A DNA stretch of 64,000 bases from the NCBI GenBank assembly GCA_017654855.1, contig CM030337.1, positions 2,914,001-2,978,000 on the forward strand. Reading direction: 5' to 3'. Below are positions 1 through 64,000 of this stretch, in pieces (within the stretch, counting starts at the first letter, position 1; each line of letters starts with the position of its first letter). Made by a program: the position numbers and the translations under genes. Source of the stretch: Podospora anserina. Lineage: Eukaryota. The notes beneath the pieces were generated by a model. The model was not told the DNA's origin. It saw only the letters and a list, made by a program, of their open reading frames with translations, and did not search any database.

Positions 1-580
1 CACCGGAAATGTACGCTGATTCATGAATATACCAGTACCCGTAGTCTCCCGCAGAGATATACCCCGTAGCAACACTCAACCCGATGATCACGGCCGAAAC
101 CGCAACAGCAAAGAGCATCAGCCCAATCTTGACCTTGTGCCACTTGGGGTTGTGCGGGATCTCATAAGGGACTTCATCCTCCTCGCGCCGGGCGTCGTAT
201 GTTCCAAACACCGGCTGCAGATGGGCCGTTGGATGAGGGCCTGGGAGCGTGTCGAACCGTACAGCACCGCCCGATGGCTGCCCACCTTTTTGCGTCTCCT
301 GGTGGGTTGGCGAGGGTGCTGGGTTGGCATCGTTTACCTCCGTCTGTTGCTGTTGACTGGCCTCGGGAACGTTCTCCTGTTGCTGTTGACTGCCCTCAGG
401 AACGCTCTCCTGCTGCTGTTGACCGGCATCGCTAACATCCCTCTGCTGCGGTTGACTGGCCTCAGGAACAGCCTCGGCAACAGCCTCAACAACCCCTTGC
501 TTCTTTTGCTCAGTCCCAGCCTCGGCTTTGGGCTCCTCCGGTTTTGGCTGTGCAGCCGCGCTGTCGTCGCCTGCCATCAT
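1..580 (-). CDS. Hypothetical membrane protein, 5' part (runs off the window)
   Basis: ATG at 580 opens MMAGDDSAAAQPKPEE..., with about 30-bp repeats encoding VPEASQQQQ-like units and then a hydrophobic helix (KIGLMLFAVAVSAVIIGLSVA). The frame stays open to position 1. Confidence 0.6.
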   Translation of the reverse strand, partial: MMAGDDSAAAQPKPEEPKAEAGTEQKKQGVVEAVAEAVPEASQPQQRDVSDAGQQQQESVPEGSQQQQENVPEASQQQQTEVNDANPAPSPTHQETQKGGQPSGGAVRFDTLPGPHPTAHLQPVFGTYDARREEDEVPYEIPHNPKWHKVKIGLMLFAVAVSAVIIGLSVATGYISAGDYGYWYIHESAYISG

Positions 581-1296
581 CCAGCCCGTCCGTCCTTTCT
601 ATTTCCGATAAGCGCTGATAAGTACCTCAGTCGTGGGCGCGAGTTGATGGCCCGGATGTTACTCGGTAAATATCAAGCTCAAGGCGCGATATGATGTCGC
701 GCAAACACTCAGTTGGGACTCATAGGGGAAAAAACGAGCGCGATTGACGAGAGAAATCCCATCAATGAAGAGAGAGGGGAAACAAGTGGAACGAACCACC
801 AGCGACGACGACGTCGTCTATTTAAAATTGCTTTCCAGGCATCACTCTGGACCTTAGGGCCGCCCCCTGGCTGTTGGTGCAGACCACAGGGGTTAGCTGT
901 CGCTTGGCATTGGTTCGCGGTGGAACGAGGGGACCGCCAAGAGCTCCGTTTTGTGATGTTTTGGGGAATTTTGGTCAGTGCTTGTGAGGAAATAACGAGA
1001 TGCATGGGACTTGTGTAGGGTGCTACTCCGTAATAAACCCTCCAGTGACTCAACGAAGCCTGTTGGAAATGCTGTAGTTGCCTTGCTTGGTGATTCATGT
1101 CACTGATTTCGTCCACCGTGCGGCGTCCGTTGGAGGCAAAGTTCCTGCTTCACTCTTCCGCAGTGAAAATATCAACTTGGCCGTGCCTGTTGGGTATGGG
1201 GTATCATGTTCATAAAAGGGAAGCTGTCAGTACTATTACCAAAGATTTGACACGAAATCGCGCCGTGCTTGAACCTCTTTTGCCTTTTAACACTTT

Positions 1297-1998
1297 TTAC
1301 TCCCGCTGTAAAACAACCACCAAGCCCATTATCCCGAGCATCACCGTCTTCATCCATGGGTGCTCAGACAGCATGATGGTGACATAGCCGACGAAAGGCA
1401 TATATCCAACAACGCTCCTGCTTCAATGTTAGCATCCGCCCAGAAAGACCAATGCTGGTCACTAAGTAGGAGCAACGCACCCAATAATATCTTCCCTAAC
1501 CAGGTAGTTTTGCCCGGGGGCGTAGAGCTTCGTGTCGTCGGAATCGTTGTTGTCTCCCTTGGTCAAGAGCTTTGCAGTCGGCCTAGAATACCACCTGTCA
1601 ATCACAAATCCCCATAAACAGCCACCACTGCCGCGGAATAACGAACCCAGTGCCAAACTTGCTGATAACCCTGTGCACGATTGGGATATCTTTATCCCTC
1701 ACGTTGTACACCACCACCTCGCCCACGCTCGTTTCGGTAAACAGATTTCGGTTCCAGAGCAGAAGCAGGTCTCCTCTTTGGAAGGCAGGCTCCATGCTGC
1801 CGGAGAGGACGACGACGATCGGAGAGGGGGAATCGCTGATGACGGAGAGACCTTTCCACATCTATTATTCATTTTGTTAGCTGGCCTACTCGGGGAGCTG
1901 GTTGGCAGGGAACGCACCATAAAAGCCGTGGACAGTATCAGGCCAAAGTTCATGAGCTGGGCGGCGGCCTGCCGCGGGTTTCCTAAGGCTGATAACAT
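1297..1998 (-). CDS. SEC11: Signal peptidase complex catalytic subunit SEC11 (4 exons)
   Basis: Spliced product has [34 protein letters not shown] and [18 protein letters not shown], ending VVVLQRE* (stop 1297-1299). Three GT-AG introns are inferred. Confidence 0.95.
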
Positions 1999-2846
1999 GT
2001 CTGCGGTATATGGGGAGATTGGTGTGTGAGGTGCAGCCGGCAGGAGACGTCCGTTGCTGCGGCTTGGGAAGAGCTGTCTTGAATTCCAGGAGATCGAATG
2101 GCTGATGGGCGCGGAGACCACGGTGTCGAATTGGCAGTTTGTGATTGGAGCGTAATGCAAATAGTGGGGCCGCTTTTTGTGGGTCATTGACTTTCTGAGA
2201 TCCTTTTGTGGTTTTGGAGATGTTCAACTTTTGGAGACCATTATACTGTTCTTGACTTCCATAAGCACCGGCTAGCAATGTGTTTGCATCTACATGAGAG
2301 TTATGCTTTTCTTCAGAACCACTGACTGGAAGCGTCCAAGTCAACTCTCTCTTGGTAGCTACGTCTGTCTCGAGACGATTTCGCTCCAGTCGTTTGACAC
2401 CTTCCTTCCATGTTGAACGTAGCCTTCAAGGCAAGTAAGTGCCTGATGGCTATTCTGGTCCACGTCACGGGCCCGGTTCATCGGGATCGTGTTTGCAGCT
2501 GCCTCCCGTCTTGTTATCTCTCACAGCTCAAGCTCTCTTGCTCATACCTTCCAACCGGCCTGCGGATGGTCTGAGTTGATGAAGGCGTGCCTGCCTTATT
2601 GATGTCTTTCAGACTCAGACCCTCAACTTCTCCTCTGTTCTTACAACCAGGCCACCTCTCTCTCTCTTCTATCCTTCGATCCTCTAAGATTCGACATCTC
2701 CCTCAACAGGTCTTTTGGTTGTCAGTTGTTTTATAGCCATTGCTTCTCGCTCTTTGCTCAATCTGTTTACACAAAGCTCACGCAGAGCCCATCTGCCCAC
2801 GCTGCCTTCGCATCTCTAAAACACCGTCTCTTTGAGTACGGCCAGA

Positions 2847-4000
2847 ATGTCTACCGAAGAGCGAGCTCCGCTCTTGTCGACTCGCCAAGGTCTTCCTGTG
2901 GCCAACAGCTCCTCAACCGTTCAGGACCATCCCATCTTTCTTCGAGTTTGCCATTCCCCATGGCCATGGGTTAGCCAAAGCTGTTTGGTGTACCTTCGCG
3001 GTCTCATCTTCTGCTACCTCACTGGCCTCGCCGGCATGCTCTTGCGCTACAAGTTTCACCACGAATATCCCCACAATGAGGGAAAGCCCAATTGGCATAT
3101 CTTCTTCGAATTTGCCTCAATGGCCTATCTCCTTTTCTGGTTTTATCACCTCATTACCTTTGTGAGTCGGTCCTCCGAGTAGCTATCCAAGGAACGGTCG
3201 CTGACGTCTTTGGTCTTTTGCAGTGTTGGAGCTTTACCCATCTCTTTTTCCCCGACGTCGACGAGGATGACAACAGCTGGGAATCTGTGCTTTTGTGCAA
3301 GATGTCTCCACCTCTTCAGACACCAAAGTCGCGCAAGCGCTTGTACTTCAGCATCTTCTACACCATCTCCCATGTGTTTGTCTTTATGAACACGCTCATT
3401 TACTGGTGCATCTTGGTGCCGAAGGGGTACGGTCACCTTCCCAAGGGCAAGGAAGGCGAGCCGGTCTCGGATTCAACTTGTGAGTGACGTTTGGTTCAAC
3501 GGACCGTTTGGTTGGGAATTTACTCATGAGACAATAGGGAAGGATTTCTGGGGCCACGGATGGTTTGAGCCGTTCTGCATTCTTAATCTCTACCTGGCTA
3601 CCTCGCTCATTGCCCTCTTCGAGATCTTTGTCTTGAATAGCATCAAGCGCCAGGTCCCTGTTCCTGCGCACGTTATCGCGACGGTATTCTTTCTCTCGGC
3701 TTACCTTGGCTGGGCCGCTTTCGGCAAGTGGTTCACCGGCTTGTATCCATTCTTCTGGATGGATCCCGAGATCATGAAGAAGACCGAGTACATTGCGTCG
3801 TATGTTGCAGGATTCTTGTGCCTTGGACCTGCAGGTGAGCAGCCATTTGCAGCAATTTCATGGTTCGAACTATGCTGACATCATGAACCACAGTCTTCGC
3901 CTTCATGTATGGACTCATTGGCATGCGCGAGAACATGACTCAAAAGGATGACGGGGACAAGAAGCAGCCTGCCCACAACAGGTCGCTCTTGGACGAGTAA
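2847..4000 (+). CDS. Multi-pass membrane protein, FAR-17a/AIG1-like (4 exons)
   Basis: MSTEERAPLL start, several hydrophobic helices, motifs LIYWCILVP and GLYPFFWMD, introns near 3162-3223, 3480-3537 and 3835-3892. The family call is by recall only. Confidence 0.6.
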
Positions 4001-5516
4001 ACAAGGCGACAAGGCGACATATCGGACCAAGTCAATTTCTGTTGGTGAAGGAGGGGTGACTCATGTGAGGGGAGGTGGTGTTTGACATGCATCGTTATGT
4101 TCTTGATGGAAGATTGGTATTGTCATGACTGATGCGGGGGATCCTGTCCGGTAGTGTACACTAACGCAAGTTGAAACAATAGAGGCAATCATTGACTTCA
4201 GTTCTCATGACTTGCAGTTTCTTTGCACCGGCAACGCTCCAAATCGTGAGGCTGACAGGGGTAGTTTGATGTGGAAGCTCACCAAGGGAGCCCTGGCCGG
4301 CGTGCCGGCCAAGAGGGGCGGCCCGCCGCTCCATTCTTGTCTTAAAAATGGCCCCACCTTCCCACCACAGTGGTTCGTGTGGGGTAAGCTTGGTTCCCCT
4401 TGACCAGTCAACCGCCCTGCTGCCCTTTTCCCATCAACCTCACCCGAAGATGGAAGCTGTGCGGATACCGCCAGTTCAGTCAGGTCGAAGTGCAGGACTC
4501 TCCATCACGGCCCAATGGGAGGAGACACTCATTGGGAGATGGATGTGCCGCGTGGCTAGTGTGACTCGATCTATGGGTCTTTGATGGACCTATACCAGGT
4601 ACCACCCCCCCATACCGAGGTGTGTGTGTCTGTCCGGGAGACGATATCACGGGCGTGCACGCACACAATTCTGTCAGAAGCAAGTGTCCGCCGAGACCTC
4701 CCGGGTTGTGCAGAGGAGAGCAAGCGCCGGCAGGTGAGGCTGTGCCGTGAAACCGATTCTTGCTTCGCTGTCACTGGAGGGTTGCTGAACACGTGCCCCG
4801 CAGAGGCAAAAACCATGCTGCACAATTGGACCTGTTGGAATCGTTCCCAAACTTTCCTAGAGGATGCATATACAATGGCAAAACATTTCATTTGTCCGTT
4901 TATATCAATCCAATGGAGAATACAGGACTGCTTAGCTAACTCTGCAACAATAGTTGAGCTGTTGTGATGGAAGTTCATGGACGGATGGAGCTACCCCTCA
5001 TCTGAAGTGCCACAGTGCAAACCCCTGCTCGAAAAACCCACAACCAGGGCCGCCTTGCACGCTAAATTCACAACGGCCATGTCTTCAGGGCTGACGACGA
5101 CCGCGGCAATGTTGAAATCGAGAAGGTATCGCAAGATGCCGCGCAAGAGATCAATTGCGTACGAGCAATGTGTCACTCGGATGCCAGATAGTGACGATGC
5201 CTGAGGCAGCTCGTCGACGACACCTGCTATCCGTCCATTCATAAGTGACAGCACAAGAACAGCTGCAGCCGGCCCCCAGCCCTGCTTGTTTTTCTTGTCG
5301 ATCATGGATTATTCCCAGGCACACACCTCTCTTTGTATCACCCCCACCTCCTGCATATAAATACTTTCCCACCCCCCGCAGCTTTTGCATCCGTTTCCTC
5401 TTTTCCTCCCCCCCCCCCTCTTCACACAACCAACGGGTCGCAAAGCTCTCTGGAGTCTTTCTGGAGTTCTCTCTTCAGGACCTCTCCGCCCCCGGACCCT
5501 GTCAATCGTTTTTGTG

Positions 5517-5543
5517 CCTCTCTCTCTCTCTCTCTCTCTCTCT
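5517..5543. repeat. (CT)n microsatellite
   Basis: Pure CT run upstream of the BTB gene. Confidence 0.9.
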
Positions 5544-5815
5544 CCCCCCCCTCACTCTTTTTTCTCTTGCTTTTCCTTCGGGCCTTCATTCATTATTTTC
5601 GTCACTCTCTGAGAACATACATGGAAACTAGACAGTTGCAGTAATTCAGACATTAGTCTGACTTGTCTTTTGCTGTCTTTTTGCCTCATCCCGCACGCCT
5701 CGAGTCTTTATCGAACCGAAACCATACCATCATCACCGCTGTCACCACCACTCCCATCACCTCCTCTACCGCTATCAGCTTCGCCATAACCCGAAACAAC
5801 AACACAACCGCCAAC

Positions 5816-6811
5816 ATGTTCAAGCGTTCTTTCCGAAGCCGTGAGACCAGCAACTCCCAGCGGGAGGCTGCCTCAACGACGATGGATTCACAACACCGCG
5901 TGGGCAAGGCCGCGAGGCTGATGAGGAAGGGCTCCGTGCGGGATGCCCAAAAAGTGTCGAAATTGCAACGGTCGCTCAATAACAACGAGGAGACCTCGCG
6001 TACACAGAGTGTGCAGACGAGGCTCAACGACAAGTCTCTTGCCCCTTCACCCATCGTCACCCTGGTGGTGGGCGCAGAGGCACGGCTGTTTGCAGCGCAC
6101 GAAGATGTGCTCTGCCAGTCGCCCTTTTTCGAGAGGGTGATTCGGAGCAACTTCACCGATGCGCAGAATAGAAGGATCTCCCTCCCGGACGAGGAGCCAG
6201 AGGTCTTCAGCGGAATCCTCGAATATCTCTACAAGGGCGACTATTACCCCCGCTTGTTGCACAACAAGCAGCGCAACTCTTGGGAGCTCGAGGACTCGCT
6301 TCCCCGTCGGGTCACCCCCCAAACCTCCCCGACGATCAACGACTCACCTAAATTCGGAGGTGGCCGCGCAGGCCAAACCCCCCAGACCCCTGCGGCTGTC
6401 GAGGCGACCGTGTTCCTCTCGGGCATCGGCCAGCACATCCTTCGCGACACGGCCATCTACTGCGCTGCTGATCGCTTTGGGCTGGAGGAGCTCAAGAGGC
6501 TGGCGCTGCGGAAGCAAGGATTGCAGGCCGGCATCGACGTCGGCACCATCCTCCGCAGCGCGCAGTACTGCTACGCCAACACGCCCGACTCAGACAGCCG
6601 TCTGCGCGCCCATTACCTAGCACTCATCATCCGGTGCCGCAAGACCTTTAAGCGCAGTGGCACCATGCAGGCCGAGATGGAGAAGTGCGGCAGCGACAAC
6701 GTGTACGGCGAGGGAAGTGGGAAGTTGTTCTTTGATCTGTTTGTTGCCATGTGCAACCACCTCGACGACGTCATCGATGCGAGCAACGCGCGGACCCCCA
6801 AGACGATCTAA
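5816..6811 (+). CDS. BTB/POZ domain protein
   Basis: IVTLVVG..RLFAAHEDVLCQSPFF...ISLPDEEPEVFSGILEYLYKGDY is a typical fungal BTB domain. Likely ATG at 5816. Confidence 0.9.
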   Translation: MFKRSFRSRETSNSQREAASTTMDSQHRVGKAARLMRKGSVRDAQKVSKLQRSLNNNEETSRTQSVQTRLNDKSLAPSPIVTLVVGAEARLFAAHEDVLCQSPFFERVIRSNFTDAQNRRISLPDEEPEVFSGILEYLYKGDYYPRLLHNKQRNSWELEDSLPRRVTPQTSPTINDSPKFGGGRAGQTPQTPAAVEATVFLSGIGQHILRDTAIYCAADRFGLEELKRLALRKQGLQAGIDVGTILRSAQYCYANTPDSDSRLRAHYLALIIRCRKTFKRSGTMQAEMEKCGSDNVYGEGSGKLFFDLFVAMCNHLDDVIDASNARTPKTI

Positions 6812-8407
6812 GAGGGTGAACTGAATGAACCTTGCACGCGTGGAAGGCAGCAGACAGATATCTGGCGTTACCAAAGCATGACAAGGAGGAATCTCTATAC
6901 AAAGGGCAGGAAGCTGAATATTTGGATTGCGCATGTCGAGGGGATTTGACCGTGATGGGCTTGCGTCTTCTTTTTGCTCTTACTCAACATCCGGCGTTTT
7001 GGGTCTTTCTCATCCACATCTCCCAGATCTTCACATCAGATTGGAAACACCATTTGGGAGACATTTCATTCACACTGAAATCTCTTCACTTCTTACAAGG
7101 TTGGCCGACCAATTCCCTATTTTTGATGTACAAGATTTGCGAAGTGAGGGGGCCTAATGCCGATACACGATGTGAGTGTGGTTGCAAAGAGAGGAGACAT
7201 TGCCGCAGCTCACAAAACCCTTCCCCTCTGCTCTCTGAATCTTCTTCTTTGCTTTGATTTCTCTTGCTTTTTGGAGCGTCGGGCTGTTTTTGGGACTTGT
7301 TTTTTTTGGTTTCTGATATCTCTGGAGTGTTTCCAGTTGGCTGGGGGAGCTAGTCTTCTCTGGTCGATCGATTCACATCCGGAGAGAGCAGGGACTTTGT
7401 TGCAGGTGTTTTAAGAACAGGAAGCCTTTTCTCATCGATACCCTCACCGTCAATTTCGTCTTTTCATGATGGAAACAAACAAAAACACGTCTTTGCCGCA
7501 CACACACTCATCTCACACACTGAGAAAACCACACAAAAAAAAGTCAACCCCCCCCCCCCACCCCCAAAACCATGGATTGTGTACTATTTTTTCTGTCTCA
7601 TTTCCAGCTTGCTGGACTTGACGACGAAGACGACAATTTTTTATTTTTATTTTTTTTTTGCTCTTTTCAATTCCGGGACCACGGAAACGGAACGGAACGG
7701 CCAATCTCAACTTTACGCAGCGTCACACAAATTGTGGACGTCTCCAACACCACTCTCAGATTGAACAACAATACCCGGGGTTTTAGCTTGGATCTATTCG
7801 CAAACCCCAATGTGCATTTTTATGAGCAGCAAAAAAAGAAACATATCCACGACAAAAAAAGAGAAACACAAACCACAACAACAATTTCTATTTCTTTTGT
7901 CTTTTTGTTTGCAACAAATCGACAGCGTTTACCACAATCAGGATGATCATGGTTGGGGAGGGAGGGATTGGGTGGAGCTTTTCCGGTGTTTTGCTTGCCT
8001 GCATGGATTGCCGGTAATTTTTTTTTACATCTTGCTGGACTTGAGGAAAAAGAAGAAGGATATACATTCACTTGTATCTCTTTACTTGTCACGAAACTTT
8101 TTTTGATGATGATACGTAACGAATCTTCTTTTTTTTGGTCAATTTTGAGGAGGAGCCTTGTTTTATGCACAGACAGGGCTTGCCAGAAAAAACATAACAG
8201 CACACCTTGAGTCCTAGCGATGATGGCTTAAAGGGTCAGATTAGGATTTTAATGGGAGACGAAAAAGAGTCGGCCACCTCAGATATTTGTTCCCTTGCTT
8301 TGGTGCTGTGACGTGATGAGGTGTTTGGTTCATACTGCCAGAGGACCAAACCGCCTTCACCCCTTTACCCCCTTACGCCCCACCTTCACCATATCATCCA
8401 CAGCTCT

Positions 8408-9055
8408 CTACTCCTTCCACTTAACGTCCATCTCCTTCACCTCAGCCACCAACTCCCCCAATTCCCCCTTTGCCGGTCTCGCCGCCATAGCCTCGACTTT
8501 CACCGTCCAGCTTTCCACGTCAGCGAGCCCATAAACCCAGCAAATCTCCCTCACGGGGACCTTGGTCCCATCACTGAGGACTTGGTAGACCCAGAGGGAC
8601 ACCCCGTTATCGTCTCCCTCTTTTTGGATCGAGATTGTCGTCCAGGGGGTGGAGGTGTCGGGGTCGGGGGTGAGGGCGGAGACGGACCAGTCGGCCCAGT
8701 TGTCGCAGGAGACTACCGAGAGGCGGGGGGAGGAGTTGTAGTATTCGATGCCGGCTTTGATCCACTTTTTGAGGGAGGGGGAGGAAGGCGAGGAAAAGGT
8801 GAGGAGGAGGCCGGATTGGTCGTATTGGTGGTTGTAGGGGAGGCGGAAGGTTAGGGTTGTGGAGAGGAAGAGGGGGAGGGGGGAGGAGGGGGTTAGGTGG
8901 GAGGGGGTGGATGTTGGTGCTGGAGGGGGTTAGCGAGGTGGTGTTGGAGGGGTGGGAGAAAAAGGGGAGGTACCGTTGAAGATGTCTTTGGAGGGGGGCT
9001 TGCGCCAGATGTCGGTTGCTGGGGGGGCGCGGATGGTGAAGGGTGAGGAGGACAT
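8408..9055 (-). CDS. DUF1349/Ree1-like beta-sandwich protein (probably one intron)
   Basis: MSSSPFTIRAPPATDIWRKPP, then DQSGLLL, KWIKAGIEYYN, SVVSCDNWADWS and VREICW, which are motifs typical of fungal DUF1349 proteins. Confidence 0.75.
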
Positions 9056-10231
9056 TTTGAGGTTTTACGGAGGTGGGTTGATGATGGATGATGGGATGTC
9101 AAAGGAGTGAGAGTGAGCAAAGATATTTATACTGAAGCATGGACTGAGGCATAGCTACATGAATACGAGAAAAGGGGACGTTAAACGCTGCTGCTGCAAA
9201 ACATCACGACATGTGGTCACTCGAGTCGCTGAGGCGCACCACAGCGGGGTCTGCTGCCCGGTGGAAGGAAGCGGGGCGGCTTCTCACCTGCCGGATTTGC
9301 ATTTGAGCACGGCATTTGCGACGTTGCTGCTGTCGGAGTTTCTCAGCTGAGACAGGCCCGAATTGGCAGTTCCGCCTGGTGGTGGGTACAACATCAAGGT
9401 TGTTGGTACCTGTGGCAGTGTGGAAAGCCAAACATCGAAGAAGGAGGGCCGGCCCGTAATCCCCAGGGTCGCTGGCAGTCGAATGGACGGTGACGAAGTG
9501 AATTGAGGACGGGTGGGCGCAGGCAATCAACGGCTTGAGGGCAGACTGAGATGGCGGGTTGGCAGCGAGAGAGCTGAAAATGTTTGAATTGCAGGGCACT
9601 AGGCAAATCTACCAGTCTTTTGTTGAACGCCGTCATTTGTCCATCGATGGGCCGAATGCAAAGCTCGCAAAAAAGTGTTTGGAGCCGTGTTCGAATCCTG
9701 ACGTTCGTACCCCTGTCAGACTGCTGACTCACCCAGTGGCCCAAGCTTTCCACCGACTTTTTTGGCAGAGCCCTCAACACCCCGCTTGACCATTCGCCCA
9801 GTTTTGCAAAATTCAATCCCCACACACAGTTCTCACCTCGCAGAACTCTTTTCCCGCACCAGTATCACCGCCCTTGGCCAGGAATTCTATCCAATCGTGT
9901 TACACCCCTTTCCCCCCTTATTCTCATCTTTCACGGAAGAGTTGGCCTGAGGGCATCACCATCTCCTGCGAGTTGCCAGCTTTGAAATCGCGATTCTGCA
10001 GTCTCTCCTGGCAGAGGAGCCCCGCCAAAGCTGTTTCTGGTGGGCGACGAACGCGTCGGCTGCTTTGCTTGTCTCTCTGCAACCTTGAGACTTGCTGCCG
10101 GCCATCAATCTTCACCACCAACTCATCTCTCACGGCTCTCACAACAGCCAACCATCCACCGCCACCCCCTTTTCTCTTCTCTCAACAAGAACAACACGAT
10201 TTTAGACGGACAACAAGCCAAACCAGCAATC

Positions 10232-12739
10232 ATGCCGCCCAAACCCAAGAACAAACGCTCGAATCGCGTTGGTCGTATCATGGACAACACGGACCGCAGG
10301 AGACAGCTGTCCGTCGCCCCGTCTCCCTCACCTGCCCCCGCGGCGGCTCAGGCGAAGGGCTCTTCAAGCAGTTCGGAAAAATGCAGAAACTGCGGTAGCA
10401 CAGACATCCAAGAAGGAGCTTGCGCGGACTGCGGTTTGGTCCTCCGCGAACACGACATCGTCGCCGAGATCACCTTCGGCGAGACTTCCAACGGAGCTGC
10501 CACAGTCCAAGGTAGCTATCTCGGTGCAAACCAGGGTGGCGTCCGCCCAACCGGGATGGGACTCTCCTTTCGTCGGGTTCCCGGCGCTGGCCTCAAGGAA
10601 GCTCGTGAGCGCGCCGAGAGAGAGACCAGGGATCTCTGCAGCCAGATGGTTCACCAGCTTTCTGTGCCTCTTGATGTTGCAGACACAGCTATGGACATCT
10701 ACAGGGAAGCTGTTCGTGCCAGTTACGTCAAGGGCCGCCGCAAGCACAACGTCGCCGCTGTTTGCATGTATGCCGCCTGCCGCCTTGCAAATCAGAAACA
10801 GATCATGCTCCTCGATCTGGCCGACATCGTCAAGACAGATGTGTTCCTTCTTGGTCGCAACTACAAAGAGCTCATGAGACGGCTTCCCACATTCGACACT
10901 GGATACGACCCTCTCACACTGGAGAATCTGATCTTTCGTTTCGCCGCCAAGCTAGAGTTCCTCCATGACACCAACAAGGTCGCCAACTCGGCACTTCGCA
11001 TCGCCCACCGCATGGTCAAAGACAATATCAGCATTGGTCGCCGGCCCGCGGGTATCTCTGGCGCTGCTATCATCATGGCTGCTCGCGCGCACAACTTCCG
11101 GCGCACTGTTCGGGAGGTGGTTTACGTCGCCAAGGTCACGATGGCCACTTTGCAGGAACGCATGTCCGAATTCGCCGCCGTCCCCGCTGCCAGTCTCAGC
11201 ATCAGGCAGTTTATGCAAGGTGACGAGATGCACCCCGAGGCTTCTCATGATCCCCCTGTTGTCTACAAGCAGTCCAGGGAGTGGCTCGAGAAGCACCTCA
11301 AGAGAGCCAGAAAGAGGAAGGCCTCGGACAACAGCCCAGAAGATCCCCAAGAGCCTGACCAGCAAAGCGCTCCCAAGCGTCAGAGAACTTCTGCTGATGC
11401 TGACACGCCGGACTCGGAAGCTGAGGAAGCTTCAGCTCCCCACGTGGACAGTGACGGTTTCGTGATCCCGCCCAACCCCAATGAACAACCCAAGAAGAAG
11501 CAGCTTTTGACCGATCATGAAGGCGCTCTCCTGATTGGTGGTTTGGGGGCGCCCGAGGACGGATTGGAGGAAGAGGAAGTGGAGGCGTTGCACCGGGAGT
11601 TTTACGAAGATGAGAATCGGAACAGCCACGAGTACGATGCGAGCAGCGAGATGGCGATGGCTCAACAGCAAGGCATTGCTATTCCGGGTATGAAGGTGAC
11701 GATCAAGCCCAGAGCTGGTTCCACTCCGGCTGTCAATGGCGCCCCCATCAGCGATGGGAACGCAACGAAGGGCGTCCAGGAGGAGCCCGCGCAAGGCAAG
11801 CGGGCGAAACCCACGCTTGCTATCGACTTCGACAGCCAGGATGATAATATTGAGGCAGACATGGAGGGACTTATCGAGGATCCGGCCATTGCCCGCGTCG
11901 TTGAAGAGGTCACCCGCCTGGAACAGCAGCTCGAGAAACAGCCGGCCATTCAGGTGTCCAAGGCGATTCTAGACGAAGAGACCCCAGCTGCAGAGACTTC
12001 TACCCAGGAGGCTCCTGCTGTCGTGAATGAGCAGCCCGGCGAAGCTCCGCTCAACACACCTTCCAACGAGGAAGCCGAGGCCAGCACTTCACCTGCCGCC
12101 TCTGCCTCCAACTCGCTTGCTGCCGATCCTCTTCTGGACCCGATTATACGGGAGGACGAGTTTGAGGATGACCCCGAGGTCATGTTCTGCCGCTTGTCCG
12201 AGGAAGATAGCAAGGTCAAGTCCCAAATTTGGTATAACCAAAACAAGGACTGGCTTCGCCAGCTGCAGCAAAAGACGTTTGAGGCAAAGGTAGCGAGAAA
12301 CAAGCCTAAGAAGAAGAGCCAGGGGAAAAAGGCTCGCATTGGAGAGGGTCAATCCGGGCCTGCTGCTTCGGCGTCGGAGGCTATGTCACAGATGCTTGCC
12401 AACCGCGCGCTCGTGATCAGCACAAAGCTCAATTACGGCAACATGGACACTCTCTTTAGCCTCAATCAGGGGGGTCCTGGCTCTGCTGGTACCCAAAGTG
12501 GCATGCCGAGTGCCGCCGCCAGCAACAATGGAGCAGGGGATGATGAAGAGATGCCCGACGATCCGGCTCCGGCTCAGGCTGCGGGTGATGAGGATCACGA
12601 CACCGCCGCTGCGTACGAGGAAGAGGGTGTCGAGGAGGATTACCCACACCATGAGGAGGAGACTTATGAGCAGGAGGACGACGAGGGTGATTATGATCAG
12701 GGAGGCCACGGGCCTGGGTTCAATCCCTGGGATGAATAA
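10232..12739 (+). CDS. BRF1: Transcription factor IIIB subunit Brf1
   Basis: Zn ribbon (CRNCGS...CADCG), IVAEITFGETSNGAATVQG, cyclin folds with GRRPAGISGAAIIMAARAHNFRRTVREVVYV, and a C-terminal KSQIWYNQNKDWL block. Confidence 0.95.
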   Translation: MPPKPKNKRSNRVGRIMDNTDRRRQLSVAPSPSPAPAAAQAKGSSSSSEKCRNCGSTDIQEGACADCGLVLREHDIVAEITFGETSNGAATVQGSYLGANQGGVRPTGMGLSFRRVPGAGLKEARERAERETRDLCSQMVHQLSVPLDVADTAMDIYREAVRASYVKGRRKHNVAAVCMYAACRLANQKQIMLLDLADIVKTDVFLLGRNYKELMRRLPTFDTGYDPLTLENLIFRFAAKLEFLHDTNKVANSALRIAHRMVKDNISIGRRPAGISGAAIIMAARAHNFRRTVREVVYVAKVTMATLQERMSEFAAVPAASLSIRQFMQGDEMHPEASHDPPVVYKQSREWLEKHLKRARKRKASDNSPEDPQEPDQQSAPKRQRTSADADTPDSEAEEASAPHVDSDGFVIPPNPNEQPKKKQLLTDHEGALLIGGLGAPEDGLEEEEVEALHREFYEDENRNSHEYDASSEMAMAQQQGIAIPGMKVTIKPRAGSTPAVNGAPISDGNATKGVQEEPAQGKRAKPTLAIDFDSQDDNIEADMEGLIEDPAIARVVEEVTRLEQQLEKQPAIQVSKAILDEETPAAETSTQEAPAVVNEQPGEAPLNTPSNEEAEASTSPAASASNSLAADPLLDPIIREDEFEDDPEVMFCRLSEEDSKVKSQIWYNQNKDWLRQLQQKTFEAKVARNKPKKKSQGKKARIGEGQSGPAASASEAMSQMLANRALVISTKLNYGNMDTLFSLNQGGPGSAGTQSGMPSAAASNNGAGDDEEMPDDPAPAQAAGDEDHDTAAAYEEEGVEEDYPHHEEETYEQEDDEGDYDQGGHGPGFNPWDE

Positions 12740-14722
12740 AGCGGAGGGGAGGCGCAAGAGATAGAGTGTTTCAGCGAGTTTGAGTTTTTTCCACCAAGAT
12801 ACCCAACGCCCGATGTATCGAGGCGATTCACAGCGCAACTTTTGTTTTTTTTGTAGACTGGACAAAGGTTTGGAGTCTGGGGTTGTTTATAGACACGGTA
12901 GGGAGGAAATGGGAAAGAACAGGGCTGTTTTTGAGGGTTATTGTTAGAGGGATGGATATACCCGCGACTTTTATGGGCTATTATTGCATGCAGGATACTG
13001 TACCATTTCATGGAGGGAGATGAATTTGGGGGCGATCAGTGGATTTGGGGGGATTTTTTTTTCCTTCCCCGGGGGGCACTGCTATTCGATTCGGTTTCGT
13101 TGTTACTGCAGTCATCTCTCAGAGGGTGGGAGGGATCAGGGAAGGGTGTATGCATATAAAGCAAAAAAGAAAAAAAAATTATTATATTTTTATAAATCTT
13201 TTGGTTGATGGGTGATGTGAACGTGAGGGTGTTGAGGGTTGGAGGGAAGTTGTTGGGCACAGACCGCAAGGCTACAACCTGGAAGTGGCTTGTGGTGATT
13301 TACTTTTGCTCTCTGTGATGGTGATTATAAGGTGTGTAATAATGCCATCTCTGTGGTGCCAACGCTTGTTGGCTGCAGTGTGCTTGCTTCTTTCTTCTCG
13401 CCGTTGGTAGTAGTTGAGTCTGAGTCTGGGAGAAGATGTTGGCCACGCCTCTTGGGTCTGTCTGTCACATGCGGCAACATTAGTACACCACAGCCCATCT
13501 GTGGTTGTTGAGGCTCTTTCTCTCGCCGTGCCGGCAGTCAAGCTTTTGTACATGCCTTTTCTTGAATTTGATATTCCTGTCGCCAAGGGCGTCTCTTCTC
13601 ATGGTGAGACAGTTAAGATGAGATGTCAAGCAGCTTGCGATGTAATGGAGATGGAATGGCTGCTTATTGCATTTTCTGCACTGAGTATCGCGAGGTGAGA
13701 ACAACACGGGCATGGTTGATGGCTGAGAAGTTGGAGGCTGGTGGGGTGCAACATTCCATCTCGGTCGCTGATACTCGGAGTTTGGGGATTGGCAGGAGCA
13801 AGAGTGAACTCTTCCCAGGAGCTTGGGTACCCCATCTGTGCGCAACGAACCTGCGATCGATCGGTAGCCGTTCGTTTTAACAAGGACCTTTGCGTTCGCC
13901 CTGCCACACCCATCCCTCATCATCGACGATGCAAGGCGTACCGAAGGCTGCCGTCCCCCGGGGTCCGTGATCTGGGAGGGGGACCGGGATTGCCGATCAA
14001 TGTGGCATTCGGGGTCAGTGTGGGGAACCCCGGACAGATGGTGAGATAGTCACGATGGTACTGTACTGGCTGATGAAGGGTAGCACAGATGGCGTCATGA
14101 TTCCCACGACTTCACTTTGCGGTCTCGGTATCCAGCAGCACGCATGAGTAGGGATTATTGGATGTTATCGACCATGACCAGATCCTGAACAGCGGGCCCT
14201 GCGCTCAGCTACGGAGCTCCAGGGGAAAGTCCGTCAAGCCCTGACATCAGCTACCGGGGGGTTGTTTATTTTGGCGTCCCAGTTCCTTCGCCAACGCTCT
14301 ACATTAGCTCCAGCAGGATCGGGAGGTGTGGTTGCTCAGGTAGGTACGAAAGGTTAAATGTTCCCCAAGCTCTCGACAAATTCACTTGGGGGGTAACGGC
14401 TTTTTGTACCACAGGAGCGGCACCGGTTGCAGCACAAAAAGTTACTCCGGTCCCTCTTCCGAAGGAGCCAGAAAGTACATGAAGAGCCGGATACAAAAGG
14501 CTGTTGGGCTTGAAGACATTGACTCGATTGGGTAAGACACCGCCGAAGGAGCCGACTGAGAGTAATACTCCGAATAAATCCCCCGAGTCAACCGGCGACC
14601 ACCGAGAGAGCTAGCTACGACTTTGTTGCAGCACTCGACTTGGCTACCCGAAGATACTCACCTCGTCAAAATACTCTCAAACCACGAGAAGGGATATACA
14701 TCCCAGATCACGAATAACAACA

Positions 14723-15514
14723 ATGGAGCGACCGACGACGAAACCGGCGCTCAAGCCTATCTACCCTCCCAGTCACATCAACATCTGCTCACCCTTCACC
14801 CCGAAAGAATACACATGCTGCCACTGCGACAACACCAGCAATTTCCTTGTCTTCTCCCAAGACAGACGAGTTAGCTCCTGTCCCCACGCGCACGATCCCC
14901 AGACCTGTGTCCCGAGCCATCATCGCAGCAATGCCCCGCAAGGATGCCAGATGAGAGACCACCTCGGCCGACCCCCGCTCAAGCTCCGAATCCCAGCTGC
15001 TTTCACCTGCGCGACGTGCAAGAATCAAAACAGCATCTTCAAGATCATGGCACAAGAGCTGGTGACGTGTAACTGTGGTGCACCTTACTTGGAAGCTGTA
15101 TATGATCAATATGGACAGATCCTTTTATGGCCTGGGCTGAGGGGTGATGCCGCTATTGACGAGCTCTCGGACCCGAAGAAGGTAGCTGAACTCAGATGGA
15201 GGTTGATTGAGATGGGAGGGATGCCTTGGGTGGAGGATGAGACTAGGTTGCGGAAATGGGTTGAGGAGCAAGAGGCATTGGAGGATTTGCAGAAGGCCGA
15301 GTTTGTCAGGCGGGGGATGACGAGGCAGAAGGAGGAGGCGAGAGCGGCGTTGGGGATGTTGAAGGGTTTGGGACCCGGCTCGCCGGGGCTTTCGCCTTCG
15401 GGGTCACCTTCGCCTTCACCTTCGCCCTCGCCGTCATCGGAAAATGGGAAGGGGGAGGAGAGTTGGGATAGGCTGTTCAAGGTCGTTCCAAAACATCAGA
15501 TTGAGTGCGTGTAG
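14723..15514 (+). CDS. Hypothetical protein with Cys/His pairs (possible zinc ribbons) and an SP-repeat tail
   Basis: 263-aa ORF with good start context, CCHC, CPH, CATC and CNC motifs, a coiled-coil-like segment and (SP)n. Confidence 0.55.
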   Translation: MERPTTKPALKPIYPPSHINICSPFTPKEYTCCHCDNTSNFLVFSQDRRVSSCPHAHDPQTCVPSHHRSNAPQGCQMRDHLGRPPLKLRIPAAFTCATCKNQNSIFKIMAQELVTCNCGAPYLEAVYDQYGQILLWPGLRGDAAIDELSDPKKVAELRWRLIEMGGMPWVEDETRLRKWVEEQEALEDLQKAEFVRRGMTRQKEEARAALGMLKGLGPGSPGLSPSGSPSPSPSPSPSSENGKGEESWDRLFKVVPKHQIECV

Positions 15515-16204
15515 ACCAAGGATTCTTTGGATGATGGGCTGGCTGAGTTGAGTGTGGTTGAGTAGGGGCCGTGGATGAGGGTATAATGTGAATAGGGTTG
15601 CATGGAGACGGCGTTATGGCGTTCTAAAGGTTGATCTTGATACCCTTTTTGCTGCACGCTACTTGGGAGGTCCCGGGGTTTCTGGCTATCTTCGGGCGAA
15701 ATTTTACAATATCTGAGATCTCTACATGTCATATGATCTTTTGGATAATATTCTATTTCATCTTTACCCATGTCAAGAAGGGCATGGCAGTCTATGTCTT
15801 TTCACTCAGCTGGGTACCAAACGTTATCGACTGGGAAAATTGAGTTTACCACAGGTGCACATCTTGTCCACCCACCAAACTCAAAAACAAAGTTTGTCTC
15901 CTTAATATTCAACTTGACACACCGAGCAACTTTCCATCCCAAAATCCCGTCTTTTTCTTCACTGCCATCCGAACCTCCGCTTAGTAGCACCCCTGTGGAC
16001 AGAAAATAAGGGACTGCGATGAAATATTAAAGCCTTCAAAGATAGTTAGGACACTTCTTAAACATCTAAGAAGACCTTTCGACTATCCCCGAAGGCCTAT
16101 AACACATATTTAACGCCTATTTTTTTTATATATATTTGAAGGCATACCAACCAAACTCCTGCTCCTCCTTCATGTCCATCGGGGCGTCAGTTCATAACAT
16201 CAAG

Positions 16205-16720
16205 ATGGAGCAACAAGCCCTCGTCGAGCCCGAACCAGACGACTACAGCGCACCAGACATCGCTTTCTTCCCAGGCTATCTACACCTGACAATCGGGGCT
16301 CCAATCAAACTAAAATCCAAATTCAACAGAAACGAAGAGGATCAGAAACCCAATACCACCACCACCACCTGTCGCATCTCCCACCCAGGCATCACCGCCA
16401 TCGAAAAACTCAAACTCTACAACAGCCATTACTACCGCGCCCAAATCGCCTTGTACTCGAGTAAGTTGGTGAAGTACTCCCGGGAGTACTACGCCGCCGA
16501 AGCAGAGATGCTCCTCGCCAAGGAAAAGAAACTGTTATCGCGAGCGGCATACTTTTCCAGAAAGGCGAGAGAGTTTGAGAGGAGGGCGGCAGATGCAGAT
16601 ATCACCAGGGCCGAGAAAGACAGATTTGAGAAGAGGGAGATAGGGTACGAGATCATGGCGGATAAATTACGCCAGCAACGCGAGGCGGGCCAGGGAGGGG
16701 GCTCATACCTTTGCGGTTAG
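16205..16720 (+). CDS. Hypothetical coiled-coil protein (3' end uncertain)
   Basis: CAAGATG start, MEQQALVEPEPDDY..., charged helical C-terminal half. Confidence 0.45.
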   Translation: MEQQALVEPEPDDYSAPDIAFFPGYLHLTIGAPIKLKSKFNRNEEDQKPNTTTTTCRISHPGITAIEKLKLYNSHYYRAQIALYSSKLVKYSREYYAAEAEMLLAKEKKLLSRAAYFSRKAREFERRAADADITRAEKDRFEKREIGYEIMADKLRQQREAGQGGGSYLCG

Positions 16721-18159
16721 GGCGATGGAGGAGACGAGTGAATGCAAGGAGGAGACGAGGGAGTGGTGGAAGAGGTAGTGTGAGGAGGCGGTTAGGGAGG
16801 GCTATGGAGGTGGGGGAGAAGGGGAGGTTTAGATCTGCCATCTCAAGACTTTCAGCACCTGACAATATAAGGTACACAACTTACCTATTGCGGTGTGATG
16901 CCCATCATTTGTGCCTACCCTATAACGTGCTCAGGATCTAGATCGACGACCAACTAGTGGTCCGTCGTCTGGCCTGCACCACCTGCTGCATCATGCAGCT
17001 GTCGGATCCAGGTGCGGTATCTTGCATACAGCCTGCAGCCATGCCGTTACTAATGCATCAGATCCATCCGAGCCCATGGTCCCGGAGGTAGGCTATCTAT
17101 GCCATATCCTACTCAGACATGCGACAAATATCGAAGTGCATGTCATGTTGTTCTTGTTGTCGTTGTCGACCTGTGGTTTCAACGTCTTGGTCAGACCTGC
17201 CAACTCTCCCACGGCCAGCACCAGACAGAGCAGAACACACCTTCAGACTGGCAAGTCTCCCGGCCTCTCTCTCTACAGCTCAGTCAGGCAAAGTGAAACA
17301 GTCCAAACCAGGATTCAAGGCCCCTAACCTGCTTCTGGATTTTGAGCTCCTAGCCATGTTGGTGTCAGTTTGAGTAGGGTCCGTCCGTATTGCTTACGAG
17401 GGCTTGAACACTACCTACCTTCTTCTGCTTTTGTGCACCTATCCGTGTGAATGTACATGTCACCCAGAGTCCACAGTGGCTATAAGCGTTGGTATGGACT
17501 TTGTACGTCTTGGTGGGAATCGGCTGGGGAATCCAAAAGAGGAACAAGAGCTGAGAGCTTCCAAAGAAACAGACCAAATGCCGCCCCCCACAGGAGCTGG
17601 TCCAAGTCGAAGGAAGGGAAGTTGCAGATGTCTCCCACATGCATGGACCAGGGTTCCACCCATCATCGGGCACCTATGGCCAGCACTCGCCGTTCTGCAC
17701 CGTCAAGGTACCTTCCATAGAGCTTATTAGGCACCTATCTGAGTTTGATTCACACCTACCTGTAGTGACAACGGACACTGTTGTCTGGTGGAATCCATCT
17801 ATGCATAGCCCTTATTTGTTATCTTTCAACACTTACCTTGGTCAACACTTTCCCAGGCCCCCCTCACTTTTGGTGAAAACAGACGGCTTGTGTTTACACA
17901 CACATCAGGGAGGAGCCAATGTCCATTGACAAGAGTAAACACACTCTGGATAGAGTCTCAAAGACGACCAGTCAATCCACCTTCAAGGACATCAAATACA
18001 TTTATAAACATAAAAGCAACGCTTTATTTCAGCTTTGCAGATAATTTACTCTACAATCCATGACGCTCATCTTCTCCCTCCACTTCATCATCCTCCATTC
18101 TCCCAAGCCATTATAAAAAACACCGGTGGGCTCCAGATCCATGATAAGCCATTCATAGG

Positions 18160-18900
18160 CTATCGAATCCGTTGGGAAGCCACGATGGTTACATCGTGGA
18201 ACTTTTCAGGCAGAGGGCCCCCAAACACCAACCAGAGGAGAAACAAGGTTCGGTCGAACTGCTCATAGTAAACAATCCAAAACAATGCTGTTGCGTAAGC
18301 CCCCCAAAAGGACCCTGTGCCAGAGCTGAGTTGAACGTTCCACAAATTCCAAAGAATAAGGAGACGGATAACAAGGTGACCCGACCATGATGCTAGTTAT
18401 ACAACCTTGGAAATAGAACTACGATAGACAGCGGCAGCAGCAGGTGGATATGGGACATGGTTTCGAACTGCTCAGAATAAACCATCCAAAACAATGCTGT
18501 TGTGTAAAGCCCCCAAATAGACCCTATGCCGTAGTTGAGTTGAAAGCTCCACAGATTCCAAAGAATAAGGAGACGGATAACAAGGTAACCCGACCATGAG
18601 GTTGATCTCTCCAACATTTCAATCAGAATTGCGATAGACGGCAGCAGCTGCAGGCGGATATGGGTCGTGATGCTGTCCTTTGGCGTTTTTATATACCACA
18701 CGGAATTAAACGAAGAGCCTTCCTCAGACGGAGAGCCTTCTTCAGACGGGGAGCCTTCCTGCTTTTGTTCCTCAACAATATTCACACTCGAGGTTGGTGT
18801 TACTTGCCCTGGTTCGCTGTTGGACGACTTGGTGGTGGCAGCCGGTGTTGGTGTAGCCCATGTTGGTCTTTCCGCGGGGACTGGTGTTGTTTTCGGTGTC
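18160..18900 (-). pseudogene. Internally duplicated hydrophobic ORF remnant
   Basis: Two diverged copies of a unit encoding SWSGxLVIRLLILWNLW...W.G.Y.TALFW.VY.EQF, in different frames and separated by a stop at 18393. No clear ATG. Confidence 0.4.
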
Positions 18901-19019
18901 TAACCGCCCGGGCCAATCCCATCCCCCCCATTCTCCTCATCACCACCCTCAGCAGCCACCACCTCCTCATCCCCAACACCACCAGCAGGACCACCATAAA
19001 CAACTTGCTCTCGATCCCT

Positions 19020-19868
19020 CTAAGATCTCAGCCCATCATCCGGCAGCCCCGCCACAGCCTCAGGCGTCTGAATCCACCCCTCATCCCCCGCCGCCACCAG
19101 CCCGGCAAACCATATATTCGCCATCTTCTTATATCCCCTATCATTAGGGTGCGTCTGATCAGCAAAATCCACCCCCTCCATCGGCCCCTGATCGCTGTGC
19201 ATGTCCACCAGCACAATTCTCCTTCCCTCATCCCTCAGGCTCTTAACCAACCTCCGAAACTGGTCATTTATATCCAACACCCTCCTCTCCACGACCGGAT
19301 CCTTATTGAGCAGCAGTGTTGAAAGGATCACCACTGCCCGGGGTGACAAGGTCCAGCAATCTTTCAACATCGCCTCCATCCTCAGCGCGGCAGTACGCAC
19401 ATCCTTATTCTGCAACGCATCATTCGTCCCCGCATTCACAAGAAAAACGTTGGGTTTGTATTTCGGCACCGACACCGCAGCGACGGCTCTGGAGTGGACT
19501 TCGTCGATGCGGGCGCCTGGCCAGCCTTCCACATCGTTGTCGCGCATTATGCCCGCTTTTCGGGAGCCGACGAAGTTTACCAAGGTGTTGCCGGCGGCGA
19601 CGAGCTGGTTGCGGAGTTCGTTTCGGTAGCCGTTGCCGTCTGTGGAGGCTTGGCCGTAGGTTATTGATGCCCCTAAAGGCATGATGCGGAGGGGGGTGGC
19701 GTTTGCTATGGGTTGGACGGCGCGAGAGCCGAGGTTGAAGTGGTTTACTGCTACGCCTTGGTTTGCTAGGGGGGTTGCCAGCGCTGCGTGATGCGTTAGT
19801 GAAGGACGGGGAGAGGGGAGGAGAAGGGGGAACGCACCGAGTATGAGGTTGTGTATTGGGAGGAACAT
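19020..19868 (-). CDS. Secreted SGNH/GDSL esterase (CE3-like)
   Basis: Hydrophobic N-terminus, LRIMPLGASITYG (Ser), GWPG, NAGTND, DQTHPND (Asp/His). Confidence 0.9.
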   Translation of the reverse strand: MFLPIHNLILGAFPLLLPSPRPSLTHHAALATPLANQGVAVNHFNLGSRAVQPIANATPLRIMPLGASITYGQASTDGNGYRNELRNQLVAAGNTLVNFVGSRKAGIMRDNDVEGWPGARIDEVHSRAVAAVSVPKYKPNVFLVNAGTNDALQNKDVRTAALRMEAMLKDCWTLSPRAVVILSTLLLNKDPVVERRVLDINDQFRRLVKSLRDEGRRIVLVDMHSDQGPMEGVDFADQTHPNDRGYKKMANIWFAGLVAAGDEGWIQTPEAVAGLPDDGLRS

Positions 19869-20475
19869 TTTGGCTGTAAGTGGGGTTTGGTGGTGATGGT
19901 GTGAGGCGTGATAGGTATGTGAGGGCAAGTCCCGAGAGGACAGCAAAGCCCCCGATATCGTGGGTGTAAGTGATGCGATGTGGACAGCTGCCAGAGGGCG
20001 AACGTCGCAGGATTGCCAAGTGAATGGCAAAATGTGTTAATTTTTTTTTAAAAAAAAGGTCCAAGAGGAGCCAACACTACAACAACCCGTTTCCGGACTT
20101 GTCGAACACCTATTTATATGTACACCCAAGGATACTCCCTTTTGCCAGTCGGCCACGATATCTTGGACCACACCAGCCAAGGCAAGGGGGGAAAGAAGCC
20201 AAGGCAAGGCAGAAAGTTCAAAAAGCCGCCTGGACCGCCGTGTAAGTCAAGCGGAAACGGACCGATGGTGATGTGGTGATCACGAAAAATGTCTCGGGTG
20301 ACTGGGTCGTTCCGCATGCGGGGAGGGGGATGGTATGGAACAACCGGAGCAAAAGGAAAAAGGTATGTATGCAATTTAAGAGCAATACCGTAATCTTGAT
20401 AAGAGGCAGCGAGGTCCTTCGGATTTAAAATGTCGCAATATCCCGATTAAGTGTTGCAGTGTAATACCGGACGTC

Positions 20476-20515
20476 GTGTGTGTGTGTGGTGTGTGTATGT
20501 GTGTGTGTGTGTGTG
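20476..20515. repeat. Interrupted (GT)n microsatellite
   Basis: GT/TG run seen directly. Confidence 0.85.
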
Positions 20516-22033
20516 CAATAGGCTAAAAAGTTGGGGATAATATGGGCAACAAGCGGGTGGTGGTGATGAGGTAGTTTTGTCAATATCACCCGAGGAAGCC
20601 GTGGCTCAGCTTCCTGTTCATTGTTGGAACTGGTGGCATCATGTTGCTGGAGGAAGGTGGGTTTTGCTGTGGTTGGAAGGAGGTAAACAAGAAAAGGTTC
20701 CTGGGGCGGCGGGGGCGAGTAAGGGGACGGCAGTCATGATCAAGAAAGAGAAAGACGTGAGACGCTAGTGTAGGGCCACCAGCCGGGCAGGGCCACGATG
20801 TCGGGTGTTGACCCACGGTGTTGCGTTAGATACCGTGCGGCGGAGAGGAAAGTGGAGGTGAGATGGCAGGCTCCCTTGCGTCGCTGTTGGCTGACCACCT
20901 ACCTACCGTGAGACTGAGCCTGCCCTTGCCCTTGCCCTTGCCCATTCATCTTCTGCCGTCTGATCATGTTGGCACAGTTGGCAGGCAGCCTACAGACATT
21001 GTGCTTCATGCGGCAGTCAGCAGACAGAACAGACAGAAACCTCACCATCACCATGAAGCCGCTGCCAAGAAGGCAGATCCAGCGCGCCGGTTTTCGTTGC
21101 CCTGCGAGTGGGATGCCTGGTTCTGGTGTCAACAGATCTTGTCAATCAATTGCCCATCAGGGACGAGGGGGGGCCGGCTAGGGCCGCTTGTCCAAACTTG
21201 GCTTTTCTTAGCTTCACTGAACCCTGCATGCATCCCCACCCGCGTCTGGATCACCTTCGCCGGCCCTGCTTCCTCGTGGCTGCGAGTGGCACCTGTCATT
21301 GGCTCTCGGTTACGAAATTCCAGAAGCTCTCTCATCATCCATTGTCCCGTCGAGCACGACAGGCACGTTCCCCAAAGACGCGGGGGGCCGGACCCCCAAT
21401 ATGGGGTATTATGCTTCGATATTCGATAATTTATCCTGGGTAAACTGGGTGGCCGGTTCGTAAGGTACAACCTGTCACCGACGCGGGGAAACTGCCTTCT
21501 GTGAGCTGAGCTGGCCTCCTGCGATCACCAAGTGGTGTCGTCGGCGGCGCACGACCTCGGCCCAGTCACACCGATGCACAAGTTCCCCGCGCTCATCATT
21601 GGAGGCTGGGCAGGCCTGTGGGGAGAGGTGGCCGAGTTCTCGCAGCTTGCCGGCGAGCTCTCATTCGCATTCGGGTAGTGATTTCCTCTCGAGAGCTGCA
21701 TGTTCCAGCGAGTTGCTGATGTTGTGGTCAGTTTGCTCCGAAAGCAGGTGGTTGTTGCTGAGGTGTGTGAGACAGCACCAGCAACTGAGCGACCAAATTT
21801 CCGTACCCAGAATGCCAAGCTTTGTGCCTGGACCCAACACAACTTCAATCTTATCAAGCACGGACCACATGAGGTAAAAAAAGATTCGAGACACAACATG
21901 CGAAAAAACATAAGCACCACTTGGACTATCACATCTTTATGTGTGTGTCTGCTTCCATAATAGCCCCCTTTGTACACGATCTCGATAGAAGCAACTGGGA
22001 GATTCGACAGACCAAAAAATGCAAAAGAAAGGA

Positions 22034-22125
22034 CTCGGATACCGGGAGTCGAACCCGGGGCTGTTGAGAGAACAGGCACTTCTGAGAAGTGAGAGTCAAC
22101 GATGTTACCGCTACACCATACCCGA
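22034..22125 (-). tRNA. tRNA-Glu(CTC) with an intron of about 20 nt
   Basis: Reverse complement folds as a cloverleaf: acceptor stem TCGGGTA/TATCCGA, D arm GTGT-AGCGGTA-ACAT, anticodon stem GTTGA/TCAAC with CTC, intron after position 37, T arm CCGGG-TTCGACT-CCCGG. T-rich tracts follow. Confidence 0.93.
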
Positions 22126-23499
22126 TGAGGATGGTTCCGATTGGATTGATTGGTTGGATCATGTGGCTTATGCCTTGAAGAAGAGAGAGAGTTGGCGCGC
22201 CAATCAGGACATTGGAAACCACCACAATGGTTGGCCTGAGGTGGAAACCCATCAGCTCTCACCAGTTACAAGAAACACAATGGGTGCATATAAGTCCATA
22301 GTGACATTTTACAAGCAAGAAAGCGCCTTGGAACGATGAGAAACCGCTCAAATGTCCCGAGTTCATCCAGCCCTAAGACAGACTAGCTAATGAGGTTTGT
22401 GGCGCAGTCAAGCTTGCTGTCAGGTCTTGGGTCTCAATGCTTACTCGTAGCCACATAAAATTGGGGCCTGCTTATACGACCTTCCGGAATGGAGACAAGC
22501 TTCAGGATGACGGACGCCGCAGCGGGCGAGTTGTTAGAGGACAAAAGTGCCCTGCATTGACAACGTGTTGACCGCGTCCCTGGGAATTGGGTTTGGTACT
22601 GCCAAGGGAATGAAGCATTGTGGGGTGATAAGATTCTTACCTCGACCACTTTTCTGCCCATCCCGACTATCATTCGGCCAAGAGAACCTTGCAGGTAGTA
22701 AGGCATCCAACAGCGATGGCCTGACCTCACTCTCCCCCAAGCGTGGCTTTCATAGGTTCAACTTACGAGCTGATATCTGCCAATGTCACGATGAAGGCGT
22801 CCCAAGGAGCTTCGCAAAGCAAGTGCTAAACTATTGAGCGCTACGAGTGGAAGAGGCATCACCAGTGAAGACGTCACAGTCAATCTCTCAGTCTGCCTTG
22901 GTTGATACACATCTCAAAAAATAAATCTTTGCCATGCTTCATACCAGCGAGTGTGCGGTGGAGTACCTGTTCCGGATAACAGCACCCGCTCACGAACTTT
23001 CGACTGAGTGGGAGGCCGCCCGTTCGCAGATGGGAGAGTTCTTGGATTCGCGATGCGTCTCCATACTACTCAGATTGAAAGAAAAGGCATACCACAGTTT
23101 ATGCAACCTGCTTATGTGCTGTAGTCTTCTGGAAGTCGGCGACGAATATGAACCTCACACAATCCCCAACGTAGTTAGCTCGTCCCGCCGCTTTAATCAG
23201 GCCTTCTCAGGACGGCTCAGGGTCGGCTCCCTTGTGCTCAGCCTACGCTCAGGTTTTGAACACATGGTCCTCCGAAGCCGCAGGGCTCGTCAAGAACAAC
23301 AAGTTGAGACACAATATTTCAGTAGAAGCCATAAATAACCCCTGAGGAAAGAATCTGTTGGGCTCCACACGGCTTACGCAGGATCTAAAAACGAATATCT
23401 CTGCGACGGGGTTCTCCTCTACATAAGGGGCAGCCATTTCCGGCTTCTATCTACTTTCCTTTGCTGATTCACTCCCATCATATAATCGCTTCTAACCTA

Positions 23500-24293
23500 C
23501 ACATTTGCCCTTCCATATATTATTTACTATCCGCACGTTTACAAAGTCTTTTCTTAATAGGGGAAGCGAAGAGTGTCGAGGAGCACTTCCGCCCTTAGGA
23601 ACTACGGTGTGTTCGCCTATCTTGATATCTTACTGCATAGTTAACATCTTATTGCCTCAAAGCCGCCGGGAAGTTGACCCTGTCTCCCAACTCGTAGTAA
23701 CTTTTGGTTCAGTAGGTGACAGAAATTTCATCTTTATATTTGTGAATGGTGTTTTTGCGTCTGGACGTGGTCTTGGCCTTGGGCCAGAAAATAGGGTTCA
23801 GTAATCTTATTGGACATGGTTCGTCGGGAGGAAAATCCCACGCTACTCCTTGTATTGTTACCTCGACGTTGTTTTTTTCCAAGATAGATTCTTCATCTTC
23901 ATTTTTCTGCTGGCCAGGTCGGCTGAGGCGATTTGAAATGTTCTCTATAAACACCGAATCGACTTCAATTCCTCGCTTGCGTCGGAATACCGTAGAATTT
24001 ATTGGCCCATGTTGTACAAGGACCCATCTGTTCCTAAAATTACCTTTTGTCCAGCCAAAAAGTTTAGCATTCTCATCAACATCTTTTTGAGCAGTCCGTG
24101 ATAGCATCTCCAATTGCTGAGCTGAAGTCATGATGTCTGCCGGGATTTCCCTATTCTCAACCCAGGACAGGAAGCTCTAATCAACCGGCTCAGTATCTTG
24201 CTCGGAATCCTGCTCAGCATCTTGCTTGGCATCTTCCTCGGCATCCTTCTTGACACCCTTCTCGGCATTCGGAAAGCGGGGGCTTAATTCCAT
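23500..24293 (-). pseudogene. Stop-interrupted ORF of unknown family
   Basis: One frame runs from ATG 24293 (MELSPRFP...KKDAEEDAKQDAEQD) through a TAG near 24178 into the 140-aa ORF 23709-24131 and on through further TGA/TAA stops, consistent with C-to-T damage. Confidence 0.5.
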
Positions 24294-25479
24294 GGAGCTT
24301 CTTCTTGGCAGGTTTGGTCACTTTGGTCTGTTTTCCTGTCATTTTGTGTGTATGTGTGTGTTTGTGTGTGTGAGAGAGAGATGTAAACTAGAAGCCCTGA
24401 GAGATATTGTCCTTGTACTTATAGGTGTTGCGGATGTAAGTTCTAGAAAGTGAAGCCATTTCTGGCTACAGTATGATCTACTCAACATCTAGCTCAGATA
24501 ACGCGAATATCATATAAGCTGCTTCAAGCGCTTATTGATATACGCTCTACGCCAAATACCGCTGTCATCTGTCTCATCTCAAAGACAAATCTCGCTACAT
24601 AGATGCAGAACTGTATCTTTAAACATATGTAGGTCGCAATGTAGTCTCCTCCCGGTACCTATCATTTGCCTAAGATATAGCTATGGAAGAGCATACCTAT
24701 GTTCTGCTCTCCATTGCCGACATCAAATTCCTGATGTTTGTACCCAACGAAGATTCGAACGGCGTGCCTGGTAGAAGATACTTTATCACTTCAACTCAAG
24801 CTGGCCACAGGGTGACTCTAGCCGTCATACCGAGTACTTATCCACATTTTCACCCCTACCGTCCACGGTGAGCTCGATTCCGTGCGGAGGTTTGATTCCT
24901 TAGTATCGAGGTCGTTCAGGTGGCTGCATGGGCTGGTGAGGTCTTCCGCATACTGAGCGGACAATAACTACACCTGCGGGATTCGTCCTCGGCAGCCTTA
25001 AAAGCATCCGGTGCTCAACGCCCAAATAGTAAATGAGAAAAACACAAAGACGGACATAACAAAGTTGACAAAAAGCAAAGGCTAAAAATCCTGTATTGTT
25101 AGGCTTTATATCTGCTAGCCATCATCCACGATGGTATTTTTTTTTTTGATGTATACACAGGTACAAAAGGTATGAATAGGACATTTTTCTTTTTCAGGAC
25201 CTTATTACCAGACTAAACTCTGGATCGCGCATTTAGGCTTGGGAATATTCAGGATAGGAACGTCCTGCGTAGCGCTGCTTCTACGATCTATCGCCTGAGG
25301 CTTATTGAAGGGCTGCTGCCCAGAACAGATGGCTCCTCGCTGGGAGGAGATGGCTTGGGGAACTGGGTAACGCCGAGTTTGCCGTGCTTTAATGGGTGAC
25401 TACCTAGCGGCGATGCTACCAGCGACGATATGACCGCGGTAGCGCCCAAGGACCTAATTACAGATCGAGATGCTAGGCA

Positions 25480-25730
25480 GACTCAGAAGGGAAACCATCT
25501 GCCAGCAGCCTCCCCGCGCTCGAGCTTTTCGAACTCCTCCACGTTATCGAGGCCGCGCGACACAGCGCGAGACATTTTCTCAAGCCACACCTTCTTCTAT
25601 TTACGGTTGAATCTTGGCGTTGGCTGCTTCAGCCAGTTCTTTCGCCTTCTCTAGCTCTGCCTCCACCGCGTCGTTTTGCAAGATAATCTGGTTGAGTTGC
25701 TGGGTGGAGACAGTTAGGTTGGCTCCGAGT
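25480..25730 (-). mobile_element. Degenerate coiled-coil ORF resembling transposon-associated fungal ORFs
   Basis: Translates as ...VEAELEKAKNW...RK*KKVWLEKMSRAVSRGLDNVEEFEKLERGE. Resemblance is by recall only. Confidence 0.3.
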
Positions 25731-26164
25731 TACAAAACAACGAAGAGAATTGGAAGGAGACCTGTTGCGAAAAGTAAGAAGAACGGGAGGAACTTGCAAG
25801 TTGGAAAGAAGGAGAAAAACTACGCCGTCTCACGAATTAACGCAGAAGAATACGACTGATTTTTGTTACCAAGACTACGTGGCCGGAAAAATGGTGGATT
25901 CGGGAGTGAACATGCAAAATATAAATCTTCAAACAACCACATTTATAGTGCATGAGTGTAATAAATTTACATAAATCAAACCTTGGTACACAAAAGTATT
26001 TACATTATAATATCTGTAATAATAGAGATTATACGCGCTTAGTTGTTGATGGATTTGTACTTTTGTATGCAAAATGCTGGACTTTTTAACATCTATTGCA
26101 AAATCTGAATCTAGACATGGACAATTTCCATTTCCGTTCTTGGACCTGAGCACTCGCCGCTTTA

Positions 26165-26310
26165 ACCTGAGCAGAAGTGGAGAAGCCCTGAGTAGGGATG
26201 AGTAAAACCCTGAGTAGGGTGAGCAAGGCCTGAGCAGGGTGAGTAAAGCCATGAGCAGGGTGAGCAAACTCTGAGCACGGTGAGCAAAGCCCTGAGCACG
26301 GTGAGCAATA
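26165..26310. repeat. Minisatellite, about 21-bp unit x about 6 (CCTGAGCAGGGTGAGCAAAGC consensus)
   Basis: Tandem diverged units seen directly. Confidence 0.85.
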
Positions 26311-26764
26311 GTTGAATCCACCTGAGACCAGGCTATACTAGAGGTAGACTATGGCAGAGCTATTTCTGGAGCGCACACCTATTCCACGGTAATTATTGTT
26401 AGTGCTGCAGGAAGGCTTTTGGTGGAAGTTACTAGAAAATAACCCTGGCTGCATTAACAACTATTCCGCTTAGGGTAGGTATAAAAGTTATGACAGAGAA
26501 CCAATGTCTGTGTTAGAGTCAGAAACAGCTCATGCAGCGTAGCATCCACGCCAGGAACAGTTTCTGCGTTAGTCCAAATCAGACAAGTCGTTTCCCTCCA
26601 AATATCGTTCCTGTATCTGGGATCACCGAAAACTTGGATTGTTCTTAACTTGATCGAGTACTGTATGGAAGCTCATATTTTCACGCTAGTCATACATACC
26701 TGCCTAACGGAGCCGCTAACTAACTTATCGAATGCTCCCTTTCTGGTGGGTCTGTTTGGCTCCA

Positions 26765-26853
26765 AGAGCCATTTCTGGAGTGCAGCTATTCGGTTTGACA
26801 GGTATTATGACGAGGATCTGCTGCCTTTGTAGAGTTAGAAACAGCTTCTATAT
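26765..26853. repeat. Dispersed repeat, copy 1 (matches 43890-43977)
   Basis: AGAGCYATTTCTGGAGTGCAGCTATTYGGTTTGRCAGGTATTATGA...GAAAYAGCTTCTATAT is shared. A partial copy lies near 26356. Confidence 0.8.
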
Positions 26854-27231
26854 ACAAATCATTTAGCCTAAGGCAGCGTTAGGATTATGATATGAAATCC
26901 CAGCCTCTGCAAAAGCCAGAAACGGCTTGTTTCGTTTTGCCTGTGTAGGCAGCGATGGTCTGCCTTTCCTGGAGCTAGAAACAGCTTCTACGTTTGACTT
27001 AGGCAACAAGGCATAGGGAATCGCTGCCTCTATCGAAGCCATAAATAGCTTCTAATAGCAATACACAACAAGTCTGTAGGCGATTATGGATACAACCACG
27101 CTTCCGGATTCTTAAGACTATTTCCCTCGTTGATTCTCTTCTTCTTTTGAATCATCATCCGTTGCAATATGAGGGTGTCAAGGAGTGTGACGAACCCTTG
27201 ATCAGAACCTCTGAGAGGGATACTGGGTTAA

Positions 27232-27592
27232 TGTCACGACCTGACACTGGGAGTGGAGCGCAGGAAGCCTCGTCCAATCATTGAGAGTCAGGAACCAACC
27301 AATAAGAGATTGATCATGGACCTGGAGGAATAATTAATAATCAGGATCACTGATCATTAAGAATGATCCATGATCAGGGGCTTAGCATGGTCTATATATA
27401 CGGAGGAACTAGATAGCTCATAGATAGTTCCACAATATGCAATACAAATACTGTACAAGTGTTAATCAGGCATTGTGATTACATTGAGACAAGTCTATTA
27501 TTGTGCACCTTTTGGCTGCACCGAACCACCCATCTAGAAGCTACTTTCAGCTGTGTATCCCTTTCAGAGGTTCTGGATAGCGGTTCGTCACA
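27232..27592 (+). mobile_element. Solo LTR (crapaud-like) with near-perfect 5-bp target duplication GTTAA/GTTGA
   Basis: TGTCACGACC...GGTTCGTCACA ends, and a TATATATACGGAGGAACTAGATAGC core shared with the other copies. Confidence 0.85.
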
Positions 27593-27825
27593 GTTGATAT
27601 CACACGTAACCACCAAAAGGCCTTGGCCACGACCAACAGCACAGTAAACTGCAAGTCCTGGACCAGTCGTTGGGAAGTAAAGCGAGCAAATAAGCCACAG
27701 GCGGCATAGGCAGACGTATTATTGGTTCAACCTCTCGGCGGTCTGGATAGGCAGAAAAGGGAATCGTGCTAGATACGGTTCTTTCGAGCTTGGCGCTTTC
27801 CTTTCTCTTGGTGGACTTCTTCCAT

Positions 27826-28215
27826 TGGACGAACCCCTCTACAGAACCTCTGAAAGGGATACTCGGTCGAAGGCTACTTCTGATAATTAGTTCGGTGCAG
27901 TTAAATAGTGCATAAAAGATATCTCAATATAAACACAAGGATACCGTGAATACAAGCTGTGATTGCATACTGCGGAACTATCTACAAGCTATCTAGTTCC
28001 TCCGTATATATGGACCTTAGTCTTCCCGGATCATTGCCAAGCCTCCATAATCCTATATCCAGATCGCTGGATCATTGCAATAATCCCATAATCCATTTCC
28101 TGGATCGTTGGATTATCTCTATAATCTAATGATCCATTCCTCATTAGTCCGTTCTTTTGATCCCTCTGATTAGTCACTCACCGTCCCGAGCCCCGCAGAA
28201 CTGTGGGTTGTGACA
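27826..28215 (-). mobile_element. Solo LTR of the same family, inverted
   Basis: About 27828-28017 is the reverse complement of the 3' half of the LTR at about 43654-43846. The 5' end reads TGTCACAACCC from 28215. Confidence 0.85.
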
Positions 28216-28274
28216 TTACCTCGCTAGTCAAGAAGCAGCGCCATCAACTGGTACCCGGGGCTAGAATATCTAGT

Positions 28275-29382
28275 CTAGGCGGAAGCCTCCGGCTCAGCAC
28301 CAGATATAGTGCGGTTGGGCGCCGTGCGGCTGCGCCGTCCTCTGAGAAGCGACGGCAGGTCCTTGACGAGATGGAATAGCGCGTCTAGGACCACCAAGCC
28401 GAACGCGCACAAAGGACCTAAGATAGCGAAGACGGTAAAGCCGTACGAAACCTGCTGGAAGGCGGCATTTTTCTTAAGCCGTTCCGTGGCGAGGCCGACC
28501 TGCATCGCGGTCAGCACCAGGGCGATGAAGACGGTGGCAGTAGTTATCCAGGTGAGGTTATCGCGGAAGAAGCTACCGTAGTTGTGCCGACCGCGGAGGT
28601 AGGGGTTGAACAGTGGGAGGCTGGTTAAGCGGTGGATGATATTGATACGGGAGAGACGGAGCTCGGCACGCAGGAAGCGAGGGTGGACAACATCTAGTTC
28701 GCGCTCATACATTCGGAGGAGCTCTCTGGCCAGGATCTTCCAGTCTGCCCATTCTAGTGGCTTGTCGTCTTCCCTGTAAGGCAAGAGGTGCTTTTCGTTG
28801 GCGATATAGAAGTCGCTCCCCGACGATACAAGACAGGCGTACGTGTAGAGAAAGCCGAGGGCGACTCTCCGTGGGATTCCCCGGCACGTATCCGCCGGAG
28901 GGTCGTGGCAGGCGCAGGCATCCGGGCATTGTAGGTTGGTGCTGCAAAAAGCTGGATCGAGGAGAAAGCGTGGGACGGGCTTAATGAAGAGCTTCCCCTT
29001 GTTATCCCAGAGGAGGTGCAGATCCATCCGGTCGGTGATAGCGATCTCCCGACCTATGGCGACATGAGAGTGCAGCGGCATGGCGGGACGCTTTGCGCCG
29101 GCAAACCATAGGTGTTGCATCATATCAGCTAGGTCTCCGAGAGAAAGCTCTCTCCGTAAGAAGGCCGGTATGTCCTTCGCCGGGTTACCGACCGCGCGCC
29201 TTCCGGCGGCCTCGTGGTAGTGGTAGGTAGCCGGTAACATATCCGTAGCGGGCTTCTCTTTCTCCTTCTTCCCGAGCACCTCGGTTTCGAGCTATATACG
29301 CATATCGTCAGAGGGTATAAACGCTTGAAGGCCAGTAGGGCTGCTAACGCACCGGCCAGAGCAAGTAGTCTGGTGGAACCAT
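28275..29382 (-). CDS. DUF6601-like protein with two C-terminal transmembrane helices
   Basis: MDLHLLW, LFIKPVPRFLL, ALGFLYTYACLV, ELRLSRIN and VLTAMQVGLAT motifs. Tentative 30-nt first exon (ATG 29382, intron about 29292-29352); alternative ATG at 29240. Confidence 0.75.
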
Positions 29383-30041
29383 GTGGGATGCGGGCGGGAG
29401 CGACGGGAGCGACGGGAGCTAGCTAGTCGTCGGGTCGGACGGGTCGGCGCGTCTGTCTGCCTTTAGCAGCCGGTCTCACGGAGGGTACTGCGCGCACGCT
29501 GTTAGCTAAACTCGCCGGCCATAACTCCAGGGGAAGCTCAGCTCTATTACTATATCGTGCCTCCACAGTTTCCACGTCTCACGCGTTATCTTGACACAAT
29601 TGGGAGCTTCTCGAGACGCGCGTTCATCACTTGTAAAGGCGATAGACGGTGTTTGATGGTCTGCCGTTTGGTTGGGCTCCGAGCAGATATCCAATTGCGT
29701 CGCGACTACTTGGGCGAGACAGCGTTGGCCGCAACCGCCATTGGCGTCTGGCCCCGCAGATCGAAATGATTGGACGTGGACGCTCCCTGGTTTCGAACGT
29801 GCTACCCAATGCGGGTTGAGCGAGAATCGCCAACAGTTCAGCTTCTAACACCAGGCATTTGGACCTTTGTCCCCCAGAAGCGATCGGTATTAAACGCTCT
29901 TGACTTACTCCACCATACACACCGGCAACGGAGAACCTCCGCTTGGGAGCAGTCCCGCCAACATTCACCGAAGCACAGCATCCGCGGCGCGGGGTCTTGT
30001 CCGTACAGGCTCCTCAGCCTGCCTCTGCCTCTGCCTCGACA

Positions 30042-33000
30042 ATGATTTCCGTCAACCTCAGCCAGGGCACCTCTCTGCCCGGATGGACAACTGTCCTTTG
30101 TCTCCTGGTCGGCGCAACTGCCGCTTGTCTTTGGTTCCGTTTCCCGCTTACGCGTTCCACGCGGGCATTGTCTTCGGTGAAGCCCACTTCAGATTCCACA
30201 CGGTCCGCTCGGTCAGGCGTCAGCCTCCGTCAAGTCAACCCTGACAAGAACGAGGCAAACACCGACATCGACATCATTGCCATTCATGGCCTTGACACAA
30301 AGTCGCCGGACACGTGGGTATGGGTAGACCCCAACGATCCCAACAATACCGTTAACTGGCTGGCCGACCGGCGAATGCTCCCCAGCCGAGTGGGAGCAGC
30401 TCGCATCTTCACATGCGACTGGCCTGCCGACCTACGTCAGCAGTCGTCAGTTCCCACGACGCTCCACGAGTCTGCCCAGTCTTTGCGCGACAGCATACAG
30501 CACCTAAAGGCAAATACCACAAGACCCATTCTCTTCATCGCATCGTGTCTTGGTGGTATTATCTTGATAAAGGCTCTCGAGATTGATAATCAGCACACCA
30601 AGGACAACGCCGATTCGCCTTCTCTCACAAGGACAACACGAGGCGTCGTGTTTTTGGCTACACCTTTCCGAGGCACTGCGTTCAAAAACATGCCTGGCCT
30701 CCTATTGAAAGCCCTGGCCGCCCTGCAAGACCAAACAGTGACTGCACTGATTGATTACACACTGGGCGCGACCCCCGACCTTGACGAACTTACGAAAGGG
30801 TTTATAACGCTAACGAAGAACCACAACTACCAAGTAGTCGTGTTCTGGGAAGCGAGGAATACCGTTCTTCTCCGGAAGTTTCATCTGGCTTGGATGGTGT
30901 CAACATGGATCTTACTGGCGTGGCTAGTAGCTCTGACATCAGCTTGGCTGCTTGATTTGTTTTCACCTTGGCTACTCGTCTTTTTCCTCCTTTGGTTACC
31001 TGTGTTCTTGTCTTGCCAACCACAGCTGGTACGTATCAAAACATTGACTAGTCTAGCTGCCCTACTAATGCCTACTAGCTGGTCAATAAGTACTCGGCAA
31101 CCCTATCGGATTTTAAGACGCAGCGGCTTGATCGACCCCACGTCATGATGAACAAATTCGCCCACAGCAACTGCACAAATGAGTGCAAGAAGGACTGCAC
31201 GGAGAGTGATGATTTCGGCCATGTGTCCCGCAAGATCGAGGTAATGCTCAAGACGATTCGTGAAGGAAGTCCACTCGAGCAAGCAGACGGTTGGATTCGC
31301 AAAAGACACTATACCCAGGAGAAACTGAAGATTGAGCGACTTTCGGGCGATACGTTGTCCATGGATCGCTGCTACATCAATCTCGCCATTATCGGGGAGC
31401 CTAGAGAAAACCCAGAGAAAGGATCGGAAACGGACGCAGTACCTCACAAATCCCCCTTTTCACTCACCGCTCGGCTGAAGGTTGAGACGCCGGAAAAGAA
31501 TATTCAAGTGGAATTGTCGTCTCTCTTCGATCCGCGCAAAGACTCCGAAGGCCAAACGACAAACCCAAGAAGAATCTTAATCCATGGACGCGCCGGGGTC
31601 GGGAAGACTACCCTGTGTAAGAAGATGGTCAATGAATTTACCCGTCGTTCTGGAGAGTTTCGAAAGTGGAACGAGTTGTTCGACCGCATACTTTGGGTGC
31701 CTCTACGGAGGCTGAAAGGATGGTCATCTCCGCCATATAACCTCGAGGGATTGTTTTGTTATGAGTATTTTGACCAACACCTAAACTATAGCATTCTTGC
31801 TAAAGAACTTTTCCGTACGGTTGACAGTAATGGCCAAAAGACTCTGTTTATCCTTGACGGTCTTGACGAAATATCTCAACTCTTGGACGATAATCACCCG
31901 AAATTCTCTTTGCTTAAACACCTGTTAAACCAACCTAGCGTTATTATTACATCCCGACCGCACGTCTCACTCCCTAGGGGAGTCCATTCCCCAGACCTTA
32001 AACTGGAAACCGTTGGATTCTACCCGGCTCAAGTGGTCGAATACCTTCGAGCTACATTTATTGATGCGAAAACGGTCGAAGATATTGAATCGTACTTCCA
32101 AAGGCATCAGCTAGTCCAGGGTCTTGTACGAATCCCTGTTCAGCTGGATGCTCTCTGCTATACTTGGAATAGTTTCGAGGATAAAACTATGCCGGGGACT
32201 ATGACCGCGATGTACAAAGCCATCGAGGAAAATCTGTGGAAGAAGGATATTGTGAGACTGGAGAAGCGAACGCAGCGTCAAATACGCGTCGTTCGCCGGC
32301 CCGAGATCAGCAACTCTGCCGAAGATGAGGTACAACTTCTTGAGATTCTCGCATTTACTGGCATGCATAGCGATGTTATCGACTTTGAGCCAAGACATCG
32401 CGACGCTATTTCCGAGCAGTATAATCCCACTGGGACGAACTTCGTCCTTGATGAGATGCTCGGACACCTTTCTTTTGTACGAACCTCAGACCCCTCATCA
32501 AAGGACCGCGATCGAAATTACCACTTCATACACCTCACCTTTCAAGAGTATTTTGCAGCACGGTATTTCATTCGACAGTGGAAAGCTAAACAACAACTCA
32601 ATTGTCTGCAACTTAGCGGTGGGAATCGTAATTATATCGAACCTGCTACTTTCCTTCAGGAGCATAAATACGATCCTCGCTACGATATCTTCTGGCGCTT
32701 TGTCGCCGGCCTACTTGATGCTGACGGAGAGGCACTTGGCTTCTTCCAGACGATTGAGGAGGAGCCACGCGACCTCCTGGGTCCTACGCATCAGCGCCTA
32801 GTCATGCACTGCCTAAGCGAAGTCGAGCGGAAGAAGTCGAATTTCACAGGACTTCGAGCGAGGCTAGAAAACCAACTAAAACAGTGGCTGCTGTTTGAAT
32901 GCGACTTTATGGGGAGTTCCATCTTAGCCCGCGAAATGGAGTGTCCAGAGCAGGTTCTGGTCAGTACATTAAAGCAAGCATCTGAAGGTGCAAGGTCGAT

Positions 33001-33865
33001 TTTTCTGGACTCGCTATCCAGACGAACAGCAGTGCCATCCAGTATTATAAACGTTGCATCTCCCTGGCTGAACGACTGCGCTTCTAAACGCCTATGTATT
33101 GCTGTCTTGGGTCTCCTAAGACATCAGCATAATGGCTTACCGCAGGAGATGCTGCAGGGCATCGCAGCGAGGCTCGAGGATCAGGACGCGGACGTACGGG
33201 AGGCAGCAATCGACGCGCTTCAAGGGCGAGCCGACCTTCCGAAGGAAATACTGCAGGGCATCGCAGCAAGGCTCGAGGATCAGGCCGCGTACGTGCGGCT
33301 GAGAGCAATCAACGCGCTTCAAGGGCGAGCCGACCTTCCGGAGGAGGTGCTGCAGGGCATCGCAGCAAGGCTCGAGGATCAGGACGCGTACGTGCGGCTG
33401 AGAGCAATCAACGCGCTTCAAGGGCGAGCCGACCTTCCGGAGGAGATGCTGCAGGGCATCGCAGCAAAGCTCGAGGATCAGGACACGGGCGTGCGGCGAG
33501 CAGCAATCGTGGTGCTTCAAGGGCGAGTCGACCTTCCGGAGGAGGTGCTGCAGGGCATCGCAGCAAGGCTCGAGGATCAGGCCGCGTACGTGCGGCTGAG
33601 AGCAATCAACGCGCTTCTAAATCAAGCAGAGTTATCGTTAAACGTCCTCAGCCCATATGTCAAATCCTTTTGCAAGGCTTTACTACGGAAGAGCTTCGAG
33701 AAGCATCTATACTGGCACGCTTCGGACCGTGGTTTTATAGGGGTTAATCTTACACATATTTCTTTAAGTGGTAGTCAACATGAAGGGAAGGAAGCGGTGA
33801 AGCTACTGTTACAGAATGGCGCCACTACCGTAGCGATGGAGACAGACAGCCGCTACTACACTTAG
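30042..33865 (+). CDS. Fungal NLR: SesB-like alpha/beta-hydrolase + NACHT + HEAT repeats
   Basis: DIIAIHGL and GVVFLATPFRG. Intron 31029-31078 joins in frame to LVNKYSATL...HVMMNKF. Walker A GRAGVGKTT, Walker B LFILDGLDE, IITSRP, HFIHLTFQEYFAARY, then five 33-aa HEAT repeats. Confidence 0.92.
33137..33620 (+). repeat. Five near-identical 99-bp coding repeats (HEAT)
   Basis: CTGCAGGGCATCGCAGC recurs at about 33152, 33251, 33350, 33449 and 33548. Confidence 0.95.
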
Positions 33866-34533
33866 TTGCTGAGAACTGGGAGGAAGCGATGGTGTAGCTA
33901 TTACAGCCAAAGCCATAAAACAGCACATTCGTTTCCCACGTCATATCTGCACTTTTCTCCTTTTCTCCTTACTGTTTCTCTCATATTTTTTTAATTATAG
34001 CATGCCACTAAAAGGGTCTGGGGGAATGTGTAAATATATACTTATGTATGAATTCTAGCATCTTCTAGACATTCGCTCCTGATATAGTAATGACCTGCTG
34101 ATCCCACTTTTATATTAAGTATGGCGTGCAGTATTTCAACCTATGTCGTCATCTAAGTATCATCATTAGAAAAGATTTACTACGCTACTAGTTAGAATGG
34201 GTCAGCAGAGCGGTAGCGAGGGAAGGGAGCTGATTCGAGTGCGTTATTGTGAGGGGACGGAGCAAACGACTAGCCGCTTTGGCTGTGCGTGCGTTTGGTG
34301 CAATTTAACCCTGAGACGAAGGAGTTGAAAATGAAGGCTAATGGAAATGCTATTCCAAAGACCCGACGACTAAAAGACAATTCAAGTAGAAATATAGTAT
34401 AACAGAGTCACTGACAAAAGTCAAAAAACAAAAGCAAAGGAAAAGAAAAAAAATGTTCAGACAGCCCTGCCCGAAGTGATGAGAAAGCTGAAAATGGAGG
34501 AAAGACATACCCGATCGCCAGATCCCTCGCAGT

Positions 34534-34675
34534 GTGCATTTCCAGACACTGCAAGGCCATTCGCGCTCGGTCCTCGCCGTCGCCTTCTCGCCGGATAGCC
34601 AGCTGATCGTGTCGGGCTCTCACGACGACACGGTCCGCCTTTGGGACGCAGCCACGGGGGCCGAGCGGCTCCTCC
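34534..34675 (+). pseudogene. Isolated single WD40 repeat of NLR (HNWD/NWD) type
   Basis: FQTLQGHSRSVLAVAFSPDSQLIVSGSHDDTVRLWDAATG, with no ATG and no flanking coding context. Confidence 0.8.
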
Positions 34676-34849
34676 CCCAATCGGGATCGAGGCGCTTCTC
34701 GGCCGTCCCTATTTCTTTTCCCGTCGTCATTGCAGCCACGCACGTGTTTTCTAAAGGTTTTCTTAAAAACAGCGGCTTTACTAGGCCCAGCCTAGTCCAG
34801 GACGAATAAAGCGGCAAGAAGTCACGTGAGAATTGTGTCCAGATTCCGG

Positions 34850-35015
34850 TGTTACAACAGAAAATGCAGTACAAGGACGGAAGACGAGCCACAACCAGCG
34901 TAGCCAATTAAGTAGTAATCAGTGATCGCTATCATGGACTTGGCGGAACCAGACATTGAGAAACTATCTTCAACTGAGTATCCCTTTCAGAAGATCTGAA
35001 CCCTGGTTCGTCACA
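34850..35015 (+). mobile_element. Short or deleted LTR remnant
   Basis: Ends ...AGTATCCCTTTCAGA...GGTTCGTCACA like the other LTRs. Possible 5' end TGTTACA at 34850. Confidence 0.65.
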
Positions 35016-35989
35016 GTTCTACAGAGACATTGACGATACCCAGTCGTGAATGACATCTGTGGGCTGTAACGCTAGGGTGGGTGCGGGTTTTGTTTGGCAT
35101 GGTTTTGGCTTTCAAAGCGACTTTTCTTGAACTATCCGATATCCCGTGGTCTTTTCACTCTTACTGGTTTCAGTAAGCTAGTTGCAGCTCGGTTTCTATT
35201 TTTCATTTTTAAACAAAAGACTGAGGAACGCCGATCCTAATGGTGATACGCAAATACAAGTTATTATTATAGTTGCAGAATCTGGCGTGCATTATGAAGC
35301 CACAACCTGCCCCTATAGGATACAAGACAGGTTATTGTTTCAAAATCGACAACCCACTCTGAGTGGTTCATTCCTGTGGTTTTGCCGTATCCTCTCCGTA
35401 AATTTGCTTCCGTAAGTAGATCCGAAGAGTAACCTCACTACTTGTATAGCTTCTTAGTGAGTGTATCTGGCTGAGGTTCGCTTGGCTATAGACAGTGAGG
35501 TCACCCACTCCTAGACTTTTCTGCCTTGTATAAGTGCAGTCGAGCTTGCAAACACAATGCTGCGGACAGGGAGGGTTACACTGGCACACAAAGGACCAAG
35601 AATGGCAATCTCTAAGCGGTTTTACCCCTTGGCATCTCTACCTGAGGCAACAAATGCTGTTTATAACAATGGTCTAGGGATGCAACACCAGTGAGGGGCT
35701 CAGGGGTAGTCACGAATAAGAGCGCCTCTCTATTATACGCGTGCAGTGTGATTCTAGTCTTCCAGCTTGTGATATGCAATTAATGCACCTTCCATCTGGT
35801 AATACCTACCCCATCGATACATCCTTTCAGGTGGCACAGAGGTCTTAACCCTAGGGATCGGGGCTCATTCTTGGTTCTATAGTAAGATGTGGAAGGCTCT
35901 CGTTTCGGAAGCCAATAATTAAACTATATCGATTAAGAGGGTGCAAGCAGTAGTGATCTTCTCTATTAGCCCCCATTGTCCTTATTTCG

Positions 35990-37400
35990 CCATTGTAAAG
36001 AATGATGGCTACGCTGGGTTTAAACTTCTGTGTCACCGTTTTCGCTACTTCATAAGAGCACATCTATGTTATTGCAGCTTGACTAATAGTGAAATGTTTA
36101 TTTTTTATAACCGGTGATGGAGTACTACCTTGATGAAGTATAGTTTCCTCATTAGGGCCTGATCCTTTGTCTCTTGCTATAGCAGCGATGATCTGGTTAT
36201 TTGCCTTGGGTATACTGAGTTGGTCAGCAACATGCTCCCCGTAGTCAGGCGATCTGACCACACCGATCTCTTCATCTGCCGTTGATAGCCGCTGCACTAG
36301 GTTTCCTTCCTCGTCTGGTGATGCGTTAGGGGAGATATATATCGTAACGGGGATGGTCGAGCGGAGTTAGGAAGTATGTCTATCTGGATTCTTAAGCGTG
36401 ATCTTCAGGTCCAGTTTATGCCGAATCTTAATCCCCTTAGCGTCCACATCCTAAAGACAATTTTTCAGCTCCCTCGGCAAATGTAGGGACGTCTTTACGA
36501 CCTAGCTTTCTCGATCTGTGCCGCTTATCCCGCTTTGCTAATGCTTATTTCTGCTTATAATAATGGTCCAGCGGTTAATTTCTTTTTCCTTCTTATATTC
36601 CTTACTATTATAACCTATCTACGTCGGTAGGATAATTATATAGACTTCTAGCAACTTGACCATGATATCGCTTAGTTTTAGTCCATTTAGTAACGGAATA
36701 ACTCTCGTTTCCAGGGGTAATGAGCTTCCGAAGGTAATTGCTCTTCGTGGCCCTATAATTGAGTAGTCTACTTTCTTAAGCTAGATGTTTTTAACATTTA
36801 TTATATATAATAAGCCTAGCGTCGAGACCTCAATCGTCTGTATAATCCGTAGGTGCTTATAGGTACGTAAGTCGGATACTAATTTTCGCCGCGTTACAGT
36901 CGCCTCTAGCTGGTATATAATGTTCGCTTTACATGTACCCTCGACACTTTCAGTTATATTACCCCCTAGCATTATTTGGAAGGTCATTCGTGGTTACCTG
37001 GTTAGAGCGTGCGCTCCCCCGCAAAGTATGCTTGGCTATCCGACGTGCTGTCTACCGCGCCAACACCAATAAACGGGTGCCACCGATATCCATAAAACTG
37101 AATGGTCTTGCCTATCGTACAGCTCCATGTGCCTGAAGACGCCTTTGCGTACGTCCAGCTAGCTAACAGAGTCAGCAGTCTTCTCAGCGTTGCGCTGGAG
37201 CGTATGCGCCATACCTATAGTGAAGCGTTCCTGTCAGCTTCAGTCGGATGTTGTCGACCTTGAGCGGTACTGAGAGGCAGAGGACGACGGTACCCTTCAA
37301 GAGCTGGCCTGACGCCTCGTGTTGGTTACCTCGAAAAACAACAGCATCATTCTCGAGTCTATAGCCTAGATCAGTTTCTATTCCCCAGAAGCAACGCATG
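35990..37400 (-). pseudogene. RIP-mutated arrestin-family (CreD/Rod1-like) pseudogene
   Basis: RLENDAVVFRGNQHEASGQLLKGTVVLCL, ESVEG, KHLRIIQT, VKNI*LKKVDYSI...FGSSLPLE, SPDYGEHVADQL. Several in-frame stops and a TpA-rich centre. Confidence 0.85.
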
Positions 37401-38024
37401 CAGTGCAGTTCTTACCGTATCCGGAAGAGTGTGTAGGAATTTTTTCCAGTCAATAGAGCGAGGAGCATCTTTCATGTCGGAATAGTGAAAAAACAGTGGC
37501 TGATAGGGTACCTGCAGTAGCTTGTCAGACATAGAGCGTGGCGGTGTGTAAATTCGGTGTCGTTTGTATACGCCAGATATTGATACTGGCATATACCAAT
37601 TGCCTTATAGAAATGTTGGACGTCTAAATTGGAGGTTGATATCTCCGAAAGGCTGAGCCATTTTGCCTTTGAAACTTCAGGCGTTTATGGACGCTCTGCG
37701 CTAAAGCCGGATGTAATTGGGCCGAGGAGTTATACTAGGGTTGTCATATGCGTGTATGCATGACAAAAGCGGCCGGTAGAGCCACTTTGCTCACTTCTCT
37801 AATGTTCTGACACGTGTGGTTTCAATAATGTAATGTCTTGGAGCGGAAACTCGGATATACGGATTCAAGGGAACTATGAACCACCAAGCGACTCGCACTA
37901 CAGCACCCACCATACCAAGCCTTCTACCCAGAAAGCCAGCTGTCTATCAAGATTATCCTGATCGAGTCCTCTTGCCTGCATCAACCTTGCCTGCCGTACT
38001 AAAGAGACTGCCGATATAGCCAGT

Positions 38025-38438
38025 ATGTCTAAGTTGGCTCACCTCATTATAGAAGCCAAAGCAGTGAGTGAAAAACTGGCCAGAACTCAACTGAGCCGTG
38101 ATGCCGCTATGAAGGAGTTTCAGAGACAACTGGAGCTTGACAAAGCTTACCTCCGGCAGCACGATGACCATCTCGATAACCTCTCTGTAGCAAAGAACCT
38201 ACCCCGGGCGTTAACCTTACCAACAGTCAGGTTGACTACGTTAAAGAATCTAGCCTGGGTCTTAATTATATCGTGGCTTCTTTGCGCACGTTCATCTTCA
38301 ATTTCAATCCCTCCCGATGACAACTTCGTGGCACCCCCCAAAAAGACAGTTGAGGCTGTGCGTGATGCCTCCACGTTGGGTGGCAGCGCTGTCATCAAGG
38401 CCTCTGATACTCAGCCTCAGCCGCAACCTATAAAGTAA
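38025..38438 (+). CDS. Hypothetical protein or gene remnant
   Basis: 137-aa ATG ORF with a coiled-coil-like start and one hydrophobic stretch. No recognised family. Confidence 0.3.
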   Translation: MSKLAHLIIEAKAVSEKLARTQLSRDAAMKEFQRQLELDKAYLRQHDDHLDNLSVAKNLPRALTLPTVRLTTLKNLAWVLIISWLLCARSSSISIPPDDNFVAPPKKTVEAVRDASTLGGSAVIKASDTQPQPQPIK

Positions 38439-39269
38439 ATAGCTGTCCCCCCGCTACAGCTCAGCCTCTGCTCCTGTCCGCTTCGTTAAGCCGCACCGTC
38501 ATCACCCCATCCTGCCCCGCCAACAAGCCATGGACAAATTCAGAAACTAATCCTGGTGGGGACATACCGCGCTGCAGGAGCTGTTTCTGACTCTGACGAA
38601 GGCAGGGATTCCTTTCGTGGTCCTTACCTGGCAATTTTAGCCGGATGACAAATACTCTATGTATGCTTCTCCGTGATCGGCTGGCGGCTCAGTCTGCTCA
38701 GCCTGGGCTCAGTCGCTGCTCAGGTCAAGCGGCGGGCTGCTCAAGTACAAAATACGGAAATGGAATTTGGTGCGATTCATATTGGTCGCCGACTTATGGG
38801 GAAGTCATTGTCTAATATGATGGTGATAAGCAGAGTGCATAAACACCCTCAAGACTGACCCATCTCAAACTTTCAATCCCTAGAGGACCTAACTCAAGCC
38901 TCTTCATGACAGGCTTGAGCCGAGGTGTGGTGCCGGAAGAAAAGAGCAAAGGTCGGCAACATTTACAGCATTTTTCGACCATGGCCTGGCAAATCTTGCG
39001 CAACACGGACCAGCCAACTGGCGAACCAAAATCACAGGGGAGCTATGCAAAAGAGTGAGGTGGTTGTATTGCTCTTCCATGTGTGCATCTGCCAATCCAC
39101 CCTCAAGGTACCGGTTACCATCCAAGAAAACAATTCGAGAAGACTCAGCTGAAAAAGGAGTGTCCCTAGACTACTAACCCTAAACCCGACAACCTGGAAC
39201 CTTGCTTTTCACTGAACCGAACCTCCACTTCCTCCTAGCCCAAGTTGGACATCCGAAAGGGCTTGGCCT

Positions 39270-39634
39270 CTAGCGGACACAGGTGCAATCACACACGCTC
39301 CAGCCAAAGACGCAGCTTTGACGCCAGATGCGGGACTTGATGCTGGTGCAGGAGTAAGATCGCTGCGAAGCCTCACCGCGGCAGGCAGCATTGCAACGGT
39401 TGGCCCTGTTACGTGGTTAGCATTTTGGATCTGCCTGATACACCACTCGACAGAAAGGAGCACATACCAATCAGTCTTGCAGCCTCCAGTAGCCTGCCAG
39501 GTGATGTCTGCCTGTCTAGCATTCAGAGGTCCGGTAGACTCCTCAATGATTTCGACTTCGTTGGCTGGCGCCGCGGCACCCGAAACAGCAGCCACAAGGC
39601 CGGTCAGGAGCAGAATAAGAGCTTTGGATTGCAT
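39270..39634 (-). CDS. Secreted 8-cysteine defensin-like prepropeptide (100 aa, 2 exons)
   Basis: Signal peptide MQSKALILLLTGLVAAVSG, acidic propiece ending LNAR, intron 39406-39467 (GTATGT...CTAAC...CAG), mature region with CNAAC and CDCTC. Confidence 0.85.
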
Positions 39635-41247
39635 TTTGGTGGATGGATAAGATGTGTGTTCGTGAGCTCTTTGTTTGTGGTTCTTTGAATACTGAAGCTG
39701 ATGATGATGAGAAAATAGCCATTCCAAGTCGAAGAGTCTCCTCTCTTTATACTTTTTTAGTGCCACAAGAACTTGTCACAAAGCAGTGCCTATGTTGCGA
39801 CTGAACTGGACGATTACAACATAACAAGTCTCTTCTTGCTGATCACCAGCGCCTCCTATCTCATGATCTTCCAGCTATTCAAGACAGAAGAGTAAGACGG
39901 ACCAACTCAAGTCACTGAGATCTTCACTATGAACTGGATGTGGAAAGTGTTTGAGGCCAAGACACCCACGATTCTACAGAGTACAGGCTGGGCTTTCTCC
40001 TATACACGATCTCATGAATTAGGGCAGCCAACCAGGCGCTCATTTCATCAAGGAACGGCTGAACTTTGAGTCGCCCGATCCCAGGCCTTACCATTTGGTT
40101 GAGCCTGGACGAGTAGAGATCAACATCACTTCATCCGGTCCAGTTACTGTGTGTCAGTATTCTACCATGTTCGGCCAATAGCTGTGTTTAGCCGTGTTAC
40201 AATGTCTGGTAAGACACTATATCCAGGTGCAAGCGAGGTGGCGCAGTCTCGGCACTATGTCATTTATGATTTCCTTACGTCAACGTCCGAAAGTACTAAG
40301 AAACTGCGCTGACTTTTTGAAAGCTCAGACCTTTCAAAGATCCCTTCTGCAAGGAACGACACTGTTCGACCCAAGTCATCCCAGTTCTGTTAGGACGTTG
40401 AACTCACCGTCGACAACGATCCGTCCGTTTGCTTATTGTTGATCTGCGCCTAACCCGGTCTGATTATTCCCGGGGGCCTAGAAATCAGCTGGTGGCGATA
40501 CCAAACATTGGTTAGAAGGGGGTCCCCCGCATCAAAACTTTACAGTACCAAGGCCGACCGCCAAGGACTGGTGTAGCATAGTATGCGACATAACACCCAG
40601 TCGACAGAGGAATAGGAACTGTGACAAAATATCGGTGCTTCAAAGATGTTCAATATGCCTCTCGGCTACCTTTCAAGGCCTCTCGACTACGTTTTGAGTC
40701 AACTCAACTATCTTTGATGATCTCTTAGTTGTCCTTGAAGGCCTCTCGACTATTCCGAAACGCCCAAACATCTTTTCAAGGCCTGCTCTCTACGAGGTGC
40801 ATAGTGGTTCAAGTTTTGTCCTACACGCAGATGTCGAGTCCGACAAGGGGGAAGACTCATGATGATCCAATCAAAGACGACGGGAAGTTACATTGTCGAT
40901 TTACAGGGGATGGTCTGCTGCCTGTGGTCCCCCAGCGTTCGTCTGGATGGGTGAAGCGATCATCCGAGAGCTTCGGAATTTGTGAGGCGCAAGGTGAAAT
41001 CAAGGCCCTTGACATGTTCTTTAGCAGCTTCTTCACTCTTAAACGTGCCGCTGAAGTGAACTCTTCACCTCAATCATCCACCTTTGATGGTCATAACCGC
41101 CTGCAATGAACTCACCAATGCTGAAAACACGACAACAACCACCAATATCGTCACCCTTCTATATCGGTCAAAACATCCTCAGTTGGCGAAGCTCCAGAGA
41201 ATGACGAGTTCGAGAAGCTAGAACATGCATCGCAAGCGGGTACAACA

Positions 41248-42558
41248 TTGCCATGGAGGTCCCGATACCTCACACTTGTTGTCATTCTGGCCTTTCTCGT
41301 TGTTTTTGTTCTGATCCTGAACATATCCCTTGTGTCAGATACTTGCGACATCGCACACATGTCTGTGGATCCAACCCCATGGACCGCTGAATGTGGTACC
41401 AAAAACGGCTGCAACATGGTAATCGCAAGATTCGCTTCAGCACAGTGTGAGGGTCTGGCGGGCGACGAAGGAAAGAAGGCCTTGGTCATGTTTGGCGATC
41501 TCACCTTTACCAGGGATGATAGCCTTCCAAAAAGCATCTCGGACTGCTGGGACAAGGGCGACATGATCCGTCCGTTCCAGTCCAAACTGCACAAGTCAAC
41601 GCTATTCTTGTGTAGGCCACCTTATGACATCAAGAACATCAGTCTGGTGCGAAATGGAACCAAGATTATTGAGACCGCCGACCTGGAGGAACCAGAAGCG
41701 CAAAGAACTTTGAGTACGATCAAGCCTCTGGACCTCCTGTCGACTCTTCTGAAGAGCTTTGAGACAAACCATCTCGAGTTGGCCTACAGAATGCACGGAC
41801 ACGTGATAGAGGTTGGGGGTAGTAACATTAGCGTGGACAAGGTGATGGGGACCCTCCTTCTATATCGGCATGGTCTCCATCAGAGCCAAAAAGCTCTCGA
41901 GTTATACGATGGTCATGTTATTAAGCGAGCGGCAGCAGAGTTCTATCGGCAATTTGGCGCCATGCTGGGCAAGTTATTGCTTCTGGAGCCCGCCTCGATA
42001 AGCTCTTTTTGGTCTCTCTCCATCAATGACGACCATCTGGTTATTCGGGCATGGGCTGCACATTGGATGACTGGCTTGACTGCGACCTGCATTGCGTTGT
42101 GCGCTGTGCTCATTTTTCTTCTCCCTAAAGGAAGAATACTGCCTTGCAACCCAACAAGTCTTGCCGGGATGGCAGCACTCGTCTCTCACAGTCAGGACTT
42201 GGTTGAGAGACTGAAGTTCTCCGCGGCAGCAAGGGACAAAGCACTTGAGCGTCGTCTCCACGACACATCGTTCAAGCCGGTGGTGATTGACGGTGCTGGA
42301 TCAGGCTGTGAGAGGTTCGTCATTCCGGTGGGGCATCTTGGTGATCCGGATAAGATAGGGGAGGTGGCAGAGGCGATCAAGTATCAGTATGGGATTATCC
42401 AGGCGCAATACTTGGCGGTGCAGCTTGTTCCGGCTGGTGAGACAAACGTGACGCTGTCGGGGGGTGGATGGGGACGCAGTGGGTTGGGATGGGGGGGAAC
42501 GGGAGAGGGTGCTGGGGAAGGATATGAGGTTTTGGTTGGGGTGGGGGGGTGTGGTTGA
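41248..42558 (+). pseudogene. Probable internally deleted DUF3433-like membrane protein remnant
   Basis: Long ORF starting at TTG with PWR..YL + TM helix, LFLCRPPY, LVIRAWAAHWM + TM and PCNPTSLAGMAALV, decaying into G-rich sequence. Family by recall. Confidence 0.4.
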
Positions 42559-43407
42559 TGGTGAGGTGGGGAGTCGTAAGAGGTTTGGGATTTTTGCTTG
42601 GGATGAGGGGACTGGGGATGTGTAGGAGGGGGATAGTGAGGTGGAGATGATGGGGGTAGGATTAAGGGACGGGATGGATGTTGATACTGAGTATAGGGGG
42701 GCGGGGGGGTATGTCAGTGTCAGGGAAAGTGATGCGAATGATATGGGGCGTGTTGGGGTTGATGGAAGGCCACGTTATGGACAATGAAATAGAGAATACA
42801 ACCAAGGAAAGGCATTAAAAGATAGTCGGTGGGTTCTTACAGACAGGTAATAGACCTTGAAAGAATTTAAGGACCTTTGAAGATAGTAAATATGCCTCCG
42901 GAAGATTTAAAAGGACAGTTAATGAACCTAAAATGCATATTCCAGGGCGTAACGAAGAGATAAGAGAATGGCTGCGGGGCTTACAAATCCTTAATCTTAT
43001 ATTGTAGTCTCTTTTAAATACTTATGTTCTGTGATGTGAGGGGTTGGAGCAGGTGACCGAGGAGGAAGGAGCGGCGTCTCGGCGTGGGAAGGAAGGGGTG
43101 GAAGGCTTCAAGAGGGGTGGGAGAATGGTTTCATTGTTCTTTGTTCAGTCAACCACCGTACTCTCATACCCATATAGTCACACCCGACAATATCTTTAGG
43201 ATCAGTCCGTATCGGTCTCGGAAGGTGAGAAAAAGGTGAGCGTAGTAAGCATCACCCTAAGCTAAAGTGGATCTAAGGACCGTTCGGCTATACTTACCGC
43301 AACCAAAACTAATTATAACTTCCGTTTTCTCCTTACGCATACCAGTAGCCCGTTATTAAGCCTACTAAAACTACCATTTATATTAAAATTGTAACTTTAA
43401 ATATAGG

Positions 43408-43846
43408 TGTGACGAACCCCTATTGTCACAAACCAACCATATAGCAAGGCCAGGTGGAGACTGCAGCTAGCCACGCCTGCCAATCGGAGGAAGAAGACAC
43501 GGCGGCAGGGCTGCAGGGTAGGACAAGGCTCACTGCTTGGCAAACGTGAGCCGGATCACCACGCTCACCAGGTGAGCGCGGTGAGTTCTAAGGGATCATC
43601 ACGGGTCGCTGGTGAGCGAGAGTGATCCAGGTACGAAGGTACTTAGGGATTATGGTCTATATATACGGAGGAACTAGATAGCTTGTAGATAGTTCCGCAG
43701 TATGCAATCACAGCTTGTATTCACGGTATCTTGTGTTTACATTGAGACATCTTGTTGTGCACTGTTTAGTTGTACCGAACCAGGATTGTTCAGAAGTACC
43801 TTCAACCAGTATCCTCTTCAGAGGTTCTGGATAGGGGTTCGTCACA
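43408..43846 (+). mobile_element. Solo LTR (TGTCACA at 43424 to GGTTCGTCACA at 43846) preceded by an inverted 16-bp copy of its own 3' end
   Basis: 3' half is homologous to the LTRs at 27232 and 27826; the 5' half looks unrelated. Confidence 0.85.
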
Positions 43847-43889
43847 ACGAGCTGGATGTTGCAGTGTGGATTTTAGGACTCCGACTCTA

Positions 43890-43977
43890 AGAGCTATTTC
43901 TGGAGTGCAGCTATTTGGTTTGGCAGGTATTATGATAAGGATCTTCTTCCTTTGTAGTCGGAAATAGCTTCTATATG
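43890..43977. repeat. Dispersed repeat, copy 2 (matches 26765-26853)
   Basis: Direct-orientation match seen by eye. Confidence 0.8.
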
Positions 43978-44001
43978 TACGGGGCGCATCAGGGTGCAAC
44001 A

Positions 44002-45792
44002 TCATTCTCCTTCCTTTCGGTTTGAACCCAGTCTCAAAATCTCTTGGCCGGACTCTTGCTTTTCTTGCTGGAAACGGTGGTCAGTGATGTGTTCCTGATC
44101 CATACTGTATTCCTTGATGGTAAACTGTGACAACATGGTCACGCCTGCCAGACCGCACATGGTCGCCCAGATAACTTGGAAAGTACGGACAAGGGCGCCT
44201 CTCAACGCCATCGCCAACGGGGACCCCGAGGGCATGTTCTTCATCATGGATGCCAGCGTTACGGCTCCAATATTTGCAATGGCTGGTGGCAGCAGCGAGG
44301 CAATTTCTGGTTGCTGGAGTTCCACCTGCATGTGATTTTCTAGAATCGATCCACCGATGGCCACGCCGACCGCTTGTCCGAACGAGCGGAAGAAGAGAAC
44401 CAGCGTTGCGGCCGTGGCCACGTCTGCGGGCGGGACCGAGGCTTGCAGCGCGAGCGTGATGGACGGGAATAGGATCCCCATGCCCAGCCCGGACACGGCA
44501 GTGAGGAAGATCCACGCCGGGATGCTGGTGTCGGCGCCCAAGAGTATCAGGAGCCCGCAGCCCAAGGTTGCTAGCACCCAACCGCTCCAGACAGCCCAGC
44601 GGTAGCGGCCGGTCTTGGACACGACCACGCCGACGAAGATGGCGCATGGAACTACCGTCGCGGTCTGGGCGAGGGCGGCGACGCCTGCAATCAGCGGGCT
44701 GTAGCCCAGGACGGCTTGGAAATACTCGGGCATGTAGTACACGAGAGAGTAAAGGATGAGCCCGTGAACGAAGCTGCCGGCGTATACCGCCGTTGTTGAG
44801 TAGTTCCGGAATATGTAGACGGGGATGAAGGGCGTGGACGTGCCGTAGCACTCGAACACAGCAACACCCGCCATGCCCGCAGCACCAAGACACAGGGGGA
44901 CGAGCGTGTGCCAGCTGCTCCAGGGAAACTGCGAACCCCCCAGGGTCACCGATACAAGGAAAGCCGTGACGGAGGCGATGAAGAGGGTCGAGCCGAAGTA
45001 GTCCAGGTTCCGCAGCCTGGCCGTGGTGTCACCGCTCGGCCGGGTAAGCTTCAGGAAGAAGCCAATACCAAACAAGCCGAGTCCGACGACGGGAAGGTTG
45101 AGCCTGCCGAGTACAAAGGTGAGCATGTAGTCGAAGTACACAGGGCCATGTACGAACGCAGCTCACCAGAATATCCATCGCCACTGGCCTGCTTCAGCAC
45201 AAGCACCACCAATAATGGGTCCGGTAGTGCTGCCCACGGCCCAGATGGAGCTGATCAAGGCATAAAGACGAGCGCGCTCCCTAAGAGGCGCTAGATCGGT
45301 CACCAACACGGTGGTGAGACCAAGCACTCCGCCGCCGCCGAGCCCCTGAACGGTCCGGCCGGCGATCATGACAGTAAAGTTTTGGGAGACGGCACAAACC
45401 ACGGAGCCGGCGGCAAAGATGACCAACGCCAGCATCAGAACGGGACGGCGGCCAAAGACGTCGCTCAGGGATACCCAGAGGAGCAACACAACGGTGCAGG
45501 CGAGTAGGTAGGATGTCCCGGCCCAGAAGGCCTCGGTCTGTCTGTTGCCATCGCCGCCGATGGCCGCGGATATTGCCTGTCCATGTTGTGTCAGCCCGGT
45601 GTTCACATCGTTTCTACTTGTGGGGGAGAGGTCGGAACGCACCGGCAGGGCGACAGAGAGGGACGTGGCGTCCAAGGCTGCGGCGAGATTAGTCAGGGCT
45701 ATGGCCCAGAAGGCAAGCCAGAAATGGAGCCCCGGCCCACGCCGAGTGTCGGCCCTGTCGAACTCATTCACGTTGGTGTCGACGCTGGCCAT
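44002..45792 (-). CDS. MFS drug:H+ antiporter (DHA2-like, 3 exons)
   Basis: AALDATSLSVALP, LSDVFGRR, GRTVQGLGGGG, WRWIFW/LNLP, GGSQFPWSS. Introns near 45578-45643 and 45104-45164. Confidence 0.93.
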
Positions 45793-46101
45793 TTGGGAAG
45801 ACTGCCACGCCGCGTGAGGTTAGGCAGAGGGTTCCAGAAAGGATCGGAGCGAGCCAGAGCAGGCGATGGTCTCTAGTACGCCTCACTGGGTATATTCACA
45901 GGAAAGCACGCTCGTCGGCAGCAGGATCCAAGGCAAGGGCAACGCGGAACTAGACTCCCGGTGGGTAAAATTGCCCTGCGTTACAGTTGGTTCAGTCGAA
46001 AAGCCACACCGGTGGGCCACTGCATCCACGCACGATAAGTCACCAGTCGAGCGGGCGTCATCGCAGTCCCGACTCGGCCTTATCAGCGACCCACGTTGGA
46101 T

Positions 46102-46232
46102 CGGAAGTCCGATGTTGACACATGTTCGGAAGTCCGACCGCTTAGCGCTGACACCTTCCTGCCGACCTATGGACGGAAGCCGGGGCCGAATTCTGCCTGT
46201 CCACGGCAATTTGGCCGCCGGGCGGCTTCCGG
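46102..46232. promoter_or_regulatory. Clustered CGGAAG(T)CCG motifs, putative Zn2Cys6 sites in the MFS/P450 divergent promoter
   Basis: CGGAAGTCCG at 46102 and 46127; CGGAAGCCG at 46174 and on the minus strand at 46223-46231. Confidence 0.5.
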
Positions 46233-46387
46233 CATCGCTGCGGATGTTGTCGTCCCTTACTTGGACTTCAAACCTGTTGGAAGGCCCAGACCATGCCGCA
46301 TGCCCGAGCCCCTGGCATCGACACATTTGCCGTCTTGGTCTCTCGACTGTCATCAGAATCCTCTGCTCTTACCCAACAAGACCTTAG

Positions 46388-48102
46388 ATGAACCGAAACG
46401 ACATCGAGATGCCATACCCAATCTACTACTACGTTGCCATTCTTTGCATAGCTGCTCTCTTCACCCGCTCGCTCTATGCACGAATTAGTCTCTTCCAGCG
46501 CAAGCGGCGCTTCGCCCGCAAGCACGGCTGCGCGCCTGTGACGCGAGCGCGGGCGTGGGATCCCCTGCTTGGTCTCGACCATTTCGTCCGCCTAGGGAAG
46601 GCCGCCGCGCAGCGCCGGTACCTGGAATACTGGCGGAAGAACATGTTCGGGAGGTACGGCAACACGTTCGAGATCAACCTCATGGGCCAGCGCCTGCTCT
46701 TCACCAACGAGCCGCGCAACATCCAGGCGGTGCTGGTGACGCAGTTCCCTGACTTTGACATCGGCCAGCGGCGGCGCGACAACTCGGCCCAGCTGTTGGG
46801 CGTGGGCGTCTTCAACGCCGACGGTCCCACGTGGGAGCACGCTCGCGCTACCCTGCGTCCAAACCTCACGCGGGCTCAGGTGGCCGACTTGCAGCTCTTT
46901 GAGAAGCATGTCGGCGTATGGATGGCGGCCCTGCCCAAGGATGGCCAGGCGGTGGATATGCAGGAATGGGCTTTCCGATTTGTAAGCTGTTGATGGACAA
47001 CCCACTCGAATTCATCTCGGCACGTCCTTTGCTAACATTGGCCACAGACTCTGGACGTGGGAACCGAATTCTTGCTCGGCACATCTTCCGGCGTACTTGA
47101 TCCTCAAGCCACGGCTTTGGGCCGCCGCTTTGCCTGGGCCTTTAACCTCGGGGTGGACGGAGTGGCGCAGAAAATCCGCCTCGGAAGCCTGGCACCGCTC
47201 TACTACAATGCCGACTACGGAAAGGCCTGCAAGATGGTGCACGAATACGTCGACCCCATCGTGCTTGCAGCGATCGAAGCAACCCAGAAGACCGGGTCTG
47301 AACAACACAGCAACGTCGGAGACGAAAAGCGGTACACCTTCCTTGCCGCTCTCGCCAGCGAGGGTATCAGCCCGAAGAAGATACGTGACCATGTATTGAA
47401 CATACGTAAGTAGCACTTACAGGGCATCTGCGTGTTTATTTGGAATTGTCCGACCTGACCAACCTCTCAGTCATTGCTGCGCGCGATACATCGGCCTGTC
47501 TTATGAGTGCCGCCTTCTTCGAGCTCGCAAGACAGCCCGCCATCCAAGCCAAGCTCCGAGCCGAGGTCGACAGACAGCTCGAAGGACGGCTCCCCCGCTA
47601 CGACGACCTCAAAGACATGACCTACCTCAACTGGTTCATCAAGGAGGCCCTGCGCCTGTACCCCCCAATCCCCATGAACATCCGCGTAGCGAACAAGGAC
47701 ACGATCCTCCCCGTGGGCGGCGGTCCCGACGGCTCGGCGCCCATCTTCGTCGCCGCGGGCCAAGAGGTCGTGTACCAAATCTTCTCGACACACCGGCGGA
47801 GGGATCTTTGGGGCGAGGACGCCGACCAGTTCCGCCCGGAGCGGTGGGAGACGATCCGCCCGCACTTCCAGTACCTGCCCTTCAACGGGGGTCCCCGCAT
47901 ATGCCCTGGCCAGCAGTTTGCGCTGCTGGAAACGAGCTTTGTCCTCGTGCGGTTCCTGCAGGAGTACTCGCGGCTCGAGGCGCCCGCAACCTCGCAGCAG
48001 CCCTGGACCGAGAATTACACCTTGACCTGTTCGGTGGGACAGGGTTCGTGGGTGAAGCTGATGAAGAGGGGGGGTGAAAAGGGGTCAGAAGTCTCGGCTT
48101 AA
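46388..48102 (+). CDS. Cytochrome P450, CYP52-clan-like (3 exons)
   Basis: N-terminal anchor, [12 protein letters not shown]-helix [22 protein letters not shown], heme motif [10 protein letters not shown]. Introns 46982-47047 and about 47406-47470. Confidence 0.95.
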
Positions 48103-48412
48103 TGAGGTAATCTCGTAGCCAGCAGAAGTGTAGTTGATGCAGCTTAACAAGGCCAGCATTAGCTAGACTACTGCTTAGAACAGAATGGAGTGTATTAGGA
48201 GGGACATTTGCTGGCGGACCTCCATAACGAACGGCCATGCACGGTGATGATAATCGAAAGGGCTTAGATACATTCAATTATCTGTGATTATGCTCAAGTT
48301 ACATTCGCAACTTTTATCTGCAGGGCCAAGTGCAGTGCAAAGAGATGGAGAGTCGCCCCAGGCTAAGTACTTGGGCCGGCAGGCCAAGCATCACCGACAA
48401 CCGGTCAGTCCT

Positions 48413-48820
48413 TCAAGCCCCCTTGTCGTCTCCAAAGACTGCCACCGCGAGGAAAGCGGCAAGACACAGCGAGTGCAACACCAAATGCACAGCCGGCCCT
48501 CCCAACGCGGCGCCTTGTCCTTCGCTGTCGCCTTGTACCTTGTACTGTAGACGCGCGAGAGCACGATGGATGGGCCAGGCGTGATAAGTGCCTAGAGCCG
48601 CAGCGAGAAGTCTCGTGCCGCAAGAGGGTGGCTGGTGGTGGAAGATGGCGACCAGACAGACGAGGTTTGTTGAGAGGAGAAGCCCGCCGTACTGGCGCAA
48701 AATCAGCTTCGCAGCCGCGGAGCAGTCGGGCAGTTGTTGTTCCGGTCGGAAGATGAAGGACGCGGCTGCGGCTGTCTCGATGAGAAGATGGAAGACGAAT
48801 GGAAGGGTTTGGGAGGCCAT
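48413..48820 (-). CDS. Small multi-pass membrane protein of unknown function (135 aa)
   Basis: GCCATGG start, about four hydrophobic segments with embedded His/Glu/Tyr, inside the cluster. Confidence 0.65.
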   Translation of the reverse strand: MASQTLPFVFHLLIETAAAASFIFRPEQQLPDCSAAAKLILRQYGGLLLSTNLVCLVAIFHHQPPSCGTRLLAAALGTYHAWPIHRALARLQYKVQGDSEGQGAALGGPAVHLVLHSLCLAAFLAVAVFGDDKGA

Positions 48821-48939
48821 GGCGTCTGGGCAGGACGGGGGTTGGAAGGGTGGGACAGCAGTAATGAGGGTTGCCAGGACCGGATATTGAGGGTGCAGGC
48901 GAACCGGACATAAGAGACACAAGACAGTCTAGTCTCCCT

Positions 48940-49932
48940 TCACAGCTTTGACTCGCCATTTAGTTGCGGCAGAGACTCCCCCATCCAGCAGCCTTGGATG
49001 GCACGCCAATATTTGGTCGCGTCCTCGGTGACGAGTGCACAGTGGGGCGCCTCTCGGAAGAGCACAAGCCCAACCTCACATCCAGCTTCTCGCGCGAGCT
49101 GGGCATGGGATTGGACGTCAGCGGGTCCCACCATGCGGTCAGCACGGGAGAAGAGATAGAGCCGACGGGCGGCGGTGCCGAACAGGGTTGGCTTGTTCAG
49201 CTCACGCCGCATATCGTTGACTGAGGACATGAAGCCGGCCTTTTGCAGCGCCGTGATGGTGGCCACAGCCGCGAATATGGCAGCCGTGCCGAGAGCTCGG
49301 ATGGGGGCCGAGCTGGTAGCGGGCAGTGACAAAATCGCCGCATTGAAGGCCTTGGCGAATGAAGTGTCGCCCGGGCAGCAGTCGAAGACAATCTGGCGCA
49401 GGTGGTCGCACAGAAGCGTGCCGGCCACCTCGGATATGGACAGGGCCAGTTGTATTGCCGTATTGCAGCCGCCGTGGGAAAACATGTGGAGCAGGGCCTG
49501 AGGAATGACAAGATTGGTGGTGCCGGACTCGGTAGTCCGAGTTGTCGTCGGCGGCGGCTGCAACGCCTTGATGATGGCGTCTCGGGCTGGCCGCAGCCGA
49601 GAACGGACGGCCGCAAACGAGCGAGCCGAGATATCGGCAAAGACTGTACGGACCAAGACAAGGGTCGCACCGGGAAATGCTTTCCGGTAGCCCTCGACGT
49701 ATTTGGCGACCCGTGGCGTGGTCGCGCCCCCAAGCCACGTGCAGAGAATGATCAGGGACGGCGGCGGGCATCCGCTGGCGCTGCCACTACCACTGATCTT
49801 GTCGTGTGCCGCTGACGGGACACTGGGTTCAAACAGGAAAATGTTGTTGCCCAGAGGCACCAACGGAGTTGGAGGTGCTGGCAGTGGTCCCTCTGGGCTG
49901 CCGTCGTCGCCCTCCGTGTGCGGGAGTGTCAT
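48940..49932 (-). CDS. DUF829/PaxU-like alpha/beta-hydrolase-fold protein
   Basis: LIILCTWLGG, AKYVEGY, HMFSHGG, IVFDCCPG, RLYLFSRADRMV, APHC. Confidence 0.85.
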   Translation of the reverse strand: MTLPHTEGDDGSPEGPLPAPPTPLVPLGNNIFLFEPSVPSAAHDKISGSGSASGCPPPSLIILCTWLGGATTPRVAKYVEGYRKAFPGATLVLVRTVFADISARSFAAVRSRLRPARDAIIKALQPPPTTTRTTESGTTNLVIPQALLHMFSHGGCNTAIQLALSISEVAGTLLCDHLRQIVFDCCPGDTSFAKAFNAAILSLPATSSAPIRALGTAAIFAAVATITALQKAGFMSSVNDMRRELNKPTLFGTAARRLYLFSRADRMVGPADVQSHAQLAREAGCEVGLVLFREAPHCALVTEDATKYWRAIQGCWMGESLPQLNGESKL

Positions 49933-50077
49933 GGCTGTTGTGGCACGCCGGCTGGGATGGTTGACGGTTGATGGCTGATGGATGTGTAAGGGAATAATCG
50001 CGAGTCTATGAGTGTGTGTGCAGTGGATGTTTTTGTTTGTTGGAGCTATTCTTAATTACCGGCCTTGGATGATGTTG

Positions 50078-50145
50078 GTCCTCAACAAAAAGATCCGAAC
50101 CCTAACCCTAGCCCCAACCCTAAGTCCTCAACAAAAAGACCTGAA
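50078..50145. repeat. Interstitial telomere-like tract (about 4 CCCTAA units) between direct repeats
   Basis: GTCCTCAACAAAAAGA at 50078 and 50124 flanks CCCTAA CCCTAG CCCCAA CCCTAA. Confidence 0.75.
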
Positions 50146-50462
50146 GCATGTAGATCAGACTCTGCAGAATACCTTCCTCATTCGTTGACTCGGCGATCGA
50201 TTGGTCACTGTCGTCAACCCGTGGCACGTTTGGCTTCGTTTTAAAGCAGAACGTGACGTATTGGGTGTCGAATGGTACTAAGAGTGACTACCTACTAATG
50301 GTGGTATTTCAAGTAACTACCAGGTAGCGATTTCATTTGGTAACCGGGCCAGATACAAGTGACACTGAGTAGTACGGACTGCAATCGTGTAAGTTGGTCT
50401 TGATTCCTCCTACACACAATTGCTGGGTAAATAACTAGTGCTCGCAAGTATGTCCATATCAT

Positions 50463-51811
50463 TCAAACACCGTCGCCCGCCCGGCACCGTTTGAGTAAAG
50501 ACATTTCAATAGCCAAGCCAGGGCCAAAAGATGTCGCAACAACATGATCCTTGCCGCGGCCCATCTTCCGCAGCAGGTCCAGCACTGCCAATACAGTTGG
50601 ACTGGATGAGTTGCCCCGCGTCCTGTATATCTCCCGAGTAGCCCGCAGCTGTTCGCTTGTCAAATCCAGCATCTCCTGCGCCCCTTGGATGATGGCCTCT
50701 CCGCCCGGGTGCAGAGCCCAGTCGAAGTCGGCCACATCGAGACTCTTCAGCCTCGTCTTCTCCCGAAACCCCGGCAGCAGGTCCCTGAACATGGGCCCGA
50801 TGGCCGTCTTGGTAAATGAGGGCACATCACGGGTCAATACAGTACGGAACCCGGTGCCTTCGGCGTAGAAGGCCATGTGCTGCATCGTGTCCGGGATAGT
50901 CGCGTTGTCCCACTCGAGCAGCTGGAATAGCGGCTCAGCCCGACCCGAGTCCCCGCCGCCGTCGTCGTCACCGGCGTCGTCCTGCGGTAACAGCAGCCCG
51001 GCGTCGTTGCAAAGCACAAACGCGGCGGCGCCATCGGCAAACAACACGCCCGCGATGCTCACGTCGGCCGGGTCTGCGCAAGCCGCGGCCTCGGCCAGGT
51101 CGTGCCGCACGTTGGGCGTGCACAGCTCACACGCGAAGGCCAGCACACGCGCCGGCTTGCCCCGGGACGCGGCGCCGCTGGCGACCTGGGCCGCCGCGCG
51201 CATGATGGCCAGCCCGCCGGCGCAGCCCACGCCGTGCAGCAGCATGCGATCGACCGTGTGCGGCAGGCCCAGGCGGCGCGCCACTAGAAGGTCGTAGCCC
51301 GGGTTGCCCTGGTTCGTGCAGGTCACGGCGATGGTGTGCGTGATGTCGCAGGGCCGGCCGCCCCATTCTTTCAGCGCCTTGCGGCATGCCTGCGCGGCGA
51401 GGTCGACGCCTGCCCGGCGGTAGAATTTGTCCAGATCAGCAAGGGTTGGGGCCTCCGGGCGGCTGGCGAAACCGGTTTGGTAGTCCCCGATGGAGGCGCG
51501 CGTGTCGATACCACTTGTTTTGTTGATCTGGAGGAGCTTTTTCAAACTATTGCCAACCACAGCATGTCAGCACGGCTCAGAAGCGACAGAGTCAAGCGGG
51601 GAATGGATTCGACCTGCACCACTTACCCTGGCTTCTCCACGTCAAAGAACCTCTTCGCAAACTCATCCAACTTCTCTGGCCCTAGGAGATATGGAGGATA
51701 TTGGGAGGCAATCCCCGTGATCCAAAGTCCTGGCATTGGCGGCGTGGCATGAGTGCCGTTGGCCCCATTCGTTTCACTCTTTTCACCCATTTGAGGTGCC
51801 ATCACTGCCAT
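50463..51811 (-). CDS. Type III polyketide synthase (chalcone synthase-like, 2 exons)
   Basis: LWITGIASQYPP start; catalytic Cys (GVGCAGG), His (ALHPGG) and Asn (RGNSSS); SFGPGLAIE. Intron about 51549-51625. Confidence 0.96.
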
Positions 51812-52573
51812 GCCGAGACTGTCTGTGGAGTGCGATGGAATCGACGAGGCGCGTTAGAGATGTTGATGTTGGTAGCTTGGGAGGCGTATCGTCTTTAGGG
51901 ACAGTTATGAGTGCAAATACCTGCAGGTCATTAGCAGTATTAGGCAAGCATTTCGCAACTGAGTCTGCTGGCGTTGGACCACTAACAGAATGGCCGCTGT
52001 GATGCCCAGGAATCCCGTCCGTCCGGAGGAGCCAGCACACCATCACGCCCGGCAGACTGGCTGTTTCGGTGCTGAGTGGAACAGCCGAACAGGCAACAAT
52101 CCGACAAAGTCGGTGCCGTATCGGTGATCCGACTTATCGGTCTGTTGGCTGCGGGTTGCGGTTTGCGGATTCCCGACGCGTGTCTGCGGCGTGCTGCGTC
52201 AGAACCATGAAGCGTCCTTTCGACGCCGATGGGCTTACCGAAGTCTACGGAGGATTGCCGGGTGCACCAAGATGAATATGCCACGTGCAAGCGTGACATC
52301 CGGCCTCGCTGGGTTCGGAAGCCGGATTAGGGGAACAGACCAAAGGAGACATCCCGAGACGACGGATGCCACTATAAGGCTATTGATATTAATGCCATGT
52401 CTGGTATGTAGACGGGAGACTGTAGGCTGCTGCTTACTTGACTCTTTTGTTTAGCGTTCCGTACCTTGCACATTCGTCGAAGCTTTGTAACTCTTGCCTT
52501 ACTACTACACAGCCTAGCAGTTACTTAGCACTCGTCGCCATACCTTCGCTTCTCGGTGCTTTCTACAGGAGCC

Positions 52574-55500
52574 ATGGCCGACCTGAGGTTTGAAGATCAA
52601 CCCGTGTCTCAGGAAGGACGAAATGGCCGAACCAATGGCACTGGCATTGTGAATGGGGACCACCATCCGACGTCTGAAAGGACCACAAACGGAGACTCGG
52701 TGAACGGCCATCCCCATGGCAACGGCCTCTCGACTGGGAGTGGTCTCCCCAATGGCAGCAAAACCCAAACCCAACCGCCGGTCGAGCCTATCGCCATCTG
52801 TGGCATGGGCATGCGACTCCCAGGCGGCATCACCGATGCTGCAGGCTTCTGGGACATGCTCTACAACGGACGCAGCGGGCGGTGTGAGGTTCCAGAGGAC
52901 CGATACAACGCCGAGGGCTGGTACGGCCCAGGCAAGATTGGGCACACAGCCAGCAAGTTCGGCTATTTCCTCGACAACGTCAACCTGGCCAACATGGACT
53001 CCTCGTTCTGGTCCATGACCAAGAAAGAAATCGAGGCCATGGACCCGCAGCAGCGACTGACGCTCGAAGTCGTCTACGAGTGCCTACAGAACGCTGGTCA
53101 GAAACCCGACCAGCTCCGAGGGAAGAAGGTCGGTGTGTACCTCGGCACTTTTGAAGGCGACTGGCTGGAACTCGACGGCCGCGATCCTCAGCACTACCAC
53201 ATGTACCGCTTGACGGGGTACGGCGACTACATGTCGGCGAATCGTATCCACTACGAGTTCGGCTTCATGGGCCCAAGGCAAGTTGTCACAATACAACTGC
53301 TTCGTTGGGGGTGAGCGAGGTGACTAATTCCTCTATAGTGTCACCATCAGGACAGCCTGCTCGTCGTCGCTGACGGCACTCCATGACGCCTGCCACGCCA
53401 TTTTCTCCGGAGAGTGCGAGTCGGCCATCGTGGCATGCGCCAACGTCATCTGCTCGCCGCGGACGACCATCACCATGCAAGAGCAGGGCGTCATGTCTCC
53501 GAGTGCTCTCTGCAAGACATTTGATGCAGACGCCGACGGCTACGCCCGCGGCGAGGCCGTCTCGGCCATCTACGTCAAGAAGCTCAGCGACGCCATCCGA
53601 GATGGCGATCCGATTCGGTCCGTGGTCCGGTCGACTGCTGTCAATGCCGGCGGCAAATCCTCGACGCTCACGGCTCCGAACACGGCTGCTCATGAGGCTC
53701 TCATCCGGCGCGGCCACCAGCTGGCGGGCATTTCCGACTTTTCTAAGACAGCTATGATTGAGTGTCACGGAACCGGAACTGCTGTACGTGTATCCATGCG
53801 AGTGTGGTATTGGTGTGATATGATGCTTATTCCGCCGTTCAACATCTAGGTCGGGGACCCCATTGAGACACTCGCGGTGGCCAACATCTTTGGAGATTAC
53901 GGAATATACATTGGATCGGTGAGTAAACCTCCGCATTTTGATAGCTTTGCCTGGCAGAATCTGATTGAGGCAGGTGAAAACAAACCTGGGGCATAGCGAG
54001 GGAGCCTCGGGTCTTTCGAGTCTGATCAAGATGACGTTGGCTCTGGAGAACGAGACGATTCCGCCCAATCTCAACTTCACCACGCCAAATCCCAAAAGTA
54101 AGACACCAGCGCCCCAACCGTCCAAACCGCTTCTTTCTAACCATGTATGTTGCAGTTCCGTTCAAGGAGTGCAAGCTCACAGTCCCGACTGAGCCCCGGC
54201 CCTGGCCCAAGGACCGAGACCATGTTGTTGGAGTCAACAGTTTCGGAATAGGGGGCTCTAACGCTCATGTAAGAAACAATGGATAAAATACACGCTGCAA
54301 CTCAGACACTCACCTGTATCTTTATCCAATCAGGTCCTACTCTCGTCCGCTTCCTCGTTCGGAGCTGCAAATGCGACGGCACACAAAGGCGATGTCGAGG
54401 CCTTCGATGCCGACCCCGGCTTGCGCCTGCTTCTCTTCTCCGCCAAACACCCCAAAGCGCTCCAGTCGATGGTGTCACAGCATCAAGCCTACCACCTCTC
54501 TCACCCGTCACAGCTGCGCGACATGAGCTTCTCGCTGGCCCTAAAGCGCGACGCCCTGAGCTACCGGGCATTCTGCGTAACAGATGGACTGGACGACTGG
54601 ACGCCAGTTGTCTCGCCCCGCCCGGCTTCTCGCGAGCCGTCGAAGCTCGTCTTCGTCTTTAGCGGGCAGGGGGCACAGTGGGCGCAGATGGGCATGGCGC
54701 TGATCAAGAATGTCCCCGAATTCAGACAGAGCCTCCGAGACATGGACAAGTTCTTGCAAACACTTCCCGACGGCCCGCAGTGGAGTTTGATTGGCAAGTC
54801 ATGACTAAGTTGTACCCCGAGTCCCAAGTTCCCAAGTACTAACACGCTGCATAGACGAGATTCAGGCTCCCAAGAGCCGCAGCCGCATTTCCTCAGCTGA
54901 ACTGTCACAGCCCTGCTGCACCGCTATCCAGATGGCGCTCGTGGACCTTTTGACGAGTTACAATGTCACGCCAGGCGCTGTGGTCGGCCACTCGAGCGGT
55001 GAGATTGCCGCGGCGTATGCCAGCGGCGCCATAACGGCGAACGAAGGTATCGCAATTGCGTACTACCGAGGCAAGGTCATGCTCTCGGTAGATTCGACAA
55101 AAAAGCCAGGCGGCATGGCTGCCGTGGGCCTCGGGCGCAAGGAGGTCGAGCCGTATCTCAGCAGCGGCGTCCTGATCGGCTGCGAGAACAGCCCTGAGAG
55201 CACAACCCTCACTGGAGATAAAGACGCGCTGGAAGGGGTCATGCTGAATATCAAAGAGGCGAACCCGGACATCTTGGTTCGGGCATTGCAGGTTGACCGG
55301 GCATATCATTCTCGTGAGTAATCCCTCGTTCCCCCCTCGCCTGGTTCTCTTTGTGCATACACCAGCACAAACCAGCCTCTCGGGGCACCTTCACGTTTGC
55401 TAATAACATGAACAGATCACATGCGACAAGTGGCACCGCTCTACGAAGAGCTCCTCAGCAACATGATCAACGCAAACGACCCCAACATACCGTTTTACTC

Positions 55501-58500
55501 CACTGTCTCCTGTAAAACAGTAAAGAGCGGCAGGGAGCTGGGGCCAGAGTATTGGGTCAACAACTTGGTCTCGCCCGTTCGTTTCTCCACCGCCGTCAGC
55601 CAGATCCTGCGGGAGCCGGGGCGCAAGACGTTTGTCGAGATCGGGCCGCACTCGGCGCTGGCCGGTCCACTGCGCCAGATACTCAAATCCGCCAAGTCCA
55701 CCGACGAGTACATGAACATCCTGACACGCGGGAATAACTCCCACTCTGACCTGCTCCATGCAGTGGGCCACCTGTGGTCCGCCAACCAGCCCCTACATCT
55801 CGCCCCGGTTGTCGGTGAAGGTAAATTCCTCGTGGACCTGCCGCTGTACCCCTGGCACTACGAAGAGCCCATGTGGTACGAGAGCCGCCTGGCACGAGAG
55901 TGGCGCCACCGGAAGTTCCCGCACCATGATGTGCTGGGCTCCCGGATTCTGGAAAGCACCGATTCCAGCCCGGCCTGGCGGAACCTGCTGCGGCTTGAGT
56001 CGGTGCCCTGGATCAAGGAGCATGAAGTCGCTGGCGACATCGTCTTCCCCGGCGTGGGCTACGTCACCATGGCGGGCGAGGCTGTGCGGCAGCTCACGGG
56101 CGCCACCGACTTTACGGTTCGGCGTGTGCACATCAAGGCGGCCATGATCCTAGTCCAAGAAACCGCGACGGAAACCATCACACAGCTCCAGCGTGTGCCG
56201 CTGACCAACTCGGCCGACTCGGTCTGGTACAACTTTACCATCTCCAGCTACCAGAACGGCAGCTGGCTGAAGCACGCCTTCGGGCAGGTCTCGGCAGGCT
56301 CCGAGTTCCCGCACGAGGCCCCCGATCTGGCGCCGTTGCCGCGCGTGGTTTCGCGAAAGGCCTGGTACCGTAAACTGCGTTCGCTTGGGCTCGAGTACGG
56401 GCCCCGGTTCCTCGGACTTAGGGACATCACTGCCAACCCCGTAGAGCCAACGCTGCTGACGCACATGACAAACGATATCCGCGACGGAGAGTCGCTCTAC
56501 GCCATCCACCCCGTGACGCTGGATCTTGTGCCACAAGCAATAGCCCCGGCATTGACCAACGGCCTGACCAGGCGGTTTGACCGGGTGGCCATCCCCACGT
56601 ACATTGACGAGATGTACATTGGACCCCCGGCAACACCAGACATGGCCATGGAGGTCCGCATCACCGAGGAGCGCAAGAATGCGCGCATTGCAGATGCTGT
56701 TGCCGTGTCAGACGGCAAGGTAGTCATCTCGGTGAAGGGCATGCAGGTGTCCGTCATCAGCGACGCCGAGGGCGACGGCGGACAAGACCCCCACGCGGCT
56801 GTCGAGCTCGAGTGGAAGGAAGACGTGAACTTGATGGACATCACCACCCTCATCCGCCCGGCAAAGGACCGGCATGACGTCCACAAACTACTCGACAGGT
56901 TCTCAGCGCTGTGCATGCTCGACGCCGCCGAGCGGCTGCGGGTCGTCGAACCGTCCAGGCCCCATCTCGCGCACTTTCGACAATGGCTGGACGGCCTTTG
57001 CGTTGACATCTTGGGTGGCCGCTACGGATGCTTGTCTTCTCAGCAAAGCGATGTCGACATGTCCCCGGCTCGCCGCCAAGAGACGGTCGACACGCTGTAC
57101 GCCCAGCTCTTGGACACGGAGGCGCACGCAGCGGCGACGGCCGTCTACCGCATCGCCAGCAACTGCGACTCCATCTTCAGCGGTACCACGGACGAGCTGG
57201 CCCTCCTGCTCGAAGACAATGTCCTCCACCAGCTGTACGATTTTATGCAGAATTCGGAGTACTCGGCGTTCCTTGATCTAGTGGCTCACCGAAAGCCCAA
57301 CCTCAGGGTGCTGGAGATTGGCGCGGGCACCGGTGGGACAACGGCGACCGTCCTGCCCGCTCTCAAGTCTGCTTATGGCGAGCGCATGTACCTGTCGTAC
57401 ACCTACACTGATGTGTCCCCGGGCTTCTTCCCCGCGGCCAAGGAACGCTTCAAGGAGTATGAGGGCCTCCAGTATGCCGTGCTGGATATATCCAAGGACC
57501 CCCTGGAACAGGGTTTCGATCCTGAGAGCTTCGACCTTATTATCGCCTGCAATGTAAGTGACAGACCACAGCCACAGTGATGGTGGTGGAAGAGGGAGTG
57601 CTAATATCGATGCCATCGCTAGGTCATGCACGCAACACCAAACATCCACGAGACCCTGTCCAACGTCCGCAAGCTCGTCCACCCTCGGGGGAGGCTGTTC
57701 CTGCAGGAACTTTCTCCAGGTAAGTAACCACATGTTCCTAGACGTGATGACATCAGTCACTAAATACTCGGCTTGCAGAAACCAAATGGATCAACTTCGT
57801 CATGGGCGTCCTGCCGGGCTGGTGGCTCGGTGGCGCCGATTTGCGGTTCCCCGAGCCGTACATGGACAGCGCCCGCTGGGACACAGAGCTGCGCGCGGCA
57901 GGCTTCGCTGGCGCAGAAGCAGTCGCATACGACGGCTACCTCAACAACAACATCATCACCACGCCCGCCGCACCGCAGCCACCACCCTCGAAACGAGTCA
58001 CCCTGCTCCATTCGGGAGAGACCACTACCACCACCACCATAGCCGTCATTGCCTCTCTTCGCGCCCAGCTCCAGCTCTCCGGCTACCAAATCGACCTGCA
58101 CACCCTCGACACCCCGTCCCTCCCAGAAAACCAAGACATTCTCGTAGCACTAGACCTCACTGAACCCTTCTTCCACAACCTCACACCGCGCCGGCTTGCC
58201 TCCTTCCAGGAGCTGGTGCGGCAGGCGCGCGACCGCGGCTGCGGCGTGCTGTGGCTCACGGGCGCGAGCCAGGTCGGCTGCGTGGACCCGCGCTTTGCGC
58301 CCGTGGTCGGCGTGGCGCGCGTGCTGCGCACGGAGACGGGGTTGGATTTTGCGACGCTAGAGTTGGATTGTTTGGGCCAGGTCGATGTTGAGTTTGGGGC
58401 CGTGCCGGCTGTGTTGGCCGAGTTTCAGCGCCGGGGGCCGGAGGAGGAGGATGTCAGGTCTGAGGCGGAGTGGGCGTGCGTTGGGGGGAGGGTGCTGATT

Positions 58501-61207
58501 GGCCGATACCACTTTGTTGATGTCGCAAAGGGGATTACCACGGCGGGTGATGGAGAGGGTGGGCCCGCGGAAAAGACGGTGCTGAAGCTGGAGCAACATC
58601 GTCCTGGTCTGGTGAATACGCTATTCTGGGAGCGGAGAGCCGAGACGGCGCTGGGGGAGAATGATGTTCGGGTTGAGGTGCAGGCTGTTGGGCTGAATTT
58701 CAAGGTAAACATGGCCTCGTCTTTCCCGCCCCTTTATTTCTTTCTTTCCCTATGAGCCGCTTGCTAGGTTGTTTGGCAACTTCCCTTACCTCCCTCACCC
58801 AACATACACCCCGTGAAGGCCAAGCTGACAGCATTATTACAGGATGTCCTCGTCTCGCTGGGGATTGTGGCCGAGCCCTACTCCATCGGGCGCGGCATGG
58901 GCTACGAGTGCAGCGGCACCGTGACAGCCGTCGGATCCAGCGTCACCGAGCATCGTGTCGGCGATCGCGTCATTGCCAGCTCGAGCGGGTCGTTTACCAC
59001 TTCTCTGCAAGTGTCAGAGACGCTGTGCGTCAAGATGCCAGATACCCTGACGTTTGAGGAGGGTGCCTCAATGCTCGCCGTTTATTGTACCGCTATATAC
59101 TGTCTCCTCGACGTCGGTCGCCTAGCAAGGGGCATGGTAAGTCAGCCCAGTGATGATTGCGTGCTTCTCACAGCCAATACTAACAGACGTCTTTAGTCGG
59201 TGCTTATTCACTCGGCCACGGGTGGTGTTGGTATCGCGGCTATTGAAGTTGCCAAGATGATTGGCGCTGAGGTACGTGTTGGAAACGCCTCCATGTCCGG
59301 GGTCGTCGACATTGAAAACTAACAAAGTTACGCGGCGCAGATTTACTGCACCGTCGGCAACGAGTCAAAGGCCGAGTACATTGTGGACCGTTTCCACATT
59401 CCGCGCCATCACATCTTTAACTCCCGAGATGCGTCTTTCCTTCCCGCACTGCTGAAGGAGACCGGAGGGCGCGGCGTCGACGTTGTCCTCAACTCCCTGG
59501 CAGGTGAGCTCCTGCACGCGTCCTGGAAGTGCGTAGCCAAGTTTGGCACCTTTGTCGAGATTGGTCGCCGCGATCTTGTCGGTCAAGGGCTGCTGGCCAT
59601 GGACGTGTTCGAGGCGAACCGGGCATTTGTTGGCTTTGATCTACTGCGCTTCTCCACTGAGCGACCCCTGATGATCAAGAGGTGAGTGGACTCGACGGCA
59701 GTGAGCCTGGCACTTGCTTTTGAACTGTACTGACGCCTCTAAAAGCCTCATGGAACGCGCCCTTGCCTTCTACACGCAAGGACATCTACGCCCCATTTCC
59801 CCCTTGACAACCCTGCCCGCCACCGCCATATCCGACGCCATTCGGTTCATGCAGAAGGCTCAGCACATGGGAAAGATCGTGGTCACTATGCCCGAGAATC
59901 GCAACGAACTCGTGTCTGAGGCGACCCGCAATCCGATAGTGTTGCGGAGCGATGGTGCGTATCTTCTCGTCGGCGGTCTGGGTGGCCTGGGTCGCGCCAT
60001 CACAACTTGGCTTGCCGAAAAGGGGGCTAGACATTTTGTCTTCCTGTCCCGGTCAGCCGCGTCTGTTTCTGACCATGACCCTTTCGTCCTTGAGCTTGAA
60101 GCTCTGGGCTGCACGACCGTAAGGGTATCAGGCGATGTGTCCAACTATGAGGATGTGTTACTGGCCATCAAGGCAGCGGGAAGGCCGATTGCTGGTGTGC
60201 TGCAGGCATCCATGGTCCTCCGGGTATGTTGCCTCCTATCTACTTACTAATAGTGCCAATGGGCGCTAACGTTTATTGTGCAGGACAACAGTCTGGTCGA
60301 TATGTCGTGGGACGACTGGGTGACGGCGTCCCGGCCCAAGATCCAGGGCACCTGGAATCTGCACAACGCACTCGCCCGCGAGCAGGCCGAGCCACTGGAC
60401 CTGTTCTTCCTCTTCAGTTCCGCTGGCGCCATGAGCGGGCAGTGGGGCCAGGCCAACTACAACGCCGGCAACACCTTCCTCGACGCCTTCGTGCAGTACC
60501 GTCACTCGCTCGGGCTGCCGGCCAGCGTGCTCAACATTGGCGTCATCGGGGACGTGGGCTATGTCAGCGAAAACACGGACGTTCTTGACTCACTACGGGC
60601 CACATCCCAGTACATCATGGAAGAGCCCGCGCTGCTAGACTGTGTCGAGCTCATGCTCCAGCGGTCGGCGGCCCGAGCGACGACGCCGGCCGCCCCCGGC
60701 GGTGATGATGCCATGTACCGCTATGCACAGCCTTCGCAGATGGGTATCGGCATGCGCTCCCTGCTGCCCATCACGGCACCCGCCAACCGCACCGTCTGGC
60801 GCAAGGACCCGCGGATGCTGGTGTATCGCAACCTGGAAGACACGGGCGGCGCCGGGTCGGGCGGCGGAGCGTCGTCGTCGGACGAGGAGCTGACGCGGCT
60901 GCTGCGGGAGATCAGCTCTAACATGACGCTGCTCCGGTCGGCAGATACGGCGGCGCTGATCGCACGCGAGATCAAAAATACGCTCCTCGGCTTCATGATG
61001 CGGTCCGAGGACGAGCTGGACCTCGACGGCCCGCTGGCGTCGGTGGGCATTGACTCGCTGATCAGCATCGAGCTCCGGAACTGGATCCGTCGACGGCTTG
61101 GGGCCGAGGTTACTGTGCTGGAGATTGTGCGCGCGCCGAGCTTGAGGGAGCTGGGCGCGACGGTGCAAAAGAAACTCGTGGAGAAGTACGAGGCGCGGGT
61201 TGGATAG
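52574..61207 (+). CDS. Highly reducing type I PKS (KS-AT-DH-MT-ER-KR-ACP), multi-exon
   Basis: KS TACSSSL/HGTGT/GHSEG; AT GHSSGE and [49 protein letters not shown] and [16 protein letters not shown]. No release domain. Confidence 0.97.
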
Positions 61208-61705
61208 GAGTTGTAGATAGAGCACCACATGGTGGGAGTTTTGGTTGGTTTACTTTGTCAGTTTTCATGAGCACGCTTTCTCGTTTTTTCGGGCCATATC
61301 GGCCATCGACACACTGGTGTTTGAGGCACATTCAAAGACCTTAGAACCTCTAGATGGGTGCTCACAAGGGGCACTCTTCGTGGATACAAGCTGGAAAACC
61401 TTGTTTGGAGAGGGGGACTGGCACAGAAGAGGGTTTTCACCCCCTCAAAACCGCCACCGGGACTACCCAACGGCTTGACATAGGTACCTGTGTACATCGT
61501 CATGTATAGCTAGTGTACGTCTGGTACCTATCATTAAATGGATTTTTCGAGCGATCTCCCGCTTCGTGGGGGGTCGCCTTCGGCAAATAAAAGGTCACAA
61601 CAACAACGCTTTCTCGTTCGTTTCTCAACGGTGGTTGATGATTATTATATCTCATCATTGTTTGCACATCTCTATTTCTAGATCTTATCTTGTCTGGATC
61701 CGAGT

Positions 61706-62911
61706 CTAATATTGCTTCAATGCGCTTCTAAGCTTGTCTACAAGTCCCATCACCACCGAGCGCTCCGCGGGCACACTGCGAATACCTTCATCCAACATGC
61801 CAAAGGTGGGCCACTGAGACTCTGCTTCCTGCCCCCCAGAAGAAGTGGGGTCCTTCTCGGTGAATATTAGTTCAATCTTCATCGAGATGTCGGTAAAGAC
61901 ATGCTCGGAAGCATCGAGCACCATCTCGGCCTGCAGCCGCTCACTCCCGTCGCCGAGACAGACTGACCCCAGCTGCACGCGGGGGAACAGGCGCGACAGC
62001 GGCCTCTGCGAGATGGTGCTGCCCTCGTCGAGAATCCGCTGGAGGCACTCGAATACGTTGCGGAAGATGGCTGCCAGGCGCGAATAGCACGAGAGGAAGA
62101 GCAGGGCCGTCGCCGGATCATGGGCCGGCGCCGACTGGCGGAGGATACTAAGCAGCTGGAGCGCTATTCGCAGCGTTTCCTCCAAGTTCAAGTAATCGCT
62201 CTGGCGGCCGTCATACGCCTGGGCTTCTGGCAACTCCCGCAGTGCGTGGATGGACTCTGCCGTTGCTTCCTGCTGGTTCACCAGAAGAATGTTGAGGCGG
62301 GCGAGCTCGTGGACCCGAGCATCCAGGCCGGTTGTCCGGCTTTGTCGGTGCCCAAGTGCTTGTTCGCTATCGTTCATTGTGCGGTCCATTTGGCTCGCCT
62401 GGCTCCCCTCAGCTTCACTCACCGAGGCATTCTGGAGCCCACCAAGCTGAGGCTTGCCGCCCAATGCCGTCGGCACCTCTGTGAGATGGAAGAAATCTTG
62501 GTACAATAGCGGATTGATAGGGGAGGAAATGTCAGATCCGCTCAGCCGTGGCCACGAGTCCATGGCCTGGAGCATACGTGAGTCGAGCGTATCGAGAGTG
62601 CCAAGACTGGACGAGTCCAATGCCTCGATATTATCAGGCGGTGTTGTTGAGCTGGTAGTGCCGCCCATGCTTAGATCCATGACCGGCAGAGTGGAGCCCG
62701 TCCCTTGGGTTGGATAAACGGCATTGTTTAGATTCGCCGTCGTACTCGCAACCTGCTGGCTCCGCCGCGAGGGACGAGGGGAGCATTCGGCCTGGGCCCG
62801 GATGCACCGGTTGCATGCTCTCTGGTTGGGAGCCCTCCTGCAGCGCAATTTGGAGCTGTGACACCGGTGGCAGGCAGGCCACCTGGTATGACCATCGCTG
62901 TCGTCGTCCAT
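61706..62911 (-). CDS. Zn(II)2Cys6 transcription factor, likely cluster-specific
   Basis: ACHRCHSSKLRC-RRAPNQRA-CNRCIRAQAEC binuclear cluster, convergent with the HR-PKS. Confidence 0.92.
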   Translation of the reverse strand: MDDDSDGHTRWPACHRCHSSKLRCRRAPNQRACNRCIRAQAECSPRPSRRSQQVASTTANLNNAVYPTQGTGSTLPVMDLSMGGTTSSTTPPDNIEALDSSSLGTLDTLDSRMLQAMDSWPRLSGSDISSPINPLLYQDFFHLTEVPTALGGKPQLGGLQNASVSEAEGSQASQMDRTMNDSEQALGHRQSRTTGLDARVHELARLNILLVNQQEATAESIHALRELPEAQAYDGRQSDYLNLEETLRIALQLLSILRQSAPAHDPATALLFLSCYSRLAAIFRNVFECLQRILDEGSTISQRPLSRLFPRVQLGSVCLGDGSERLQAEMVLDASEHVFTDISMKIELIFTEKDPTSSGGQEAESQWPTFGMLDEGIRSVPAERSVVMGLVDKLRSALKQY

Positions 62912-64000
62912 GGCCCATGTGTTATTGCTGAAGCTCGGGATATTATTTGCTTGCTCGTAACAACGAATCGGGCCGGAGGTGAATATTGGAAAGGATTTCC
63001 GGTAATGTCGCCAATAAGGGCGGATCTCACACGGTTACTAGCATCTTATTAACCATGGGCCCCAGGGCCCGGTCTGTCAGCTTGGGGCATTCTTATATGG
63101 GTCGGAGATAGGCCGGCGTAGCCACAGGCTACGGCCCCAAAGCTCGCTTCTACGCCCTACAAGGTCGTTGCATGACCTTCACCGGCACCAACTGTCGAAT
63201 TCTATTGGAAGAGAGTGGGTTTGCGAAGGCGCAGCCCAGAGCCAACTACCAATTGGAAGGTCCAGCCTATCTAAGCCTATCGTACGGTCCAGTGGCTGCA
63301 GTTGCTGCTCTCGCTACACAGCCAACGTACATATCAATGCTGTGCCATGTTACCTTGCATGCTTACTTTAAGTCAGCGAGCGGAATCTCTGCGTGCAAGA
63401 TTCTCCTTTGGGGTTTGAAAGCTGATCGATGTGGAACCCGCACCTTTTCGCGTATCCTTTATCACTCATCACACCAATATTCTTTTACTTTGCCACTTGT
63501 ACACCGTTATGGATCCTCAAACCACCTTTGCTCTGGATGCTTGCAGGACGGTACCTTCCGTGGCCCGTGGGATTTGATAACCCTTTCAAGTGAAGGCGGC
63601 AACTCCGAGGTGAAGGAAACTATGGAACTGGCACCGGAAACTCAGATGCAGACACATCCATCAATGGCGCCAACCCTTATAGGAATGAAAAGAAGATTGG
63701 CGAGGCTATCAAGCAGATCGGCGTCCGCATGGATAAGAGCTTTGTCAAATGACCCTTGTACAGGTACCGACGGGCAAGGGTTTGCGGTGGCCTAGTTGAT
63801 TGAGACTTGAGAGGCTGGTCCAATTAGTATACTTTACGCTGGTGTTCAGGGGTAATAGGGGTGCGGGACCTTGGCTGTGTGTGGCCTCGTGGATTTATTG
63901 TTACCTGTAGCGGAAGAAATATTGGAGCAAGAGCACGCCGCTCCTGTTACGTCTTTGCCAATCACAATTCGAAAGCCACGGGGCTACATGTTATCTTGAT

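Follow-up and report, generated by a model that had tools for sequence, protein, structure and literature searches.

The locus analysed here lies on chromosome 6 of Podospora anserina S mat+, within a window of 64,000 nucleotides, and comprises seven genes between positions 44002 and 62911 (Table 1). After splicing, each of the seven is read as a single open reading frame, and the gene coordinates agree with those of the original prediction, which had described a complete cluster of seven compact genes free of frameshifts; this description was borne out. The two divergent gene pairs that had been proposed are also real, with 595 bp between the start codons of the MFS and P450 genes and with the type III PKS and HR-PKS genes diverging on opposite strands. 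The region between the two PKS genes is presumed to be their shared promoter. A C>T difference at position 51914 of this region is common to all four RNA runs.

Table 1. Genes and intergenic region at the P. anserina locus (positions in the window)
Feature	Position	Strand	Structure
MFS efflux transporter, DHA2/TRI12 type	44002..45792	-	3 exons, 553 aa; introns 45577-45642, 45104-45166
Cytochrome P450	46388..48102	+	3 exons, 527 aa; introns 46982-47047, 47406-47470
Small predicted membrane protein	48413..48820	-	Single exon, 135 aa
DUF829 (TMEM53-like) alpha/beta hydrolase	48940..49932	-	Single exon, 330 aa
Type III PKS (PODANS_6_7330)	50463..51811	-	2 exons, 422 aa; 80-nt intron about 51546-51626
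Intergenic region, type III PKS to HR-PKS	51812..52573	.	762 bp, divergent
HR-PKS, iterative type I	52574..61207	+	15 exons, 2545 aa, KS-AT-DH-cMT-ER-KR-ACP
Zn2Cys6-like putative regulator	61706..62911	-	Single exon, 401 aa

The cluster is transcribed under laboratory conditions. All seven genes are covered by spliced RNA contigs from four runs of four studies, most introns are confirmed, and X1 and X5 each cover the full stretch (30 of 30 bins), the depth of the RNA contigs being a measure neither of co-regulation nor of the ranking of expression. The first MFS intron of Table 1 coincides with an RNA joint in X1, X5 and X10, and the second was inferred from X5 contig ends at 45103 and 45166. 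Both P450 introns are RNA joints of the GT..AG type, the intron of the type III PKS gene is present as a joint in X1, X5 and X9, and 10 of the 14 HR-PKS introns are backed by joints, including the first, which is of the GC..AG type (53278-53338). Another joint, at 54258-54313, has CT..AC ends. Unspliced RNA contigs run across 47471-50028, the small membrane gene is spanned by RNA contig X9 record 20 (48259-49144), and the Zn2Cys6-like gene is covered by contigs at 61691-63048 without joints. It is hardly credible, given the correctly spliced transcripts in four studies, the seven intact reading frames and an HR-PKS that matches its Podospora comata counterpart (P0121, 2545 aa) in length, that the cluster is a silent or decaying remnant that yields no product, even if a metabolite linked to it was not found in the literature searched. 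The literature search (Pa_6_7310 to 7350, Podospora type III PKS, Colletotrichum hybrids) likewise returned no study of the P. anserina cluster. Pa_6_7350, called a protease, was the sole one of these locus tags met in it.

The type III PKS has Pfam matches to Chal_sti_synt_N and Chal_sti_synt_C and is identical to PODANS_6_7330 (P0001), both over the 355-aa query from exon 2 and for the 422-aa protein, which maps onto both exons in the window at 100%. The solved Neurospora type III PKS (ORAS, 3e1h) served as the reference for motif alignment, and its Cys, His and Asn motifs align with GCAGG (169), HPGG (341) and GNSSS (373), a catalytic triad that confirms the expected presence of the catalytic motifs. 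The best solved relative is the type III PKS of Aspergillus thesauricus (9hrb, E 6.6e-140), and Steely1 of Dictyostelium (structure 2h84, E 1.8e-36) is a detectable one. In the Steely hybrids the type I synthase passes its acyl product straight to the type III PKS, both synthases being fused in one polypeptide, whereas those of Podospora are encoded by separate genes.

The seven HR-PKS domains of Table 1 were assigned by Pfam, and the catalytic motifs, GIDS among them, can be read in the translation. Pfam recognizes KR and DH domains but neither a SAT nor a PT domain. The enzyme had been predicted to lack a release domain, and this holds: the Pfam domains end at the ACP and the stop codon follows about 50 residues past the ACP serine, so that neither a thioesterase nor a reductase release domain was found by Pfam or at the C-terminal end. 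The P. comata protein is identical at 2511 of 2545 residues, a comparison made with an earlier model of the gene that had a wrong first intron.

Three of the remaining genes could serve oxidation, export and regulation. The P450 is recognized by Pfam (p450, E 4.6e-45, on exon 3) and contains the heme motif; its nearest solved sequences are the fatty-acid hydroxylase P450 BM3 and the carotene epsilon-monooxygenase 6l8h, both at E values of about 1e-25. The transporter matches Pfam MFS_1 and TRI12 and the NCBIfam model efflux_EmrB of the DHA2 type (E 2.2e-22). The assignment of the putative regulator rests on its Cys pattern, CHRC-6-C-8-CNRC-6-C (CX2CX6CX8CX2CX6C), at residue 17 of a 404-aa read that starts three codons upstream of the ATG, a pattern that fits the motif CX2CX6CX5-12CX2CX6-8C of fungal Zn(II)2Cys6 factors, the Pfam Zn_clus score of 15.9 bits (E 0.015) lying under the 21-bit cut-off; a fungal-specific transcription factor domain was not found by Pfam. 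Homologues with 51-54% identity over about 430 aa adjoin the HR-PKS gene at its 3' end in two metagenome contigs, L001 and L009.

The DUF829 protein (Pfam PF05705, E 1.3e-46) belongs to the DUF829/TMEM53 family of the alpha/beta-hydrolase superfamily and has a putative triad Ser152-Asp265-His297; across 37 sequences, the Ser and Asp residues do not vary and the His is kept in at least 90%. The AlphaFold model has a pLDDT of 86.2, and the listed Foldseek matches are all alpha/beta hydrolases, with Ayg1p at the top (E 9.4e-9, TMq 0.48). The original prediction had read this gene as pointing to a different pathway. This does not hold: an MFS and a DUF829 gene have been reported from the soppiline locus as well (PMC6985275), and thus DUF829 does not set the Podospora cluster apart. 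In Pyricularia and Cadophora, too, locus tags place homologues beside or close to a type III PKS gene, and DUF829 recurs as an accessory gene in this family of type III PKS/reducing PKS clusters. Genes of the same DUF829 clade also occur in a housekeeping context in three loci (L002, L003 and L006), next to PGAP1 in L003 and L006 and also to Cys_Met_Meta_PP in L006, and no PKS was found in the roughly 3 to 10 kb of flanking sequence; DUF829 is therefore not tied to the pathway.

The small membrane protein has hydrophobic stretches in its hydropathy plot, and its gene has a GC content by codon position of 0.69/0.46/0.66. A Pfam search gave no match, and the protein belongs to no named family; its fold from the single sequence has a pLDDT of 52.9. 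In the ESM Atlas it reached a score of 0.95, sharing 224 of 256 features with a 599-member ascomycete cluster of proteins of about 130 aa. The homologue on the metagenome contig L011 is intact, with mismatches distributed over the codon positions as 11/5/33. The gene is decayed in L001 and is not present in L009, and it is an optional accessory of the cluster. The gene itself is real, as predicted, but it is intact in only one of three syntenic relatives.

The small membrane gene is overlapped by an Arg-rich frame (48405-48806, minus strand), which was considered and rejected. It had one real match, a fused automatic annotation, and six low-complexity ones, and nothing above 0.76 in the ESM Atlas. 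Fused models of DUF829 plus an extension in Triangularia, Cercophora, Parathielavia and Dactylonectria (P0242-P0244, P0249) read this frame and are opposed by the codon-position GC, the third-position bias of substitutions, the Atlas result and the unspliced RNA across the region.

The same genes occur in a different order on the three metagenome contigs. L009 carries the HR-PKS, Zn2Cys6, DUF829, P450 and MFS genes, L001 the HR-PKS, Zn2Cys6 and DUF829 genes together with parts of the small membrane gene, the P450 gene (two of three exons) and the MFS gene (91 aa), and L011 the DUF829, small membrane, P450 and MFS genes. The linkage of the P450 is kept in all three, and the gene block moves as a unit. 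Among the nearest matches of the type III PKS and the HR-PKS, adjacent locus tags were found in at least four species, namely Colletotrichum jinshuiense (EsH8_VII_000054/55), Aspergillus bombycis (ABOM_000924/25), Oculimacula (VTL71DRAFT_5654/55) and Chaetothyriales (DV735_g511/512), and the two match lists have the same ranking, with Colletotrichum first, Diaporthe next and A. bombycis after it. Judged from these adjacent tags and rankings, the two PKS genes are co-inherited in the relatives.

This arrangement resembles a published family. Type III PKS/reducing PKS pairs form two clades, 7 and 8 of Navarro-Munoz and Collemare 2020 (PMC6985275), in which the two PKS genes share an ancestral linkage and co-evolve; they are adjacent, point in opposite directions and in most cases have a linked P450. 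The locus in the window shares with these clades a type III PKS that has the Cys-His-Asn triad, the divergent adjacent reducing PKS, the P450 and the co-inheritance. The named members of clade 7 include Podospora curvicolla and Cercophora caudata (PMC6985275). The main text of that paper makes no mention of P. anserina; from its position in our tree the P. anserina locus may be placed in clade 7. In view of the two co-evolving clades (PMC6985275), the earlier description of such a relay as rare was an overstatement. We consider it probable that the locus is an intact, expressed cluster of this published family of divergent type III PKS/reducing type I PKS pairs; the cluster type has already been described in fungi, and the P. 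anserina locus is a new, uncharacterised member.

To our knowledge, the soppiline and scirpilin pathways are the only fungal hybrid type I/type III PKS pathways that have been worked out. The soppiline cluster of Penicillium soppii consists of pspA (HR-PKS), pspB (type III PKS) and pspC (P450) and is listed as MIBiG BGC0003032 according to PMC12559476; that of scirpilin in Fusarium scirpi (FscA/FscB, GenBank OR551244 according to the same source) is likewise a type I/type III hybrid. A Podospora orthologue of either cluster, making the same compounds, would explain the common core of HR-PKS, type III PKS and P450, and the soppiline locus also shares the MFS and DUF829 genes (PMC6985275). This is very unlikely, however, from the comparison of the type III PKS, the one enzyme compared directly: the Podospora enzyme is only 61% identical to PspB, and the near-identity to a characterised cluster that was checked for is thus not found. 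In a tree of 72 sequences it falls into a seven-row clade with 99% support, made up of three Sordariales and four Colletotrichum sequences, a clade without a characterised member. It groups neither with PspB, which lies in the 40-row half of the tree while the Podospora enzyme lies in the 32-row half (the split has 90% SH-aLRT), nor with XylPKS (P0085). The latter stood in for FscB, to which it is reported to be 77% identical (PMC12559476); XylPKS shares the tree half with the Podospora enzyme but is only 56% identical to it and belongs to the separate four-row XylPKS/Fusarium clade (100% support). Furthermore, the Podospora cluster has two genes in addition to those of the soppiline locus, the Zn2Cys6-like gene and the small membrane gene.

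The pairing of HR-PKS, type III PKS and P450 does fit the logic of soppiline biosynthesis, as had been proposed, in which the product of PspA is the starter for PspB and a P450 is added (PMC6985275). By analogy with PspA/PspB and FscA/FscB, on which every chemical step and the product of the following scheme are modelled, the HR-PKS, which has the full set of reductive domains and a well-conserved cMT, would assemble on its ACP an acyl chain that is reduced and possibly carries methyl branches, and the chain would stay unreleased, the enzyme having no release domain of its own. The type III PKS would then take this chain as a starter, add malonyl-CoA units and cyclise the product to an alkylresorcinol, an alkylresorcylic acid or an alkylpyrone. 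The P450 would oxidise the product, probably on the alkyl chain, the DHA2-type MFS would export it, and the Zn2Cys6-like protein might regulate the cluster genes.

It should be noted that the evidence for the use of the reducing PKS product as a starter is mixed. FscB and PspB are reported to give a product only with the partner type I PKS (PMC12559476 and preprint). The enzyme in the window is probably the 'PansPKS' that was assayed in vitro in 2025, which was active on 10 of 10 acyl-CoA substrates in cell-free assays (PMC12559476). If the two are the same, the enzyme takes ten free acyl-CoAs and thus need not rely on the HR-PKS in the way that PspB and FscB rely on their partners, and the strict dependence assumed in the original prediction is doubtful. 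The two synthases could then be mere neighbours that work separately, the type III PKS making phenolic lipids from fatty acyl-CoAs and the HR-PKS chain being hydrolysed off, possibly by the DUF829 protein, as a reduced polyketide acid. Such separate work would fit the activity of PansPKS, compared with little or no activity of the hybrid-cluster enzymes XylPKS, AlupPKS2 and CcauPKS (PMC12559476), as well as the presence of a catalytically plausible serine hydrolase in the cluster. It is nevertheless unlikely: the two genes are adjacent and co-inherited across many species (see also PMC6985275), both characterised clusters of the family are reported to use the relay, and promiscuity in vitro is compatible with an ACP-bound native starter. 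The transfer of the HR-PKS chain to the type III PKS thus remains the preferred, although inferred, reading.

The DUF829/small membrane/P450/MFS block, which travels with the PKS pair, may add a step beyond both characterised pathways. For example, the DUF829 protein, whose top structural match Ayg1p is a polyketide-shortening C-C hydrolase, could trim or off-load an intermediate of the HR-PKS or the type III PKS. On this view, the phenolic lipid of the Sordariales/Colletotrichum clade would have a scaffold other than those of soppilines and scirpilins; we regard this idea as speculative and rather doubtful. The enzymes of Podospora and Colletotrichum are 80-86% identical, and the cluster could thus have been passed on horizontally.

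P. anserina is a model fungus amenable to genetics, and its cluster is transcribed under laboratory conditions as it stands, which makes it a convenient system. Its study would not overturn current understanding, but it could teach what the third branch of the family produces, how a chain is handed over from a reducing PKS that has no release domain, and which role the recurrent DUF829 protein plays.

The cluster that the original prediction had outlined was resolved into gene models derived from frame translations, splice signals and homologues, and the sequence observation as a whole was thereby confirmed and refined. Each of the seven genes is a single open reading frame in its model, as expected from the claimed lack of frameshifts, and the predicted limits, 44002 and 62911, coincide exactly with the stop codon of the MFS gene and the ATG of the regulator gene. 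Both divergent pairs are present, with start codons 595 bp (MFS/P450) and 762 bp (type III PKS/HR-PKS) apart. The G+C content is 57-61% over the cluster (44001-62000), compared with 45-57% in the 22 kb upstream (22001-44000), where lows of 44-46% are found at 24-28 kb and 34-38 kb of the window. In the upstream region lie an NLR-like gene with a NACHT domain and HEAT repeats (31079-33862) and, on the minus strand, a DUF6601 gene (28278-29291). A 477-aa ORF adjoining the MFS gene (41125-42555) has neither a Pfam family nor a counterpart in the syntenic loci.

Gene models of the cluster (window coordinates)
Gene	Position	Strand	Exons	Protein length (aa)
MFS transporter	44002-45792	-	3	553
P450	46388-48102	+	3	527
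Small membrane protein	48413-48820	-	1	135
DUF829	48940-49932	-	1	330
Type III PKS	50463-51811	-	2	422
HR-PKS	52574-61207	+	15	2545
Zn2Cys6-like	61706-62911	-	1	401

Over its main exon (minus strand, 50466-51530), the type III PKS gene shows 100% identity to PODANS_6_7330 from Podospora anserina S mat+, and the protein matches the Pfam families Chal_sti_synt_N/C. Its catalytic motifs are present as predicted, since those of Cys169, His341 and Asn373 align with their counterparts in the solved Neurospora enzyme; among solved proteins its best relative is the Aspergillus thesauricus type III PKS (9hrb, E 6.6e-140). The HR-PKS shares about 99% identity with its Podospora comata counterpart, and Pfam finds KS, AT, DH, methyltransferase, ER (ADH_N, ADH_zinc_N), KR and PP-binding/ACP domains in its exons, with the domain motifs retained, GIDS among them. 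The reading frame stops about 50 residues past the ACP serine, in agreement with the proposed lack of a release domain. Intron 1 is a 61-nt GC..AG intron, set at 53278-53338 on account of an RNA joint (53275/53337) and the P. comata protein; this model gives back the KS active-site motif and the P. comata protein length. The methyltransferase motifs are kept across ten relatives, and the domain is thus under selection, which is a statement on its conservation and not on its activity.

Among the remaining proteins, the transporter matches MFS_1/TRI12, and the P450 matches p450 and contains the heme motif. The nearest solved sequences of the latter, P450 BM3 and carotene epsilon-monooxygenase (6l8h), might be taken as a weak hint at chain hydroxylation. 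In the regulator, six cysteines are spaced as in Zn2Cys6 proteins, but the Pfam score is under the threshold. The DUF829 protein (Pfam E 1.3e-46) is plausibly a serine hydrolase, as predicted from conserved residues and a modelled alpha/beta hydrolase fold: across an alignment of 37 sequences, S152 (in FSHGG) and D265 never vary and H297 is conserved in at least 90%, and all listed PDB matches of the AlphaFold model (pLDDT 86.2) in Foldseek are alpha/beta hydrolases. The polyketide-shortening hydrolase Ayg1p is at the top (E 9.4e-9, TMq 0.48), with monoacylglycerol lipase, esterases and C-C hydrolases close behind.

Between 48405 and 48959 two frames are open, one hydrophobic (48820-48413) and one Arg-rich, and five lines of support identify the hydrophobic frame as a real small membrane gene. 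Its codon-position GC is 0.69/0.46/0.66, while the third position of the Arg-rich frame reaches only 0.46; it has an ESM Atlas match (score 0.95, 224 of 256 features in common) to a 599-member ascomycete cluster of proteins of about 130 aa without a Pfam family; an intact 137-aa homologue occupies the same place in L011, a metagenome locus found via DUF829; the substitutions between the two genes number 11/5/33 at codon positions 1/2/3; and RNA contigs cross the gene without splicing. The codon-position GC and the substitution pattern speak against the Arg-rich frame (48405-48959, minus strand) as a gene. Automatic models in Triangularia, Cercophora, Parathielavia and Dactylonectria read it fused to DUF829; these fusions, some of which carry the name "DNA repair protein", are apparently erroneous. 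The small membrane protein has no Pfam or NCBIfam match, and its single-sequence fold, at a pLDDT of 53, is uninformative.

Transcription was assessed with contigs from four runs of four studies, regarded as RNA because they are spliced. Matching joints with GT..AG ends (CT..AC for genes on the minus strand) were found for MFS intron 1, both P450 introns, the type III PKS intron (in three of the four runs) and, among the joints listed, at least 10 of the 14 HR-PKS introns. Two contig sets, X1 and X5, cover 30 of 30 bins of 43900-63100. Thus, all seven genes are transcribed in the same samples, which shows transcription and not co-regulation; contig depth is no basis for ranking the genes. In the KS region of the HR-PKS gene, where the canonical sense intron is 54269-54333, contigs of X1 and of a further set, X9 (two studies), skip 56 nt (54258-54313) with CT..AC ends. 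The joint has two readings: an antisense transcript from the minus strand has an intron here, or the sense transcript is spliced non-canonically, in which case the conserved GGSNAH motif would be destroyed. At 51914, between the PKS genes, the four runs have a C>T difference, probably a strain difference.

Scanning the DUF829 alignment against metagenome contigs yielded 64 loci, three of which (L001, L009 and L011) contain related cluster genes. The order in L009 is HR-PKS, Zn2Cys6, DUF829, P450, MFS; L001 has the same order, with only partial matches for the small membrane gene, the P450 (two of three exons) and the MFS transporter (91 aa), and L011 carries DUF829, the small membrane gene, P450 and MFS. 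The DUF829-to-MFS block sits on the opposite side of the PKS pair compared with Podospora, and thus the cluster genes have remained linked despite rearrangement. The small membrane gene is optional in the cluster: in L001 it has an internal deletion and no in-frame start, and L009 has no room for it. Three further DUF829 genes (L002, L003 and L006; 63-64% identity) nest with the L001 and L009 copies in one clade with 100% support, and have no PKS, P450 or MFS matches within flanks of 3 to 10 kb. PGAP1 (GPI inositol-deacylase) adjoins in L003 and L006, the latter also having a Cys/Met-metabolism PLP enzyme beside DUF829. These contexts speak against a tight link of DUF829 to the cluster. The remaining 55 loci, many too short to judge, have DUF829 alone, except L053 (with a Zn2Cys6-like match) and L044, where a DUF829 of 30% identity is accompanied by HR-PKS, MFS and a P450-like match.

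The match lists of the two synthases run parallel, and several species have both under adjacent locus tags. With their equivalents in some Colletotrichum species both share 77-86% identity, and the copies in other Sordariales are more distant; horizontal transfer or patchy loss might account for this. In a tree of the 72 named among 120 listed type III PKS matches (unnamed fragments and metagenome rows were left out), the enzyme belongs to a seven-sequence clade (99% SH-aLRT) with Parathielavia, Corynascus and four Colletotrichum sequences. The clade is nested in a 32-sequence half that also includes, outside it, the scirpilin FscB-like XylPKS, whereas the soppiline enzyme PspB lies in the other half, of 40 sequences; the two halves have 90% support in a tree rooted at the midpoint only.

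Such gene pairs have been described. According to the relevant passages of Navarro-Munoz and Collemare (2020, PMC6985275), type III PKS genes lie beside reducing PKS genes, often in opposite directions, and the pairs co-evolve in clades 7 and 8, mostly with a P450. An MFS gene and one for DUF829 may also be part of the soppiline locus, and this removes the ground for reading DUF829 as the sign of a special pathway. Scirpilin (FscA/FscB) is the second characterised hybrid cluster (2024 preprint; 2025 Angewandte version, PMC12559476), and both FscB and PspB are reported there to yield product only with the type I partner. The 2025 version added PansPKS, whose hybrid gene cluster includes a type I PKS and which falls in a previously unsampled similarity cluster (at most 59% identity to active enzymes tested earlier); this enzyme was active on 10 of 10 substrates in a cell-free assay. 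Judged by the naming scheme of that paper, PansPKS is very probably the enzyme of Podospora anserina, and the type III PKS of the window has probably been assayed in vitro already. No paper on a product of the locus was found among the open-access papers searched. Of the explanations considered, the proposed relay from the HR-PKS to the type III PKS is still the best, though it is already known; the locus is an uncharacterised member of this described cluster family.
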